Part shown: positions 1-64,000 of the stretch, one piece after another | How the letters are laid out: the number at the start of each line of letters is the position of its first letter | How positions within the stretch are numbered: position 1 is the first letter of the stretch | Assembly: GCA_963678315.1 (NCBI GenBank) | Contig: OY782781.1 | Span: 2,208,001 to 2,272,000 of the forward strand | From: Candidatus Cloacimonadales bacterium | GTDB lineage: Bacteria; Cloacimonadota; Cloacimonadia; Cloacimonadales; JAFGVF01 | Direction: 5' to 3' | Length of the DNA stretch: 64,000 bases | Translations under genes and position numbers: made by a program | The notes under the pieces: generated by a model | The model's input: the letters and a program-made list of their open reading frames with translations, nothing else | Told to the model about the DNA's origin: nothing | Database searches by the model: none

Positions 1-1277
1 GTCTGCCCTATTCCTAAACCTATAGTTCTATCATTCGTGGTAAATGCTACAGCATTAGATTTAAGAGATGCTACTGCATTCCAGCCAAATTTTAGTGCTT
101 GAAGTTCTTTTTCAGATGGTTGACGTTCTGTTACAACTTTCCAGTTTTCAGGAATATCTGTATTTATATCAGCATCTTGAACTAAATAGCCATTTACACA
201 AGTAGTAATAATTTTATGATTTTTTAGCTGAGATATTTTATCTTGATTGAATTGAATAAGTCTTCTATTCTTCTTCTTTCTTAAGAAATCGAGAACACCT
301 TCTTCATAAGCAGGAGCTAAAATAATCTCTGTAAATACAGAATTGATTTTCTTAGCAGTAGCTAAATCTAGAGGTCTGTTAACAATAACAATTCCACCGA
401 AAGGAGAAAGAGTATCAGTTGCAAAAGCCTTATCATAAGCTAAATTTAATTGAGCATCACTGCCTATTCCGCATGGGTTAGTATGTTTGAAGATAGCAAC
501 AGTAGGGGCTTCAGTAAACTTCATAATTGTCTTAATTGCTGAATCTACATCAATTAGATTATTGTATGATAACTTTTTACCATGGATTACTTCAAAGATT
601 TCATCTTCTTGGTAGAATGAAGCATTTTGATGAGGGTTCTCTCCATATCTAAGAGTATCTTTTAAAGGAAGAGAAACATTAAGAGTATCAACATTATTAT
701 TGTGTTTCATGAAATATTGTGAAATAGCAGTATCATAATCTGCAGTATGTGCAAATGCTTTTTGAGCTAAAGAACTTCTATATTCAGGAGTAATTTCATT
801 ATTTTTAATTCTATCAATAACATCTTGATAGTCATTAAAATCTGTAATAATAAGTACTGAGTTGAAGTTTTTTGCTGAAGATCGAATAAGAGTAGGACCA
901 CCAATATCGATATTCTCGATAATATCAGCGTGGGAAGCTTCAGGATTTGCAACTGTTTGTTTAAAAGGATATAAGTTAACAGCGACTATATCTATCAGAC
1001 CTATACCAAGCTCTTTTGCTTGTTCTAGATGTGATTCAACCATACGATTAGCCAAAATACCACCGTGGATTTTAGGATGAAGAGTTTTAACCCTTCCATT
1101 CATTATTTCTGGAAATTCAGTTACATGGCTAACCTTAATTACTGAAATGTTGTTTTCTTGAAGATGTTTAGCTGTGCCACCACTAGACACGATTTCATAC
1201 CCTAAATCAATTAATTGCTTTGCAAAGTCGATAACATTCGTTTTGTCAGAAAGACTAATCAATGCTCTCTTGGTCAT
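1..1277 (-). CDS. purH: Bifunctional AICAR transformylase/IMP cyclohydrolase (3' end runs off the window)
   Basis: Not in the ORF track because it has no stop in the window. Manual translation from ATG 1277 (GGAG SD upstream) gives MTKRALISLSDKTNV...GRVKTLHPKIHGGIL...ENIDIGGPTLIRSSAKN...LRYGENPHQ...KHTNPCG. Confidence 0.97.
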   Translation of the reverse strand, partial: MTKRALISLSDKTNVIDFAKQLIDLGYEIVSSGGTAKHLQENNISVIKVSHVTEFPEIMNGRVKTLHPKIHGGILANRMVESHLEQAKELGIGLIDIVAVNLYPFKQTVANPEASHADIIENIDIGGPTLIRSSAKNFNSVLIITDFNDYQDVIDRIKNNEITPEYRSSLAQKAFAHTADYDTAISQYFMKHNNNVDTLNVSLPLKDTLRYGENPHQNASFYQEDEIFEVIHGKKLSYNNLIDVDSAIKTIMKFTEAPTVAIFKHTNPCGIGSDAQLNLAYDKAFATDTLSPFGGIVIVNRPLDLATAKKINSVFTEIILAPAYEEGVLDFLRKKKNRRLIQFNQDKISQLKNHKIITTCVNGYLVQDADINTDIPENWKVVTERQPSEKELQALKFGWNAVASLKSNAVAFTTNDRTIGLGIGQ

Positions 1278-1374
1278 TCTTAACTCCATAATTTTTATTA
1301 TCTTCCGATATTGACGATTTAACAAAAGCACTAATTGAGTCAAGACGATTTTTTATAATTCATCTTCAAGAAAT

Positions 1375-1406
1375 AAAAAAGCACATAACTAATGATAATT
1401 ATGTGC
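1375..1406 (-). terminator. Probable intrinsic terminator after the ABC permease
   Basis: GCACATAA...TTATGTGC stem next to an A-tract (U-tract on minus strand). Confidence 0.5.
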
Positions 1407-1434
1407 AAAATTTATATTAACGTTGTTAACAATC

Positions 1435-2661
1435 TTATTCAGTTCTCAAAGCTTTGACTGGATCTAAAGAACAAGCTTTCCATGATGGTATTATACCAAA
1501 AATAAAACCAACTCCGGAAGACATAACTAGAGCAATTAAAATTAGTTTAGATGTAATTGCAACATTAGCACCAAGATAATTTCCAACATAGTTAACCAAA
1601 GAAGTACCAATTAGAATACCAACTAGGCCACCAAGAGTTGTAACAATAATAGTCTGAATTAAGAACTGTAGAAAAATATCCATTCTAGATCCACCAATTG
1701 ACATTCTTACACCTATCTCACGTGTCCTCTCTTTTATTGTTGCCAGCATGATATTCATTATAACAATACCACCGACAATTAAAGATATTCCAGATATAAA
1801 ATAGAAAATAATAGTGAACTTACTAGACTCTCGTTCCATTACTTCTCTTTGTTCTAGATTAGATTCAGCTCTCCAGACAGGTTTGTTAGAGAATTCTTTA
1901 TTAATCAGGTTAACTAGTCTATCTTGAACATATTTAGTGTAATCTATACTTTTAGTTTGTAGTTCAAATGACCTAACTCTATCAAGACTTGGCTTGAGAT
2001 TAAGAATTGTAGTTACTGGAACAAGGATATTCCTATTCTCCCATTCGAGCCAGTTACCCTGACCCATATTGCCTTTACCTTCGAATACTTGTCGCTCTAA
2101 TATTCCAATTATAGTAAACTTGTTACCATCAATATCAATAAACTTACCTATAGGGTCAACACTACCAAAGAGTTCTTGTCGAACTATAGTCCCAATAAGG
2201 GCAACTTTCTTATTATGAGCTAAGTCAAAGGATGAAATTGTTCTACCAGTGCTTACTGGCCATTCTTTAATCTTAAAATAATCTAAGTCAACTCCTTGAA
2301 CTCTACCATTAAATTGGGCTGAATTATATTTAGTACTTGTGTGTGTAAAGATTTCAATGTTTAAAGTTTCAATGCCTTCAACTTTAGATACTAACCTCTT
2401 TACCTCTTCATACTCTAAAGATTTTCTTCTACTTGTTGGTTTATCAAATTCCCAGTTTCTATTGAAGTTGACCTTTGTAAAACCTCCATTCTCTTCAAGC
2501 CACTCTAATGTTTGTTTGGTGGTTCCTTGAACTAAAGACATCACTATAATGATTGATGCTGTTCCTAATACTACCCCTAGTACGGTAACAAATGTTCTAA
2601 TTTTCTTAGACCAAAAGTCTTGAAGGGATTGGTTTAAGACTTCTTTAAAGGAGATTGCCAT
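1435..2661 (-). CDS. MacB/FtsX-family ABC transporter permease
   Basis: N-terminal TM (RTFVTVLGVVLG), periplasmic domain, and GGIVIMNIMLATIKERTREIGVRMSIG motif. Start moved to ATG 2661 (MAISF). Confidence 0.92.
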   Translation of the reverse strand: MAISFKEVLNQSLQDFWSKKIRTFVTVLGVVLGTASIIIVMSLVQGTTKQTLEWLEENGGFTKVNFNRNWEFDKPTSRRKSLEYEEVKRLVSKVEGIETLNIEIFTHTSTKYNSAQFNGRVQGVDLDYFKIKEWPVSTGRTISSFDLAHNKKVALIGTIVRQELFGSVDPIGKFIDIDGNKFTIIGILERQVFEGKGNMGQGNWLEWENRNILVPVTTILNLKPSLDRVRSFELQTKSIDYTKYVQDRLVNLINKEFSNKPVWRAESNLEQREVMERESSKFTIIFYFISGISLIVGGIVIMNIMLATIKERTREIGVRMSIGGSRMDIFLQFLIQTIIVTTLGGLVGILIGTSLVNYVGNYLGANVAITSKLILIALVMSSGVGFIFGIIPSWKACSLDPVKALRTE

Positions 2662-3325
2662 CGTGTATCTTCCCGTCAACAATAGTTATAGTTCTATCAG
2701 CTTTTTTGGCTATTGAATTATCATGAGTAACTACTATTACTGTATTTCCTTTTGCGTGAAGATCAGAAAATATAGACATAATATCAGAACCCGAAGTGCT
2801 ATCAAGATTACCAGTTGGTTCATCAGCTAAAATAATTGAAGGATTATTAACAATAGCTCTTGCTATAGCAACTCTTTGTCGCTGACCACCTGAAAGTTCT
2901 GACGGCTTATGTTTTAATCTATCTCCTAGTCCAACCGAAGAGAGAACTTCTATCGCTTTCTTTTCACGTTCTTTCTTAGATACTCCTGCATATAAAAGAG
3001 GTAGTTCAACATTCTTCAATATATTTATATGAGGAAGTAAATTAAAGGTTTGAAATACAAATCCAATCTTACTGTTTCTAATTTTAGCTAACTTGCTTTT
3101 TCTTAGCTTTTCAACATTCTCCGTATCTAAGACGTATTCTCCACTTGTTGGGGAATCTAAACATCCCAGAATATGCATTAATGTTGATTTACCAGATCCT
3201 GATGGACCAATAATAGCTACAAACTCACCCTTCTTGATTGATACATCAACACCTTGTAAAGCATTTACTTCTACCTTACCCATTTTATAAGTTTTCTTTA
3301 ATGATTCAGTTTTTATAATTTCCAT
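2645..3325 (-). CDS. MacB/LolD-type ABC transporter ATP-binding protein
   Basis: Walker A GPSGSGKS, signature LSGGQRQR, Walker B ILADEPTGNLD. Confidence 0.96.
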   Translation of the reverse strand: MEIIKTESLKKTYKMGKVEVNALQGVDVSIKKGEFVAIIGPSGSGKSTLMHILGCLDSPTSGEYVLDTENVEKLRKSKLAKIRNSKIGFVFQTFNLLPHINILKNVELPLLYAGVSKKEREKKAIEVLSSVGLGDRLKHKPSELSGGQRQRVAIARAIVNNPSIILADEPTGNLDSTSGSDIMSIFSDLHAKGNTVIVVTHDNSIAKKADRTITIVDGKIHDGNLL

Positions 3326-3342
3326 AAAATCACACCCTATGA

Positions 3343-5079
3343 TTAATTTTCTTCTTGTTTCTGTTCTAAAATATGCAACCTAACACCTGGAGCAAAGGAA
3401 GAGTTGGGATACTTAGTTAAAAAATTTCTTGCTAGAGTTTTAACTTCTTCCCTATCTCGACTTGAATTATTTACTATTTGCAGTTCAGCATAGTCTCTAC
3501 AGAATTCATCTTGGAAGTTATTACTATATAAGACTAGTGCTCTGTCAAGTAACATGTTATTTTTATTCATCTCAGCATTCATGATAATAAAGATTTCATT
3601 TGAAGAAGCTTCATAAAGAGATTGATACAAAGAATCGGCTTTAGTTATATTCTTGAGTGCTTTATATCTGTAGGCATCTTGGAAAAGTTTATTATTCTGA
3701 GGAGTTAATTCTTTTGTATAGAACTTAATTGTTAATGCTTCTAATGTTTCTTGTGAGGAAGGAAATGAGATGACGAGTTCTGTTAATAACGAATCTGTTT
3801 CGGCAGATGAATTAAGAAACTCATATAAAAAGGAGTTAAATAGAATTTGACTGTCTACATCATATCTTTCTAAGAAAGAAAGTTCTTTATGTGCTTCCTT
3901 ATGATTATCATGTAAGATATGGTATTTAGAGATAAGTATACTAACTTCCTTTTTACTGTTTGAAGAATTAGCATGCCTATCAGCAAGCTTCAATTTATCT
4001 AAATACACTGTATTTATTCCATTTTTAGATTTTTCAATGTTAGCTTTAGTTATATAAGCTTGAAAGAGATAGGAATCTTTGTTTCTGACTTTGCCACTAA
4101 AGTTAATTACGTCTGTTGCTAAAGAATCAGACTTGACTAATTGCTTATTTACAAGATATAAATCAGCTAATTTTAGCATGTAGCTCAATTTATTGTTATT
4201 GTCAGTTACTTTTGATATAGCAAGATTATATAGCTGACCAGATAAATCATAGTTTCTATCTCTCTTAAGCTGTTCCGCTTTTACATAAATATCTTTGTGG
4301 GAATATTTGGACATGAGACTTAAAACTTTATCGTTTTTGTTACCATTTATAAGTGCTTCTAAGTAAACGTTAAACACTTTCTTGTTATTGTTATCTATAA
4401 TAATTGAATCAATATCATCACCGAAATACTTAATAACATCCTCAATTATAGCAGAATCATGTATGATCATGTTTTTAATTCTCATATTGACTATTCCAAT
4501 ATATCTGGACTCTTTTTCAATAACTTTAAAATAGTATAATAAAGCTTGAGAGTAGTCTTTAATATAATAATAAGAATCTGCTATGTTTAAATTGAACTTA
4601 CCAGGAAATTTGTTATTAGCGATTTTATAAAGTTCTATAGATTCAACATAAGCACGATACCTGGTGAATAACTTAGTAATATCATTAAAATTTGATAGAT
4701 TCGAGTATGACTGAAGATAATCAAGTGCTTGAGAAAGTGCTAATTCACTCTGAGAATTCATTAATTTGAGATTAATTCTGTGTTTGCCACTTAGAGAATC
4801 TGGAAGTATCTTATCCTTATCAGCCAATATTTGGGTTAGAGCTTTAGAATCATTACTTCTAATATACTGCTGAATAAGCCCCTCAATCAAATCAATATCA
4901 TTTGGATATGTAACAAGAGCTTCTTTATATTGGATTTTAGCTCTTTCGTACTGTCTGGACTTAATCAATTTATCAATGTTATTCTTTATAATTTCCTTTT
5001 CATCATATTGGCCAAAACATAATGAAAACAGTACAAGAAACATAATTATCAATACTATTTTTGAATTATTCATTATCAT
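3343..5079 (-). CDS. Exported tetratricopeptide-repeat protein
   Basis: Signal peptide, helical TPR-like repeats, and C-terminal FLTKYPNSSF motif. Confidence 0.7.
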   Translation of the reverse strand: MIMNNSKIVLIIMFLVLFSLCFGQYDEKEIIKNNIDKLIKSRQYERAKIQYKEALVTYPNDIDLIEGLIQQYIRSNDSKALTQILADKDKILPDSLSGKHRINLKLMNSQSELALSQALDYLQSYSNLSNFNDITKLFTRYRAYVESIELYKIANNKFPGKFNLNIADSYYYIKDYSQALLYYFKVIEKESRYIGIVNMRIKNMIIHDSAIIEDVIKYFGDDIDSIIIDNNNKKVFNVYLEALINGNKNDKVLSLMSKYSHKDIYVKAEQLKRDRNYDLSGQLYNLAISKVTDNNNKLSYMLKLADLYLVNKQLVKSDSLATDVINFSGKVRNKDSYLFQAYITKANIEKSKNGINTVYLDKLKLADRHANSSNSKKEVSILISKYHILHDNHKEAHKELSFLERYDVDSQILFNSFLYEFLNSSAETDSLLTELVISFPSSQETLEALTIKFYTKELTPQNNKLFQDAYRYKALKNITKADSLYQSLYEASSNEIFIIMNAEMNKNNMLLDRALVLYSNNFQDEFCRDYAELQIVNNSSRDREEVKTLARNFLTKYPNSSFAPGVRLHILEQKQEEN

Positions 5080-8000
5080 TCTCTGCGTTTAAACGTTTGA
5101 TATATTCAAGGATAATACGTTGGTATTCCTTAGGGTAATCCTTATAAGCTTCTTCTAAGAAAGCATTTTTCTCAATCTCTTTGAATCTTAATTCAATATC
5201 TTCAGGAGTTTCCCAATACTTATCATCTCCCTCTTCAGCTTTTCGCTTTTTACTCTTATCTCGTTTATTAATAGATTTAGTTGCTTCAAGCATTCTTGAT
5301 AATATATTTTCCTGTTGCTTAACCAGCTTTTCATCTAATCTGTTATACCTGAGATTGCGTGAAACTTCATTAAGTTCATCTATTAACTTCCTAATTGTTC
5401 TAGCCTGCTTTTGAGCATTAGGATTCGTTTTTAACATTCGTTCTAAATTGTCAGCTAACTGCTTTTCATCAGCAGCAAGTTTACCAAGTTGCTGTCTCAT
5501 TTCAGAAGGTATTTTCTTTTGCCCTTGACCAAGTTGTTTAAGAAGTTCTTGAGTCATCATATTCATAGCCATTTGTTGGTCACTCATTTGTTGCATTTGC
5601 TGCATAAAACTTTGCATACCAGAACCACCTGATTGCTGATTACCGTTTTCTTGCATTAAATCAAATATCATATTATGAAGACCGCTTTGAATTGTAACTA
5701 AATCTTTACTTACATTATATTTAACATTATTGTTTACATCAATAAATATATCTCGGAAAGCAGTGTTAGTGTCATTATAATCCATAATGAACTTTGGAGA
5801 GATTGCCATTAGTGCATTTGGAGTAGCTAACAACTTGTTTATAGTTAAGTTCAGCATTTCATGTTCAGCAATAATTCTTTCTATCACAACAAAAGGATCC
5901 TTGTCGAGTACAGTTGTTATATCCTTGTTTTCCTGAGCATAATAAATAAGCTCTGAAATAGCTTTCTGTTTAGCTTTGCTTAATTCTTGAGCTTGCATAG
6001 AGCCCATCATTGATTGCATTTGCATCAATGACTGTGTCATCTCTTGCATCTTAGAAATCATTTCTTGCTGAGAAGATACTGTTTGCTGACCTTTTTGATT
6101 CTGCATCTGGTCTGCAATATCCTGCATCTGTTGTTTCATAGAATCCATATCAGCTTTATCTTTCATTTCATTAAAAGAATCTTGTATTTTCTTATCTTCT
6201 TCAGAGTTTAACATATCTTGAAATTTATCTGCTTCTTTCATTATTTCTTCAAGTTGCTTTTTAATCTCTTCTTGTCTTTGAGACAATTTAGGACTATTCC
6301 CCTCTTTGGATTGACTTTGTTTCTTAAGCTCTGATTGCATCTTTTCAAGTTCTTTAGACATTTCAGTTAGCTTATTAAGAGACTGTTCTTTTTTTAATTG
6401 CTCTAGCATTTTTAAAGTTTGTTCTATCTTTTTGCTGAATTCTTCCATTGAGAACTTCATTTCATCAAGAGCTTTCTTCATATCTTGGGATGACATCTTG
6501 TCCATTTTATTCTTCATCATCTCCATTGCAAGGTTCAACTCCTCTGAGTTTATTTCTTGCATTAGCTCTTTTATCTTTTCCATCTTAGCAAGCGTTTCTT
6601 GAGTCATAACCTCATTCTTCTGAGCTTCATCAATCATCTTTTGTATAGCTTCTGCACTTTCGTCAATGTTTTCATTCATCTTTTCTTGCTGTGATATAAT
6701 GTCTTTAAGTTCTTTTTTATCTTGCCAATCAAGTTCATCCTTCTTCATTACTTCTCTACGTTTCTTCTCGAATTCTTGTTGAAGCTTCTTAGACTTATTG
6801 AGGTTTTGTGTTAATGCTTCATTTTGCTTTTGCTCTTGTTCTTGAAGCTCATTGAATATCTCGTCTAAGCTTGGAAGTTTAAGAACAATCTTTTCACTTT
6901 CCACATAGTGTTCTTTTTTGTAATGGTCAGTAACAGAAGCCCACAAGGTAACTTGATCATTAGGGAATAAGTTGTAGCTAGACAGATCAAGAATCATACT
7001 GTAGTTATAGATTTTATTATCGATCTTTCTCATTAACAGAGAATCTAATTTAATCGTATTATTTACATTATAGTGCAATGTCAAATTATATAATCCGTAA
7101 TCATCACTAACCTTTACTGTCAGAGGGATAAACTGATTCTTATCAATCTTTCTATCTTCAGGATAATTAGTTATCTCAATTTCAGGTTTTAAATCAGGTA
7201 TGACAATTATAGATTTATCTGGACTAGTGTATTTATTACCATGCACATCTTCGATATTTAAGTGATATCTTTTGTTAGTCGTTAGCTTATGCTTAAACAC
7301 TAGGGTATTATCATTTAGTTTTTCACCTAGAAGTGAAGAACCATCAGTAAAGACCATTAGTCCAGTTTTTAAACTTGAATTTGTCTCAATGATCATCTTT
7401 ACTGAAGAATTATGAATACCACTTATGTCTCCGTAAGAAGTTGTATCTGTTTCAGACTCTATTCCAGTATAATCAGGATAATCATAGATAACTTTAATTG
7501 AATTCACTGCAAGTTTTTCAAATACATCAACTTTGTAATATTGAGTTTGATATTTTTCATGTTCAACTTTATATTGGAAAGGTTGGTCAATGTCTTGAAA
7601 AAGGTATTCATCGCTTTCTAATCTGAAAGATTTAATTTTATCCGTAACTTTATAGAATATCTTATAAGAGAAGTTATTATCATAGTTGTTAATCTTTATA
7701 AGTAAATCTGAACCAGAAACAAGAATCGTATCTTTTGGTACAACATCTATGGAGTAGTCTATCGCAACTTTAGGCATTGACTGTAGATAAAAGCTTGACC
7801 ATGTGTCCCGGAAGTTACCTGCAAAAGTGAAGAATAAAAGACTATTACCAAGCATAAATAAGATAATAAAGATTAAGTAATTCTTACTAGTTACAGCAGG
7901 ATAAATTAACTTAGTAGATTGTGTTTTCTTATTAGTTCTTTGAATTATTCGTTCAAGAAAAGCACTATCACTTGGACTAGTAGATTGTTCAAGTTCAATA

Positions 8001-8320
8001 GCATTTTGATATGTATCATTGTTATCTTCATTAATCTTATCGATTCTCTTTGCAGCTTGATGTAAATTAAGGAATTTATTCTTTGTAGAGAAGATTAAAT
8101 AAATAACAATCATAGCAGCTGAAACTCGTAACGTTAAAGCAGTGTAGAATAACTCAAGTTTGTAGCCATCAACTAAATTATACACTACATTGTATATCTG
8201 GAATAATGCAATTACTAGTAGAACAATGCTGATTATTAAACGACCAGCTATAATTAAGTTATATTTGTCTTTAAAACTATTTAGTAGTTCTTTGTAATCT
8301 TTAAACTCTTTTTGCGACAT
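5066..8320 (-). CDS. DUF4175-like membrane-anchored coiled-coil protein
   Basis: Three N-terminal TM segments, beta-rich region, long Q/M/E/K-rich coiled coil, and C-terminal YPKEYQRIILEY motif. Confidence 0.75.
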   Translation of the reverse strand: MSQKEFKDYKELLNSFKDKYNLIIAGRLIISIVLLVIALFQIYNVVYNLVDGYKLELFYTALTLRVSAAMIVIYLIFSTKNKFLNLHQAAKRIDKINEDNNDTYQNAIELEQSTSPSDSAFLERIIQRTNKKTQSTKLIYPAVTSKNYLIFIILFMLGNSLLFFTFAGNFRDTWSSFYLQSMPKVAIDYSIDVVPKDTILVSGSDLLIKINNYDNNFSYKIFYKVTDKIKSFRLESDEYLFQDIDQPFQYKVEHEKYQTQYYKVDVFEKLAVNSIKVIYDYPDYTGIESETDTTSYGDISGIHNSSVKMIIETNSSLKTGLMVFTDGSSLLGEKLNDNTLVFKHKLTTNKRYHLNIEDVHGNKYTSPDKSIIVIPDLKPEIEITNYPEDRKIDKNQFIPLTVKVSDDYGLYNLTLHYNVNNTIKLDSLLMRKIDNKIYNYSMILDLSSYNLFPNDQVTLWASVTDHYKKEHYVESEKIVLKLPSLDEIFNELQEQEQKQNEALTQNLNKSKKLQQEFEKKRREVMKKDELDWQDKKELKDIISQQEKMNENIDESAEAIQKMIDEAQKNEVMTQETLAKMEKIKELMQEINSEELNLAMEMMKNKMDKMSSQDMKKALDEMKFSMEEFSKKIEQTLKMLEQLKKEQSLNKLTEMSKELEKMQSELKKQSQSKEGNSPKLSQRQEEIKKQLEEIMKEADKFQDMLNSEEDKKIQDSFNEMKDKADMDSMKQQMQDIADQMQNQKGQQTVSSQQEMISKMQEMTQSLMQMQSMMGSMQAQELSKAKQKAISELIYYAQENKDITTVLDKDPFVVIERIIAEHEMLNLTINKLLATPNALMAISPKFIMDYNDTNTAFRDIFIDVNNNVKYNVSKDLVTIQSGLHNMIFDLMQENGNQQSGGSGMQSFMQQMQQMSDQQMAMNMMTQELLKQLGQGQKKIPSEMRQQLGKLAADEKQLADNLERMLKTNPNAQKQARTIRKLIDELNEVSRNLRYNRLDEKLVKQQENILSRMLEATKSINKRDKSKKRKAEEGDDKYWETPEDIELRFKEIEKNAFLEEAYKDYPKEYQRIILEYIKRLNAENDNE

Positions 8321-9338
8321 TTAACTTCCTAATATAGAATAAAATAAAAAATACTAATGGAATAATATAGTAATAAAGCAAATTACTTACTTCCGGTAAT
8401 AGAAGAAGTGTACCCATACTTAGAATAATTAAAGCTCCAATTATTTTAAATGTTACAGCCATGACTTCCAAAGTCTTTTGTGATTTAATAAAACTTGTGG
8501 ATACAGTTTTAGTAAAATGAGCCATTAAGTTAAGAGTAACTAAAGTTGTTGCCATACCCATTGCCATTGCTATGACCATGAATAATCCAATTCCAAACAT
8601 GTCCATCTGCATTGCATATACTGCAATAACAACTGTACCTGGGCATGGAACTAATCCAATTGCAAGAGCAGTTAAGTAGAGGTTGCCTTTTTTATCTTGT
8701 GTATGTTGATGGGTTTTACCAAAAAATACACTGAACAACATATAGAATCCAAGTATAATGAATATTCCATAAGCAATATTTAACCCTATCATTGAGTACT
8801 TAGTTGAACCTGTAAGTATGCTTACGCTAAGGAGTTTTAGAATACCTACTAAAGTTAAGCCTGAAAGTGAATGTAGAAAAGCAAAGAATAGACTTGATCC
8901 TATTATAGATAGAAAATTAACCCTAGAAGCTACTACTTGTCCTACCATGAATATTTTACCATGACCTGGACCTAATGAATGAATAATACCATATAGAAAA
9001 GCGATCCCAAGTGCAATAAAGATATAGTTTTTAGAATCATTATCTTTTATCTTTCTAATTGTTCTGGATAATTTAGTCCTAATTTCATGCTGCATTTCTG
9101 TATTCTTTTCATAAAATGATTTATCTTCCACCTTAGAACTTGTTGCTTCTACCCTTCTTATATTTTTCTTAGTTCTAGTGATAGTTTCAATAGAATCGAC
9201 TTTTGTTTGAACTTTTTGTTCTCTTGCAATAGCTTTCTCTCTATCTTCACTACTTCTTTTCTTATCTGATCTAAATTGAGCGTTTAAGCAAACAGCCAAA
9301 AGCACTAGCACTACTATAAATATTATTTTCTTATTCAT
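8301..9338 (-). CDS. NicO/RcnA-family nickel/cobalt(/zinc) transporter
   Basis: YGIIHSLGPGHGK and GLVPCPG motifs, short His-containing loop, multiple TM segments. Confidence 0.88.
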   Translation of the reverse strand: MNKKIIFIVVLVLLAVCLNAQFRSDKKRSSEDREKAIAREQKVQTKVDSIETITRTKKNIRRVEATSSKVEDKSFYEKNTEMQHEIRTKLSRTIRKIKDNDSKNYIFIALGIAFLYGIIHSLGPGHGKIFMVGQVVASRVNFLSIIGSSLFFAFLHSLSGLTLVGILKLLSVSILTGSTKYSMIGLNIAYGIFIILGFYMLFSVFFGKTHQHTQDKKGNLYLTALAIGLVPCPGTVVIAVYAMQMDMFGIGLFMVIAMAMGMATTLVTLNLMAHFTKTVSTSFIKSQKTLEVMAVTFKIIGALIILSMGTLLLLPEVSNLLYYYIIPLVFFILFYIRKLNVAKRV

Positions 9339-9341
9339 AAT

Positions 9342-9929
9342 TTATTTACTTGAAAAGTTAACGCTAATTTCTAAAGGACTAAATTGGCCATAGTAGAATG
9401 TCTTATCTTTATTTTCATAATAAGAGAACTCATAATTGACTTTATCAGATTCTGTAAAAAAGATTCCTTTTGATGTATTCAAAAAGAACTTAGTATAAAA
9501 CTCTTTGTCATATACTGAAACTTTCACATTTTGTTCTTGTTTTAGTTTATCTACTGGAACATAAATATCAAACTCATAGTAAACGCATATATCTTCAATT
9601 CCAACAAAGAAATTCTTTACTTCTGGAATCAAATAATTTTCATCATTTAATGCAATATCTGTGTAGAAATTATAGTCCTTTAAACCATCAACAACATAAG
9701 ATTCAATATCTTTTATCTCGCTTGAACTAAATTTGTAATCATCATTCAAATCATAATCTTCTACAATTATCTTACTTGTCATATCGTCAAATACCCACTT
9801 TTGGGATACAACTACATAGCCTGTTTGATTAAAATCAAAGGTTAAGTCAACTCCTGCAAACAAATGCGGATGAGCAAAGGCTTGGAATATTGTTGCCATT
9901 GTAATTAAAATTAGATATATCTTTTTCAT
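9342..9929 (-). CDS. DUF1007-family periplasmic metal-binding protein
   Basis: Signal peptide followed by AHPH, W-x-FD and YDxxFY motifs; adjacent to the NicO-family gene. Confidence 0.85.
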   Translation of the reverse strand: MKKIYLILITMATIFQAFAHPHLFAGVDLTFDFNQTGYVVVSQKWVFDDMTSKIIVEDYDLNDDYKFSSSEIKDIESYVVDGLKDYNFYTDIALNDENYLIPEVKNFFVGIEDICVYYEFDIYVPVDKLKQEQNVKVSVYDKEFYTKFFLNTSKGIFFTESDKVNYEFSYYENKDKTFYYGQFSPLEISVNFSSK

Positions 9930-9991
9930 TTTACCTCTCAGAGTTATACTTTCCTATTCTGCATAATGGTCAAGATAATTAATAGTTACAC

Positions 9992-10019
9992 AAAAAAAGG
10001 GATTGCAAAAGCAATCCCC
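9992..10019 (-). terminator. Intrinsic terminator of gdhA
   Basis: GGGATTGC-AAAA-GCAATCCC hairpin with a 7-nt U-tract on the minus strand. Confidence 0.85.
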
Positions 10020-10046
10020 TATTCTATAATTAATATAATTTATATA

Positions 10047-11387
10047 TTAAACAAGACCTTGTTGAAGCATAGCTTCAGCAACTTTTAAGAAACCAGCAAT
10101 GTTTGCACCTTTAACGTAATCGATGTAACCATCAGCTTGTTTTCCGTATTTAACACATGCAGCATGAATGTCTGACATGATTCTTTGTAATTTTTCATCA
10201 ACTTCTTCTGAAGTCCAGTTGTAACGTAAGCTATTTTGTGACATTTCAAGACCTGAAACAGCAACACCACCAGCGTTAACAGCTTTACCAGGACCGAAAC
10301 CAACTTTAGCAGCATGGAATGCTTCAACAGCTTCTGGAGTACAAGGCATGTTTGCACCTTCAGCTACAACCATTACACCATTAGCAATAAGAGTTTTAGC
10401 ATCTTCTAGACCAAGTTCGTTTTGAGTAGCACATGGCATAGCAACGTCTACTTTTTGTTCCCAAGGTTTTTTACCAGCAAAGAATTTTGCATTAGGGAAA
10501 GCTTCTACGTAATCAGCAACTCTATCATTGTTAGATGCACGTAAGTCTAATAAGCAATTCCATTTTTCTTCTGTGTTGATACCTTCTTCATCATAAACGT
10601 AACCATCAGGACCAGAAATAGTAACAACTTTTCCGCCTAATTCAGTAACTTTTTGACAAGCACCCCAAGCAACATTACCGAAACCAGAAACAGCAACTGT
10701 TTTGCCTTCGTATGATGTATTTAAGTCAGCTAACATACCTTTAGCATAATAAGTAGCACCGAAACCAGTAGCTTCAGGACGGATTAAAGAACCACCCCAT
10801 GTAGCACCTTTACCAGTTAAAACACCAGTAAATTCGTTACGGATTTTCTTATACATACCGAACATGTAACCGATTTCTCTTCCACCAACACCGATATCAC
10901 CAGCAGGAACGTCTGTGTTAGGACCGATATGTCTTGATAATTCCATCATGAATGCTTGGCAGAATCTCATGATTTCAGCATCTGATCTACCTCTAGCGTC
11001 GAAGTCAGATCCACCTTTACCACCACCCATAGGAAGAGTAGTTAAACTATTTTTAAAAATTTGTTCGAAACCTAAGAACTTAAGGATTGATAGGTTTACT
11101 GAAGGATGGAATCTCAATCCACCTTTGTATGGTCCAATTGCGCTGTTGAATTCAACACGGTAACCTTTATTAACGTGAACTTCATTGTTGTCATCTGTCC
11201 ATGGTACACGGAACATGATAACTCTTTCAGGTTCAACAAGTCTGTCTAATATTTTTGCTTCTACTAATTTTGGGTCGTTTTGGTAAACATCCCATATAGT
11301 TTCAACAACTTCTTTCACAGCTTGGATAAATTCAGGTTGTCCAGGGTTTTTAGCTTCTACTTGAGCTATAAATTCTTGTGCGGTCAT
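10047..11387 (-). CDS. gdhA: NAD(P)-specific glutamate dehydrogenase
   Basis: GPYKGGLRFHPSV, GGGKGG, DVPAGDIGVG and GFGNVA motifs. Start set at ATG 11387 after a GGAGG SD. Confidence 0.97.
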   Translation of the reverse strand: MTAQEFIAQVEAKNPGQPEFIQAVKEVVETIWDVYQNDPKLVEAKILDRLVEPERVIMFRVPWTDDNNEVHVNKGYRVEFNSAIGPYKGGLRFHPSVNLSILKFLGFEQIFKNSLTTLPMGGGKGGSDFDARGRSDAEIMRFCQAFMMELSRHIGPNTDVPAGDIGVGGREIGYMFGMYKKIRNEFTGVLTGKGATWGGSLIRPEATGFGATYYAKGMLADLNTSYEGKTVAVSGFGNVAWGACQKVTELGGKVVTISGPDGYVYDEEGINTEEKWNCLLDLRASNNDRVADYVEAFPNAKFFAGKKPWEQKVDVAMPCATQNELGLEDAKTLIANGVMVVAEGANMPCTPEAVEAFHAAKVGFGPGKAVNAGGVAVSGLEMSQNSLRYNWTSEEVDEKLQRIMSDIHAACVKYGKQADGYIDYVKGANIAGFLKVAEAMLQQGLV

Positions 11388-11595
11388 AAGAACCTCCATA
11401 ATTTTTTTTAAATATGCACTTTATTTACGAGATGATATTTTCTTGTCAAGTTTAAAACAACTTTTTATCATTATTTTCTCTAATCATCTAAACATCAATA
11501 AAATACAAAGACAAGTTATTTTTCAATATTTCCATTTTAACTAAAATTTAGTACATAAGGAGCAATTAATCGATATATATTTATCTAAAAATTAC

Positions 11596-12393
11596 TTACT
11601 TTTGGCATGTTTTACAATAATATGTTGATCTTCCTGCTATTTTGATTCTTTCAACTGGATGCTTTAGTGGACATTTTTCCTTTCCATACACTTGCAAGAA
11701 ATTCTGGAAGCTCCCAGTTTTATTATCAACTCTTCTAAAATCAGATATTGTAGTTCCATTGCATTCTATAGCTTCTGTTAGTACCTGTTTTGTTTCATTA
11801 ACTATTTTTTTTAAAAGTGAAGGTTTAACTTTACTTGCTGGAATTAGTGGATTGATTCCACATCTATAAAGTATTTCACAAGCATATATATTTCCAATAC
11901 CAGCAATCCTACGTTGATCTAAAAGATAACTTTTTATCGGAATATTTATTTTAGAAACACTATTCTTTATATAATCATAATTGAACTTATCGCTTAATGG
12001 TTCAGGACCAAGTTTGATAAAATACTGGTCTAAGTCTTTACTTTTTATGTAGGTAATTTTCCCAAAAGTCCGAATATCATCAAATATTAAGATGTCCTTA
12101 CTCTCAAAAAAGAATCTTGCCCTTTCATGAGATAATTGTGTAATATTCTCTTTTTGATAGATAAGTTTACCGGTCATTCTCAAATGAACAATTATTGAAT
12201 AACCATTAATTAGATTTATTAAGATATACTTACCTCTGCGACTAACATCTTTAACCAGGTCAAAGACCATTTCATCATCTAGTAAATTTACATGCGTAGT
12301 TGGGTAGTAAAATTCAACATTAATTAAATTTTTATTTGTTATTGAAGCTTTCAAGTCCTGAACAACAGTTTCTACTTCTGGTAATTCTGGCAC
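11596..12393 (-). CDS. mutM: Formamidopyrimidine-DNA glycosylase (GTG start)
   Basis: PELPEVET N-terminus, RRGKY, HLRMTG, GIGNIYACE, and C-terminal zinc finger. Confidence 0.96.
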   Translation of the reverse strand: MPELPEVETVVQDLKASITNKNLINVEFYYPTTHVNLLDDEMVFDLVKDVSRRGKYILINLINGYSIIVHLRMTGKLIYQKENITQLSHERARFFFESKDILIFDDIRTFGKITYIKSKDLDQYFIKLGPEPLSDKFNYDYIKNSVSKINIPIKSYLLDQRRIAGIGNIYACEILYRCGINPLIPASKVKPSLLKKIVNETKQVLTEAIECNGTTISDFRRVDNKTGSFQNFLQVYGKEKCPLKHPVERIKIAGRSTYYCKTCQK

Positions 12394-12396
12394 AAT

Positions 12397-14874
12397 TTAC
12401 TCCTCAATCGGGTCATTAGGTATTATAATCTCTAATCTAGTAATTTTAAAAGCACCTGTTTCTTCTCTAGAAATATCAAAAACTTCTTCCATGATTGTGA
12501 ATATATTTGATCCAACCATTCTTTTCTTTATACGCATTGCATTACCTACAAGTCTAATATATTTGATACTATCTTTTAAATCTATTTCTTTGATCTTGCC
12601 TTTCTTTTCTTTCACATAAATCCAAGAATCATTTTTTTCATACTCTTTAATACCATTAAGAATTTTATCAATGGAATGTTCAGGTGGAATTATTTCGAGA
12701 ATCTCTTCACTGATACTATCTAAATTTCTTTTATCAGAATGCTTAAGCTTTAAGACTTTTAGAATTTTCATCTCATCATAATTAACGAAATTTAAAGCAT
12801 TATAGACATCATCTACAGAATAATCAGTATTAGATTGGATTTCAAAGAATTCGTTTAAACCTTCTAAACCTAGTGATAATGGTGGACACAACTTCACTTT
12901 AGGATGGTGATTAAAGCCTTGAGTATACATAATAGAAAGTGAACTCTTACGTACTATACGATAAATCATTCTCATTAGGTCTAAATGTCCAACATATCGC
13001 AAAACTCCTGTTTTTTGATAATAAACTCTAAAGTATTTTCTTTCAACTTCTGTATCAGGGGCTTGCGCTTTGTTGTCTAACAAATTATCGAATGTTGTTT
13101 TTTCAAGAGTATTTGTAGCAAAATCTAAAGTATGATTTTCATTGCAGATACCACAATTTGTACAGTATTCTAAACAACCTTTTGTTGTAGATTCTTCAAT
13201 AGATTTTTCATATTCAGATAATAGAAAATCTTTTTTAACACCTATATCAATGTAATCCCAAGGAAGAACTTCATCTAAACCTCTCTTTCTCAAATATTCA
13301 TTGATATTAATTCCAAGCTCATCTGCTGTTTTTTCCCATATTGAATAATCAAAATATTCTCTCCAACCATCAAAAAAAGCGCCGTTCTCATAAGCTCTGA
13401 TTAAGAAACTAGATAGTTTTCTATCACCTCGAGCAAAAATAGCTTCTAGAACTGAGCTCTCAATTTCATGATATTTGATTTTTACAAACTTATATTTTGA
13501 TAATGTATGTTTAATCTTTAATGCCCTATCCAATAATACCTTTCTATCGAGCATTTCATTCCATTGGAAAGGAGTAAAAGGTTTCTGTACAAAAGGTGAA
13601 ACTGTAACATTAATTCTTAATTTCTTACCTGATATTTTTATAATATCCTCAACCAATTTTATAATAGCGTCAATATCGTCCTCTGTTTCACTAGGTAAGC
13701 CTATCATAAAATAGAGTTTGACTAATTGCCAATTAAACCTTAATGCTGTTTCAATGCCTTCAAAAATTTCTTGCTCAGAAATGTTTTTATTGATTACATC
13801 TCTCATGCGTTGAGAACCTGCTTCTGGAGCAATCGTTAAACCTGTTTTCCCGAGTTTTTCTACTAACTTAATTAAATCATCATCTAAGGTGTCTACTCTC
13901 AATGATGGCAAAGAAGCTTTTGTATCTGTTGGACCAAGTTTATTATAGATTTCTTTCAATAGGGGTCTTACACAAGAATAATCAGAAGAAGATAAAGATG
14001 ATAAGTTTATTTCTTGCCAACCATGTTTTTTGATTTCAGTTAGAATATCTTGTAAAATTATAGCAGGACTTTTCTCTCTAACTGGTCTATAAAAATATCC
14101 AGCATGACAAAACCTACATCCTCTTGAGCAACCTCTCATTATTTCAGCAACATATCTATCATGGGTAGCTTGTTGCCAAGGAATTAATTGGTTCTTATGT
14201 GTTTTTTCACTTTTGGAGAAATCCCAATATTTGCGTATTTCTACTTTTTCTTGCTTTACACTTGGTACAAACCAACCTTTTATCATTGCAAGTTCTTTAA
14301 GAATGTAATTTTTATCCGCTTGCCTGTTATCTCTGAGTAAATCTTTCAGCTCGATTATAGCATCTTCTCCCTCACCAATTAAAATTGCATCAAAAATATC
14401 TGCTAATGGTTCAGGATTAGTTATGCTTGGTCCTCCTCCAATAATAAGAGGGAAGTCTTTTCTATCTTTTGCATAATATGGTATGTTAGCAATATCCAAC
14501 ATGTAAATTATGTTTGAGAAATTCAATTCTGTTTGCATTGTGAATCCAATAACATCAAATTCTTTAATATCTACTTTTGTCTCAACCCCAAACAAAGACT
14601 TGTTGTTTTTCTTCATTAACTCGCCCATATCTGGCCAAGGAGCATAAACTCTATCTGCTATAGAATCCTCACACTCATTAATTAGCGAATATAGTATTTT
14701 TAATCCAAGATGTGAAAACCCTACTTCATAAACATCTGGAAATGCGAAGCAAAAGTTAATATTATCATTGTTAAACTCATTATTAAAAGAGTTTAGTTCT
14801 AGCCCAATGTATCTTGATGGTTTAGTAACTTCTGATAATAGTTCACTAACATCAACTTTATCTATTTTATTCAT
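12397..14874 (-). CDS. Radical SAM protein of TIGR03960 type fused to a TIGR03936/DUF2344-type domain
   Basis: KPSRYIGLE, FPDVYEVGFSHLG, CSRGCRFC, extra CLEYCTNCGIC cluster, and C-terminal HLDLMR...YTQGFNHHPK. Confidence 0.88.
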   Translation of the reverse strand: MNKIDKVDVSELLSEVTKPSRYIGLELNSFNNEFNNDNINFCFAFPDVYEVGFSHLGLKILYSLINECEDSIADRVYAPWPDMGELMKKNNKSLFGVETKVDIKEFDVIGFTMQTELNFSNIIYMLDIANIPYYAKDRKDFPLIIGGGPSITNPEPLADIFDAILIGEGEDAIIELKDLLRDNRQADKNYILKELAMIKGWFVPSVKQEKVEIRKYWDFSKSEKTHKNQLIPWQQATHDRYVAEIMRGCSRGCRFCHAGYFYRPVREKSPAIILQDILTEIKKHGWQEINLSSLSSSDYSCVRPLLKEIYNKLGPTDTKASLPSLRVDTLDDDLIKLVEKLGKTGLTIAPEAGSQRMRDVINKNISEQEIFEGIETALRFNWQLVKLYFMIGLPSETEDDIDAIIKLVEDIIKISGKKLRINVTVSPFVQKPFTPFQWNEMLDRKVLLDRALKIKHTLSKYKFVKIKYHEIESSVLEAIFARGDRKLSSFLIRAYENGAFFDGWREYFDYSIWEKTADELGININEYLRKRGLDEVLPWDYIDIGVKKDFLLSEYEKSIEESTTKGCLEYCTNCGICNENHTLDFATNTLEKTTFDNLLDNKAQAPDTEVERKYFRVYYQKTGVLRYVGHLDLMRMIYRIVRKSSLSIMYTQGFNHHPKVKLCPPLSLGLEGLNEFFEIQSNTDYSVDDVYNALNFVNYDEMKILKVLKLKHSDKRNLDSISEEILEIIPPEHSIDKILNGIKEYEKNDSWIYVKEKKGKIKEIDLKDSIKYIRLVGNAMRIKKRMVGSNIFTIMEEVFDISREETGAFKITRLEIIIPNDPIEE

Positions 14875-15040
14875 ATTATATCCTTATTTCATTCTAAATT
14901 CAACTCTTGAATAAAGTATGTAATAGTCAAGATTTGTTTTAAAACGAGAAGATAGTTTTACATTAACAATAAAAATGGAGACTTTTTTAAGTAAATTAAT
15001 TTTCTCAAGAGCATGCATTGTATACCATTTATATCTAAAC

Positions 15041-15089
15041 CCTTAAGAGTCTCCTGCATCAAATAGCAAATTAATGCAGGAGGCTAGTA
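15041..15089. repeat. REP-like hairpin, family A copy 1
   Basis: CTTAA-GA-GTCTCCTGCAT...ATGCAGGAGGC-TAGTA; related to copies at 24722 and 53351. Confidence 0.65.
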
Positions 15090-15315
15090 TGGTTATCAAT
15101 ATAACAAAGTCCTAAAATCATGATAAGAGATATTTTATGATAGTCCTTAAAGCGCTAGATTAATAACAAATAGTAAGATAATTAACAGGTTTCATGAACT
15201 AATATCTATATTCTTTAACACCTATTTAGCTGCTTGAGACAACAATATAATTAACATTAAATATCATTTCGAATTATTAGTTATTTGCAATAAATATGTA
15301 AGAAGCTAAAGCTTC

Positions 15316-15344
15316 TTGACAGCAAAGTAGCTAAATTATAATGT
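15316..15344 (+). promoter_or_regulatory. Sigma70-type promoter of the kinase-uvrC-uvrB operon
   Basis: TTGACA at 15316, then TATAAT (15-nt spacer) or TAATGT (17-nt spacer); AGGAG SD at 15362. Confidence 0.6.
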
Positions 15345-15371
15345 AGAGTATGGATTCTTTTAGGAGAGAAT

Positions 15372-18300
15372 ATGATATTAGATTCAAGGTATGAAGTACT
15401 AGAAGATTTAGGTTCTGGAATATGGGCAACAGTATATAAAGTAAGAGATTTAAGAACAGATAATATATATGCATTGAAGCTATTTGATCAATTAAATGCA
15501 GATGAATTTTACTCGAAACTCCCTGCCAGTGATATGCATCATATTACACAAATCAGGCACCCGAACTTAGCTGATGTTGTAGATTTTGGTAATATTGGTG
15601 ATAATATTTATTGTATTGATGAATTTTATGATGGACATGTTTTAACAAGGTTTCCAATTTCAAGAGACAATATAAACGAATTATATGATATTATTGTTCA
15701 GATTTGCTATGCCCTACATGCTTTACATGAACACAATATCATACACAAAGACATAAAACCACATAATATTCTGTTTAAGTTTACAGGTTCAGGACCTCAA
15801 ATTAAGGTTCTTGACTATGGTTTTTCAAAAGTAGATTTAACAAAAGAAACCCAACAGTTAACAAGTTCTTTGCCTTTTGTAGCTCCTGAATTGTTTGGTG
15901 GTGCAGATCCAATTCCTCAAACCGACTTTTATTCACTTGGAGTAACATTATACAGGCTTACAACTGGTGCTTTCCCTTTTTCAATTAAGCAGATAAAATC
16001 TATTATTGAAGGCAATAAAGATTATGTTCTTCCTAAACTCCCAAGACAGATAAACAGTGATATCCCTGAATTATTAGAAAAATTCATTATTAAGTTACTC
16101 GAGAAGGACCCTCATGATAGATTCAAAAATGTTCCAGAGATAATTGAGTATATTAACAAAATACAAGTTAGAAAATACCCTTTCTCCTACCAATGGTCTA
16201 CTGTTAACTTCTTAAAATTTAATAGTTACTTTGTTAATAAAGAAGTTAGTGAAAAGCTTTATGAATACACAGATATGCTCAAGAATGAAGATGGCAAGTT
16301 AATTACTTTAATGGGTGGACAAGGAGTAGGCAAAAGAGCAATTCTTACTCTCTTTAAATATAAAATACTTACAGGTAAGTACTTCATTTTTGACTATGAA
16401 TGTTCCCACAAACATAATGATCCATTCTATGCATTAACAAAGGAATTTCATCACTCATTAAAATATAACAGAGAAAATTCTGTCTTTGATGAGGATTTAA
16501 CAAAAATATCAAGTAAGTTTAAGAAATTTTTGTTTGAATCAGAAGAATCTGCTAAGCTAACTTCCTTCTCAAAAGAAGATATGCTGGAAGATTTTGAATC
16601 AATTAGAAGTTATTTAAAGCACCTCTCACAAGAACGACCTCTAGTGTTTATCATCAGACAAGCAGAATTGTTAAACGACAACACTATAGATTTTATAAAT
16701 TATTGTATAGACACAATTACAACTTCAAATACTCTCATCATTCTTTCATTTAACAATTATATGCAAGTTAAAAAGTTAAATGAGTCAGTAATGGTTAAGG
16801 TTCCATTTTTAAACTTAGAACAAACTAAACAACATATATTTGAGCTTCTTAAGACAGACGTCCCTAGTGAGTTTATCAATAGAATTTATGAAAGAACTGC
16901 TGGAAATCCTCAGTTCATCCAAGAATTTTTAATTGAGTTAACAAAGAATGGAGTTATCTGGGATGCCAATGGATTTCATTTTGACTATGATATATCTGAT
17001 ATCAGTTTACCAAATGATGTCCTTCACTCAATTTATGCTAGGATGAGTCACCTGACAGATGTTAATTATAAGTTCCTTATGGATTTATCTGTTATTAAAA
17101 CACCACTTTCAAAGAATTTAATATCTAAATTTTTAAATATAGAAGGAACTGTCCTATTTAATTTTATTTCTGATAGCTTAAATAATGAAATTCTTTCAAA
17201 GAAAGGTGAATTCTTCTATTTTACATTCCCTGAGTCACAAAGGAGATTTCTTACTGAATGCAATGAGAATCAACTAGCTAATCTATCAAAAAGAATAATT
17301 GCATATTTTGATAATCAAGAAATAACAATTAAGGAAATTTGCCAAGGTGTTATAGAAAACTCTCTAATTGCCAATGACTATTATGCATATCGTAACTATA
17401 CACTCAAGCTTTATGAAATAAATATTAAGAATAATGACCAGATTAGTGCATTTGCTAATTTAATCGAAATAATAAAAACAGACCTCTCTGATAATATCGA
17501 TTTAGAAGAAAAGTTTTTGATTCAAGATCTTAGAAAATTTACTGATAAAATAGACTTACTTTGTAATCAAGACCAAGTTGATGAGCTTATTCAACTAGTT
17601 AGTAATTATGATGATATGTTTTACAAATATTTAGCTATTATTAAATTATTGATCATTAAAGAAGACTTAGTATCTGCGGATAAATATTATAATTTAGCTA
17701 AGAAATATGTTATAACTGCAGTTCAAAAGTATGAGCTCATGATTGCAGAGATAAAACTTCTAAACTTCTATGGAGAATTTAAGAAAATAAACGATATTCT
17801 TGCAGAAGTCAATATTGATAATTTGACAGATAAGTATAAATTACTGCTAGGTGATAGATTAGCCGTTAATTTGTTTAACAATGGCAAAGTTACTGATGCG
17901 ATTGACCTTGTTGAGAAGATTCTGAATAATATACCTATCTTGTTTGATGATACACTAATCTTGATATTAGCTAATATTCATATAAACCTAGGTACATACT
18001 ATGCTTCAATAAAAATGCTTACTGAAGCAGAGAAGCATTATACTAAAAGTATTACAATATACGAAAAGTATAATATAGAAAAACTTCTTGTGCTGATTTA
18101 TAACAACATTGGAGATATTTATTTAAGACAAGGAATTACTCAAAAAGCCTATGAATATCTGCAAAAGGCTTACATACTACTTCCAAGAAACTTTTCCACT
18201 AGAATCGCTGAACTTACTTATATTAACCTTGCTGAAGTTAAGATTAAGTTCGGAAGTTTCATCGATGCTCTTGAATTTTTAGATAAAGCAGAACAAGTTA

Positions 18301-20849
18301 ATAGTGAAAGTACTACTTCAACTACAAGCCCTAGTATTGCTACTAACAGAGCTTTAGCTATGAGTAAGACTTCATCTTTTAAAGATTATGTTAGTTTCGT
18401 TTACAAGTATGAAGCTAGCTTAGAAAAGCTAAAATTCAAAAAATTAACTGCTCTTGTGAAAACTTACTTTTACTTCTTGTATGAGCTTAGTGATTCTAAG
18501 AAACTTGAAGAACTTTTGAATCAGAATAGCCATATTAAATATTCTAAACAGAAAGAAGAAGAATTTTATTATAATGTTTTAAATTTAATTGCAGTTACAA
18601 AACATAACTATGAAGTTGCTTATAGAAATATTGAATATGCAAAAGAATATGCAAAGAGTACTCGTAATAAATATGCTTTTACTATCTTTAAAATTAGAGA
18701 AGCTGAATGCTTAATATTCTTGAATAAGCCAAAAGCAGCTCAAGAAATTCTTAATGAAATAGAACAAATTTGTTTGAAATATGAATATATGTACTGGCAT
18801 ACTGTACTAAAATACCAAGAATGTAGGATCATGCTACTAAATCCTGATGTTCACTTGCGTGTAATCCTTAGACACTTATTCGCAGTAAAAAACACCTCTA
18901 CCAATAGATCTTATGTAATTTTAGAGATTAAGGTTCTAGCTCTTATTCTCCAAGTGCTGGTCCATATAGGTCAGTTTAAAAGATTCGCTTATTATCTGCA
19001 AATATACAAGAAAAGAATTGAGAACATTACTGATTTTGATAATATTGATTTCTATAAAAGTTTCTTAGTAAAATATAAATACTTCAGTGAAAATCCACAT
19101 GATTTTAAATTTAGTTCTATTGCTATCAGAAATCAGGTAACTAACAAGAAAATAAATCTAAGAATAGCTGAGTTACTTCAGATCAAAGATATCAATAAGA
19201 TAGTATTCTCATTTGGTAAACTTATTGAATCTATTGCTGCACCAAGTTCTTATTTGATTGCAACCTATAATGAAGATCATAACTATTTAGAAGAATTTGC
19301 TACAAGCAATTTTGAGTTTACTCAAATTAATGAGGAACCATACAAAAAAGGTATTGAGAAAAGTTTTAAGCAAGATCAAATTATTAATATAAAGCATCTC
19401 AATAAGGCAATTGCATTTGTACCATTGAAGATTATAAATAATCGGGTTGGTATTGTTATTATAGAAGATCAAGCTAATCTCCCTTACGTAAGCAAAGAAA
19501 TTAAGCTTCTAAGGTTACTTAAACTTCAACTTTCTACAATTATGATGAGAGCTATAGATTTTATAGATAATCATAGAAAAATGACTCTTATGCAAAGACT
19601 TATGTCTGTTACTCATAAGTTGATAGGCACTCATGACTTTAATCAATTATCACAAGAAATTGTATTCGAGGGTATCAGTTTTTTAAATGCTTCTAGAGGT
19701 TTCTTTATTTTAATTGACGAAGGTGAGAACTATAGATTCTTAAAAGCTATGGATAGTGACAACAATCTTATAAAACAATATACATCTTTCGATATGACAG
19801 CTTTATCTAAAGTCCAGCAATTAAGGCAACCATTATACTCTGCTACTCTTAACCAGAATAGAAGATTCGATTCAACAAATTTAGGTGATTTTAAGCAATA
19901 TCTATACTATTGTGCACCTATTATAATTGAGAATAAGGTGTTTGCTATTGTTTACTTTGATAATTTCTTAGATACCTCTAAAAAGCTCTATATTAACAGA
20001 GATATTATGAAGCTTTTCTTGTTCCAAGTAACAGTTAGTGTTAGAAATGCTGTTGAATATGATACATTATTCAAGAAGAATGTGGAGCTTGTCGAGCTTG
20101 ACTATATGAAGAATGACTTTATTAATATTGTATCTCATGAGTTAAACACCCCACTTTCAAAGATTAAGAGTAATATGAGAAAGCTTAAAAGTAAGCTCAA
20201 AAAAGTTAATATTACTAACGAACAATCATTTTTAGATATCGAAAATACTCTTGATAAACTAACTAAGACTTCAAATGATATTGTTACACTAAACAGATAT
20301 AACATAGCTAATAGTTTACCTTTGAATCCAATTGAACTTGACGAACTTGTTGAGTTGATTGTTCAAGAAGCTTCAATTATTGCTGATAAGAGACATATAG
20401 CTCTTTCCTATCAAATTGAGAAGAATTTACCTCATGTCATGGCTGATTGGCAATCAATAGAAATAATGCTTAATCAAATTATCATGAATGCAATTAGATT
20501 CACTAATGACTTCGGTGAAATACTTGTTGGAGTAAGAACTTCTTCATTCCAAAAAGAAAGAATAGATAACAACTCTACTGTTGTTCTTTTTGTTAAAGAT
20601 AATGGAATAGGAATACCAGAGAAAGAATTAGAAAATGTATTTAAAATGTTCTATGAATTAACTGAGATCTACGCTCATAAATCTGGAACATTCGAATATA
20701 AATCTTCTGGCTTAGGTATAGGTCTAGCTACCTGTAAGCGTATTGTCGACTTGAATAATGGAAAGATTTGGATAAATAGCAAAGAACATGAAGGAACAAC
20801 CGTATTTGTATCACTTCCTATAATTAATAATACTGATGATCAAAATTAA
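15372..20849 (+). CDS. Hybrid Ser/Thr kinase - degenerate AAA/STAND NTPase - TPR - GAF - histidine kinase
   Basis: YALK, HKDIKPHN, DYG and APE kinase motifs; GGQGVGKR; TAGNP; TPR repeats; SHELNTPL H-box, NAIRF, DNGIGI and GLGIGL. Confidence 0.88.
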   Translation: MILDSRYEVLEDLGSGIWATVYKVRDLRTDNIYALKLFDQLNADEFYSKLPASDMHHITQIRHPNLADVVDFGNIGDNIYCIDEFYDGHVLTRFPISRDNINELYDIIVQICYALHALHEHNIIHKDIKPHNILFKFTGSGPQIKVLDYGFSKVDLTKETQQLTSSLPFVAPELFGGADPIPQTDFYSLGVTLYRLTTGAFPFSIKQIKSIIEGNKDYVLPKLPRQINSDIPELLEKFIIKLLEKDPHDRFKNVPEIIEYINKIQVRKYPFSYQWSTVNFLKFNSYFVNKEVSEKLYEYTDMLKNEDGKLITLMGGQGVGKRAILTLFKYKILTGKYFIFDYECSHKHNDPFYALTKEFHHSLKYNRENSVFDEDLTKISSKFKKFLFESEESAKLTSFSKEDMLEDFESIRSYLKHLSQERPLVFIIRQAELLNDNTIDFINYCIDTITTSNTLIILSFNNYMQVKKLNESVMVKVPFLNLEQTKQHIFELLKTDVPSEFINRIYERTAGNPQFIQEFLIELTKNGVIWDANGFHFDYDISDISLPNDVLHSIYARMSHLTDVNYKFLMDLSVIKTPLSKNLISKFLNIEGTVLFNFISDSLNNEILSKKGEFFYFTFPESQRRFLTECNENQLANLSKRIIAYFDNQEITIKEICQGVIENSLIANDYYAYRNYTLKLYEINIKNNDQISAFANLIEIIKTDLSDNIDLEEKFLIQDLRKFTDKIDLLCNQDQVDELIQLVSNYDDMFYKYLAIIKLLIIKEDLVSADKYYNLAKKYVITAVQKYELMIAEIKLLNFYGEFKKINDILAEVNIDNLTDKYKLLLGDRLAVNLFNNGKVTDAIDLVEKILNNIPILFDDTLILILANIHINLGTYYASIKMLTEAEKHYTKSITIYEKYNIEKLLVLIYNNIGDIYLRQGITQKAYEYLQKAYILLPRNFSTRIAELTYINLAEVKIKFGSFIDALEFLDKAEQVNSESTTSTTSPSIATNRALAMSKTSSFKDYVSFVYKYEASLEKLKFKKLTALVKTYFYFLYELSDSKKLEELLNQNSHIKYSKQKEEEFYYNVLNLIAVTKHNYEVAYRNIEYAKEYAKSTRNKYAFTIFKIREAECLIFLNKPKAAQEILNEIEQICLKYEYMYWHTVLKYQECRIMLLNPDVHLRVILRHLFAVKNTSTNRSYVILEIKVLALILQVLVHIGQFKRFAYYLQIYKKRIENITDFDNIDFYKSFLVKYKYFSENPHDFKFSSIAIRNQVTNKKINLRIAELLQIKDINKIVFSFGKLIESIAAPSSYLIATYNEDHNYLEEFATSNFEFTQINEEPYKKGIEKSFKQDQIINIKHLNKAIAFVPLKIINNRVGIVIIEDQANLPYVSKEIKLLRLLKLQLSTIMMRAIDFIDNHRKMTLMQRLMSVTHKLIGTHDFNQLSQEIVFEGISFLNASRGFFILIDEGENYRFLKAMDSDNNLIKQYTSFDMTALSKVQQLRQPLYSATLNQNRRFDSTNLGDFKQYLYYCAPIIIENKVFAIVYFDNFLDTSKKLYINRDIMKLFLFQVTVSVRNAVEYDTLFKKNVELVELDYMKNDFINIVSHELNTPLSKIKSNMRKLKSKLKKVNITNEQSFLDIENTLDKLTKTSNDIVTLNRYNIANSLPLNPIELDELVELIVQEASIIADKRHIALSYQIEKNLPHVMADWQSIEIMLNQIIMNAIRFTNDFGEILVGVRTSSFQKERIDNNSTVVLFVKDNGIGIPEKELENVFKMFYELTEIYAHKSGTFEYKSSGLGIGLATCKRIVDLNNGKIWINSKEHEGTTVFVSLPIINNTDDQN

Positions 20850-22650
20850 TCCTAATTTAGAGCTAAAGCTAAGTAATCTACCAACCAATCCAGGAGTTTA
20901 TTTATGGAAAGATAAAACTGGAAAGGTCATATATGTTGGTAAGGCTAAAAATCTTAAAAACAGAGTTAAGTCTTATCTTCAATCAAAGAATAAAGATAGG
21001 AAGACCCGTCAACTTCAGAAACACATCTTTGACATTGATTATATTATAGTCTCTTCTGAGACAAATGCCCTTATTTTAGAGGCAACCATGATTAGGAAAT
21101 ATTCTCCTAAATATAATGTCATGCTTAAAGATGATAAACGCTATCCTTTCATCAAAGTTACAAATGATCCTTACCCTAAAGTATTAAAAACTAGAGAGCT
21201 TAAGAAAGATGGTTCCTCTTATTACGGGCCTTATTCTAAGTTTCCAGACATTAGGAGAATATTAAGGCTTCTAGAATGGATATTTCCTTTAAGAAATTGT
21301 AATAGGAAGATTCCTTTAGATGAAATTCTTTATAAGAAAGCTTGTATTAACTTTCAGCTAAAGAAATGTTTAGCTCCATGCATTGGGAATATATCTAATG
21401 ATGAATATATGAAAATAGTTAAGAATGTTAAAGACTTTCTATATGGTAAGCATACCCAAGTAATTGAACTTTTAAAACAAGAAATGCTAGATGCTTCTGA
21501 AAAGTTAGAATTCGAGAAGGCGGCTGAATTAAGAGATAAAATTGATGCTCTGGAGAAGTTCTCTGACAAACAAAATATGTTCTTTACAGATCTAAAGAAT
21601 CGAGATATAATAAGCATCTACAAAGAAGAGAGCATTGCAGCAGTAGTTGTTCTTAAGATGGTTGAAGGTAGAATCAATAATAAGGAGCTTTATCCTCTTA
21701 AGAACATAGATGATGAGTCAGAAGCTGATTTGTTATCTTACTTTATTAAAGATTACTATTCCCAGAGAGATAATCTTCCTTCAGATATTATTGTGCAACC
21801 TGAACCAGCTGATTTTGAAGCGATTAATACTTGGTTGAATAACAAACTTAAAGTTCCTCAAAAGGGTGAAAAGAATAAACTTTCAGTTATAGCAAGAAAG
21901 AATGCTTTCAGTTATGTAGAAGATAAAAAGCTTCAACATATTAGAAGTAAAAACAGAACCATTCTTCCTGTTCAAGAGCTTAAAGATTATCTAGATCTAC
22001 CAAAACTTCCGAGAAAGATGGTTTGCATGGATATTTCTACTATACAAGGTGAAGATACAGTTTCTTCAGCTGTTTACTTTGAGAATGGTAAGCCTCTAAA
22101 AAAGAAATACCGTCATTATATCATTAAGACTGTTCAAGGACAAGATGACTTTGCTTCAATGGCTGAAACAATGACTCGTTTCCTAGATAATTGCCGAAAA
22201 GACCCAGACATGACTCCTGACATGATTGTTATTGACGGAGGTAAGGGACAATTGAACTCGGCAGGTAAAATAATCCAAAATTACCTAGACTTGAATATAA
22301 CTTTAATCTCTCTTGCTAAGAGGGTCGAGGAAGTATTTATTTTAGGACATGAACAATCAATAATTCTACCTAAAACATCTACAGCCTTAAAACTGATAAC
22401 ACACATTAGAGATGAATCTCACAGATTTGCAATAACTTTCCACAGGAAAAGGCGTTCTTCACGAACTCTAATAAGTAAATTAGATAGTATTCCTGGAATC
22501 TCTGAAAAGCTTAAATTTGCATTACTAAACAGATTTGGTTCAGTTGCAAACATATCAACAGCTTCATTAGAACAAATAACAGAGATTAAAGGGATAGGCT
22601 TAAAAAGTGCTGAAACTATATTAAACTTCTTGAACAATAAGGATTTATAA
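20836..22650 (+). CDS. uvrC: Excinuclease ABC subunit C
   Basis: GIY-YIG motif PGVY...YVGKAKNLKNRV, DISTIQG, DGGKGQL, RDESHRFA, and HhH motifs. Confidence 0.97.
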   Translation: MIKINPNLELKLSNLPTNPGVYLWKDKTGKVIYVGKAKNLKNRVKSYLQSKNKDRKTRQLQKHIFDIDYIIVSSETNALILEATMIRKYSPKYNVMLKDDKRYPFIKVTNDPYPKVLKTRELKKDGSSYYGPYSKFPDIRRILRLLEWIFPLRNCNRKIPLDEILYKKACINFQLKKCLAPCIGNISNDEYMKIVKNVKDFLYGKHTQVIELLKQEMLDASEKLEFEKAAELRDKIDALEKFSDKQNMFFTDLKNRDIISIYKEESIAAVVVLKMVEGRINNKELYPLKNIDDESEADLLSYFIKDYYSQRDNLPSDIIVQPEPADFEAINTWLNNKLKVPQKGEKNKLSVIARKNAFSYVEDKKLQHIRSKNRTILPVQELKDYLDLPKLPRKMVCMDISTIQGEDTVSSAVYFENGKPLKKKYRHYIIKTVQGQDDFASMAETMTRFLDNCRKDPDMTPDMIVIDGGKGQLNSAGKIIQNYLDLNITLISLAKRVEEVFILGHEQSIILPKTSTALKLITHIRDESHRFAITFHRKRRSSRTLISKLDSIPGISEKLKFALLNRFGSVANISTASLEQITEIKGIGLKSAETILNFLNNKDL

Positions 22651-24651
22651 ATGGATTTTAAACTTGTTTCTAAATACCAACCTCAAGGTGATCAACCACA
22701 AGCTATTGAACAACTTGTCAATGGTGTTAATAGAGGGGAACAATACCAAGTTTTATTAGGCGTTACTGGTTCTGGTAAAACTTTTACAATTGCTAACACA
22801 ATAGCTAAATTGAATAAACCAACTCTTGTACTTTCACATAATAAGACTCTTGCAGCACAGCTATATGGGGAACTAAAGCAGTTTTTCCCACATAACTCAG
22901 TTGAGTATTTTATTTCATACTACGATTACTATCAACCAGAAGCTTATATTCCAGGAAGAGATATTTTTATAGAAAAGGATTCAAGTATTAATGACCAGAT
23001 TGATAAGTTGCGTTTAAAAGCAACCATGTCGCTTATGGAGCGTTCTGATACGATAGTTGTTGCTTCTGTATCATGTATCTATGGTCTTGGTGTTCCTGAA
23101 GATTATAGAAAGGCAATGGTTAGAATATCTGTAGGTGATGAGATTGATCGTGATGAATTTCTTTTAAAACTAGTAAAAGCCCATTATGGAAGAAATGATA
23201 TAGCTTTTCAACGTGGAACCTTTCGTGTAAAAGGAGATACTGTAGATGTCTTCCCTGCTTATTTGGATAACTGCATTAGAATTGAGTTTTTTGGAGATGA
23301 AATCACTTCAATAACTAAACTAAATCCTATAAATAACAAGATAATATCAAAGCATGATGTTTATGCAGTTTATCCAGCTAATCACTTTGTTATGACAGAT
23401 GAACGACTACAAGGGGCAATGACTTCAATAAAAGAAGAATTAGATATTCAGCATAAGTTCTTCTTAGAAAATGAAAGATATGTTGAAGCCCAACGGATAA
23501 AACAAAGAACAGAATTTGATTTGGAAATGATTTCTGAGCTTGGTCATTGTTCAGGTATTGAGAATTACTCACGCCACATGACTGGAGCTCAAGCTGGCAT
23601 GCCCCCATTCACTCTTCTTGATTATTTTCCTGATGATTATTTGCTTGTTATAGATGAATCTCATGTTACCATACCGCAAACTCGGGCCATGTATGCAGGT
23701 GATTTTTCAAGAAAGAAGAATCTTGTCGAATATGGTTTTAGATTGCCTTCAGCTTATGACAACAGACCTTTAAAATTTGAAGAGTTCGAGAAACATCACA
23801 AGAATGTAATATTTCTCTCCGCTACTCCTGCTGATTATGAACTTGATAAAACATATGGTGAGGTTGTAGAACAGGTTATTCGTCCTACTGGACTTATTGA
23901 CCCTCAAATATATATTAAACCTGTTGATACACAAGTAGATGATTTACTTGAACAAATCAGAATTCATAAAGCTAAGAAACAAAGAGTACTAGTCACTACA
24001 TTAACAAAAAAGATGACTGAAGACCTTTCCACTTATCTTAAAAATGCTGGAATAAAATCAGATTATCTTCACAGTAATTTAAATTCTATTGAAAGAACCA
24101 AGGTAATTAGACAACTTAGATTGGGTGAAATTGATGTATTGGTAGGTGTTAACTTACTCAGAGAAGGTATTGATATGCCAGAAGTTGCTTTAGTAGCAAT
24201 TCTAGATGCAGATAAGGTTGGTTTCTTGAGATCAGCTCGCTCATTAATACAAACAGCAGGAAGAGCTGCGCGTAATGCTGAAGGTAAAGTAATTTTTTAT
24301 GCAGATAATATAACAGATGCTATTAAGAGAACTGTAGATGAAACTAATCGTAGAAGAGAAAAGCAAATTGCCTTTAATGAAGCAAACAATATAACACCGC
24401 AGACAATTTATAAGTCTGTTGAAGATATTATGGAATCTACTGCAGTTGCTGAAGGTTACCAAGGCTACTCTACTAAGAAAAAGAATAAAAAACGTTCTGC
24501 TAAAGAGGACTTCATGGAGTATCTTGATTTGGATAGTAAAGACAAAATTATTGACTTACTAAAGAAAGAAATGCGTGAGGCAGCTGGAGAGTTAGATTTT
24601 GAAAAAGCCGCTACTCTTCGTGATAGAATTGTTGAATTAGAGAATAGTTAG
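22651..24651 (+). CDS. uvrB: Excinuclease ABC subunit B
   Basis: [22 protein letters not shown], and C-terminal UVR domain. Confidence 0.98.
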
Positions 24652-24721
24652 AATTTACATATTTCATTATTACAAGTTGATTAATCCCAATGTATTAATT
24701 TATACTTGTTTTCCTCTTCTT

Positions 24722-24769
24722 CCTTAAGGGTCACCTTGAAAAAAAGCCGATTTTTCAAGGTGGCAAGTA
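24722..24769. repeat. REP-like hairpin, family A copy 2 (could also terminate uvrB)
   Basis: CTTAA-GG-GTCACCTTGAAAAA...TTTTTCAAGGTGGC-AAGTA. Confidence 0.65.
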
Positions 24770-24790
24770 AGGGACAAGTAAAATTGTAGA

Positions 24791-24981
24791 TTAAACCCAA
24801 ATAATACACTAGGACTTGAAAAATAGCACTATATTATTTGGCAATAATAACTTCCATAATCTCAACTAGAATATATATTATTCAAGCTTCGATTCTGTAA
24901 GCTATTTTGCTGAAAGACCGTGTCCGGCTTAGACGGAATCTGCACTATTTTCGTCAAACCTAATGCATCATCTGGGTTAAA
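24791..24981. repeat. ~190-bp dispersed element with imperfect terminal inverted repeats, family B copy 1 (MITE-like or structured ncRNA)
   Basis: Colinear with 43117-43317. Left end AACCCAAATAATACACTAGG matches the reverse complement of the right end, AACCCAGATGATGCATTAGG. Confidence 0.8.
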
Positions 24982-25077
24982 TTCTAAAAGTCTTTACTAA
25001 TTTGAAGAATATTTTTTATACAATAGGAATGTTATAAGTAAGTTGTTGATAGCTGAACTTATAATTTTCCCATAAAG

Positions 25078-25578
25078 TTACTTCATAGTATCACTTATTG
25101 TTGCAGACATTGAAGCTGGAAAGCTAACAACTAATACACGTTTTATGGATAATATTAAATCTTCTTGCCAAGGACATTGATTGATTAAAGTAAGCAAGAA
25201 AGCCACAATAAGTAAAGAAATAAAATATATTGATAAAACTCTTTTAAAATAGGAGAAAACATGATTTTTAAACATATACTTATAGAAGTTTAAATAAACA
25301 TAGAACCCTATGAAAACGAAAGAAGTTATACTCATAAATATTATATTTGGAAGAGGAAGTGTAGCTCCAAGATTCCATGCCTCTTCAGTAAATGCAACAG
25401 GTACAGCTAGAACTGATGCTCCGATGATTACCTGCATTAAATCTCTTGGTCTAAACTCAACCATGATAGGAGTTATATTATAATTAAGAAGTTCTCCATC
25501 TGAATCATATACAGGAGTAACTCTATTTAAATATCCATTGATTCTCTCTACTTTAGATACACCTATTCGTTCTTTCAT
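25078..25578 (-). CDS. DUF2391-family membrane protein
   Basis: DLMQVIIGASVLAVPVAFTEEAW motif and four TM segments. Confidence 0.8.
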   Translation of the reverse strand: MKERIGVSKVERINGYLNRVTPVYDSDGELLNYNITPIMVEFRPRDLMQVIIGASVLAVPVAFTEEAWNLGATLPLPNIIFMSITSFVFIGFYVYLNFYKYMFKNHVFSYFKRVLSIYFISLLIVAFLLTLINQCPWQEDLILSIKRVLVVSFPASMSATISDTMK

Positions 25579-25624
25579 AAATACCTCAAAATAAATAGCT
25601 AGAAGTTATATCATATAATATAAT

Positions 25625-26299
25625 TTAATTTTCGGATTTGTATTTGATAGGGTCTGTTAATCCAGCCTCTTCGAAAGCCTTTAATCTTAAGTAGCATGAA
25701 TCACAGCTTCCACAAGCCTCATTATTATCACGATAGCAACTCCAAGAATATTCAAAGGGAGCTTTTAGCTTAGCACCTAATTTTATAATTTCTGCTTTAC
25801 TTTTATGGATTATCGGGGTCATAATCTCAATTTTAGTTTCATCTTTAGTTCCAAGATCTATTGCCTTATTTAATGCATGATAAAAGCTTTCACGGCAATC
25901 AGGATAACCCGAACTATCTTCTTCCACAGCCCCAATATATATTCTATTAGCACCAATAACTTCAGCCCATGATGTTGCTATTACTATAAGATTCCCATTT
26001 CTGAAGGGAACATAAGTATTTGGAACTGAATTATCTGTTTCATCATGATCACTAATTGCCATAGATTTATCAATCAAACTAGTGCCCCCAATTGCTTTTA
26101 AATAATTCATATCGACATTAAGAACACCTGCCGGTTTATAATATTTAACTAAATTATCAAAACACTCTTTTTCCTTACTTTCAGTAAGTTGCCCATAGGA
26201 CGCATGCATGAAGTATATTTCATCATTATCTTGTTTAGCTAAGGCTGTTGTAACTAAACTATCCATTCCACCACTTAATAATATAATTGCTTTATTCAT
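25625..26299 (-). CDS. queC: 7-cyano-7-deazaguanine synthase
   Basis: SGGMDS, TYVPFRN, YPDCR, SCY...CGSCDSC. Start set at the TAATG overlap (26299). Confidence 0.96.
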   Translation of the reverse strand: MNKAIILLSGGMDSLVTTALAKQDNDEIYFMHASYGQLTESKEKECFDNLVKYYKPAGVLNVDMNYLKAIGGTSLIDKSMAISDHDETDNSVPNTYVPFRNGNLIVIATSWAEVIGANRIYIGAVEEDSSGYPDCRESFYHALNKAIDLGTKDETKIEIMTPIIHKSKAEIIKLGAKLKAPFEYSWSCYRDNNEACGSCDSCYLRLKAFEEAGLTDPIKYKSEN

Positions 26300-27237
26300 T
26301 AATCTTCCCACATTTTAAAATCAAATGAACTTTCAAGTTTATCTTCTAAAGAATCTTCCATTTTTGGAAAAAAGTCAATTCCAGTTCTTTCTTCAACAGT
26401 ATCTATGCTACAACAATAATATTCAATTTTCCCTTTGTTAAGTCCGTTAGAAAATATAAAAGCTATAGCTTTTTTATCTTCACCATAAGGATCTAAAACA
26501 ATCTTGTAGTAATATTTTGGTACTGAGACTTGAGATTTACCAATCTTGTTCCTAATACCATCTTTTAATATAGGACCAGTTACAACAATTAGTTCTTCAT
26601 TTGCTATCGCCCAATCTCTTACATTTGTTTCTAAATCTTTCCAAATCTTTCTATTCAAATCAGGAGCTTGTGGAGACATATTGCTCATATAGAAGCTCTC
26701 ATTCATGGCTTGCAGAGACCATCTATTATCTGCAGCGGGGCAAAGGTGTCCCCTATCATAACCAGAATTTTTATAATCATATTGATTAGCTGAAGATATT
26801 GTTTTAGAAGGATCCTTCTTAAAGTTGTTCTTTCTTTTTACGTCCTTAGCCTTAGCTTCTTCTGAAGTTAGTTCATAACAGACCCAATCAGCTTGCTCGT
26901 GCTCTTCATTATAAGCTAATGAATAAGCAAGATGTTCCACTAGGATATTGTCTTTTTTCAAAGTTGGATAAAAAAAGTCTAGATCATTGTACTTATCGTC
27001 ATCAGAGTTGACAGAATCAGATATTTGATGAACTTGATTTATAGCCTCATTTGAAACATTATTTAAAAATTCCTTTACTTTTTCATTGTTGTGCCAATAG
27101 AAAATAGAAATTGCAATTAAAGCACTAAAAAGAGCAGCTATATTGAGTTTTTTACCCAGAGACATTTTCTTTGAAGATTTTTGAGAAGTCTTTTTCTTTG
27201 CTTTAGTAGCTTTATTTGTTTTTTTTGTACTAGCCAT
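26299..27237 (-). CDS. Membrane-anchored DNA/RNA non-specific endonuclease (NucA/EndoG family)
   Basis: SGYDRGHLCPAAD and SNMSPQ...NRKIW motifs; basic N-terminus followed by one TM segment. Confidence 0.93.
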   Translation of the reverse strand: MASTKKTNKATKAKKKTSQKSSKKMSLGKKLNIAALFSALIAISIFYWHNNEKVKEFLNNVSNEAINQVHQISDSVNSDDDKYNDLDFFYPTLKKDNILVEHLAYSLAYNEEHEQADWVCYELTSEEAKAKDVKRKNNFKKDPSKTISSANQYDYKNSGYDRGHLCPAADNRWSLQAMNESFYMSNMSPQAPDLNRKIWKDLETNVRDWAIANEELIVVTGPILKDGIRNKIGKSQVSVPKYYYKIVLDPYGEDKKAIAFIFSNGLNKGKIEYYCCSIDTVEERTGIDFFPKMEDSLEDKLESSFDFKMWED

Positions 27238-27239
27238 AA

Positions 27240-28508
27240 TTAATCCATATAATATACTGCTTCTATAGGGTTTACTTTAGAAGCTTTTATTGCTGGGTAT
27301 AAACCAGATATAACACCGATAACAAAAGCAAAAGCAAGTCCAATAAGAACACCTTGTAAAGGTAATCCCAAAGACATTTTCATACCTTTACCAATTAATG
27401 TAACAATTAGTTTAGCTAAGCCTATTCCTATACCGGCTCCAAGAGATGTTAAAACAACAGCCTCAGAAATTAGTAACATAAATATATCAAAATTTGTTGC
27501 TCCAATACTTTTTCTAATACCAATTTCATTCATTCTTTCCGAAATTGAAATAAGCAATGTAGAGAATAAGCCAATTCCTCCAACAAGTAAAGAAACAGTA
27601 GCAATAGCCATCAAAATAGTGTTCCATTTTTTTATTTGGTCATTGAACTGCTGAGTAAACTGAAGTATGTCTTTAGATATATCAGTAAATTGAAAAGATT
27701 CAACCATACTATGAGATGCTAAAAGTAGTTGTCTTGCTGTATTCATGTTCAGATTGTAATCATTTTCATTTTTTGACTGAATATAGATACTATTTACACT
27801 ATTGTTTTCTGTATAATTTTGGGCACCTGTAGAAAGAGGTATATAGATAGATTTCATATCCCATCTTTTTTGCCAAGAAGACCAATCAAAGCTACTTTGA
27901 GATTCATCAGTTTCTGCACCAAGAATACCCACAATAATATATCGATTATCACCTAAAGTTAACTTTTCACCAATAATCGGCATTTGACTAGACATGTTCT
28001 CTTTCCAGAAAGTCTCACCAATGAGACAAACATTAGAAGCTTTTTTGTGCTCAATCCTATTAAACATTCTACCCTTAATAATACCATATTCTTTAAAATC
28101 GAAGTAATCATTGTTGGTAGCTTTTATACTTGTCCAGCGAGCCATCTTACTTTGTCGATCAAATTGAGTAGTTTCTACCATCCCATACATATATTTGAAA
28201 TCTAATTCTGAACGCAACATTCTATAATCATCAAGATTTATTGGTGTAGCCTCGCGGACTTCAGTTCGTCTACGTCTTCTCCATCTGCCTTGTGACTCTT
28301 CATCTTGCTTAGGAATTATTTCAAAAGAATTATTCCATCCCATTTTACCAATATTCTCATCCATAGACTTCTTTACACCATCTACAGCAGAAAACATTGA
28401 CACTACAGCCATCACACCTATAATAATGCCCAACAAAGTCAGAAGTGTCCTAATTTTATGTGATAAAATAATTGCTAAACTACTTCTGACGTTATCTATA
28501 AGATACAT
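27240..28508 (-). CDS. MacB/FtsX-family ABC permease (no adjacent ATPase)
   Basis: RTLLTLLGIIIGV and ERMNEIGIRKSIGA motifs. Start set at the TAATG overlap with the topA stop. Confidence 0.9.
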   Translation of the reverse strand: MYLIDNVRSSLAIILSHKIRTLLTLLGIIIGVMAVVSMFSAVDGVKKSMDENIGKMGWNNSFEIIPKQDEESQGRWRRRRRTEVREATPINLDDYRMLRSELDFKYMYGMVETTQFDRQSKMARWTSIKATNNDYFDFKEYGIIKGRMFNRIEHKKASNVCLIGETFWKENMSSQMPIIGEKLTLGDNRYIIVGILGAETDESQSSFDWSSWQKRWDMKSIYIPLSTGAQNYTENNSVNSIYIQSKNENDYNLNMNTARQLLLASHSMVESFQFTDISKDILQFTQQFNDQIKKWNTILMAIATVSLLVGGIGLFSTLLISISERMNEIGIRKSIGATNFDIFMLLISEAVVLTSLGAGIGIGLAKLIVTLIGKGMKMSLGLPLQGVLIGLAFAFVIGVISGLYPAIKASKVNPIEAVYYMD

Positions 28509-30727
28509 TAATGTATTTCCTCTCCACATTTTGGGCAAACTAAATGTTTACCTTTTGCTTTAGTATACTTTTCTTCTACATAATAATTACCACAGCTTGG
28601 ACACTCTGTTGCTACAGGTTTATTCCATGATACAAACTTACATTCAGGATAATTTGTACAACTATAGAATGTCTTACCTCTTTTTGAACGTTTCATAGTA
28701 ATCATTCCATCTTCACATTCTGGGCATTTAACACCTGTATCGAGAGGTTTAGTAAATTTACATTCTGGATAATTAGAACAAGCAATAAACTTGCCATATC
28801 GTCCATTCTTTAAAACTAAACCAGAACCACATTCAGGGCACTTTTCATCGAGAGTCTTCTCTTTTTCTACAACTATTTTACCTTCTTCATCACGATGGAA
28901 ATTCTTAATTGATTTACACTCAGGATAGTTTGAACAACCAAGGAACTCTCCTTGTCTTCCCCACCTGATAATGTAATGTCCTTCTTCACATTCTTCACAT
29001 TTGATATCAGTATGTTCTAGGAATTTCTCTTTTTCTTCTTTAATATTAACAGATTCTATCAGTTTAATGAGCTCATTGTAGTACTTTTCTAGAATCTCTT
29101 CCATTCCAACACCACCTGATTCAATTTCATCAAGTTTACGTTCCATATCAGCAGTAAATAGAACATTAAAAGTTGAATCAAACTTACCGCTTAAGAAAGT
29201 GTTTACTTTTGTACCTAAGTCAGTAGGATGAAGTAATCTTTCAATTAATGATACATATTTTCTGTCTGTGATAGTTGAAATGATTGCTGAGTAAGTTGAA
29301 GGTCTTCCTATTTCTTTAGCTTCAAGTTCTTTAATTAACGAAGCTTCAGAGTATCTTGAAGGTGCTTGTGTAAATTTTTGTTGTGGTGAAATATCGTTTA
29401 TTTCTAATAAATCATTAATTTGATAATTAGGATCAATCAATTCTCCCAACGAAGTTGAAACATATTGATAAGCAAGGGTAAAGCCCTTATCAAGAATAAC
29501 AGAACCTTTTGTGGTAAATTCAGCAATTCCTGCTTCAACCAAGACTTTTACATTCTCAAGTTTCATTGGAATCATTTGAGTAGCAACAAATCTATTCCAG
29601 ATAAGACTATACAACCTAAACTGTTCAGGTGTTAACGAAGCTTTTATTGATTCAGGAGTTTTATAAACATCGGTAGGTCTGATTGCTTCATGAGCATCTT
29701 GTGCTTTAGATTTAGTCTTATAATTACGAACTGTTGGATTAAGCTTTTCAGCTCCAAAACGTTCTTTAATTAAACTTCTACAAGATTCTTTCGCTTCATC
29801 AGCAATTCTTAGAGAGTCAGTTCTCATATAAGTTATCAAACCGCTATGCTCTCCATTAATAGAAATGCCTTCATACAATTCTTGAGCTATTCTCATTGTT
29901 CTTTTAGGACTAAATTTAGATATTCTTGAAGCATCTTGTTGTAATGTAGAAGTTATATAAGGTGCAGGAGGATTAACACTCTTTTTATTTTTAACTATAT
30001 CCAAGAGTTTTGCTTGGGACTTTTGAATCCCTTCAACAATAGCAAGAGCTTCTTTTTCATTAGCAACTTTTTGCTTCTTACCGTTAATTTTGGTGAGTTC
30101 TCCTGAAAAATCAGCTAATTGGTCTTTCCAAAACTTTGCTGAAATCTTCCAATACTCTTCAGGAACAAAAGCATTTATTTCTTCTTCTTTTTCACATATC
30201 AATCTAAGAGCAACAGACTGTACTCTACCAGCACTTAGTTCTTTAGCGATAACTTTCCAAAGAATAGGACTAACCTTATAGCCAACTATTCTATCAAGAA
30301 TTCTCCTCGCTTGTTGAGCATTAACTTTATCCATATCAATATTACCAGGATTTTTAATAGCTTCTCTAATAGCTTTTTTGGTAATTTCATTAAAAGTAAT
30401 TCTATGAACAGGCTTTCCTTTAATCTCTTTCTTTAGCAACTCTTGTAAATGCCATGCAATTGCTTCCCCTTCTCTATCATGGTCACTTGCTAAATATATT
30501 TCAGGTGCATCTTTAGCTTTGCTTTTTAACTCTTTTACTATCTTAGTCTTTGTTCTATCAGTTACATATCTTGCTTCAAAATTCTTTTCTACATTGATAC
30601 CTAAAGTTGTTTTAGGTAAATCTCTAATATGCCCCATTGAAGCAGCAATTGTATATTTATTATCTAAGAATTTACTTATTGTCTTTGCTTTGGCAGGTGA
30701 CTCCACAATAATCAGTTTTTTAGCCAT
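28508..30727 (-). CDS. topA: DNA topoisomerase I with C-terminal zinc ribbons
   Basis: IVESPAKAKTI, DHDREGEAI, SAGRVQS, catalytic ITYMRTD, and repeated C4 ribbons. Confidence 0.98.
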   Translation of the reverse strand: MAKKLIIVESPAKAKTISKFLDNKYTIAASMGHIRDLPKTTLGINVEKNFEARYVTDRTKTKIVKELKSKAKDAPEIYLASDHDREGEAIAWHLQELLKKEIKGKPVHRITFNEITKKAIREAIKNPGNIDMDKVNAQQARRILDRIVGYKVSPILWKVIAKELSAGRVQSVALRLICEKEEEINAFVPEEYWKISAKFWKDQLADFSGELTKINGKKQKVANEKEALAIVEGIQKSQAKLLDIVKNKKSVNPPAPYITSTLQQDASRISKFSPKRTMRIAQELYEGISINGEHSGLITYMRTDSLRIADEAKESCRSLIKERFGAEKLNPTVRNYKTKSKAQDAHEAIRPTDVYKTPESIKASLTPEQFRLYSLIWNRFVATQMIPMKLENVKVLVEAGIAEFTTKGSVILDKGFTLAYQYVSTSLGELIDPNYQINDLLEINDISPQQKFTQAPSRYSEASLIKELEAKEIGRPSTYSAIISTITDRKYVSLIERLLHPTDLGTKVNTFLSGKFDSTFNVLFTADMERKLDEIESGGVGMEEILEKYYNELIKLIESVNIKEEKEKFLEHTDIKCEECEEGHYIIRWGRQGEFLGCSNYPECKSIKNFHRDEEGKIVVEKEKTLDEKCPECGSGLVLKNGRYGKFIACSNYPECKFTKPLDTGVKCPECEDGMITMKRSKRGKTFYSCTNYPECKFVSWNKPVATECPSCGNYYVEEKYTKAKGKHLVCPKCGEEIH

Positions 30728-30734
30728 TTTTCCT

Positions 30735-31166
30735 CTAGTGTTCGTATTTGAAAATACTATTTATATTTTTTCCATTATCTGTTAAAAGTGTTTCTATAAA
30801 GTCTTTCATTGAAGCTTGATCTACTTCTGCAAAATTAACCATAGTTATAATCTTATCCATTTTTAATTTTGAAACTGGTTGATCTGTATTGAAATAAAGA
30901 TGTAAACATAGTTGAAGTATCTTCTCTAAGCTAACATCATCTATAGAATTTATATTATACATATTCATCAGATACCCATAAGCTTTCACAGTCATTGCTC
31001 TTGATTCAATAATATCAAGTGTTCTATGGTATTTTTTCTTTACATCTTCCTTGGATATATGTTTCTTTACTAAGTCTATGAGTTGATCTTCTGTTAATCC
31101 ATCAAGAAAATCTTCTTCAAATATATGCATCAAACTCTTCTTTAGTACATCCAAACTTTTCTTCAT
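30735..31166 (-). CDS. Divergent Smg/DUF494-like protein
   Basis: Position immediately upstream of topA; R-x5-E...AYGYL...LEKIL pattern and terminal His resemble DUF494. Confidence 0.55.
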   Translation of the reverse strand: MKKSLDVLKKSLMHIFEEDFLDGLTEDQLIDLVKKHISKEDVKKKYHRTLDIIESRAMTVKAYGYLMNMYNINSIDDVSLEKILQLCLHLYFNTDQPVSKLKMDKIITMVNFAEVDQASMKDFIETLLTDNGKNINSIFKYEH

Positions 31167-34100
31167 TTATTCCTCATCTAAAACTTTTTTGCCACAACAT
31201 TTCTTGTATTTTTTTCCACTACCACATGGGCAAGGGTCATTTCTACCTATCTTTTCAGCATTCACAATTGGCTTAGTTTTAGCTTGTGAATTAGGCATAT
31301 TCATCTTAGGCATTTGCGGTTTATCTTGAGTTTCTACATTTGCTTGTTTTGAGTTGTTAAAAGAACTCATTTCATTATGCATTGTATTAATTCTATCCAT
31401 AACATCTTCTAAGTTTGCCTGAGTTACAAGAACTCTTGTAAATACTCTTTTAGCAACCTGTTCTTGAATCTCAAATATCATGTTTTGGAAAACATTGAAA
31501 CTCTCTTTTTTATATTCAATAAGAGGATCTTTGTTGCCATAAGCACGTAAGCTAATACCTTCTTGTAAAAGGTCCATCTCTCTTAAGTGTTCTCGCCAAT
31601 TAGTATCAACTGTCTCTAGTAGACTACGTCTTTCTAATTCACGTTGGTTCTCTTCACCAACAATATCTTCTTTATTGTTATAAGCTTTGAGTAGGCGTTC
31701 TTCAAACTCATTTCTGATAACATTTATATCTAAGTTATTTATATCAAAATTATCGATTTTAATTGGCACTCCAAAGTTAACTCGAATCCAAGTTGCTATT
31801 TCATCAACCTCTTCTAATGTTGGATAACTTTCATTTTCAACAATTCTATCAATTACATTATTGATTGAATCTGTAATCATATTAAGAATCTCATTCTTAA
31901 GATCATAACCTTGTAGAACATTATTGCGATATTGATAAATGATTTCACGTTGTGACGTCATTACCTCATCATATTTAATTAATCTTTTTCTTATTTCAAA
32001 GTTATGTTCTTCAACTCTTTTTTGAGCTTTAGATACAGCTCTAGTCATCCAAGGATGCACGATTGCTTCATCTTCTCCTGCTCCAAGTTTAATCATCATT
32101 GGTGCAATTCTTTCAGAACCAAATAATCTCATCAAATCATCTTCTAATGATAAATAAAAGCGAGATGTACCCGGGTCACCTTGTCTACCAGCGCGACCTC
32201 TTAACTGTCTGTCGATTCTTCTACTTTCATGTCTTTCTGAACCTATAACATGTAGACCATCAATAGGTCCACCGTAAGGCATATCATCAGTTACTTTAGT
32301 CGCTTCTTTTAAATATTCATCATGTTCTTTGGTTACTACACCGTGACCAAGCTTGATATCTGTACCACGACCAGCCATATTGGTAGCTATAGTTACAGCT
32401 CCTGCTTGACCTGCAGTAGAAACAATCTCTGCTTCTTGTTGATGATTCTTAGCATTTAACACACTGTGAGCAATCTTTCTTCTGCGAAGCATTCTGCTCA
32501 AAGATTCTGAGACATCCACACTTGTTGTTCCGACAAGTACAGGCTTATTCATGCTATGCCAATACTCAATTTCTTTTATAATAGCTTTATATTTTTGATT
32601 CTTTGTAAGATAAATTAAATCTTCATGATCTAACCTTGTAATTTCAACATTAGTAGGAATCTCAACCACGGGGAGTTTATAAATTTCTATAAATTCGCCT
32701 TCTTCTGTAATAGCAGTACCAGTCATTCCTGCTAGTTTATCAAACTTACGGAAATAGTTTTGAAGTGTAATTGTAGCAAGAGTCTGAGAAGCTTTTTGAA
32801 TCTTAACACGCTCTTTAGCTTCCAAAGCTTGGTGCATACCATCACTAAATCTTCTACCTGGCATAATACGCCCAGTGAATTCATCAACAATCATAACTTG
32901 ATTTTCCATAACGACATAATCTTTTTCCTTTTCAAAAAGAGAATAAGCTTTTAGTAATTGCTTAATATTATGTTGTTTTTCACTCTTATCCATGAATTCT
33001 TTGGTAACTCTATCCTTTTCCTGAAGCTTTTCTTCAGCAGATAAACCTTGGTTATTATCAACTTCTTGAAGCAATTCATCCAGAGTAGAAACGATAAAAA
33101 GATTCTCTTCAAATCTACCCATAACTTCTTGCCCTTTTTCAGAAAGTTCAACTGTATTAGATTTCTCATCAATACTGTAGAATAACTCAGAATTAAGTTC
33201 ATGCATCTTCTTATCTCTTAAAATAATTCCTTCAGCATCGTTACATAGTTTCTTAAGTTCTCCATCCTTCATGTACTTAGTGAATGCCTTTCCTTGAGGA
33301 GAAGCATGCTTCATAAGTAATAACTGTCTTCCTACTTCGTAACTATCAATTTTATCTTGATCTAATAGAGTCTTTACTTTTGTATTAATCTGCTTTATTT
33401 GTTCAGATTGCAATTGAAATAATCTTTCTATATGAGGTCGAATTGGTTCATAAAAGTTTTTATCATCATCAACAGAACCTGATATAATAAGAGGAGTTCT
33501 AGCTTCATCAATAAGAATACTATCTACCTCATCAACTATAGCATAATAGAAATCTCTTTGTACAAGTTGTTCTTTATTAACAGCCATATTATCACGAAGA
33601 TAATCGAAACCAAACTCACTATTCATACCATAAGTAACATCATAACGATAGATCTCTTTTTTATCTTCGAATGACATGCCATTAACAATACAGCCAACTC
33701 TCATGCCATGGAATTCAAAAATAGGAGTCATCCACTCAGCATCACGTTGAGCTAAGTAATCATTAACTGTAACAAGATGAGCTCCTTTTCCAATTAGTGC
33801 ATTTAGAAAAAGTGGTAATGTAGCAACTAAAGTTTTACCTTCACCTGTAGCCATTTCAGCGATTTTACCTTGATGTAGTACTATACCACCAATCATTTGT
33901 ACATCATAAGGAACCATGTCCCATTCAACTTCATTGCCTCTAACAAGGTATTTATGTCCGACAAGTCTACGACAAGTATCTTTCACTATAGCAAAGACTT
34001 CTATCAATTTATTATCAAGAAGCTCTTGGACTTTTTCTTTTACTTCTTTACGCTTTTCATCTAATTTATTACTAAGAGAATCCTTTTTACTCTCATCAGG

Positions 34101-34325
34101 TTCAGTAATATATTCTTCACGTTGTTTTTCTACTTCTGCAAAGTCCTTCTTAAGTTCTTCTTGAAGTTCACTTTTTATATTATTGATTCTATCTTTTATT
34201 TGCTCATCAGTTTCAGATGCTAATGTTTCATAGATGTCATTGATATCGCTGATTATTGGATATATATTCTTTAAGAATTGCTCTTTTTTATCACCAAAAA
34301 TCTTTTTCAATAGTTTTTCAAACAT
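31167..34325 (-). CDS. secA: Preprotein translocase ATPase SecA
   Basis: [37 protein letters not shown], and [22 protein letters not shown]. Start set at ATG 34325. Confidence 0.98.
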
Positions 34326-34607
34326 ATTTATACCACTTTTTATTTTTATCAAGTCATAATCGTTATTTTTATCTTTTTGTCAAACTAATATTGATTAACA
34401 TTTATATATTATTATATATAAACACTTTAAGAATTAACTGTCGCCAAAGCATTATCCCTAATTCGTCATGGTCAAAAGCTATAATAAAAAAAATCTATAC
34501 ATTATATGCACTATAATAAGTCAGTATTTTTATATAAAAGAAAAGAGAGTTAAGGTATGTCCAAAACTCTCTATAATTATAGTGTAAATTATCAGTAGAA
34601 ATATATT

Positions 34608-35888
34608 CTATTTCATAAATTCAACAAAGACATCAGTCACGTATTTATGGTCTAACGTTCCCATAGTCTCTCTAGTTGAATGCATAGCAAACATTGCATT
34701 GCCTATATCAACAGTTTTGATACTCATTTGAGCAGAACTAACAGGTCCTATTGTTGAACCAGAAGGGATGTCTGAGCGGTTAATCATCTTTTGATAAGGT
34801 ACTTTAACTTTTTCACATAATTCTATGAAATAAGAAGAACTTAAAGAGGTTGTAGCATATCTATAATTAGCACTTAATTTTATTACTGGACCTTGATTAA
34901 CTTCTGGAGCGAATGCACTATCATGCTTGCTCACATAGTTAGGATGTACAGCATGCGCTTGATCAGCAGAAATCTGGAATGACTTGTTAATTGCAATAGA
35001 ATGATCTTCACTATCTTCTTTCCAAGATAGACTAATTCTTTTAAGAATCATTTTCATAAATGTTGAATTAGCACCTTGTAAAGTTTGAGAACCTATCTCT
35101 TCATTATCAAAGAAAGCACCAACAACAGTTGAAGTGTTATCTTTAACATTTACAAGTGCACTTAAGATTGCATGACACATACCTAAATCATCTATTCTGC
35201 CAGAAGAGATTAATTCATTATCAATACCATAAATCATAGCTTTTTCAAATGGAATAAAGAATAAATCATAATCAAGAATTTTATCTTTATCGATACTGAG
35301 TTCTTTAGCAATCATTGGTTCAAAGACTTCACTTTGCTTAGATACACCTAATAATACTGGTAGCTCAGTTTGCTTATTGATTTCAATACCTTTATTTACG
35401 GTTCTATTTAAGTGAATAGCAAGATTTGGAATTATACCAATAGGCTTGTTAATAAACAAAGATTTTGATTCAATGTTTTCTTTATCATTCTTATAGGTTA
35501 CACGTCCAGCTACACATAGTTCTCTATCAAACCATGTATTGATGATGGGACCGCCATATACTTCTACAAAAATCTTGTGATAATTTTTATATTTTGTTTC
35601 TGAACCAACTTTTACTTTTAAAGCAGGGCTATCAGTATGTGCTCCAGAAATCTTATATCCTGTCTTAGAAGGATTTTCTTCACCATTAACAAAAGCAATA
35701 ACGGCAGAATCGTTTCTTACTACAAAATATTTTCCATTTGGTTTAAGTTGCCATTTTTGGTCTTCATAAAGTTTCTCAAAACCATTGCTTTCTAATCTAT
35801 TTACTATTTCTATTGTTGCTTGAAAAGCTGTTGGACTATTGTCTAAAAATACTTTTAGGTCTTCAGCTAATTCTTTTTGTTTAAACAT
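34608..35888 (-). CDS. M18-family (aspartyl) aminopeptidase
   Basis: AHTDSP, RIDD, DNEEIGS, DQAHAVHPN and MHS motifs. Confidence 0.93.
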   Translation of the reverse strand: MFKQKELAEDLKVFLDNSPTAFQATIEIVNRLESNGFEKLYEDQKWQLKPNGKYFVVRNDSAVIAFVNGEENPSKTGYKISGAHTDSPALKVKVGSETKYKNYHKIFVEVYGGPIINTWFDRELCVAGRVTYKNDKENIESKSLFINKPIGIIPNLAIHLNRTVNKGIEINKQTELPVLLGVSKQSEVFEPMIAKELSIDKDKILDYDLFFIPFEKAMIYGIDNELISSGRIDDLGMCHAILSALVNVKDNTSTVVGAFFDNEEIGSQTLQGANSTFMKMILKRISLSWKEDSEDHSIAINKSFQISADQAHAVHPNYVSKHDSAFAPEVNQGPVIKLSANYRYATTSLSSSYFIELCEKVKVPYQKMINRSDIPSGSTIGPVSSAQMSIKTVDIGNAMFAMHSTRETMGTLDHKYVTDVFVEFMK

Positions 35889-36040
35889 GATAACCTCATT
35901 TTATTTTATTTTCTTAACTTTATTTGATTGCATGCTAATTTGTAAAGTATTTTCTTAAACTCTTTTTATCTTATACTTTTTACTAATTAACAAATAAATG
36001 TCACTTTTAGTTACAATACTAAAATAAATCTTGAATTTCA

Positions 36041-36694
36041 CTAAATTAAATTGAAGTTCATATATGGCACATCCTTGAGATCTTCTATTTTGGGAACTAG
36101 GATAATATCATTGCAATTAGTTAGATGCTGAATTATCTCAATATTTTCTCTTATCATTTGAGAATCAATACCCTTACTATCAGACATAATGATATTTATT
36201 TTACTAATGTTACAAAATTGTAGAGCTTTTATAGACAAAATAGTGTGGTTTTGCGTACCTAAACCAGCGCGAGTAACTAAAATCACTTCTGCATCTAATT
36301 CTTTAATTAAATCTATCATACAGTAATCTTTTGTTATTGGTACAAAGAGTCCGCCGGCACCTTCACAAATCAAGATTTCTGAATCATTAGCAGTTCTTTT
36401 AATTTTATTCACAAGCTCTTGAATATCTATAGAATAATTATCATCTTTAGCAGCATAATAAGGGGCTTTAGGATTAGTAAATATTTTATAGCACTTTTTG
36501 GTTATGTTTCCATTAGACTTACCTAGAACTTTCAAAGCATCGCTATCTTCACTATAAACATTTTTGCAGCCGGTTTGTAACGGCTTAAAATAATCTACAT
36601 CTATATTGTTTTCTTCAAAGTAATGATAAAGCAATTTCGCTATAATGCTCTTCCCTACATCAGTATCTGTTCCTGTAATAAATAGAATTCTCAT
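36041..36694 (-). CDS. bioD: Dethiobiotin synthetase
   Basis: GTDTDVGKS, FKPLQTG, EGAGG and LGTQNHT motifs. Confidence 0.95.
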   Translation of the reverse strand: MRILFITGTDTDVGKSIIAKLLYHYFEENNIDVDYFKPLQTGCKNVYSEDSDALKVLGKSNGNITKKCYKIFTNPKAPYYAAKDDNYSIDIQELVNKIKRTANDSEILICEGAGGLFVPITKDYCMIDLIKELDAEVILVTRAGLGTQNHTILSIKALQFCNISKINIIMSDSKGIDSQMIRENIEIIQHLTNCNDIILVPKIEDLKDVPYMNFNLI

Positions 36695-37803
36695 TTTAAG
36701 GCTTCCTTTAATGCTTTAATTAAAACATTTACATCTTCAGTCGTGTGATTTGAAGTTAAACTTATTCTAAGCATCGCTTTATTATAATCAACAGTAGGAT
36801 ACTTTGCAGGGAGAACTAATATGTTACTCTTGTACAAACTTTCATACACTTGATTACATGACCTAATTGAATCCATTGGTATGGATATAATTTGATGTTT
36901 ACCTGTGTATTTAATAATGTATTTTTTTAAGGTATGTTTTGCATAGTCGACTATGCTAGCTAGTTTCTCTCTCTTGCAATCTTGCGAGTGAACATATTCA
37001 ATTGTAGAATCAAGTGCATAGAAGTATTTTTCTGGGAGTGCAGTCGTATAGATTAATTCTTCAGCAAAATTTATTAAATAATCTTTAACCACTTTGGGAC
37101 ATAAGAGGAATCCTCCAAAAAGTCCATAAGCTTTTCCAAAAGTACCAATTTTAATAACTGCTTTATTGGTAAGTCCTAAACCATTTTGTCCTAAAACACC
37201 GACTGCATGGGCTTCATCTACAATAAATTTATGACTAGCTCTTAATAAATCAACGTCATTTACTGATTTCCCTGACATACTAAACAATGATTCCGTTACG
37301 ATGTAGAAGTCTTCAAAAGACTTTGATTTCTTAAGTAAGCTTTGAATATCACAATGTCTATAGCTTCTAATTGTTGCTTCACTTTGCTTTAATCCATTAA
37401 CTATACTATTATGAGATTGCTTATCATAGAACACTTTATCTTTGTTAGAAAATAGATGCTTAAAAGTTGCAATATTTAATTGGTATCCTGAATTAAATAG
37501 TAAAGCTGACTCATAATTATACATTTCAGCTAACTTCTCTTCAATATCATTAATTATTGACAGATTCCCTGAAACAAGCCTTGATGCAGAACTTCCATAA
37601 TTTCTATCTTTTGTAAGTTCATCTAAGTGACTCCTAAACTTCTTATCTGAAGTTAGACCTAAATAATCATTAGATGTGAAATTTAAGTATCTTGTCTTTC
37701 CTATATACGCATATCTGTCAGAAGGTTTAGTAATTGTCTTTAGTTTTCTATATAGATATTGTTCTTGTCTACTTATTAAAGAATATTCTAAATGCTTAAA
37801 CAT
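36691..37803 (-). CDS. bioF: 8-amino-7-oxononanoate synthase
   Basis: SNDYLGL, SRLVSG, ESLFSMSG, DEAH, PLP lysine in GTFGKAYG; biotin operon context. Confidence 0.92.
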   Translation of the reverse strand: MFKHLEYSLISRQEQYLYRKLKTITKPSDRYAYIGKTRYLNFTSNDYLGLTSDKKFRSHLDELTKDRNYGSSASRLVSGNLSIINDIEEKLAEMYNYESALLFNSGYQLNIATFKHLFSNKDKVFYDKQSHNSIVNGLKQSEATIRSYRHCDIQSLLKKSKSFEDFYIVTESLFSMSGKSVNDVDLLRASHKFIVDEAHAVGVLGQNGLGLTNKAVIKIGTFGKAYGLFGGFLLCPKVVKDYLINFAEELIYTTALPEKYFYALDSTIEYVHSQDCKREKLASIVDYAKHTLKKYIIKYTGKHQIISIPMDSIRSCNQVYESLYKSNILVLPAKYPTVDYNKAMLRISLTSNHTTEDVNVLIKALKEALK

Positions 37804-38204
37804 TTGAACCTCTTATGCATAAGTATATTGCTTTTATTATATAGTCCTTCATTAATAAGACCTATATATATCATTGATTTTGTTGTTTGTTGATTGATAA
37901 TTGTTGTCACTTCATATAAAATTGCATTTGCGACTATTTCTACTACTCTTGCAAAAGTAATAACTACAATATTACTTTCAAAATCATAATGAGGATATTG
38001 TAGCTCTTTTATTGATAATAGAAAAGCATGTTTATCAAAATTCATTAAATATCTCGCATGTATTCCAGCTGATTGAGCAAGGAATTCAATAAAATTAAAA
38101 TCATTCCAATCTTTCATAAGATATTTTGTTTTAATTGATTGAACATCGCAAGATAGAATTTTATTAATCATTAATGAAGTTTCTAGATTCGTGTTAATTT
38201 TCAT
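37788..38204 (-). CDS. Hotdog-fold dehydratase-like subunit carrying the acidic E-x-x-AQ motif (ApeP-like)
   Basis: IEFLAQSAGIHAR...HAFLLSIKEL resembles the FabZ EAMAQ helix; the His motif is absent. Confidence 0.6.
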   Translation of the reverse strand: MKINTNLETSLMINKILSCDVQSIKTKYLMKDWNDFNFIEFLAQSAGIHARYLMNFDKHAFLLSIKELQYPHYDFESNIVVITFARVVEIVANAILYEVTTIINQQTTKSMIYIGLINEGLYNKSNILMHKRFKCLSI

Positions 38205-39372
38205 TTAAATGATACCTTATGATAACTACAGAATTTTGACCTCCAAAGCCCATACTATTAACAAGTATAGTAAACGATTTCTTTTCTTTACTTAATTTCA
38301 TGTTTTTTTTGAGTATATTGAAATCATCAATTGATGACTGACTAAAATTCGATTTTGGTATAAAGCCCTTATCTAAACATGATAGTAATAAACATAATTC
38401 AGTAAGACCTGAAGCTGCTGATAAATGACCAATAATACTCTTCATAGTCATAACAATAGGTTTATAATCTCCGAATATATTTTTAAGAACCTTCTTTTCA
38501 GCAAGATCATTTGCTTCTGTTCCTGTAGCATGGGCAAGCACTAAATCTATTTGACAAGAACTTAAGTCTGCTTGTCTCAGAGCGTTAATTATTGCTTGTG
38601 TTAATCCTTTACCTTCTGGATTAGGTGAAGTTAAAGAAAAGCAATCCATTGTCGAGGAATGAGCTATTAATTCAATCTTTGTTTTATTGTACTTCTTAGC
38701 AATTTCTTCATTTGCGATAATCATAGATGATCCACCTTCTCCAGGAATAAATCCAAAATCTTCTTGATGGTAAGGTTGATATTGACTTCTTGTTAGTTTT
38801 AAAGCACCGATTGAATTATATGCGTCTAGTCCATTCCCAGTCAATCGACTATCTCCACAACTACACAATACATAAGCAGACATATTATACTTGATTCTAT
38901 CGAATGAAGTTCCTAATGCTTGCAGAGATGCCGAACAAGCAGTTCCTAAGCTTATACTCTCACCACAAATACCTGTTCTTTTTGCTATTACAGAAGCCGC
39001 AGTATTCGGTAAATATTGAAGAATCCATGCTTTCTTACTATTATCTGAATTAGCAATTGGAAAATTACCAAAGTTTGGTCCCGCTCCAACAATAATTGAT
39101 CCATTTCCCAAGTGTATATATTCTTGATTAAGTCTCTTCCAAACAGAAAGAGCACTAGCTACAGAAAATAGAGCACCTCGATTTAGATATCTTTTTTCTG
39201 GAAGTCTTTGGACAAAATCTTTATAGTTGAAACTTGTAATAGGAAATGTTCTAATAGAATCCTTTGATGTATAGATTGTTTGGTCAAAACATTCTAATGA
39301 TGCTAATATCTCTTTACCATTATTTCCTATATGAGTTATTAATGAATAATCAAGGATAAATACTTTGTTCAT
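38194..39372 (-). CDS. Beta-ketoacyl-ACP synthase (FabF/FabB-like, Cys-His-His triad)
   Basis: TACSAS, AHATGT, KSIIGH and NSMGFGGQN motifs. Confidence 0.92.
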   Translation of the reverse strand: MNKVFILDYSLITHIGNNGKEILASLECFDQTIYTSKDSIRTFPITSFNYKDFVQRLPEKRYLNRGALFSVASALSVWKRLNQEYIHLGNGSIIVGAGPNFGNFPIANSDNSKKAWILQYLPNTAASVIAKRTGICGESISLGTACSASLQALGTSFDRIKYNMSAYVLCSCGDSRLTGNGLDAYNSIGALKLTRSQYQPYHQEDFGFIPGEGGSSMIIANEEIAKKYNKTKIELIAHSSTMDCFSLTSPNPEGKGLTQAIINALRQADLSSCQIDLVLAHATGTEANDLAEKKVLKNIFGDYKPIVMTMKSIIGHLSAASGLTELCLLLSCLDKGFIPKSNFSQSSIDDFNILKKNMKLSKEKKSFTILVNSMGFGGQNSVVIIRYHLNEN

Positions 39373-39767
39373 ATCTGTCTTTGTTTTGCATAGATGTAAT
39401 CAACAATATCTGATACTTTTAACACTGGTCCATTACTTATATCTTCAAGGATATCATTAATTCTTTCTTTGGACAAATGAGAGTATTTCTTTTCTAACTC
39501 AAAAAAAAGCTCTTTATTCTCTGATTTATATCTCACAATATCAGTCCTTAGATTTTTTAAGAAGATGATATCGGAGCTAAAAAAGGATGTGTTACTAGCT
39601 AAGGTAAACTCTTTTTTTATATCAATCGCTAACTCCATTAAGTCGATTGATTCAGCTTCTAGCTCTCTTATTATGTAAGTATCACTGCTAATTACATTGA
39701 TATCAATATCTAGTAAATCTGAGATAATTTCTTTGAGTTTTATATAAATTTCTTTTTTATTTAACAT
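39369..39767 (-). CDS. Atypical enlarged acyl carrier protein
   Basis: LKEIISDLL...ELEAESIDLMELA (phosphopantetheine Ser) and C-terminal LKVSDIVDYI, separated by a long insertion. Confidence 0.8.
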   Translation of the reverse strand: MLNKKEIYIKLKEIISDLLDIDINVISSDTYIIRELEAESIDLMELAIDIKKEFTLASNTSFFSSDIIFLKNLRTDIVRYKSENKELFFELEKKYSHLSKERINDILEDISNGPVLKVSDIVDYIYAKQRQI

Positions 39768-40731
39768 TATTAAATCCTTTATCTAAATTAATTATATTCC
39801 CATGCATTAACCAAGTTTCTTCCTTAAGAAATAGAGCCATAAATGATGTAATCTCTTCAATTCCTAAGACCTTGTCTTTAGATAGACTGACTTGCATATC
39901 ATTATATCGACCACTCTCTATATATGTTGGTCTAATAATAATTGACTTAACACCCTTTTTTCTGAGTTCATTGCCTAGTGCTAAGTATATGTTTTCTATA
40001 GCAGTTTTACTTGCTAGGTAGAATGATTGTCCTTGATTAAATCTATTTACTGCATTTGATGAGACGTAGATTAGCCTACCAAAGCGTTTTATTCTCATAA
40101 TATTACTTACTTCTCTCAAAAGTATAATCTTATTTGTAACATTGATTCTTAGGTATTCTTCAATATCAGCATTTAAAGATGTAGTAATAAGACTTTCATA
40201 TCTTGAATGCAAAAAATCAAAAACATAAGCAAATTCTTTATCTTTGAAATAATCAATATTACTCAAAGAATTAAGATCTACCTTTATCCATTCTACATTC
40301 GTGTTTACTTTTAAAAGAGGCTTATTTTTATTATAGCTAGCAACAACTTTATACTTAGTTAAATCAATTTTATTTATAAGCTTTTGACCAAGTTCACAAG
40401 ATCCACCTAGTATTAGTACTCTTGTTTTTAAGTATATGGACTTATAAAAATATATTTTTCCTTTTGCATAAACTTGTGTATTGTCATAGAGAGTACAAGT
40501 AGCAAGTTCTTCTTTAATCTCTATTTTTGCGCTATATATCTTTGGTTTAGCAAATTTATAAAACTTAAACCTAGAGATATTTTTTATATGATTAGGCTCA
40601 ATTTCATTCTTTATAAAATTTATAAATGAAGCTATAATCAATGATCCTGGAACTAAAGGATTACTTGGAAAATGCTCCTGGTATATTAAATCTTCTTCAT
40701 TGAAGTGAAATGTACTCTTTAATTGAAACAC
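39757..40731 (-). CDS. Fusion of a FabA/Z-like dehydratase half (ApeI-like) and a FabG-like SDR ketoreductase (GTG start)
   Basis: N-terminal EHFPSNPLVPG; then ILGGSCELG, VSS and YLASK SDR motifs. Confidence 0.8.
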   Translation of the reverse strand: MFQLKSTFHFNEEDLIYQEHFPSNPLVPGSLIIASFINFIKNEIEPNHIKNISRFKFYKFAKPKIYSAKIEIKEELATCTLYDNTQVYAKGKIYFYKSIYLKTRVLILGGSCELGQKLINKIDLTKYKVVASYNKNKPLLKVNTNVEWIKVDLNSLSNIDYFKDKEFAYVFDFLHSRYESLITTSLNADIEEYLRINVTNKIILLREVSNIMRIKRFGRLIYVSSNAVNRFNQGQSFYLASKTAIENIYLALGNELRKKGVKSIIIRPTYIESGRYNDMQVSLSKDKVLGIEEITSFMALFLKEETWLMHGNIINLDKGFNNVK

Positions 40732-42089
40732 TATCCGATAACCTCAAGAATAGAATCATAAGTAATGTTTAGCAATCTTTCAAAGTCATCTTGACTAATT
40801 GATAGAGGAGGCATTATAACAATGATATCTCCCAATGGACGTAAAATTAGCCCCTTTTCACGTGCTTTAAGTATAATTTTATGGCCTACCTGGTCTTTTT
40901 GAGGAAAATTCTCTTTTGTTGTTTTTTCTTTTACTAGCTCAATAGCTATCATAATTCCTTTATTTCTTATATCTCCAACATGTTTTAACAAAGCAAATTT
41001 ATACTTAAAGTCATCGAATAATTGTATATTTTTTGCCACATTATCTAAAGTCTTTTCCTCTTCGAATAAATCTATGTTAGCTATTGCTACTGCTGAAGCA
41101 AGAGCATTACCTGTAAAAGTATGTCCATGATAAAAAGTTCTGCATTCTTCAGGCTCACCTAGAAAAGCTTCATAAATTTCTTCAGTTGTAACTGTAGCTG
41201 CTAATGGAATATATCCACCAGTAATACCCTTTGCCATACAAATTATATCAGGCTTTACATCTTCTTGCTGGCAAGCGAACATTGTACCTGTTTTACCAAA
41301 TCCTACTGCTACCTCATCACATATCATTAATATTTCATACTTTGTACATAGCCTTCTTACTTCTTTTAAATAACCCTGAGGATGAACAATAAGTCCACAA
41401 GCTCCTTGAACTAAAGGCTCAATTACAAGAGCTGCAATTTCATTGTGATTGTTTGCCATGATTTCTTCTAATTGCCTAAGACAATAATCTTTACATTCTT
41501 CTTCAGTCATACCACCATTTAACCTATAGCTATAAGGAGATTCAGCTTTGAATGAATTAAACAGTAGAGATGAATAAACTTTATGGAATAAATCAATTCC
41601 CCCGACACTTACAGATCCAATTGTGTCACCATGGTAGGCAGATTTATATGATATGAATTTTCTCTTGTTTTTAGAACCGTTTATTGATTGTTGTTGATAC
41701 TGGTAAGCCATTTTGAGAGCAATTTCAACAGAAGTTGACCCATTATCTGAGTAGAATACTCTAGTTAGATTATCTGGGGTGATTTCAATTATCTTATCAG
41801 ATAATTCAATTGCTACTGAATTTGTCTGGCCTAGAAGAGTTGAATGAGATACTTTATGAACTTGATTAATAATAGCTTCATTTAGTTTAGGATGATTATG
41901 GCCATGGACATTAGTCCATATAGAAGAAATACCATCTATATATTTTTTACCTTCAATATCATACAAATATATCCCTTCTCCCCTTTCTATAATCAAGTGT
42001 TCTTCATTATTTAATTGTTTCATTTGTGCAAAAGGGTACCACATGTTTTGCTTTGAAGACTTCATTAAATTTTCTTTTCTAGATTCCAT
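40731..42089 (-). CDS. bioA: 7,8-diaminononanoate aminotransferase
   Basis: WYPFAQM, DNGSTSVEIALKMA, YHGDT, DEVAVGFG and AKGITGG motifs. Confidence 0.96.
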   Translation of the reverse strand: MESRKENLMKSSKQNMWYPFAQMKQLNNEEHLIIERGEGIYLYDIEGKKYIDGISSIWTNVHGHNHPKLNEAIINQVHKVSHSTLLGQTNSVAIELSDKIIEITPDNLTRVFYSDNGSTSVEIALKMAYQYQQQSINGSKNKRKFISYKSAYHGDTIGSVSVGGIDLFHKVYSSLLFNSFKAESPYSYRLNGGMTEEECKDYCLRQLEEIMANNHNEIAALVIEPLVQGACGLIVHPQGYLKEVRRLCTKYEILMICDEVAVGFGKTGTMFACQQEDVKPDIICMAKGITGGYIPLAATVTTEEIYEAFLGEPEECRTFYHGHTFTGNALASAVAIANIDLFEEEKTLDNVAKNIQLFDDFKYKFALLKHVGDIRNKGIMIAIELVKEKTTKENFPQKDQVGHKIILKAREKGLILRPLGDIIVIMPPLSISQDDFERLLNITYDSILEVIG

Positions 42090-43017
42090 AAGTTACTAAT
42101 CCTTGATCTCTTATCATTTGCTTATCCTCATCAATTGACCTTCCAGTAGTTGTTAAATAATCTCCAATCATAATTCCATTAGCTCCTGCCTGGAAAATTT
42201 TATCCTGTAGATGTTTTAATGTCTTCTCCCTACCACCAGCTATACAAATGTTAATATCTGGATTGATAACTCTAAATAGACTTACTACCCTAAGAGCTTC
42301 TTCAGGATCCAATAACGCTTGTTTTTCTAATGGTGTGTTTGCAATAGGATTAAGAAAGTTCAATGGAATAGCATTAATATCTAACATGCTTATATACTTG
42401 GCCATTTCATAACGTTGTTCCCAAGACTCTCCCATACCAATTATTCCACCACAGCAAACTTCTAGTTCTGCTTCTTTTGCATTTTTTATTGTTATGACAG
42501 AATCTTCAAAGTCATGACTTGAACAGATACTTGGAAAGAATGTTGGAGATGTTTCAATATTATGATGATATCTATCAAAACCAATTATCTTTAACTTATC
42601 GGCTAATTGTTTGCTTAGTAATCCAAAGGAAGCACATAATCTTAAGTTTGTTTTTTCCTTGATTTTGCAAATTACAGGTTCAAGCCTTTCTAACTCTTCA
42701 AATGTAATATCTCTTCCACTAGTAACAATCGAAAATTGGGTTGCTCCATTATCAAAAGCTTTTGTAGCACTGCTAAATATCTGATCGTTACTTAGTAAAT
42801 TGTATTCTGTGATATTAGTGTTATAATGAACTGATTGAGCACAATAGGCACAATTTTCCGGACATCTACCAGATTTTGCATTGATTATAGCACATTGGTA
42901 TATTTTATTACCATGTTTGCTATTTCTTAACAAATGTGTTTTTGCTAATAACTTATCTAAATCTTCATTAATAACATAATTTATTAATTCATAGTCTATC
43001 TCAAATTCATCTAACAT
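42079..43017 (-). CDS. bioB: Biotin synthase
   Basis: NAKSGRCPENCAYCAQS, YHHNIET, CCGGIIGMGE and GDYLTT. ATG 43017 preferred over GTG 43029 because of the AAGGTG SD. Confidence 0.96.
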   Translation of the reverse strand: MLDEFEIDYELINYVINEDLDKLLAKTHLLRNSKHGNKIYQCAIINAKSGRCPENCAYCAQSVHYNTNITEYNLLSNDQIFSSATKAFDNGATQFSIVTSGRDITFEELERLEPVICKIKEKTNLRLCASFGLLSKQLADKLKIIGFDRYHHNIETSPTFFPSICSSHDFEDSVITIKNAKEAELEVCCGGIIGMGESWEQRYEMAKYISMLDINAIPLNFLNPIANTPLEKQALLDPEEALRVVSLFRVINPDINICIAGGREKTLKHLQDKIFQAGANGIMIGDYLTTTGRSIDEDKQMIRDQGLVTYGI

Positions 43018-43020
43018 TTT

Positions 43021-43053
43021 TTTGTACACCTTCTATCTTTTAGGGTGTACATT
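43021..43053. promoter_or_regulatory. BirA-operator-like spaced palindrome
   Basis: tt-TGTACACC-N13-GGTGTACA-tt, overlapping the bioB SD and downstream of a minus-strand TTGACA at 43071-43076. Confidence 0.7.
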
Positions 43054-43116
43054 TTAATCTTTTGTATTTTTGTCAACAAATAATGCTCTATGTGACTCTT
43101 TAATCACTAAATGATA

Positions 43117-43317
43117 TTACACCAAAAAATGTACTAGGACTTGAAAATAGCACTATATTATTCCTGTGAGGGCGTAGCTTTAGCAAAGACTCATGGTAAG
43201 AATAACTTCCATAATAACAACAAGAATATATTATTACTCGAGCGTCGATTCTGTATGCTATTTTGCTCAACTATATAGCACTATTTTCGTCACAACTAAT
43301 GCTTCATTTGGGTTAAA
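43117..43317. repeat. ~200-bp dispersed element, family B copy 2
   Basis: Shares ACTAGGACTTGAAAATAGCACTATATTATT, AATAACTTCCATAAT, TCGATTCTGTA-GCTATTTTGCT, GCACTATTTTCGTCA and TGGGTTAAAT blocks with 24791-24981. Confidence 0.8.
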
Positions 43318-43335
43318 TACATTAAGTATAACAAT

Positions 43336-43367
43336 AAAAAGAGCGAGAATGTATGTTCTCGCTCTTT
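43336..43367 (-). terminator. Intrinsic terminator of the vor operon
   Basis: AAAGAGCGAGAA...TTCTCGCTCTTT hairpin with A/U tract. Confidence 0.85.
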
Positions 43368-43389
43368 AAATTTATTTTAGTTATTAGAA

Positions 43390-43929
43390 TTAACTTTTTG
43401 CTAATTCAATACCTTTTTTAATTGCTACTAAGTTCATTGCAAGCAACTCAGGATTTCTTTTTTCTAAGAAAGCTGTTAAGTCACTTTCTAAAGTTTCATA
43501 TTTAACCATATCAGTTAAGCCGATAATAATACCGATAGCTAACATGTTTAGAACTTTATCTGAACCGATTTCAGTTGCCATTTTTGATAATGGTGCGCTG
43601 ATAGTTTTAATTCCATCATAATTAGGAATATTATTACATAAATCTTCATTTGCAATAATAAATCCGCCTTTTGTTACATTTGAAGCAAATTTATCAATTG
43701 ATGGTTGGTTAAGAGCAATAAGTACGTTAGGGAAAGTAACGATTGGTGATGCGATTGGGTTCTCTGAGATAACAGCTGCTACATTAGCTGTACCTCCACG
43801 CATTTCGGGACCGTATGATGGCAACCATGAAACGTGTTTACCTTCTTTCATACCAGCTTTAGCTAAGAATTTACCTATAGTTAAAGCACCTTGTCCACCA
43901 AAACCTGAACTTATAATTTCATACATCAT
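43390..43929 (-). CDS. 2-oxoacid:ferredoxin oxidoreductase gamma subunit (Vor type)
   Basis: GFGGQG and PSYGPEMRGGTAN motifs. Confidence 0.92.
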   Translation of the reverse strand: MMYEIISSGFGGQGALTIGKFLAKAGMKEGKHVSWLPSYGPEMRGGTANVAAVISENPIASPIVTFPNVLIALNQPSIDKFASNVTKGGFIIANEDLCNNIPNYDGIKTISAPLSKMATEIGSDKVLNMLAIGIIIGLTDMVKYETLESDLTAFLEKRNPELLAMNLVAIKKGIELAKS

Positions 43930-44675
43930 TATTTCACCTCTCCTTCATCTCTGAATTGACCAATTGGGAAGAAAGGTAACATGTTATCTTTAGCCCATTT
44001 TAATGAATCAACAGGAGAAATACCCCAGTTAGTAGGACAAGTTGATAGAAGCTCAACAAAAGTAAAGCCTTTACCTTCTTTATTATATTGAAGAGCTTTT
44101 TTAACAGCTTTTTTAGCTTTAATAATATCAGCAGGAGATAATAATGAAACTCTTTCAATAAAGTATGGTGCAGATAAAGTATTTAATAATTCACATACTT
44201 TAATTGGCATACCTACATCATCTGTTTTTCTACCATAAGGTGAAGTTGTTGTTTTCATTTCTGGTAATGTTGTTGGAGCCATTTGACCACCAGTCATACC
44301 ATAAATAGCATTATTTACGAAGAATACAGAGATATTTTCACCTCTATTAGCAGCATGAACGATTTCAGCAGTACCGATAGCTGCTAAGTCACCATCACCT
44401 TGATAAGTGAACACTTGCATATCAGGTCTAGCTCTTTTAATTCCAGTTGCTACAGCTGGAGCTCTACCATGAGCAGCTTCTGCCATATCCATGTCAAAAA
44501 ACTTATATGCAAATACTGAACAACCAACAGGTGCAACACCAGTTGCAGTATCTTGAATTTCTAATTCGTCTATAGCTTCGGCTATCAATCTGTGAGCTAC
44601 ACCATGAAGACAGCCTGGACAGTAAGTAAACTGTAAATCAGTTAAAGATTTAGGTCTTGTTGCGATAACTTCCAT
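43929..44675 (-). CDS. 2-oxoacid:ferredoxin oxidoreductase TPP-binding beta subunit (Vor type)
   Basis: YCPGCLHG, GDGD...NN and CPTNWG motifs. Confidence 0.93.
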   Translation of the reverse strand: MEVIATRPKSLTDLQFTYCPGCLHGVAHRLIAEAIDELEIQDTATGVAPVGCSVFAYKFFDMDMAEAAHGRAPAVATGIKRARPDMQVFTYQGDGDLAAIGTAEIVHAANRGENISVFFVNNAIYGMTGGQMAPTTLPEMKTTTSPYGRKTDDVGMPIKVCELLNTLSAPYFIERVSLLSPADIIKAKKAVKKALQYNKEGKGFTFVELLSTCPTNWGISPVDSLKWAKDNMLPFFPIGQFRDEGEVK

Positions 44676-44683
44676 TATATCTC

Positions 44684-45763
44684 CTATAAATTCTCTTCAA
44701 TTTGTGCTTTGATTTCTTCAGGTGTAAATACTATACCACCAACTTTTCCGTAAAATTCAACTGGAATTTTACCATTAACAGCTAATTTTACATCTTCAAC
44801 CATTTGACCTAAGTTCAATTCAAAAACCATAACTTTTTTAACTTTATCAGTTAAAGCATTAGCAATAGTTGAATATGGATAAGGCCATACAGTGATAGGT
44901 CTGATTAAACCAATATTCTTACCTTCTGCATTTAATTGGTCAATTGCAGATTTAACGATTCTTGAAGCAGTACCAAAGGCAACACAAACCATTTCGTTAT
45001 CAGGGTTTATATTATATTCTTCTACACGAACTTCATTTTCTTCGATTAATTTATATTTTTTACCTAAATCAATAACATGTTGTTCTAGAACTGAAGGATC
45101 AATTTCTAAAGAGTTGATTTCATTATGATGAGGAGCTTCACCTTCTTCTTTTGGATGAATACACCAATCTTTATGATCATCACCTTGCTTAGCTATTTCT
45201 TCATCTGAAACTGCGTCTTTAAATTCAACAGGTTCCATCATTTGACCAAGCATACCATCAGATAAAATCATTACAGGTATTAAATATTTATCTGCTAAGT
45301 CAAAAGCTTCAGATGCCATATCAGCAAATTCTTGAACTGATGATGGAGCTAATACAACTGTATGATAGTCACCATGACCACCACCTTTTGTTGCTTGGAA
45401 ATAATCACCTTGAGCAGGTTGGATATCGCCTAAGCCAGGTCCACCACGTTGAACGTTAACGATAACAGCAGGAAGATTAGCACCTGCAATATATGAAATA
45501 CCTTCCATCTTCAATGAGATACCAGGAGATGAAGATGATGTCATTACTCTTTTACCAGTACCAGCAGCACCGTAAACCATGTTAATAGCAGCAACTTCAC
45601 TCTCAGCTTGTAAAAAAGTACCATTAACGGTAGGCATTTTTTTAGCCATATATTCAATTAACTCACTTTGTGGAGTAATAGGATAAGCGAAATAGAGTCT
45701 ACAACCTGATCTAATAGCAGCTTCAGCGACAGCTTCGTTACCTTTCATTAAAACTTTTGCCAT
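44684..45763 (-). CDS. vorB: 2-ketoisovalerate-type oxidoreductase alpha subunit (VorB family)
   Basis: KGNEAVAEAA, YPITPQSE, SSSPGISL and RGGPGLG motifs. Confidence 0.88.
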   Translation of the reverse strand: MAKVLMKGNEAVAEAAIRSGCRLYFAYPITPQSELIEYMAKKMPTVNGTFLQAESEVAAINMVYGAAGTGKRVMTSSSSPGISLKMEGISYIAGANLPAVIVNVQRGGPGLGDIQPAQGDYFQATKGGGHGDYHTVVLAPSSVQEFADMASEAFDLADKYLIPVMILSDGMLGQMMEPVEFKDAVSDEEIAKQGDDHKDWCIHPKEEGEAPHHNEINSLEIDPSVLEQHVIDLGKKYKLIEENEVRVEEYNINPDNEMVCVAFGTASRIVKSAIDQLNAEGKNIGLIRPITVWPYPYSTIANALTDKVKKVMVFELNLGQMVEDVKLAVNGKIPVEFYGKVGGIVFTPEEIKAQIEENL

Positions 45764-45774
45764 TCCTTATCTCC

Positions 45775-45978
45775 TTATTTTTCGATGGTTATTGCTACAT
45801 CTGGACATGTTGTGTAGCATAATTTACAAGCTATACATGCTTCTTGGTCAAAACATTCAGCATAATTATAACCTTTTTCATTAATATTTTCGGAAAATCT
45901 GATTATCTTCTTAGGACATGCAGCGATGCATAATCCACATCCTTTACAATAAGAAGGATTAACTGTCATTCTTGCCAT
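45775..45978 (-). CDS. 2[4Fe-4S] ferredoxin (oxidoreductase delta subunit)
   Basis: CKGCGLCIAACP and CIACKLCYTTCP motifs. Confidence 0.93.
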   Translation of the reverse strand: MARMTVNPSYCKGCGLCIAACPKKIIRFSENINEKGYNYAECFDQEACIACKLCYTTCPDVAITIEK

Positions 45979-45996
45979 AACCATGACTCCTTTATT

Positions 45997-47214
45997 TTAT
46001 TTTATATTGAGTTCTTTTTTAATTATTCTTGCTAATCTTATGATACCTTCAAGATTCTTTTCTTTTGAAGCATAAGAGAAGTTTAATCTTAATGTGTTTC
46101 TACCTTCACCATTACAGAAGAAAGATGTACCAGCAACAAAAGCAACATTCTCTTCAGAAATTGCTTTCTTAATTAGCTCGTTAGTATCAATACTTTCCGG
46201 TAGAGTCATCAATGTAAATAAACCACCTTCAGATTTAGTCCAAGTAACACCTTCTGGCATATACTCTTCAAGAGCATTCATCATTACTTCTTTTTTAGCT
46301 TGGTACATTTCAATAATCTTTTTAATATTTACTTCAAGAAGACCTTTTTGCATGTATCTAGCTGCAATTCTTTGAGTGAAAGGAGGAGTACAAAGGTCAG
46401 TAGCCTGTTTAGCAACAACAATTTTATCAATAATGTCAGCATTAGCAATAACCCAACCGATTCTGAAACCAGGAGCAAATATTTTAGAGAATGTCCCTAA
46501 TAGTACAACCTGTTCAGTACCATCTAATTGGTACATTGTTCTTTGATGTTCACCTTCAAATCTTAACTCTCTATAAGGTGAATCTTCAATTATTAGAATG
46601 TCGTACTTGCGCGCGATTTCAATAATTTCTAATCTTCTGCATTCTGGCATAGTGATACCTGCAGGATTTTGGAAATCAGGAATGATATAGATGAACTTAG
46701 GAGCTTCATTATTATCTTTCATTTTAATAATGGCTTCTTCTAATAGATCAGAACGCATTCCTTTATCATCAAGATCAACACCTACAATATTAGCACCATA
46801 ACTGTTAAAAGCGCTTAGTCCACCAAGGTAAGAAGGCAAACCAACAATAACTTTATCACCAGGATTGATGAAAGCTTTAGCAATTAAATCAAGTGCTTGT
46901 TGAGAAGCTGTTGTAATTACTAAATTATCTGTAGTAATATTATGTCCTTCATTAACATATTTTTTAACTAACTCTTCTCTTAAAATAGGATCACCTTCAG
47001 TTGCTCCATATTGTAGAACTGTAGTTCCATCAGTATTAAGAACATCACAAGCTATGTCTCTTAATTCTTCAGTAGGGAAGGATTCAGGAGCAGGTAGTCC
47101 ACCAGCAAATGAAATAATCTCAGGTTTGTTAACCAATTTGAGGAGTTCTCTAATTGCAGAACGTTTCATTCCTTTAACATTTGTTGAGAGGATTGAATCT
47201 AAATTTTTAATCAT
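45997..47214 (-). CDS. PLP-dependent class I/II aminotransferase (LysN/Aro8-like)
   Basis: ISFAGGLP, FQNPAG, EDSPY and TFSKIFAPGFRIGW motifs. Confidence 0.93.
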   Translation of the reverse strand: MIKNLDSILSTNVKGMKRSAIRELLKLVNKPEIISFAGGLPAPESFPTEELRDIACDVLNTDGTTVLQYGATEGDPILREELVKKYVNEGHNITTDNLVITTASQQALDLIAKAFINPGDKVIVGLPSYLGGLSAFNSYGANIVGVDLDDKGMRSDLLEEAIIKMKDNNEAPKFIYIIPDFQNPAGITMPECRRLEIIEIARKYDILIIEDSPYRELRFEGEHQRTMYQLDGTEQVVLLGTFSKIFAPGFRIGWVIANADIIDKIVVAKQATDLCTPPFTQRIAARYMQKGLLEVNIKKIIEMYQAKKEVMMNALEEYMPEGVTWTKSEGGLFTLMTLPESIDTNELIKKAISEENVAFVAGTSFFCNGEGRNTLRLNFSYASKEKNLEGIIRLARIIKKELNIK

Positions 47215-47246
47215 GGTTCCTCCATATTTATATTTTTTTTGTTTTT

Positions 47247-48551
47247 TTATGAATTAATGAATTTCATTTCATTGAATTTTGATATCTGGCTTTTTACACT
47301 TTCGATATCGGTATCAGGTATATCTAAACTATACTTGAATGACTTTTCTTTCTCAATGTATATTTTCTCACTTACATTGTACTTTTTTTCAAGAAAACTA
47401 ATCAATGATACCATTTCAACTGGAACTAGTATGTTAGTATCTGATTTATTATCTCTTAAGACTTTTTTAATAATCTCATTTATAGTGTCAACATTTGTTT
47501 TATCTTTAGCTGAAATAAATACACTGTTAGGATATTTTATGTTCAAACTTTTACGCAAAAACATACTAGCAACACTTTCAATTTTATCAACTTTATTAAA
47601 TACCATGACAGTTGGAATACTACTAGCCCCAATATCTTTAATAACAGTTTCAACATCTGCTATTCTATCATCTGCCCTAATCTGGGAAACATCTACAACA
47701 TGAAGAAGTAAATCTGCATCAATTACATCTGACAAGGTCGAGTGGAAAGAGCTAATGAGTGTGGTTGGTAGATTTTTTATAAATCCTACTGTGTCTGTTA
47801 AAACAACTTTACCAGCCTCACTATATAGAAATTGCGATTTAGAATCTAAGGTAGCAAATAATTCGTCTGCAACATAAATATCAGATTTCGTTAGCACATT
47901 AAAAAGGGTACTTTTACCTGCATTAGTGTAACCAACGAGAGCTATTCTAAAGAAATCTTTCCTTTTCTTTCTTTGCACAGAAGATACAGTTTTTATTTTT
48001 GACAACTTCTTCGTAAGAAAAGAAATCCTTTTCTTAACCAAGCGTCTATCAATTTCTAATTGTTTCTCTCCCGGACCTTTAGTTCCTAATCCACCAGCAA
48101 TTCTTGAAAAATGTTGCCATAAATTTCTTAATTTAGAATAACTATATTCTAATTGTGCTAGTTCAACTTGAATCTTTGCTGCATTAGTTCTAGCATGCAT
48201 AGCAAAAATACTAAGAATTAATTCTGTCCTATCAACAACATTAGCTTTTGTAGCTTCACTTATATTCTTAGCCTGAGCAGGTGTAAGATTATCAACGAAG
48301 ACCAAAGTTTTTATATCATTAGAAAAACACAATTCCCGTATCTCTTCTAGTTTGCCTTTACCAATATAAGTATCAGACTTATTATGTGACAAAGCCTGGG
48401 TAAAACTATCTACAACATTTAAATTAGCTGTTTTGCATAGAAGAATAGTTTCTTCAACTAGCTGCAGAAAAGTATCTTGAGATTCGGTTTTTATATAACT
48501 ACCAACTATAAAAACTTTTTCACTAGGTTTATCAATAAACTTATGATTCAT
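47247..48551 (-). CDS. hflX: Ribosome-splitting GTPase HflX
   Basis: GPGEKQLEIDRR, GYTNAGKST, LFATLD, DTVGF and NKVD motifs. Confidence 0.96.
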   Translation of the reverse strand: MNHKFIDKPSEKVFIVGSYIKTESQDTFLQLVEETILLCKTANLNVVDSFTQALSHNKSDTYIGKGKLEEIRELCFSNDIKTLVFVDNLTPAQAKNISEATKANVVDRTELILSIFAMHARTNAAKIQVELAQLEYSYSKLRNLWQHFSRIAGGLGTKGPGEKQLEIDRRLVKKRISFLTKKLSKIKTVSSVQRKKRKDFFRIALVGYTNAGKSTLFNVLTKSDIYVADELFATLDSKSQFLYSEAGKVVLTDTVGFIKNLPTTLISSFHSTLSDVIDADLLLHVVDVSQIRADDRIADVETVIKDIGASSIPTVMVFNKVDKIESVASMFLRKSLNIKYPNSVFISAKDKTNVDTINEIIKKVLRDNKSDTNILVPVEMVSLISFLEKKYNVSEKIYIEKEKSFKYSLDIPDTDIESVKSQISKFNEMKFINS

Positions 48552-48828
48552 ATATTAAAACTTTTTTGAAATTTTGTCTCCATTTTCTATATTCTTCTTT
48601 TATATCAAGTTCAAATAAAGTTTTCTTATCTTCGCTAGAGAACATAACAATATTCATAAAATGAGCCCTTCCATCTTTACCTTTGAAACTTTTCATTGGA
48701 AATTCGACTCTAATATCATCATCATCTCTTAAAATAGTAATTTCATTTAAGTAAATACCTTCAACAAGTTCTATGACAGCTCTAGCAAGAACTGAGCCTT
48801 GTGAAACATCGCGAAATTTAATTTTCAT
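48541..48828 (-). CDS. Divergent SpoVG-like nucleic-acid-binding protein
   Basis: 95 aa; LARAVIEL...LNEITIL...VEFPMK...DG...NIV then a helix ending EEY, following the SpoVG pattern. Confidence 0.55.
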   Translation of the reverse strand: MKIKFRDVSQGSVLARAVIELVEGIYLNEITILRDDDDIRVEFPMKSFKGKDGRAHFMNIVMFSSEDKKTLFELDIKEEYRKWRQNFKKVLIYES

Positions 48829-48977
48829 ATTTATTCCTAATTATTTTTTTTTATTTTACTAAAGCACAACTATAATGTCAAGTTTTTTCAACAAAAATAT
48901 ATATACTACATATATCCTGTTAACAGTTAAGAAAAAATTCTTTCTTTTTTTATTTTACAGATTAATTGGACTAGATT

Positions 48978-50621
48978 CTACTTGATGTGTAACAATTTTG
49001 AAGTCTTACATTTTCCTTCAGAAGAAACTTTAACCAAGTAGACACCACTTGGAAGTTCTTTATCATTTTCATTACAACCATTCCAAACTATCTCTAAATG
49101 GCCTGATCTATTATTCTGATTCATAAAACTTTTCACTTTTTGTCCCTTAATATTGTATATTTCTACATTGACCCGAACATTTGATTTCGTATCGATTTTT
49201 ATATTTGACTTGCTTCTAAATGGATTAGGATAATTATTTACCGTTAAATTATTTACAGGAGTTGAATCTTCTGAATTAGAAACAATTTCACTTATTCCTT
49301 CTAAATTTATATTCCAGTTTGAGTTGTTAGGGTCACTTGAGGAAATAGTTAAAGATCCATTATAGCTTGATTCTTCAGTAGGGGTAAAATCAACATTGAT
49401 TATTCCTATATCACCTTGTCCAATACTATTAGGAAAACTTATATTATTAAAGACCTCTACATTAGAATGAACATTATTTATTTGCAATATGTCAGTTCCA
49501 TTATTAACAACAGGTATTGATAATGTTACTGCATTATTAAGATCATAAGCATAGGCAACAAAATTATCAACAGGTATAAACATATCGGGATAACGTGATG
49601 TACTTGTGTTTGACGTAATACTTGCAAGTCTATCTAATAGTTCTGGGTGCTCTATGAAAGGATTTGGTTTATTTTGGACTTCTTCTATTTCTTGAGCTCT
49701 GTATAATTCATAGTCACTAACAGGGTCTTGATAATACCAATTTCTTAAAACTTCTTGCTGACCAGCACTATTTAAAAAGTTGTTAGGATTATTATATCTA
49801 ATACTAAAGTAGAACATAGCTCTTGCCACATCTCCTTTGTGATCATCTCTTGGTTCAAATACGGTTGTACCGGATGAATTAGAGCCTCTCTTAGAACCAC
49901 CATCAGACCAATTAGAAGAAGATACTTCACCAAATGGAAGGTTACCTCTTACACTATTAGCTTGTGAATCAGTTGGAAATAAATGGAACAAATCCGACTT
50001 TGCAGTACCTGTTGCCCCCATACTTTGAGGCCAAGTGTGTTCAGTATTGATTTGATTCCAATTAGGAATAGATCCAGGAGAACAATTGTACCATTCATCA
50101 GTATAAACACATCTAACCTGACCATTGTCATTGTCTATATATCCAAAAATCTCTATTCTTGCATCTTCATAGCTGATTGAAGTATGATTTCTAATGATAG
50201 CCGAAATTGCATTCTTGAGTTCAAAATCATATTTGTTGTAGGTTGTGTTATAAATACTTTCAGAGAATGTTCCTTGTGCTGATACTTCAATTGTTTGTAT
50301 TTCACTTCTAGCTTCATCAACGATAAATATAGCTGTATCATAGTTGATATTTGTTTCTGGTGAGAAGGTAACAGTAACTTCTATTTCTTCATTCGCAAAT
50401 AAACTAACATTATCATTACTTAATAAAATCTGTTCACTATCTTCAATTATATCTATGTTTAATTCATTATTAGTTAAATTGGTTATTGTAAAAACACCTT
50501 GAACCTCTCCCCCATCAATCACTGAGCCAAATTCTAATTCTGTTGTTGAGACTTGAAAAGAATTTGCCTTAATTGTCATTATAACAAATAATACTATAAA
50601 TATTACTAACGTTTTTTTCAT
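48978..50621 (-). CDS. Secreted endonuclease I (EndA/Bsn family) with Ig-like domains and a T9SS/FlgD-like C-terminal domain
   Basis: Signal peptide; NTEHTWPQS, DLFHLFP...NSVRGN and KGDVARAMFY; CTD YPNPF...YNIKGQKV...SGVY. Confidence 0.9.
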   Translation of the reverse strand: MKKTLVIFIVLFVIMTIKANSFQVSTTELEFGSVIDGGEVQGVFTITNLTNNELNIDIIEDSEQILLSNDNVSLFANEEIEVTVTFSPETNINYDTAIFIVDEARSEIQTIEVSAQGTFSESIYNTTYNKYDFELKNAISAIIRNHTSISYEDARIEIFGYIDNDNGQVRCVYTDEWYNCSPGSIPNWNQINTEHTWPQSMGATGTAKSDLFHLFPTDSQANSVRGNLPFGEVSSSNWSDGGSKRGSNSSGTTVFEPRDDHKGDVARAMFYFSIRYNNPNNFLNSAGQQEVLRNWYYQDPVSDYELYRAQEIEEVQNKPNPFIEHPELLDRLASITSNTSTSRYPDMFIPVDNFVAYAYDLNNAVTLSIPVVNNGTDILQINNVHSNVEVFNNISFPNSIGQGDIGIINVDFTPTEESSYNGSLTISSSDPNNSNWNINLEGISEIVSNSEDSTPVNNLTVNNYPNPFRSKSNIKIDTKSNVRVNVEIYNIKGQKVKSFMNQNNRSGHLEIVWNGCNENDKELPSGVYLVKVSSEGKCKTSKLLHIK

Positions 50622-50837
50622 ATCACATCTCCGATTTTTTAGTAAAACAATTTTATTTATTATAGCTATTAAGGCAATAAATAAATTATTCTTTCAGTCT
50701 TTGAAGCCTAGATGATGCAGAATTAGTACACCCCTATTTTAAATTTGTAAAATTAAGACGCAATTGTAATTTATCATGATATTAACATTTATGGGCTACA
50801 ATTTTATATAATCGTGAATTACTAAATATGTGTTTAA

Positions 50838-51086
50838 TTATTCTGCCAAATAATAAGCTCCTTCATAATCACCTGTTTGGATGGTAAACAATGTGTCCAG
50901 TTTACTGACTTGATAGTTAGTGGTAATAGTGTTAAACCATGTTCTATCAGTTATCACTAAACCTGAATTGTTTCCTGTAACATTTATTGAAACATCACTC
51001 TTAAAGAGAATATTTCCTTCTACAAAATTAGCTGATAAAGTGCTCATAACAATAATTATAGTGATAATAACAATTATCTTCTTCAT
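50838..51086 (-). pseudogene. Probable truncated secreted protein (82 aa)
   Basis: Strong AGGAGG SD and signal peptide followed by about 60 aa resembling a pro-domain, then an abrupt TAA with no continuation seen. Confidence 0.45.
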
Positions 51087-51106
51087 TTCTTCCTCCTATT
51101 TATTTG

Positions 51107-52063
51107 CTATTTTATAATTGTAATTTTCTTAACTTGACTCCTTTCCCCATACTTAACATTTAGAAAGTATATGCCAGACGGATAATCTAAATTCTGAATC
51201 TGAAAATATCCTTTCTTTGATTTAAGATTGTTTTCAGAATAAACTAATCTACCTCTAAGGTCATAGAGAGACAGACTTATATTCTTATTACTTTTTTCCA
51301 TAAATTCAATATTGAAACTGTTTATACAAGGTTGCGGATATATCTGTTTGATTAGCTGATTCTGCATAGGTTCAACCTCTTGAGAATTTGACACTGTTTT
51401 ATGGTAGGTTACGATTAAGTGCGGATCATATGAATTTGATGAGGTTGGGTTATTTGAATATGAAACATAATCTGCTTCATATAGTCCTATATCATGACCT
51501 GGAGGGAATCTCAGTCTAAACTGTGAGTATCCACGTGAATGTTCTATATCATTAAGATAGCTCTCAGTAATTGGAAAGGAGACCCAGCCAACATGACCAC
51601 TATCTTGCAGAACACCTACATTGGAAGTAAGTGGTTCAAGATCAAAAACAGAAGGAGCTAAAGTCTCATACTCTATGTGGTCTATATTTACTGAGTAGGG
51701 TGTAGTGTAGTAGTGTGGCCAAACAAGATCTATCCCATTATCCCAATAGCGCCAACAGTAAAGTTGAAGTATTACATTTGCCACGACGTAATCATTGGGA
51801 ACAGGAATAGTCTCGAATGAAATAAATGATCTTAATTCAAAAATACCGGTTCCAACAAACTGAGCATAACCGTAGCCAATGTCTAAAGTTGTTAGATTGG
51901 GAAAATTGTAATAATCATGATAATCCATATTATAGTATATAGTCCCAGTCATAGGATTAGGTTCAGAGTATATTGTGTCAACAAGAACTGAGTCATCTCT
52001 ATCAGCATATAATTGTAGAATTAAGCTATATAGAATTAAAAAGATTAATAGATATCTCTTCAT
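51107..52063 (-). CDS. Secreted DNRLRE/CBM96-like domain protein with T9SS-type CTD, tandem copy 2
   Basis: Signal peptide; RSFISF...PHLIVTY domain; CTD IYPQP...YDLRGRLV...SGIYF...KKITIIK. Confidence 0.7.
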   Translation of the reverse strand: MKRYLLIFLILYSLILQLYADRDDSVLVDTIYSEPNPMTGTIYYNMDYHDYYNFPNLTTLDIGYGYAQFVGTGIFELRSFISFETIPVPNDYVVANVILQLYCWRYWDNGIDLVWPHYYTTPYSVNIDHIEYETLAPSVFDLEPLTSNVGVLQDSGHVGWVSFPITESYLNDIEHSRGYSQFRLRFPPGHDIGLYEADYVSYSNNPTSSNSYDPHLIVTYHKTVSNSQEVEPMQNQLIKQIYPQPCINSFNIEFMEKSNKNISLSLYDLRGRLVYSENNLKSKKGYFQIQNLDYPSGIYFLNVKYGERSQVKKITIIK

Positions 52064-52086
52064 TTCTTCCTCCTATTTATTTGCTA

Positions 52087-53043
52087 TTATTTTATAATTG
52101 TGATTTTCTTAACTTGACTTCTTTTCCCATCCTTAACCTTGATAAAATATATTCCTGATGGATAATCTAAGTTTTGCATTCGGAAAAGCCCCTTATTTGA
52201 TTTTAGATTATTTTCAGAATAAACTAATCTACCTCTAAGGTCATAAAGAGACAGACTTATGTTCTTATTACTTTTTTCCATAAATTCAATATTGAAACTG
52301 TTTATACAAGGTTGCGGATAGATCTGTTTGATTATTTGCTCCTGCATAGGTGTAACCTCTTCAGAATTTGACACTGATTTATGGTAGGTTACGATTAGGT
52401 GTGGATCATGCGAACTAGATGAAGTTGGGTTATTTGAATAATTTACAACATCTGCTTCATATAGAGATATATCATGACCTGGTGGAAATCTCAGCCTAAA
52501 CTGAGAATAATCATGCGATTGTTCAATATCGTTAAGATAGCTCTCAGTAATCGGGAAGGAAATCCAACCAACATAAGCACTATCCTGCAAGACCCCCACA
52601 CTGGAAGTAAGTGACTCAACATCGAAAACTGAAGGTTCTAAGGCTCCAAACTGTATGTGATCAATATTTACTGAATAAGGTGTAGAATAATAGTGTGGCC
52701 ATATAAAGTCGGTGCCATTATCCCAATAGTACTGACATTTAAGACGTAACATTACACTTGATATGACGTAATCATTGGGAACAGGAATAGTCTCGAATGA
52801 AATAAATGATCTTAATTCAAAAATACCGGTTCCAACAAACTGAGCGTAACCATAACCAATTTCTAAGGATGTTTGATTGGGAAAGTTATAATAATCATGA
52901 TAATCCATACTATAGTATATAGTCCCAGTCATAGGATTAGGCTCAGCGTATATTGTATCAACAAGAACTGATTCATATCTATCAGCATATAACTGTAGAA
53001 TTATGCTAAGTAGAATTAATAAGATTAAGAGATGTCTCTTCAT
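52087..53043 (-). CDS. Secreted DNRLRE/CBM96-like domain protein with T9SS-type CTD, tandem copy 1
   Basis: Gap-free paralogue of 51107-52063 at an offset of exactly 980 bp. Confidence 0.7.
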   Translation of the reverse strand: MKRHLLILLILLSIILQLYADRYESVLVDTIYAEPNPMTGTIYYSMDYHDYYNFPNQTSLEIGYGYAQFVGTGIFELRSFISFETIPVPNDYVISSVMLRLKCQYYWDNGTDFIWPHYYSTPYSVNIDHIQFGALEPSVFDVESLTSSVGVLQDSAYVGWISFPITESYLNDIEQSHDYSQFRLRFPPGHDISLYEADVVNYSNNPTSSSSHDPHLIVTYHKSVSNSEEVTPMQEQIIKQIYPQPCINSFNIEFMEKSNKNISLSLYDLRGRLVYSENNLKSNKGLFRMQNLDYPSGIYFIKVKDGKRSQVKKITIIK

Positions 53044-53350
53044 TTTTCCTCCATTTTAATGTATAAATTAATTATTTTTTCAAAACATATTATTAAGATT
53101 TAATCTGATAATAAAAAACTTCCCTAACCAAGTAATAGTTTATTTTAAAGCTGATCATTGAATTTATTTAAGTTTCTATACTTTCTTACAAGATAAAACA
53201 TTTAGCAAAAACCATTTTGAAAATAGTTAGTATTTTATTTATTGTCAATTACTTTATATACTTTTTACATAAAAGGGTATTAGAAAAGGCTTTTTCATGC
53301 TAAATGGACGATCTAAACCTGATAATATTTGGTTATACTAATAAGCCATG

Positions 53351-53398
53351 CTTAATAGCCTCTTGCATTAAACCGCTTTTTTATGCAAGAGGCAAGTA
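53351..53398. repeat. REP-like hairpin, family A copy 3
   Basis: CTTAA-TA-GCCTCTTGCAT...ATGCAAGAGGC-AAGTA. Confidence 0.65.
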
Positions 53399-53424
53399 AA
53401 CACGACATAATAGCCATTAAAGAC

Positions 53425-53459
53425 AAAAAAAGAGAGAGTACTGAAATTCAGTACTCTCT
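53425..53459 (-). terminator. Intrinsic terminator of iorAB
   Basis: AGAGAGTACTGAA/TTCAGTACTCTCT hairpin with A-tract. Confidence 0.85.
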
Positions 53460-53507
53460 ATAGAACTAAAGCTTAGCTCTTAATCTTTTAATTTATATAA
53501 TCTTAAA

Positions 53508-54083
53508 CTATTTTTTAGCAGCTTCGTAACCAGCTTTAAGAGCTTTTACATTAGCTTGAACAATAGCTTCACCTTTTCTACCAAAAACAGCATTAATTGC
53601 CTCTTCAAGTTTTTCTAAAGAAAGACCTAAAATCTGTGCAGATGCTCCTAGCATTACAATATTCATTGAACGAGCTGAACCGCAATCTTTAGCAATTGCA
53701 TCAGCATCTATAAGAATATGGTTTTCTAAGCTTTCAATCTTTTTATACACTTCTTCAGCTTCAGGATAATTAGGAATGTTCACAAAAGGTGTTTTGTTAG
53801 CAACAACCCAACCTGTTTTGCTTAAGTAAGGTAGGTATCTTAATGATTCCATAGGTTCAACTGAAAGAATTAAATCAGCTCCACCCATAGGGATTAAATC
53901 AGAATGAATTTCATCATCAGAGATTCTTAAATGTGATTGTACATCACCACCACGCTGAGACATTCCGTGAACTTCTGCTTGCTTAATATTCATGTTTGTT
54001 GAAAGAGCTGCATGACCAATCATAGTAGCGATAGTCAAAATACCTTGTCCACCAACACCAGCTAAAATTATATCTTTTTTCAT
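53508..54083 (-). CDS. iorB: Indolepyruvate:ferredoxin oxidoreductase beta subunit
   Basis: GVGGQG and AEVHGMSQRGGDV motifs. Confidence 0.94.
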   Translation of the reverse strand: MKKDIILAGVGGQGILTIATMIGHAALSTNMNIKQAEVHGMSQRGGDVQSHLRISDDEIHSDLIPMGGADLILSVEPMESLRYLPYLSKTGWVVANKTPFVNIPNYPEAEEVYKKIESLENHILIDADAIAKDCGSARSMNIVMLGASAQILGLSLEKLEEAINAVFGRKGEAIVQANVKALKAGYEAAKK

Positions 54084-54093
54084 GTCTTGGCTC

Positions 54094-55680
54094 CTATCTT
54101 TTCTTTCTTTTTAATGTTTGGATACATTCTCTTCTTGGAATGATTACAGAAACGCCATCATACTCAATTTCTTCTCTGAAGATTTCAACATTCTTTTCAT
54201 GTTGGTTTTTAAGAGGAGTAATTACGCGGATGTGAGCAGGATCAACACCAAGACCTTCACATACAGCTTCAATTCTACCGAAACCTGTATAGTCTTGACC
54301 ACCTGTCATACCTGTTGTACTGTTATCTAAAATAACTACAACTAAGTTGTTTTTATCAAATACGCAGTCCATAAGACCTGTCATACCTGAATGGAAGAAA
54401 GTAGAGTCACCAATAACGGCAATAGCAGGATGAAGACCTGCATCAGCAGCACCTTTAGCCATTGTGATAGAAGCACCCATATCAAGACATGTATTAATAG
54501 CATTATAAGGAGGTAAGAAACCTAGAGTATAACAACCGATGTCTGAGAATACTTTGCCCATAGGGTAATCTTTTAATACTTCATTGATAGCACCAAAAGA
54601 ATCAATGTGAGGACAACCAACACAAAGTGCAGGTGGTCTTCCAGCAACCATTTCTGGTACATTTTCACCGTATGTATCTTCTAAACCAAGAGCTTTAGCT
54701 ACATGATTAGGGTTTAACTCACCTACACGTGGAAGAGTGCCATCTAATCTACCTTTCACTTTATCATTACCAGAGATAAAACCTTTAAGTTGTTGCTCTA
54801 CAACAGGCATACCTTCTTCAATAACAAGAACTTTATCACATTCGTTGAACATTCTTTCAACTTGTTTTCTTGGTAGTGGATATTGAGATATTTTAAGGAT
54901 AGGATGTTTAAAATCAACTTTTTGAACATTTTCCATTAAGTAGTTATAACCTAAACCACAAGCAATAACACCAAGACTCCTATCTTCACCATCAACATAC
55001 TTGTTAAATGGAGATTCTTCAGAAGCTTTTTCTAATTCAGCTTGCATTGGTACTAATACATCGTACTTTGCCCTTGACATAGCAGGTAGAAGCATGAATT
55101 GATTAGGGTTTTCAGGAAGTTTTATATCATTAAGAGGTAAAACTTCTTTAGTTTCAACACCAGCTCTCGAGTGAGAAAGTCTAGTTTCTAATCTAAGCAT
55201 TACTGGTAATTTAAACTTTTCAGAAAGTTCAAAAGCATGGAAAGCAGCATCATAGCATTCTTGTTGATTTGATGGCTCAATACAAGGGATTAATGCAAAA
55301 TTAGCAAAGACTCTAGAGTCTTGTTCATTTTGTGAAGAGTGCATTGAAGGATCATCAGCAACTGCAACAATAAGTCCACCATTAGCACCAGTCATAGCTG
55401 AGTTCATGAATGGATCAGCTGCAACATTAAGTCCAACGTGTTTCATCGTTACCATAGTTCTTTTGCCAGTATAAGACATACCAACAGCAGCTTCCATAGC
55501 AGTTTTTTCATTTGAAGCCCAAGTTCTATGAACTTGTCTTTCTTCAGCTAGTTGATTTTTTTGTACATATTCAATAATTTCGGTTGAAGGTGTTCCTGGA
55601 TAACCAAAAGCACCAGACATACCAGCATCTAACGCACCTTGCGCCAGAGCTTCATCGCCGAGTAGTAGTAATTTTTTCAT
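54094..55680 (-). CDS. iorA: Indolepyruvate:ferredoxin oxidoreductase alpha subunit (short form)
   Basis: YPGTPSTEI, MKHVGLNVAAD, SSQNEQDSR, CVGCPH, DIGCY and GDSTFFHSG motifs. Confidence 0.94.
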   Translation of the reverse strand: MKKLLLLGDEALAQGALDAGMSGAFGYPGTPSTEIIEYVQKNQLAEERQVHRTWASNEKTAMEAAVGMSYTGKRTMVTMKHVGLNVAADPFMNSAMTGANGGLIVAVADDPSMHSSQNEQDSRVFANFALIPCIEPSNQQECYDAAFHAFELSEKFKLPVMLRLETRLSHSRAGVETKEVLPLNDIKLPENPNQFMLLPAMSRAKYDVLVPMQAELEKASEESPFNKYVDGEDRSLGVIACGLGYNYLMENVQKVDFKHPILKISQYPLPRKQVERMFNECDKVLVIEEGMPVVEQQLKGFISGNDKVKGRLDGTLPRVGELNPNHVAKALGLEDTYGENVPEMVAGRPPALCVGCPHIDSFGAINEVLKDYPMGKVFSDIGCYTLGFLPPYNAINTCLDMGASITMAKGAADAGLHPAIAVIGDSTFFHSGMTGLMDCVFDKNNLVVVILDNSTTGMTGGQDYTGFGRIEAVCEGLGVDPAHIRVITPLKNQHEKNVEIFREEIEYDGVSVIIPRRECIQTLKRKKR

Positions 55681-55867
55681 ACTAACTCCTTATTCATATT
55701 TATGTTTTCTACCATTTTCTGATATTTGCTAATCTAAGGCAAGGATTTTTTTAAAATAGGCTTTGAATCGCTTTAAAAATATTGATTTAATAAAAATATA
55801 AATCATAATATAATAAAAAGTTTCAAATTGTAAGCTAATGTTGCAAGATACTTATATATCATTTACT

Positions 55868-55896
55868 TTGACAAAATAAATAGCAGTCTATATTTT
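55868..55896 (+). promoter_or_regulatory. Sigma70-type promoter of tnaA
   Basis: TTGACA-17 nt-TATTTT, with AGGAG SD downstream. Confidence 0.55.
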
Positions 55897-55935
55897 GACA
55901 ATAATTAACAAAATTATATAATATAGGAGAATTTT

Positions 55936-57309
55936 ATGGAAAAAATGCCATACGCAGAACCGTACAAAATTAAGATGGTTGAACCAATTAAAACAACTAC
56001 AAGAGAACAACGTGCTAAGCTTATTGAAGAAGCAGGATTCAATCTTTTTAATCTTAAAGCTGAAGATGTTAGAATCGATTTATTAACAGATTCTGGTACT
56101 GGTGCGATGTCAGATAAACAGTGGTCTGAATTAATGTTAGGTGATGAATCTTATGCAGGTTCTAATTCTTTCTTCAAAATGAAAGATACAATCAAAGAAA
56201 TTTTAGGTTTTGACTATGTTTTACCTACTCACCAAGGAAGAGCAGCTGAAAATGTTCTTTTCTCTGCTATAGTTAAAGCAGGTGATATTATTCCTGGTAA
56301 CAGTCATTTTGATACAACAAAAGGTCATATCGAATTTAGAAAAGCTTTTGCTGTTGACTGTACTATTGATGAAGCATTTGATCCAACATTAATTCACCCT
56401 TTTAAAGGTAACATAAATATTGAAAAGTTTGAAGAAGTTATCAAAACTAATAGAGATAAAGTTCCTTTTGCGGTTGTTACAGTAACATGTAATAACGGTG
56501 GTGGACAACCAGTTTCTTTGGCAAACTTAAAAGCAGTTAGAGAAGTAGCTGACAAATATGATTTACCTATCTTCTTTGATTCTGCAAGATTCGCTGAGAA
56601 TGCTTATTTTATTAAAATGAGAGAAGAAGGCTACGCAGATAAAACTATCAAAGAAATTGTTAAAGAAATGTACCAATATGCAGACGGAATGACAATGAGT
56701 TCAAAGAAAGATGCTATTGTTAACATCGGTGGTTTTATAGCTATGAGATCACAAGAACTCTACCAAAAATGTTCAACATTTAATATAATGTTTGAAGGTT
56801 ATTTATCTTATGGTGGTATGGCAGGTCGTGATATGGCTTGTCTTGCACAAGGTTTAAAAGAAAATACAGAATTTGAATCCTTGCACGCTAGAATGTCTCA
56901 AGTAGCATATCTTGGTCAAAGACTTAAAGAAGAAGGTATCCCTGTAATGGAACCATTCGGAGGTCATGCAATATATCTTGATGCATTAAGATTCTTACCA
57001 CACATTCCTCAAACTGAATTCTCTGCACAAGTATTGGGTATCGAGTTATATATCGAAGCAGGTGTACGTGGTGTAGAAATTGGAACTGTTCTTGCTGATA
57101 GAGACCCTGTTACAAGAGAGAATAGACCTCCAAAAACAGAATTGCTTAGACTTGCTATTCCTAGAAGAGTTTATACAAACAATCACATGGAAGTAATTGT
57201 TTGGGGTTGTAAGAAAGTTTGGGAAAGAAGAAATGAGTTGAAAGGTCTTGAGCTAGATTACGAAGCACCAATTATGAGACACTTCACAGCAACATTTAAA
57301 AGAAAATAG
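55936..57309 (+). CDS. tnaA: Tryptophanase
   Basis: DLLTDSGT, HQGRAAE and MSSKKD. FDTT and RHFTA match tryptophanase rather than tyrosine phenol-lyase (FTTT, RFFTA). Confidence 0.9.
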   Translation: MEKMPYAEPYKIKMVEPIKTTTREQRAKLIEEAGFNLFNLKAEDVRIDLLTDSGTGAMSDKQWSELMLGDESYAGSNSFFKMKDTIKEILGFDYVLPTHQGRAAENVLFSAIVKAGDIIPGNSHFDTTKGHIEFRKAFAVDCTIDEAFDPTLIHPFKGNINIEKFEEVIKTNRDKVPFAVVTVTCNNGGGQPVSLANLKAVREVADKYDLPIFFDSARFAENAYFIKMREEGYADKTIKEIVKEMYQYADGMTMSSKKDAIVNIGGFIAMRSQELYQKCSTFNIMFEGYLSYGGMAGRDMACLAQGLKENTEFESLHARMSQVAYLGQRLKEEGIPVMEPFGGHAIYLDALRFLPHIPQTEFSAQVLGIELYIEAGVRGVEIGTVLADRDPVTRENRPPKTELLRLAIPRRVYTNNHMEVIVWGCKKVWERRNELKGLELDYEAPIMRHFTATFKRK

Positions 57310-57323
57310 AATAATTTCACATT

Positions 57324-57353
57324 TAGAGTAGGTTTTTACGCCTACTCTATTTT
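57324..57353 (+). terminator. Intrinsic terminator after tnaA
   Basis: TAGAGTAGG...CCTACTCTA followed by TTTT. Confidence 0.75.
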
Positions 57354-57371
57354 ATTATTATAGGAGGCTTT

Positions 57372-58625
57372 ATGATAAAATGTATAGATGTATTAACTGA
57401 ACTGAACTTTGAACATTTAGCAGGTTCAAAAGAAGAGAAAATCGCTCGTGATATTATTAAGAAACACTTAGACCAATCTAATATTAAATATGAAGAACAA
57501 GAGTTTACGCTTCATGGCTTTGATCATGGTTCTGCACAGATAGATGTTGATGGACAATCATTAGATGCCAATCCTTATGGACTAGTGGAAACTTGCCAGA
57601 TATCAGGTCAGCTTTGTGTTTTAGATAACGCAAAAGTAATTGAGCACAATATAGGGGCTTTTAAAGATAAAATTATCATGTGTAAAGGGTCATCCAGAAA
57701 CGCTTTTGATATAATGCTAAAAACAGGTGTTAAAGGATTTATCTCTGTTGGAGCACCCGGGAAATTAGAAGCAAACTCATCACATAGACAAAAGAATGTC
57801 GAGTCTGGAATTCTTCCTTCTGTTACTATTTCTTACGATAATGCAGTAAAATTACTCAAATATAATGGACAAGAAATTAATATTTCCATCAATCAAGAAC
57901 GTTCAGAGAGAAAGGCTTATAATATAGTAGCTACTCTGGGAGAAAACAAGTTAGATGATAATATAACTTATCTTACAGCTCATTATGATACAGTTGCTCA
58001 ATCACATGGTTCTTCAGACAATGGTGCAGGAACTGTTGTTATTCTCAAAGCAGCCCAATACTTTGCTGAAAATAATCCAGCTAGAACTTTAAAAGTTATT
58101 TTCTGTAGTGGTGAAGAAATGGGATTACTTGGTTCAAGTGCTTATGTTCAATCTAACTTAGATGAAGTTAAGTCAAATGGTGCTTTTGTAGTTAATGTTG
58201 ATGTAGCAGGTGACTACTTTGGTTCTGACGCAATGATGGTTATTGGAACAAGTGATACAAAAGGCTATTTAGCTGGTATTTCTATGGAAAAAGGATTCCT
58301 ATTTAATAGTTCAATCAACATATATAGCTCAGATGCTATGCCTTTTGCTGTCTATGAAGTCCCTTCTGTGAATCTAGCTAGGTTTGGTGGTAATGCCTCT
58401 TCTGTTATTCATACAGCAGATGATAGAATTGAAAATATAAGTAGTGATAATCTAGACTTCTATTACAATGCAACAATAAATATTCTCGATAGAGTTTTAA
58501 ATTCTAAAGTTTGGCCAATTCAAAAAGAAATAGATCCTAAACTTCGTCCTAAGATTGAAAAATATATGTGGGGTTCACGAAGAGAAGCTCCAAAATTGGA
58601 ATGGAAAGCTGGATTTAAGAAATAA
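57372..58625 (+). CDS. M28-family peptidase with PA-like insert
   Basis: AHYDT, DNGAG, EEMGLLGS, SDAMPF and IHTADD motifs. Confidence 0.88.
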   Translation: MIKCIDVLTELNFEHLAGSKEEKIARDIIKKHLDQSNIKYEEQEFTLHGFDHGSAQIDVDGQSLDANPYGLVETCQISGQLCVLDNAKVIEHNIGAFKDKIIMCKGSSRNAFDIMLKTGVKGFISVGAPGKLEANSSHRQKNVESGILPSVTISYDNAVKLLKYNGQEINISINQERSERKAYNIVATLGENKLDDNITYLTAHYDTVAQSHGSSDNGAGTVVILKAAQYFAENNPARTLKVIFCSGEEMGLLGSSAYVQSNLDEVKSNGAFVVNVDVAGDYFGSDAMMVIGTSDTKGYLAGISMEKGFLFNSSINIYSSDAMPFAVYEVPSVNLARFGGNASSVIHTADDRIENISSDNLDFYYNATINILDRVLNSKVWPIQKEIDPKLRPKIEKYMWGSRREAPKLEWKAGFKK

Positions 58626-58775
58626 TTAATTACTTTAATAAACTTTCTTTATTTATTATATATTAATATTATAAGTATATATCTAAAATGATTAAATAAA
58701 AAAGTTATAAGTAACTAATTGACAATCTAGCAGAATGTTTTAAAAAGTGCCAAAAAAACAATATTGAGGTAAGAC

Positions 58776-59618
58776 ATGGAAGAAAACAAAAGTAAAGAAC
58801 AAGAAATTAAAGAAACTCAATATCAAGAGAATCTTTCAAGAATTAAGAATAGAATCGTAGTTATTAGTGGTAAAGGTGGTGTTGGAAAATCAACTACCAC
58901 AGTTAATATTGCTTATGGTTTAGCCTTTGCTGGTAAAAAAGTAGGTATCATTGATGTTGATATTCATGGTCCTTCTATTGCGAAGATGATGGGCATTGAA
59001 GGTAAAAATCTTCAAGCTGACCCTAAAACTGGTCGTCCTGTACCAATTAAAGTTCATGATAATATGCATGTTCTTACTATTGCTACATTAATGCCAAATC
59101 AAGATGATCCGCTAATATGGAGAGGTCCTCTTAAAATGGGATTAATCAAACAATTCTTACAAGACATTGAATGGCCAGAAATTGATTACTTAGTAGTTGA
59201 TTGCCCTCCAGGAACAGGTGACGAACCATTATCAATAGTACAACTTCTTGGTAAAGTTGATGGTTCAGTAATAGTTTCTACACCGCAAGATGTAGCTTTC
59301 TTAGACGCTAGAAAGACAATTAAATTTAGCGAAAAGATGAATGTACCTATTCTAGGTATTGTAGAAAACATGGCTTCATTTGTATGCCCTCACTGTGGAG
59401 AGCCTATTGACTTATTCAAAGGTGAAGGAGCTGTTAAGGCTGCAAAAGACTTTGGTGTTGAAATCATTGGAAAAATTCCTGTTGATATTAACATTCCAAA
59501 AACAACTGACGAAGGAAGACCTTACATCTATGATTTCGGAAAAACTGCTGGTGCTGCTGAATTTACTAAAGTAGTTCACCGTATTATCGAAAAGATTGAA
59601 GATGTAAACATAGATTAA
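58776..59618 (+). CDS. Mrp/NBP35 (ApbC) Fe-S cluster carrier ATPase
   Basis: SGKGGVGKST, DCPPGTGDE and ENM...CPHC motifs. Confidence 0.95.
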   Translation: MEENKSKEQEIKETQYQENLSRIKNRIVVISGKGGVGKSTTTVNIAYGLAFAGKKVGIIDVDIHGPSIAKMMGIEGKNLQADPKTGRPVPIKVHDNMHVLTIATLMPNQDDPLIWRGPLKMGLIKQFLQDIEWPEIDYLVVDCPPGTGDEPLSIVQLLGKVDGSVIVSTPQDVAFLDARKTIKFSEKMNVPILGIVENMASFVCPHCGEPIDLFKGEGAVKAAKDFGVEIIGKIPVDINIPKTTDEGRPYIYDFGKTAGAAEFTKVVHRIIEKIEDVNID

Positions 59619-59641
59619 TATAATATATCTAAACTAAATTT

Positions 59642-59672
59642 AGAGAATGTAGATTTCTGCATTCTCTTTTTT
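59642..59672 (+). terminator. Intrinsic terminator after mrp
   Basis: AGAGAATGTAGA/TCTGCATTCTCT stem with T-tract. Confidence 0.75.
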
Positions 59673-59691
59673 ATCATAAATGGACAGGAAT

Positions 59692-60930
59692 ATGAAATTT
59701 GATGTTATTGTTATTGGTGCTGGAGCAGCAGGAATGCTATGTGCAGGAAAATTAAGCAGTAATGGTTTAAGAACACTACTAATAGAAAAGAAGCCAAAGG
59801 CAGGTAGTAAACTTAGGATTACAGGTAAAGGTAGATGCAATATTACTAATGATTCTAATATGAAGGAGCACCTAAGTCATTTATACCCAAAAGCTAACTT
59901 TCTACGTAATGCATATTCATCTTTCTTTGTTGAAGATATAATTAAGTTACTTAACCAATATGGTGTTGAAACTAAAGTTGAAAGAGGTAATAGGGTCTTC
60001 CCAGTATCAGATAAAGCACAAGACGTTGTAGATGCTTTTGAAAAGTTCTGTTTTGAAAATGGAACTAAGTTTAACTTTAATGATAGCGTGATATCTGTTA
60101 GTAAGCTTGGCTCTGAGTTTAAAGTAAAAACAAAAGCTGGACAAGAATATCAGGCTGTTAATGTAATCATAGCTACTGGAGGCAAGTCATATCCAGTAAC
60201 AGGCTCAACAGGTGACGGTTTTACTATAGCAAAGACCTTAGGCCATACAATAATTAAACCCTTTCCAGCCTTAGTTCCATTTGAAACTCAAGGAAACTTA
60301 GCCCAACAAATGCAAGGTGTTTCTCTTAAGAATGTTTCTGCTTCAATTTGGCAAGACAACAAGAAGCTTCATGAAGAGTTTGGAGAAATGATGTTTACCC
60401 ATTTTGGAGTCACAGGTCCAATTATTTTAACATTAAGTAATCTAGTTTGCCGGTCAAACTTTGAGAACGTTGAGCTTCACATAGATCTAAAGCCTGCCAT
60501 TTCTCACAAAGAGTTAGATCAACGCATTCTTAAAGATATAGACCTGCATGGCAATCAATCATTTGAAAGCTTACTTAAGGGTTATTTACCTCGTAAAATG
60601 ATATCAGTTTGTGCCGATTCGATTAAAGTATCATTAGATAAAAAAGTTAATCAGATTAGCTCAACAGACAGAAAGAATCTAAGAGCATGGTTAAAAGACT
60701 TAAGACTAATAATAAAAGGAACAAGGTCGTTCAAAGAAGCTATTATTACTTCGGGAGGTGTAAGTCTCGATGATATTAATAAAAAGACTATGGAATCAAA
60801 AATAGTAGCTAATCTATATTTTATAGGAGAAGTAATAGACCTTCATGCCGATACAGGTGGTTTTAATTTGCAAATTGCGTATTCAACAGCATATTTAGCT
60901 GCAAAATCAATAATAAAAAGTATGTTATAA
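59692..60930 (+). CDS. HI0933/BaiN-family flavoprotein oxidoreductase
   Basis: GAGAAG, TGKGRCNITN, ATGGKSYP, FTHFGVTGP and TGGFNLQ motifs. Confidence 0.93.
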   Translation: MKFDVIVIGAGAAGMLCAGKLSSNGLRTLLIEKKPKAGSKLRITGKGRCNITNDSNMKEHLSHLYPKANFLRNAYSSFFVEDIIKLLNQYGVETKVERGNRVFPVSDKAQDVVDAFEKFCFENGTKFNFNDSVISVSKLGSEFKVKTKAGQEYQAVNVIIATGGKSYPVTGSTGDGFTIAKTLGHTIIKPFPALVPFETQGNLAQQMQGVSLKNVSASIWQDNKKLHEEFGEMMFTHFGVTGPIILTLSNLVCRSNFENVELHIDLKPAISHKELDQRILKDIDLHGNQSFESLLKGYLPRKMISVCADSIKVSLDKKVNQISSTDRKNLRAWLKDLRLIIKGTRSFKEAIITSGGVSLDDINKKTMESKIVANLYFIGEVIDLHADTGGFNLQIAYSTAYLAAKSIIKSML

Positions 60931-60969
60931 GTTTGATCTAAATAATACACAGGTTTAACTAAGCAATAT

Positions 60970-60997
60970 AAAAAGCCTACTTGATAAAAGTAGGCTT
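60970..60997. terminator. Terminator between convergent genes
   Basis: AAGCCTACTT...AAGTAGGCTT hairpin. Confidence 0.8.
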
Positions 60998-61015
60998 AAT
61001 TTGTTTAAATAATGA

Positions 61016-61948
61016 TTATTTCTTATTGTTATCTACATTTAGTATTAATGGCATACCTGAAGCATTTGCATCAGTTGGAGCTATTACAAATGTAGTATTG
61101 TTACTATTTGCAAGTTCTTTGTAAGCTTGAACTGCTTCATATTGAATATAAAGTGGATCAAGTTTCTTTTGAATGATTTCTTGTGCTTCAGCAATACCTT
61201 TAGCAGTAGCTTTTCTAATTTCAGCATCTTTCTTTGCTTTAGCAAGCTCGAGTTTTTTTGTTTCAAGGTTTTGCTCTTGCACAAGTTTATTTTCGATTGA
61301 CTTCTTCACTGAAGCTGGTGGATCAACTTTTCTGATAAGAACTTTATCAGTTGTTATACCCTTAGTATCGATTATTGCTTTAAGTGAAGTTTCCATCTCA
61401 GTAGCAAACTCTTGTCTTCTTTCAATAGTTTCTTTAAAGGTATACTTAGTTGAAACATTTCTTACAACATTCTTAACTGCAGGTCTAACAATTTTTCTTT
61501 TTAACTCATTATTGTTCTTTGCAATAGTCTTATAGATTGAACTTGCTTGAGATTGATTAATATAGAACCAAACAGATAGATCAATCTTTAACTCTAGATT
61601 ATCTTTAGTGATAACAGTAATAGCATCATCACCTTGTATTTCTCCTTCTGATCTTGAAGAAGACATTGTATACTCTTGAAGTCTAACATCGTAAGTAAGA
61701 ACTTCTACAAATGGTGATTTAATATTGATACCTTCAGTCAAAGTTGAATCAAGAACTTTTCCAAATAACAATTGAATACCAACTTCACCAGCATCTATAA
61801 TTGCTATACTTTGAAACAATAGTAGAACAATAGAAACAAGTGTTACGATATTACCAACAATCTTTGTTTCTCGGTTATTTTTTGATTTAGCAACTACAAA
61901 GATAATGATACCAACAATAACGCCCAATAAAGCCATAATTCCTAACAT
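61016..61948 (-). CDS. SPFH/prohibitin-family membrane protein
   Basis: Two TM segments, AGEVGI...G, band-7 domain and A/E-rich coiled coil. Confidence 0.9.
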   Translation of the reverse strand: MLGIMALLGVIVGIIIFVVAKSKNNRETKIVGNIVTLVSIVLLLFQSIAIIDAGEVGIQLLFGKVLDSTLTEGINIKSPFVEVLTYDVRLQEYTMSSSRSEGEIQGDDAITVITKDNLELKIDLSVWFYINQSQASSIYKTIAKNNNELKRKIVRPAVKNVVRNVSTKYTFKETIERRQEFATEMETSLKAIIDTKGITTDKVLIRKVDPPASVKKSIENKLVQEQNLETKKLELAKAKKDAEIRKATAKGIAEAQEIIQKKLDPLYIQYEAVQAYKELANSNNTTFVIAPTDANASGMPLILNVDNNKK

Positions 61949-61960
61949 CTTTTATACTCC

Positions 61961-62557
61961 TTAAAATTTAAACGTCAATGAACATTGAGGAATGTACATT
62001 ACAATCTTCTTCTCAGATGATATAGTTAAAGGCCATTCAAGTGCAAAAGAAGCATGTTTTGATAATTCTAAATCTACTCCAATACCAGGACCGAAATAGT
62101 ATACATCATCATTTACAGTTTTCGATGTCTCGATATCTGTTAAATAATAGGTTGCTCTATTACTTGCATCATATACTCTTGAATAAACTTTTTTTCTATC
62201 TAATCTAACACTTCCGCCAACAAAACAATAAAATTTAGAATGTTCATAATCTTTCAATGTCTTTATTAACATTAAGCCTATTGAACCATCTAATTCCCAT
62301 CCTTTTTTAGATTTAGTAATAGTATTACCAGAAAGTCCATATTCACTAATAGTATCACTAAAATTTGGCTTTTTGTCATCAGAAGCTGTGATTCCAACTG
62401 TGATTTGATAACCAAAGTCTTTAACATATTGCCTGTAACTAAATCCTATACCAGATACAGTACCTGCTGAAAAGCCTAATCCTCTTTCAGAGTATTGCTC
62501 TCCAAAAACACTAACAACAATTAGTAAAAACATCATAACAAAACATATTTTTTTCAT
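61961..62557 (-). CDS. Putative small outer-membrane beta-barrel protein
   Basis: Signal peptide, Gly/aromatic alternating strands, and C-terminal LTFKF. Confidence 0.55.
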   Translation of the reverse strand: MKKICFVMMFLLIVVSVFGEQYSERGLGFSAGTVSGIGFSYRQYVKDFGYQITVGITASDDKKPNFSDTISEYGLSGNTITKSKKGWELDGSIGLMLIKTLKDYEHSKFYCFVGGSVRLDRKKVYSRVYDASNRATYYLTDIETSKTVNDDVYYFGPGIGVDLELSKHASFALEWPLTISSEKKIVMYIPQCSLTFKF

Positions 62558-62568
62558 ATGTTCCCCCT

Positions 62569-64000
62569 TTACATATATCTATCTATCATAACCTTTAAAT
62601 CATCCAATTTAAAAGGTTTCGCTAAGAAATCAATCATTCCTGCACTTTTACATTTCTCTTTATCTTCCTGGAAAACATTCGCTGTAAGAGCAATAATTTT
62701 AGGTCTAACAATGTTATTTTCCAAACAATAAGCAAAAATATAGTTACTTGCCTGAATGCCATCAACGTTTGGCATTTGTAAATCCATAAATATTATATCA
62801 TAAACACTCTTTTCAAACATATTAACTGCTTCCATACCGTCAACTGCTAAATCTATATTAATATCTAGCTTTTTGAACATTCTCTGAATTAGTTTTTGAT
62901 TAATCTTATTATCTTCTGCAACTAATATTTTTACATTTTGATTTGTAACTATCTCGCTGACTTTAGATTCATCATGTTTCTTTGTTATTCTAGCAATTCC
63001 ATACATATCAAATAATAGTTGATAGAACTTATTATAAATAAGAGGATAACTTAGCTGATTAACTATAGTATTATTATTGTTTTTCAATAGTTTATCTTCT
63101 GTTGTAACATAAATGAATTTTTTGTTAGTGTTTGGGAAAATAGAATTAATCTTTGTAGAATAAGCTTCATTTGAATAAATCACAACATCACTCATTTCAA
63201 TATCTTCTATGAAATTCTCGAAAGAATCGTTATCTGGAATTAATTGAACAGCTGTAACGTGCTTTTGTACAATTGATGACACTGTATTGAACAAGAGTCT
63301 ATTTGAAAGAACTAGAACTTTTAAATTCTTGATTTTATCATCATTAGTTTTGCTTATTGTTTTGTTCGATAGGCTAACTTGTATAGTGAAGGTTGTTCTT
63401 GTACCTTCTTTATATTTTGAATCAATCCATATATCACCTCCCATAGCCTTAGTTAATGATTTACATATTGCTAAGCCTAAGCCTGTGCCAGTATATCTTC
63501 TTGTATTAGAAGAATCTACTTGAGTAAATGATTCAAAAATAGTAGAAAGCTTATCTGCAGGAATACCTATTCCAGTGTCTTTTATAACAAACTCTAATTT
63601 ATATCTACCATTATTTTTTCCCGCTATCTTAACCGAAATATTTATATATCCGCTATCAGAAAATTTCCATGAGTTATTAATTATATTGATGAGTATCTGC
63701 TTTAATCTACCTCTGTCGGCAATTACATACTCTGGAAGGTCACTATCAATATCATAATATAATTTCAAGAATTTTGAATTATCTGCATAATTAACCATTG
63801 ATAAGACATCCTCAATAACACTAGGTATGTTTACTTCTGTTTCATGCAATTCAAATTTATTTGATTCAATTTTAGAAAAATCTAATATATCGTTAATAAT
63901 CCTTAATAAGCTATCACCAGATAAACTAATAGTCTCAACATATTCTCTTTGTTCTGTTGATAAACTAGTTTTAGAAAGAAGTTCAGCCATACCTAAAACA
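62569..64000 (-). CDS. Hybrid sensor histidine kinase/response regulator (5' end outside the window)
   Basis: NDILDFSKIE, DTGIGI, GTGLGL, and receiver motifs AEDN...MDLQMP...KP. Confidence 0.93.
   Translation of the reverse strand, partial: VLGMAELLSKTSLSTEQREYVETISLSGDSLLRIINDILDFSKIESNKFELHETEVNIPSVIEDVLSMVNYADNSKFLKLYYDIDSDLPEYVIADRGRLKQILINIINNSWKFSDSGYINISVKIAGKNNGRYKLEFVIKDTGIGIPADKLSTIFESFTQVDSSNTRRYTGTGLGLAICKSLTKAMGGDIWIDSKYKEGTRTTFTIQVSLSNKTISKTNDDKIKNLKVLVLSNRLLFNTVSSIVQKHVTAVQLIPDNDSFENFIEDIEMSDVVIYSNEAYSTKINSIFPNTNKKFIYVTTEDKLLKNNNNTIVNQLSYPLIYNKFYQLLFDMYGIARITKKHDESKVSEIVTNQNVKILVAEDNKINQKLIQRMFKKLDINIDLAVDGMEAVNMFEKSVYDIIFMDLQMPNVDGIQASNYIFAYCLENNIVRPKIIALTANVFQEDKEKCKSAGMIDFLAKPFKLDDLKVMIDRYM

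Follow-up and report, generated by a model that had tools for sequence, protein, structure and literature searches.

Introduction

Pimeloyl thioesters for biotin synthesis are supplied by several described systems. BioZ, an alpha-proteobacterial KAS III, condenses glutaryl-CoA with malonyl-ACP and uses the housekeeping ACP and reductases. For Desulfovibrio, a pimeloyl route via fatty acid synthase (FAS)-like genes of the kind described below was predicted by Rodionov 2004 (PMC545781), which is the comparative genomics of fab-like genes in Desulfovibrio biotin operons to which an initial reading of the present DNA (henceforth referred to as the sequence-only reading) correctly pointed. According to the mutant fitness data of Trotter 2023 (PMC10102598), DVU2558-2565 are required for growth without biotin; that report favours a route in which malonyl-ACP is turned into pimeloyl-ACP and gives Desulfobacterota and Desulfurispirillum as the range of the system. 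No biochemistry of the pathway was found in the literature, as far as searching reached. In FabZ, both monomers build each tunnel, with His58' and Glu72 as catalytic residues (PMC5143422), and ApeI/ApeP is described as a dehydratase made up of a heterodimer that has one active site (PMC8041823).

Organization of the operon

An eight-gene biotin operon with its own FAS-like gene set was confirmed in the genome of a Cloacimonadota bacterium (2.99 Mb in one contig, 97.9% complete). Coordinates refer to the window, the whole 64,000-nucleotide stretch of DNA that was analyzed, and all features located in it lie on the minus strand. The run of eight ORFs (36041-43029) has the order bioB-bioA-(DH-KR fusion)-ACP-KS-HD2-bioF-bioD, with overlaps of 11, 1, 11, 4, 11, 16 and 4 nt at the seven junctions from bioB to bioD. 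The sequence-only reading had described this gene order with overlapping junctions, and four FAS-like genes inside the operon directly ahead of bioF; the ORF list and family matches bore out both observations.

Three of the late genes exceed their family cut-offs: bioB (biotin synthase, 42079..43029; TIGR00433, 376.3 bits, cut-off 225; Radical_SAM and BATS domains), bioA (adenosylmethionine-8-amino-7-oxononanoate transaminase, 40731..42089; TIGR00508, 551.1 bits, cut-off 405) and bioD (dethiobiotin synthase, 36041..36694; TIGR00347, 146.9 bits, cut-off 83.3). The bioB start is probably the ATG at 43017 rather than the GTG at 43029. The product of bioF (8-amino-7-oxononanoate synthase, 36691..37803) scored 288.1 bits (E 8e-86) against TIGR00858, under the cut-off of 426.45, and was identified because this is its best NCBIfam match and because of its position in the operon. 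All eight ORFs are intact and retain their catalytic residues. One 18,257-base contig from other samples aligns without gaps over all 7013 operon bases and differs by 111 substitutions, and ~98.4% identical strains from other studies carry substitutions but no frame-breaking indels.

The sequence-only reading had extended the unit to 43053, where a non-coding 29-bp inverted repeat, TGTACACC-N13-GGTGTACA (43023..43051), was found instead. This repeat lies over the bioB ribosome-binding site and is a candidate BirA operator. Its half-sites resemble those listed for BirA in PMC545781 (Table 1), and the pattern TGTAnACC-N10-18-GGTnTACA occurs at this single site in the 2.99-Mb genome, which also encodes a 327-aa BirA of the bifunctional type (C1:2312762-2313745). 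BirA would probably repress the operon at this repeat over the bioB start. A similar BirA-like site was present upstream of bioB in only one of five related loci. Farther upstream, a terminator hairpin (43338..43367; stem of 12-13 bp, then a run of T) that belongs to a 2-oxoacid:ferredoxin oxidoreductase operon marks the upstream boundary of the bio unit.

Condensing and reducing components

The KS (38194..39372) is a bio-type elongating ketosynthase with the KAS I/II fold (PF00109/PF02801) and the triad Cys146-His281-His316. That this is an elongating Cys-His-His triad, as the sequence-only reading stated, was verified by the invariance of C146, H281 and H316 across 17 bio-type KSs and FabF. 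Three arginines (R61, R65 and R176) are invariant in the bio-type family and absent in FabF, and the KS reached 161 bits against the fabF family model, the cut-off of which is 494. In the tree, a clade with support of 100/100 united the bio-type KSs, among them the ones from Desulfovibrio and Desulfovibrionaceae loci, while FabFs, this genome's own included, fell outside it.

The dedicated ACP (39369..39767, 132 aa; PF00550, 23 bits, cut-off 20.8) has an invariant Ser40 that aligns with the AcpP serine. An insertion of ~45 residues is common to nine bio-type ACPs and missing in the 81-aa housekeeping AcpP. The KR domain (39757..40431; residues ~101-324 of the fusion) is an SDR resembling 3-oxoacyl-ACP reductases (adh_short, 52.9 bits), with a GGSxxxG motif, a family-specific Arg in an 'SGR' loop and a Ser-Tyr-Lys set that is invariant in seven bio-type KRs and FabG. 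Contigs from other samples span the DH-KR fusion junction without indels. DH and KR are separate genes in all eight related loci showing both, and a word-limited search found no fused homologue.

Split catalytic dyad of DH and HD2

The DH domain (40432..40731; residues 1-100 of the 324-aa fusion) is a truncated FabZ/ApeI-like hot-dog, as indicated by hhalign against the genome's own FabZ (94.6%, E 7e-08) and by a match of the DH profile to 6QSR chain A (E 8e-05); the fusion N-terminus also gave a weak FabA-like match of 17.4 bits, below the cut-off of 23. It keeps the catalytic His (H20, in HFPxxPxxPG), and Ala34 occupies the Glu position. HD2 (37788..38204, 138 aa) has no Pfam or NCBIfam family match. 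Its designation in the sequence-only reading as a second dehydratase-like protein was upheld by FabZ similarity in hhalign (91.4%, E 9e-07) and in fold, its predicted structure (pLDDT 89.3) retrieving FabZ 3D6X at TM ~0.7 and also 6QSR_B with Foldseek. HD2 and DH profiles showed no mutual match (hhalign 0.9%). HD2 lacks the His loop and carries the catalytic Glu (E40) with an invariant H49-x-R51; E40, A43, Q44, H49 and R51 are conserved in 14/14 sequences. The catalytic dyad is thus split between two proteins, with His on DH in 9/9 and Glu on HD2 in 14/14; Glu was present in only one of the nine DH sequences (L017).

Complex prediction for DH with HD2 gave a median score of 0.91, compared to 0.00 for the best control, with runs agreeing in at least 94% of contacts and partner pLDDT of at least 86. 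Of 157 solved complexes, 116 attained the mark set for such scores, as did 2 of 215 mismatched pairs; these counts calibrate the DH-HD2 score only roughly because own alignments were supplied. The score may mirror likeness to solved FabZ dimers and 6QSR. On this modelling, the DH domain and HD2 are predicted to form a heterodimer resembling ApeI/ApeP.

Genome context and distribution

The genome was searched for BioC, BioW, BioG, BioH, P450 and FabH-like precursor enzymes. No BioC was found, the best match scoring 56.6 bits where the cut-off is 185; the BioC model returned 14 class-I methyltransferase-like matches at E up to 0.01, none near the operon. BioW, BioG, BioH and P450 had no match in the whole genome. 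Three FabH-like genes are present, namely housekeeping fabH and a tandem pair within a polysaccharide cluster, none of them in a bio context. The lack of a canonical precursor route noted for the operon in the sequence-only reading therefore extends to the genome for the enzymes searched.

A separate housekeeping FAS operon, plsX-fabH-fabD-fabG-acpP-fabF, is present, so the bio-linked FAS set is a second, dedicated one. Among candidate enoyl reductases in the genome, no FabI-like SDR stood out, FabV was not found and a FabK-like protein scored 132.7 bits (cut-off 453). A nitroreductase-like gene is absent from the operon and has no close homologue in the genome, the only two PF00881 proteins being distant (E about 1e-5); such a gene lies inside the cluster in four of 13 related loci and in a second Cloacimonadota genome, G070.

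BioB above cut-off was detected in two of 201 sampled Cloacimonadota genomes (the host and G070) and not found in 199, and the bio-type KS occurred in the same two. Retrieval with the KS alignment yielded 80 loci, 13 with a bio-type module, of which 12 include the KS-to-bioF interval. The KS homologues were bioF-linked in all 12 loci with enough flank, in agreement with the linkage expected from the sequence-only reading. Since the KS-HD2-bioF order is kept in these 12/12 loci and in G070, it is not due to chance; it spans Thermodesulfobacteriota, Cloacimonadota and other MAGs.

Discussion

The operon most probably (roughly 0.8) belongs to the 'Desulfovibrio extended bio operon' kind and encodes a biotin pathway complete in itself, in which the four FAS-like genes form a small dedicated type II synthase and build pimeloyl-ACP on their own ACP. 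The proposal of the sequence-only reading, in which a dedicated ACP/KS/KR/DH set forms pimeloyl-ACP independently of BioC/H/G/K/W/I/Z, is supported at the sequence level by the genome-wide absence of BioC, BioW, BioG, BioH and P450 and by bioF linkage. It is not new, because the 2004 prediction and the 2023 genetic evidence are in print. The dedicated ACP would be loaded with malonate, probably by housekeeping FabD, and the KS would condense a free-carboxylate dicarboxylic primer, most likely malonyl, with malonyl-ACP. The 3-oxo group would be reduced by the KR domain, the DH-HD2 heterodimer would dehydrate at one composite site formed by His20 (DH) and Glu40 (HD2), and an enoyl reductase encoded elsewhere would complete the cycle. 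Two such rounds (C3 to C5 to C7) would give pimeloyl-ACP for BioF, with a methyl ester neither made nor removed, and BioF, BioA, BioD and BioB would carry out the four late steps. The invariant family-specific arginines in KS, KR and HD2 may pair with the free distal carboxylate and in this way substitute for a methyl-ester disguise, a role suggested by conservation and helix spacing only.

A single elongation, in which a C5 glutaryl thioester derived from amino-acid catabolism would become pimeloyl-ACP and a KAS I/II-type enzyme would follow the logic of BioZ on a private ACP, is rather unlikely. BioZ demonstrates that a glutaryl-primed route exists, and the primer and number of rounds are not fixed by sequence. 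The genome encodes several 2-oxoacid:ferredoxin oxidoreductases, one operon lying directly upstream, and these could in principle supply dicarboxylyl-CoAs. That operon is, however, set apart by its terminator, the ORF list and family search revealed no CoA-transferase, acyl-CoA:ACP transacylase or ligase in the bio operon, and the KS, with its Cys-His-His triad, belongs to the elongating enzymes and not to the CoA-primed KAS III type. Trotter 2023 also prefers malonyl-ACP as the source of pimeloyl-ACP (PMC10102598).

A hidden methyl-ester route, in which an unrecognised methyltransferase and esterase would replace BioC and BioH, and methyl esters would be handled by the dedicated enzymes, is very improbable: the 14 methyltransferase-like matches offer candidates, but none attains the BioC cut-off or lies near the operon, and BioH and BioG matches are absent. 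Such a route would need no KS, KR, DH or ACP of its own, because the E. coli housekeeping FAS accepts the disguised substrate, as described in PMC10102598. Already disfavoured, and hardly credible, is the explanation that the FAS-like genes make another acyl-ACP as accidental neighbours of bio genes, or that the operon is a decaying relic. The sub-threshold BioF score and the rarity of BioB among the sampled relatives, most of which lack biotin synthesis, are compatible with it, whereas the conserved order across phyla, the intact ORFs and catalytic residues, the lack of frame-breaking indels in related strains and the biotin phenotype of the D. vulgaris orthologues (PMC10102598) argue against it.

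The preferred reading, pimeloyl-ACP synthesis by a dedicated FAS-like set, makes the locus a new example in another phylum and not a new pathway, given the 2004 prediction and the 2023 mutant support. Added here are the Cloacimonadota host, the DH-KR fusion, an operon without the nitroreductase-like gene, and a split dyad with a predicted heterodimer. DVU2558-DVU2565 of D. vulgaris Hildenborough similarly places two FabZ-like proteins, a KR, an ACP and a KAS between early and late bio genes, lacks bioC, bioH, bioG and bioW, and has a BirA-like site at bioB; KSs of Desulfovibrio and Desulfovibrionaceae loci share one clade with the Cloacimonadota KS. Identity to Desulfobacterota proteins is only about 30-39%, DH and KR form one polypeptide here and are separate genes in related loci, and D. 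vulgaris needs the nitroreductase-like DVU1220, for which the Cloacimonadota operon has no counterpart.

The E. coli BioC-BioH pathway shares the proposed product, two FAS-type rounds from a malonyl primer and BioF as consumer. The Cloacimonadota system, in contrast, lacks BioC and BioH/BioG, has a private KS, KR, DH and ACP in place of a borrowed housekeeping FAS, and presumably acts on free carboxylates rather than methyl esters. With BioZ it has in common a dedicated condensing enzyme in the bio cluster and, as proposed here, a dicarboxylic chain without a methyl ester, but the BioZ enzyme is FabH-type, whereas here a KAS I/II-type KS with Cys-His-His is accompanied by an ACP, KR and DH of its own. 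No sequence match to ApeP could be detected for HD2. ApeI/ApeP (PDB 6QSR; PMC8041823) is described as combining, as predicted for DH and HD2, two unlike FabZ-like hot-dog proteins in a single active site, and one protomer is described there as sometimes fused to another pathway enzyme; ApeI/ApeP serves an aryl-polyene (aromatic polyene) pathway, whereas a short dicarboxylate is proposed here, and the fusion partner here is a KR and not an acyl-ACP synthetase.

Organization of the biotin operon

The biotin operon comprises eight minus-strand ORFs, with successive overlaps of 11, 1, 11, 4, 11, 16 and 4 nt at all junctions. The leading gene, bioB (42079-43029; TIGR00433, 376 bits against a cut-off of 225), has the ATG at 43017 as its probable start and is followed by bioA (40731-42089; TIGR00508, 551 bits, cut-off 405). 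The next gene encodes a 324-aa DH-KR fusion (39757-40731), in which a short, weakly FabA-like N-terminal piece, the DH, precedes a short-chain dehydrogenase/reductase (SDR) domain (adh_short, 52.9 bits), the KR. An acyl carrier protein (ACP) of 132 aa (39369-39767; PF00550, 23 bits, cut-off 20.8), a 392-aa ketosynthase (KS) (38194-39372; PF00109/PF02801; 161 bits with the fabF model, cut-off 494) and a 138-aa protein without a family match, here called HD2 (37788-38204), come before bioF (36691-37803), whose best match, TIGR00858 (288 bits, E 8e-86), lies under its cut-off of 426. The last gene is bioD (36041-36694; TIGR00347, 147 bits, cut-off 83). The ORF listing and family matches agree with the eight-gene operon described in an earlier sequence-only reading, DH/KR fusion included. 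The extent claimed there is correct except for its end at 43053, as the bases up to that point form a non-coding, putatively regulatory inverted repeat. The Cys-His-His triad attributed to the KS was also recovered, as C146, H281 and H316, three residues that do not vary among FabF and 17 bio-type KSs. The ACP retains the phosphopantetheine Ser40 and carries a conserved insertion of ~45 residues that is common to eight other bio-type ACPs and not found in AcpP.

The GC content of the operon (~29-30%) shows no composition anomaly against the 28-35% seen across the window. All 7013 bases are covered by one 18,257-base contig from another sample, with 111 substitutions and 0 gaps. At 36928-36932, a stretch of the bioF gene, the contigs from runs X5 and X6 have one base missing and one added 3-4 bases on; since these changes compensate, the bioF frame is intact in those strains. 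Two separate 2-oxoacid:ferredoxin oxidoreductase gene sets lie on the minus strand at 43390-45984 and 53511-55680, the first directly upstream of the bio operon, past a terminator.

DH and KR form one polypeptide here and are separate genes in 8/8 related loci showing both. A search of a large protein collection returned KR-alone relatives only, but it needs shared five-residue words and may miss fused forms. An assembly error is ruled out as the source of the fusion, since contigs from two other studies cross the junction without indels. Among 13 related loci, four have a nitroreductase-family gene between ACP and KS, as does G070, the other sampled Cloacimonadota genome with a bio-type KS; the operon described here has none, and elsewhere in the source genome there are only two PF00881 proteins, both distant from the cluster-linked ones (E about 1e-5).

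Putative regulatory elements

A perfect inverted repeat, TGTACACC-N13-GGTGTACA (43023-43051), lies over the bioB ribosome-binding site and is unique in the genome. Its half-sites resemble BirA sites in the excerpts of PMC545781 used for comparison. The 327-aa BirA of the genome matches models of the bifunctional type along its whole sequence; its score with the repressor-domain model is 47.9 bits, below the cut-off of 70, and a similar inverted-repeat site is present in one of five related loci. For these two reasons the repeat is proposed only tentatively as a candidate BirA operator of the bio operon. A hairpin terminator ends the upstream operon, and no terminator-like site was found downstream of bioD. 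Promoter scanning gave no enrichment (44 found versus 44.7 expected).

Pimelate routes and fatty-acid genes in the genome

The 2.99 Mb genome is a single contig (C1) and 97.9% complete, and its organism is known from assemblies only. Residues 1-500 of its SecA share 75% identity with a protein assigned to 'Candidatus Cloacimonetes bacterium', and among the best 120 hits all those with a named source are Cloacimonetes/Cloacimonadota. Whole-genome searches for BioC, BioW, cytochrome P450 and, among the esterases, BioG and BioH detected none of them, the highest-scoring BioC match reaching 56.6 bits (cut-off 185). The absence of known pimelate routes, previously noted from the operon, therefore extends genome-wide for bioC, bioH, bioG, bioW and bioI. 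Likewise, no gene combines a FabH-like fold with linkage to bio genes in the manner of BioZ: the operon KS is of the KAS I/II type, and the three FabH-like genes of the genome all lie outside a bio context. These are the housekeeping fabH at C1:2708133, within the fatty-acid synthase (FAS) operon, and a tandem pair at C1:750048-751988. The pair, which scores under the fabH cut-off (263 and 212 bits), is followed by an SDR gene (C1:750033-752791 in all) and is set in a polysaccharide/glycosyltransferase cluster, for which reason its context is not considered BioZ-like; pair and SDR may serve to decorate a surface sugar with lipid or acyl groups.

A canonical housekeeping operon, plsX-fabH-fabD-fabG-acpP-fabF-rnc, lies 460 kb from the bio operon, and the bio-linked ACP, KS and KR therefore constitute a second, dedicated set. 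The housekeeping FabZ domain is C-terminal in an ORF of 463 aa (C1:40585-41976), which is probably an LpxC-FabZ fusion. For the enoyl reductase, the genome search returned no FabV, and no FabI-like SDR stood out. The lone candidate is a divergent FabK-like protein of 367 aa (C1:1329037-1330140; 132.7 bits, cut-off 453), so that the identity of the housekeeping enoyl reductase is itself uncertain.

Related loci and phylogeny of the KS

A single KS protein used as query gave no relative, and 80 loci from named genomes were fetched with a KS alignment. Thirteen have a context of the DH-KR-ACP-KS-HD2-bioF-bioD type; generic FabF-like genes account for the remaining 67. The two groups were split by KS score, by context and then by tree, the score gap being narrow (155 versus 144 bits). 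Four of the 67 generic loci include a weak bioF-family match (84-110 bits) on the opposite strand, which was not counted as linkage. Hosts of the 13 module loci belong to Syntrophobacteraceae, Syntrophales, Desulfobacterales, Desulfoluna and Desulfovibrionaceae, and include one Cloacimonadota MAG and others. By profile search, HD2 was found between KS and bioF in all 12 loci spanning that interval and in G070, including four loci (L014, L027, L055 and L057) where a single-sequence search had missed it. The KS-HD2-bioF order in 12/12 informative loci and in G070 shows the bio-type KS homologues linked to bioF, in favour of the earlier interpretation.

In a maximum-likelihood tree with four FabF-like outgroups, among them FabF of the same genome, all bio-type KSs, including those of the Desulfovibrionaceae loci L055 and L057, group together apart from the FabFs (support 100/100). 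Within the clade, the operon KS pairs only with one metagenome protein (46% identity) and the other branching is mostly without resolution; a common origin of the three Cloacimonadota copies is not resolved by this tree. Shared gene context and the KS clade together place the operon with the published kind of extended bio operon.

Two further observations were made among these loci. A bacterial-type DH-KR-ACP-nitroreductase-KS cluster occurs in L018 (JBQVLY010000058.1), from a MAG labelled as a Methanosarcinaceae archaeon, and reflects either a binning error or transfer. In the bio cluster of L021, which comes from a MAG of the Desulfobacterales, HD2 and bioF are separated by a gene (3574-3939) encoding a 23S rRNA intervening-sequence protein (PF05635).

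Distribution in Cloacimonadota and genomic setting

Bio-type KS was detected in two of 201 sampled genomes of the phylum, the source genome and G070 (243.9 bits); the others gave FabF-level KS matches of at most 117 bits, or none. BioB scored above its cut-off in these two as well, and in 0/10 genomes of the same family. Among the genomes searched, biotin synthesis is therefore rare in the phylum and always accompanied by the module. The gene order in G070 is bioB-bioA-DH-KR-ACP-nitroreductase-KS-HD2-bioF; at this locus (contig C22), bioF has no adjoining bioD, and ArsR-type and SdpI-family genes lie downstream. The source operon extends the known range of the module to a new phylum and has a variant layout.

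The genes pepM18 and endonuclease I are adjacent in three of four same-family genomes and 13 kb apart in the source genome, where the bio operon, kor, an aminotransferase gene and hflX lie between them. This layout, examined for signs of horizontal transfer, is not that of a clean cassette insertion. The endonuclease I (48981-50621) has a type IX secretion sorting domain, as do two adjacent 318-aa paralogues (51110-53043, minus strand), each at its end. Elsewhere in the window, three consecutive large minus-strand ORFs (3346-9338; 578, 1084 and 345 aa) without a Pfam match at E 1e-8 are flanked by genes for a MacB-type ABC transporter and for a protein with DUF1007, and a plus-strand gene at 15372-20846 encodes an 1825-aa protein composed of an N-terminal Ser/Thr kinase, TPR repeats and a C-terminal histidine-kinase ATPase.

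A putative split dehydratase

Standard FabZ carries a His (in HFPxxPxxPG) and, 14 residues later, a Glu on each chain, whereas neither DH nor HD2 has both. In the DH family the His of this loop is kept in 9/9 sequences, and the position of the catalytic Glu is occupied by Ala, Gln, His or Gly, with Glu in L017 only; the operon DH has His20 and Ala34. HD2 lacks the His loop and has Glu40, within an E..AQ....H.R motif that is invariant in 14/14 cluster-linked sequences and in 28/28 of a wider alignment. It takes both proteins to make up the full dyad, and neither is therefore a standard FabZ; DH and HD2 together may work like one FabZ.

Profile comparison tied each protein to the FabZ domain of the same genome separately (hhalign; DH, 94.6%, E 7e-08; HD2, 91.4%, E 9e-07, with Glu40 aligned on the FabZ Glu), and the HD2 and DH profiles gave no match to each other by the same program (0.9%). 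The structural model of HD2 (pLDDT 89.3) has a fold matching FabZ 3D6X (TM about 0.7) and chain B of 6QSR, the ApeI:ApeP complex; the DH profile matches chain A of 6QSR (E 8e-05). Complex prediction for DH residues 1-100 with HD2 scored 0.91 (runs 0.87, 0.92 and 0.91) against 0.00 for the best control, a pass that may stem from solved FabZ dimers and 6QSR and that was obtained with alignments supplied by the authors. Of 157 solved complexes, 116 attain the mark applied, as do 2 of 215 mismatched pairs. Contact agreement among the runs was at least 94%, with partner pLDDT of at least 86; residues 19-24 and 28-35 of DH and 39-40 of HD2 are part of the predicted interface. The prediction supports binding of DH to HD2, and the modelled pair is read as one dehydratase with one composite site. 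This split His/Glu dyad yields a concrete prediction, cheap to test, for the whole family.

Candidate carboxylate-binding residues and a proposed mechanism

Invariant basic residues suggest, by inference only, a possible means of handling a free carboxylate. Bio-type KSs share R61, R65 and R176, which are not found in the housekeeping counterpart. KS Tyr185 falls at the position of the FabF back-gate Phe202, mapped only by equal spacing from the catalytic Cys; the gate residue is named in the excerpts consulted of bioRxiv 10.1101/2021.02.13.431092. In bio-type KRs, the loop that reads 'ETD' in FabG is 'SGR' and so contains an Arg. In HD2, Arg51 lies 11 residues past Glu40, the same spacing at which the tunnel 'backdoor' Phe83 follows Glu72 in H. 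pylori FabZ, as described in the part of PMC5143422 used here. The family-specific arginines are thus candidate carboxylate binders.

Under the mechanism proposed, the FabZ-like pair of every such operon would be an obligate heterodimer in which the short DH contributes the His and HD2 the Glu of one site. The free distal carboxylate would be held by the invariant His49-x-Arg51 of HD2, on the tunnel helix, together with the family-specific KS and KR arginines, and holding it would permit elongation of a dicarboxylate without methyl-ester disguise. In the Cloacimonadota operon, the four genes would need only FabD and a reductase from the host, without a nitroreductase-like partner. As a joint proposition (obligate composite-site heterodimer, His/Arg-held carboxylate and a sufficient, nitroreductase-free four-gene set), this is given a probability of roughly 0.3. 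If true, the Cloacimonadota operon would be the smallest natural form of the pathway. With only eight genes in a compact unit, DH and KR naturally fused and a nitroreductase-like gene absent, it makes a convenient construct for complementation and reconstitution.

Discussion and comparison with known systems

To our knowledge, the way in which bacteria form the pimelate part of biotin has been solved for a few routes only. The interpretation of the module as a dedicated FAS-like set leading to pimeloyl-ACP is supported by gene content, linkage to bioF and the missing routes. It is not new, the idea having been in print since 2004 with genetic support since 2023. As given in the excerpts consulted, Rodionov et al. 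2004 (PMC545781) described a Desulfovibrio extended bio operon with homologues of ACP, 3-oxoacyl-ACP synthase, reductase and dehydratase, and Trotter et al. 2023 (PMC10102598) showed by RB-TnSeq that, when biotin is not supplied, D. vulgaris requires DVU2558-DVU2565 as well as the nitroreductase-like DVU1220. The same excerpts of the 2023 paper state that the biochemistry of the pathway is still to be done and say of the two relevant proteins no more than that both have FabZ-like domains. Later biochemical work on the pathway was not found in the literature searched, which omits most subscription journals, nor was a paper combining the bio-operon FabZ-like pair with one composite dehydratase. 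The FAS-like route is the best-supported pimelate route still without biochemistry. The copy described here leaves the pathway concept unchanged, and the predicted split-dyad heterodimer is the single point that may be new.

The Desulfovibrio-type extended bio operon likewise contains DH, KR, ACP, a KAS and a second FabZ-like gene within the bio operon, directly before bioF. In the tree, the KS of the Desulfovibrio clusters is orthologous to the operon KS, which stands apart from FabF. D. vulgaris has the nitroreductase-like partner DVU1220, whereas the source operon has no such gene and its genome encodes only the two distant PF00881 proteins. FabF (KAS II) shares the catalytic triad, but the operon KS scores only 161.4 bits against the TIGR03150 cut-off of 493.75 and falls in a separate clade. 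BioZ is also linked to bio genes and is a KAS III (FabH-like) enzyme, whereas the operon KS is KAS I/II. In H. pylori FabZ, according to the part of PMC5143422 consulted, both monomers build each tunnel, with His58' and Glu72 as catalytic residues. The ApeI/ApeP pair is described as a dehydratase in which the two different subunits share one active site, ApeI being sometimes fused to another enzyme (PMC8041823, in the excerpts consulted). ApeI/ApeP, with two unlike hot-dog chains, is a known system that the predicted DH-HD2 pair may resemble, judging by the model and by the matches to 6QSR.
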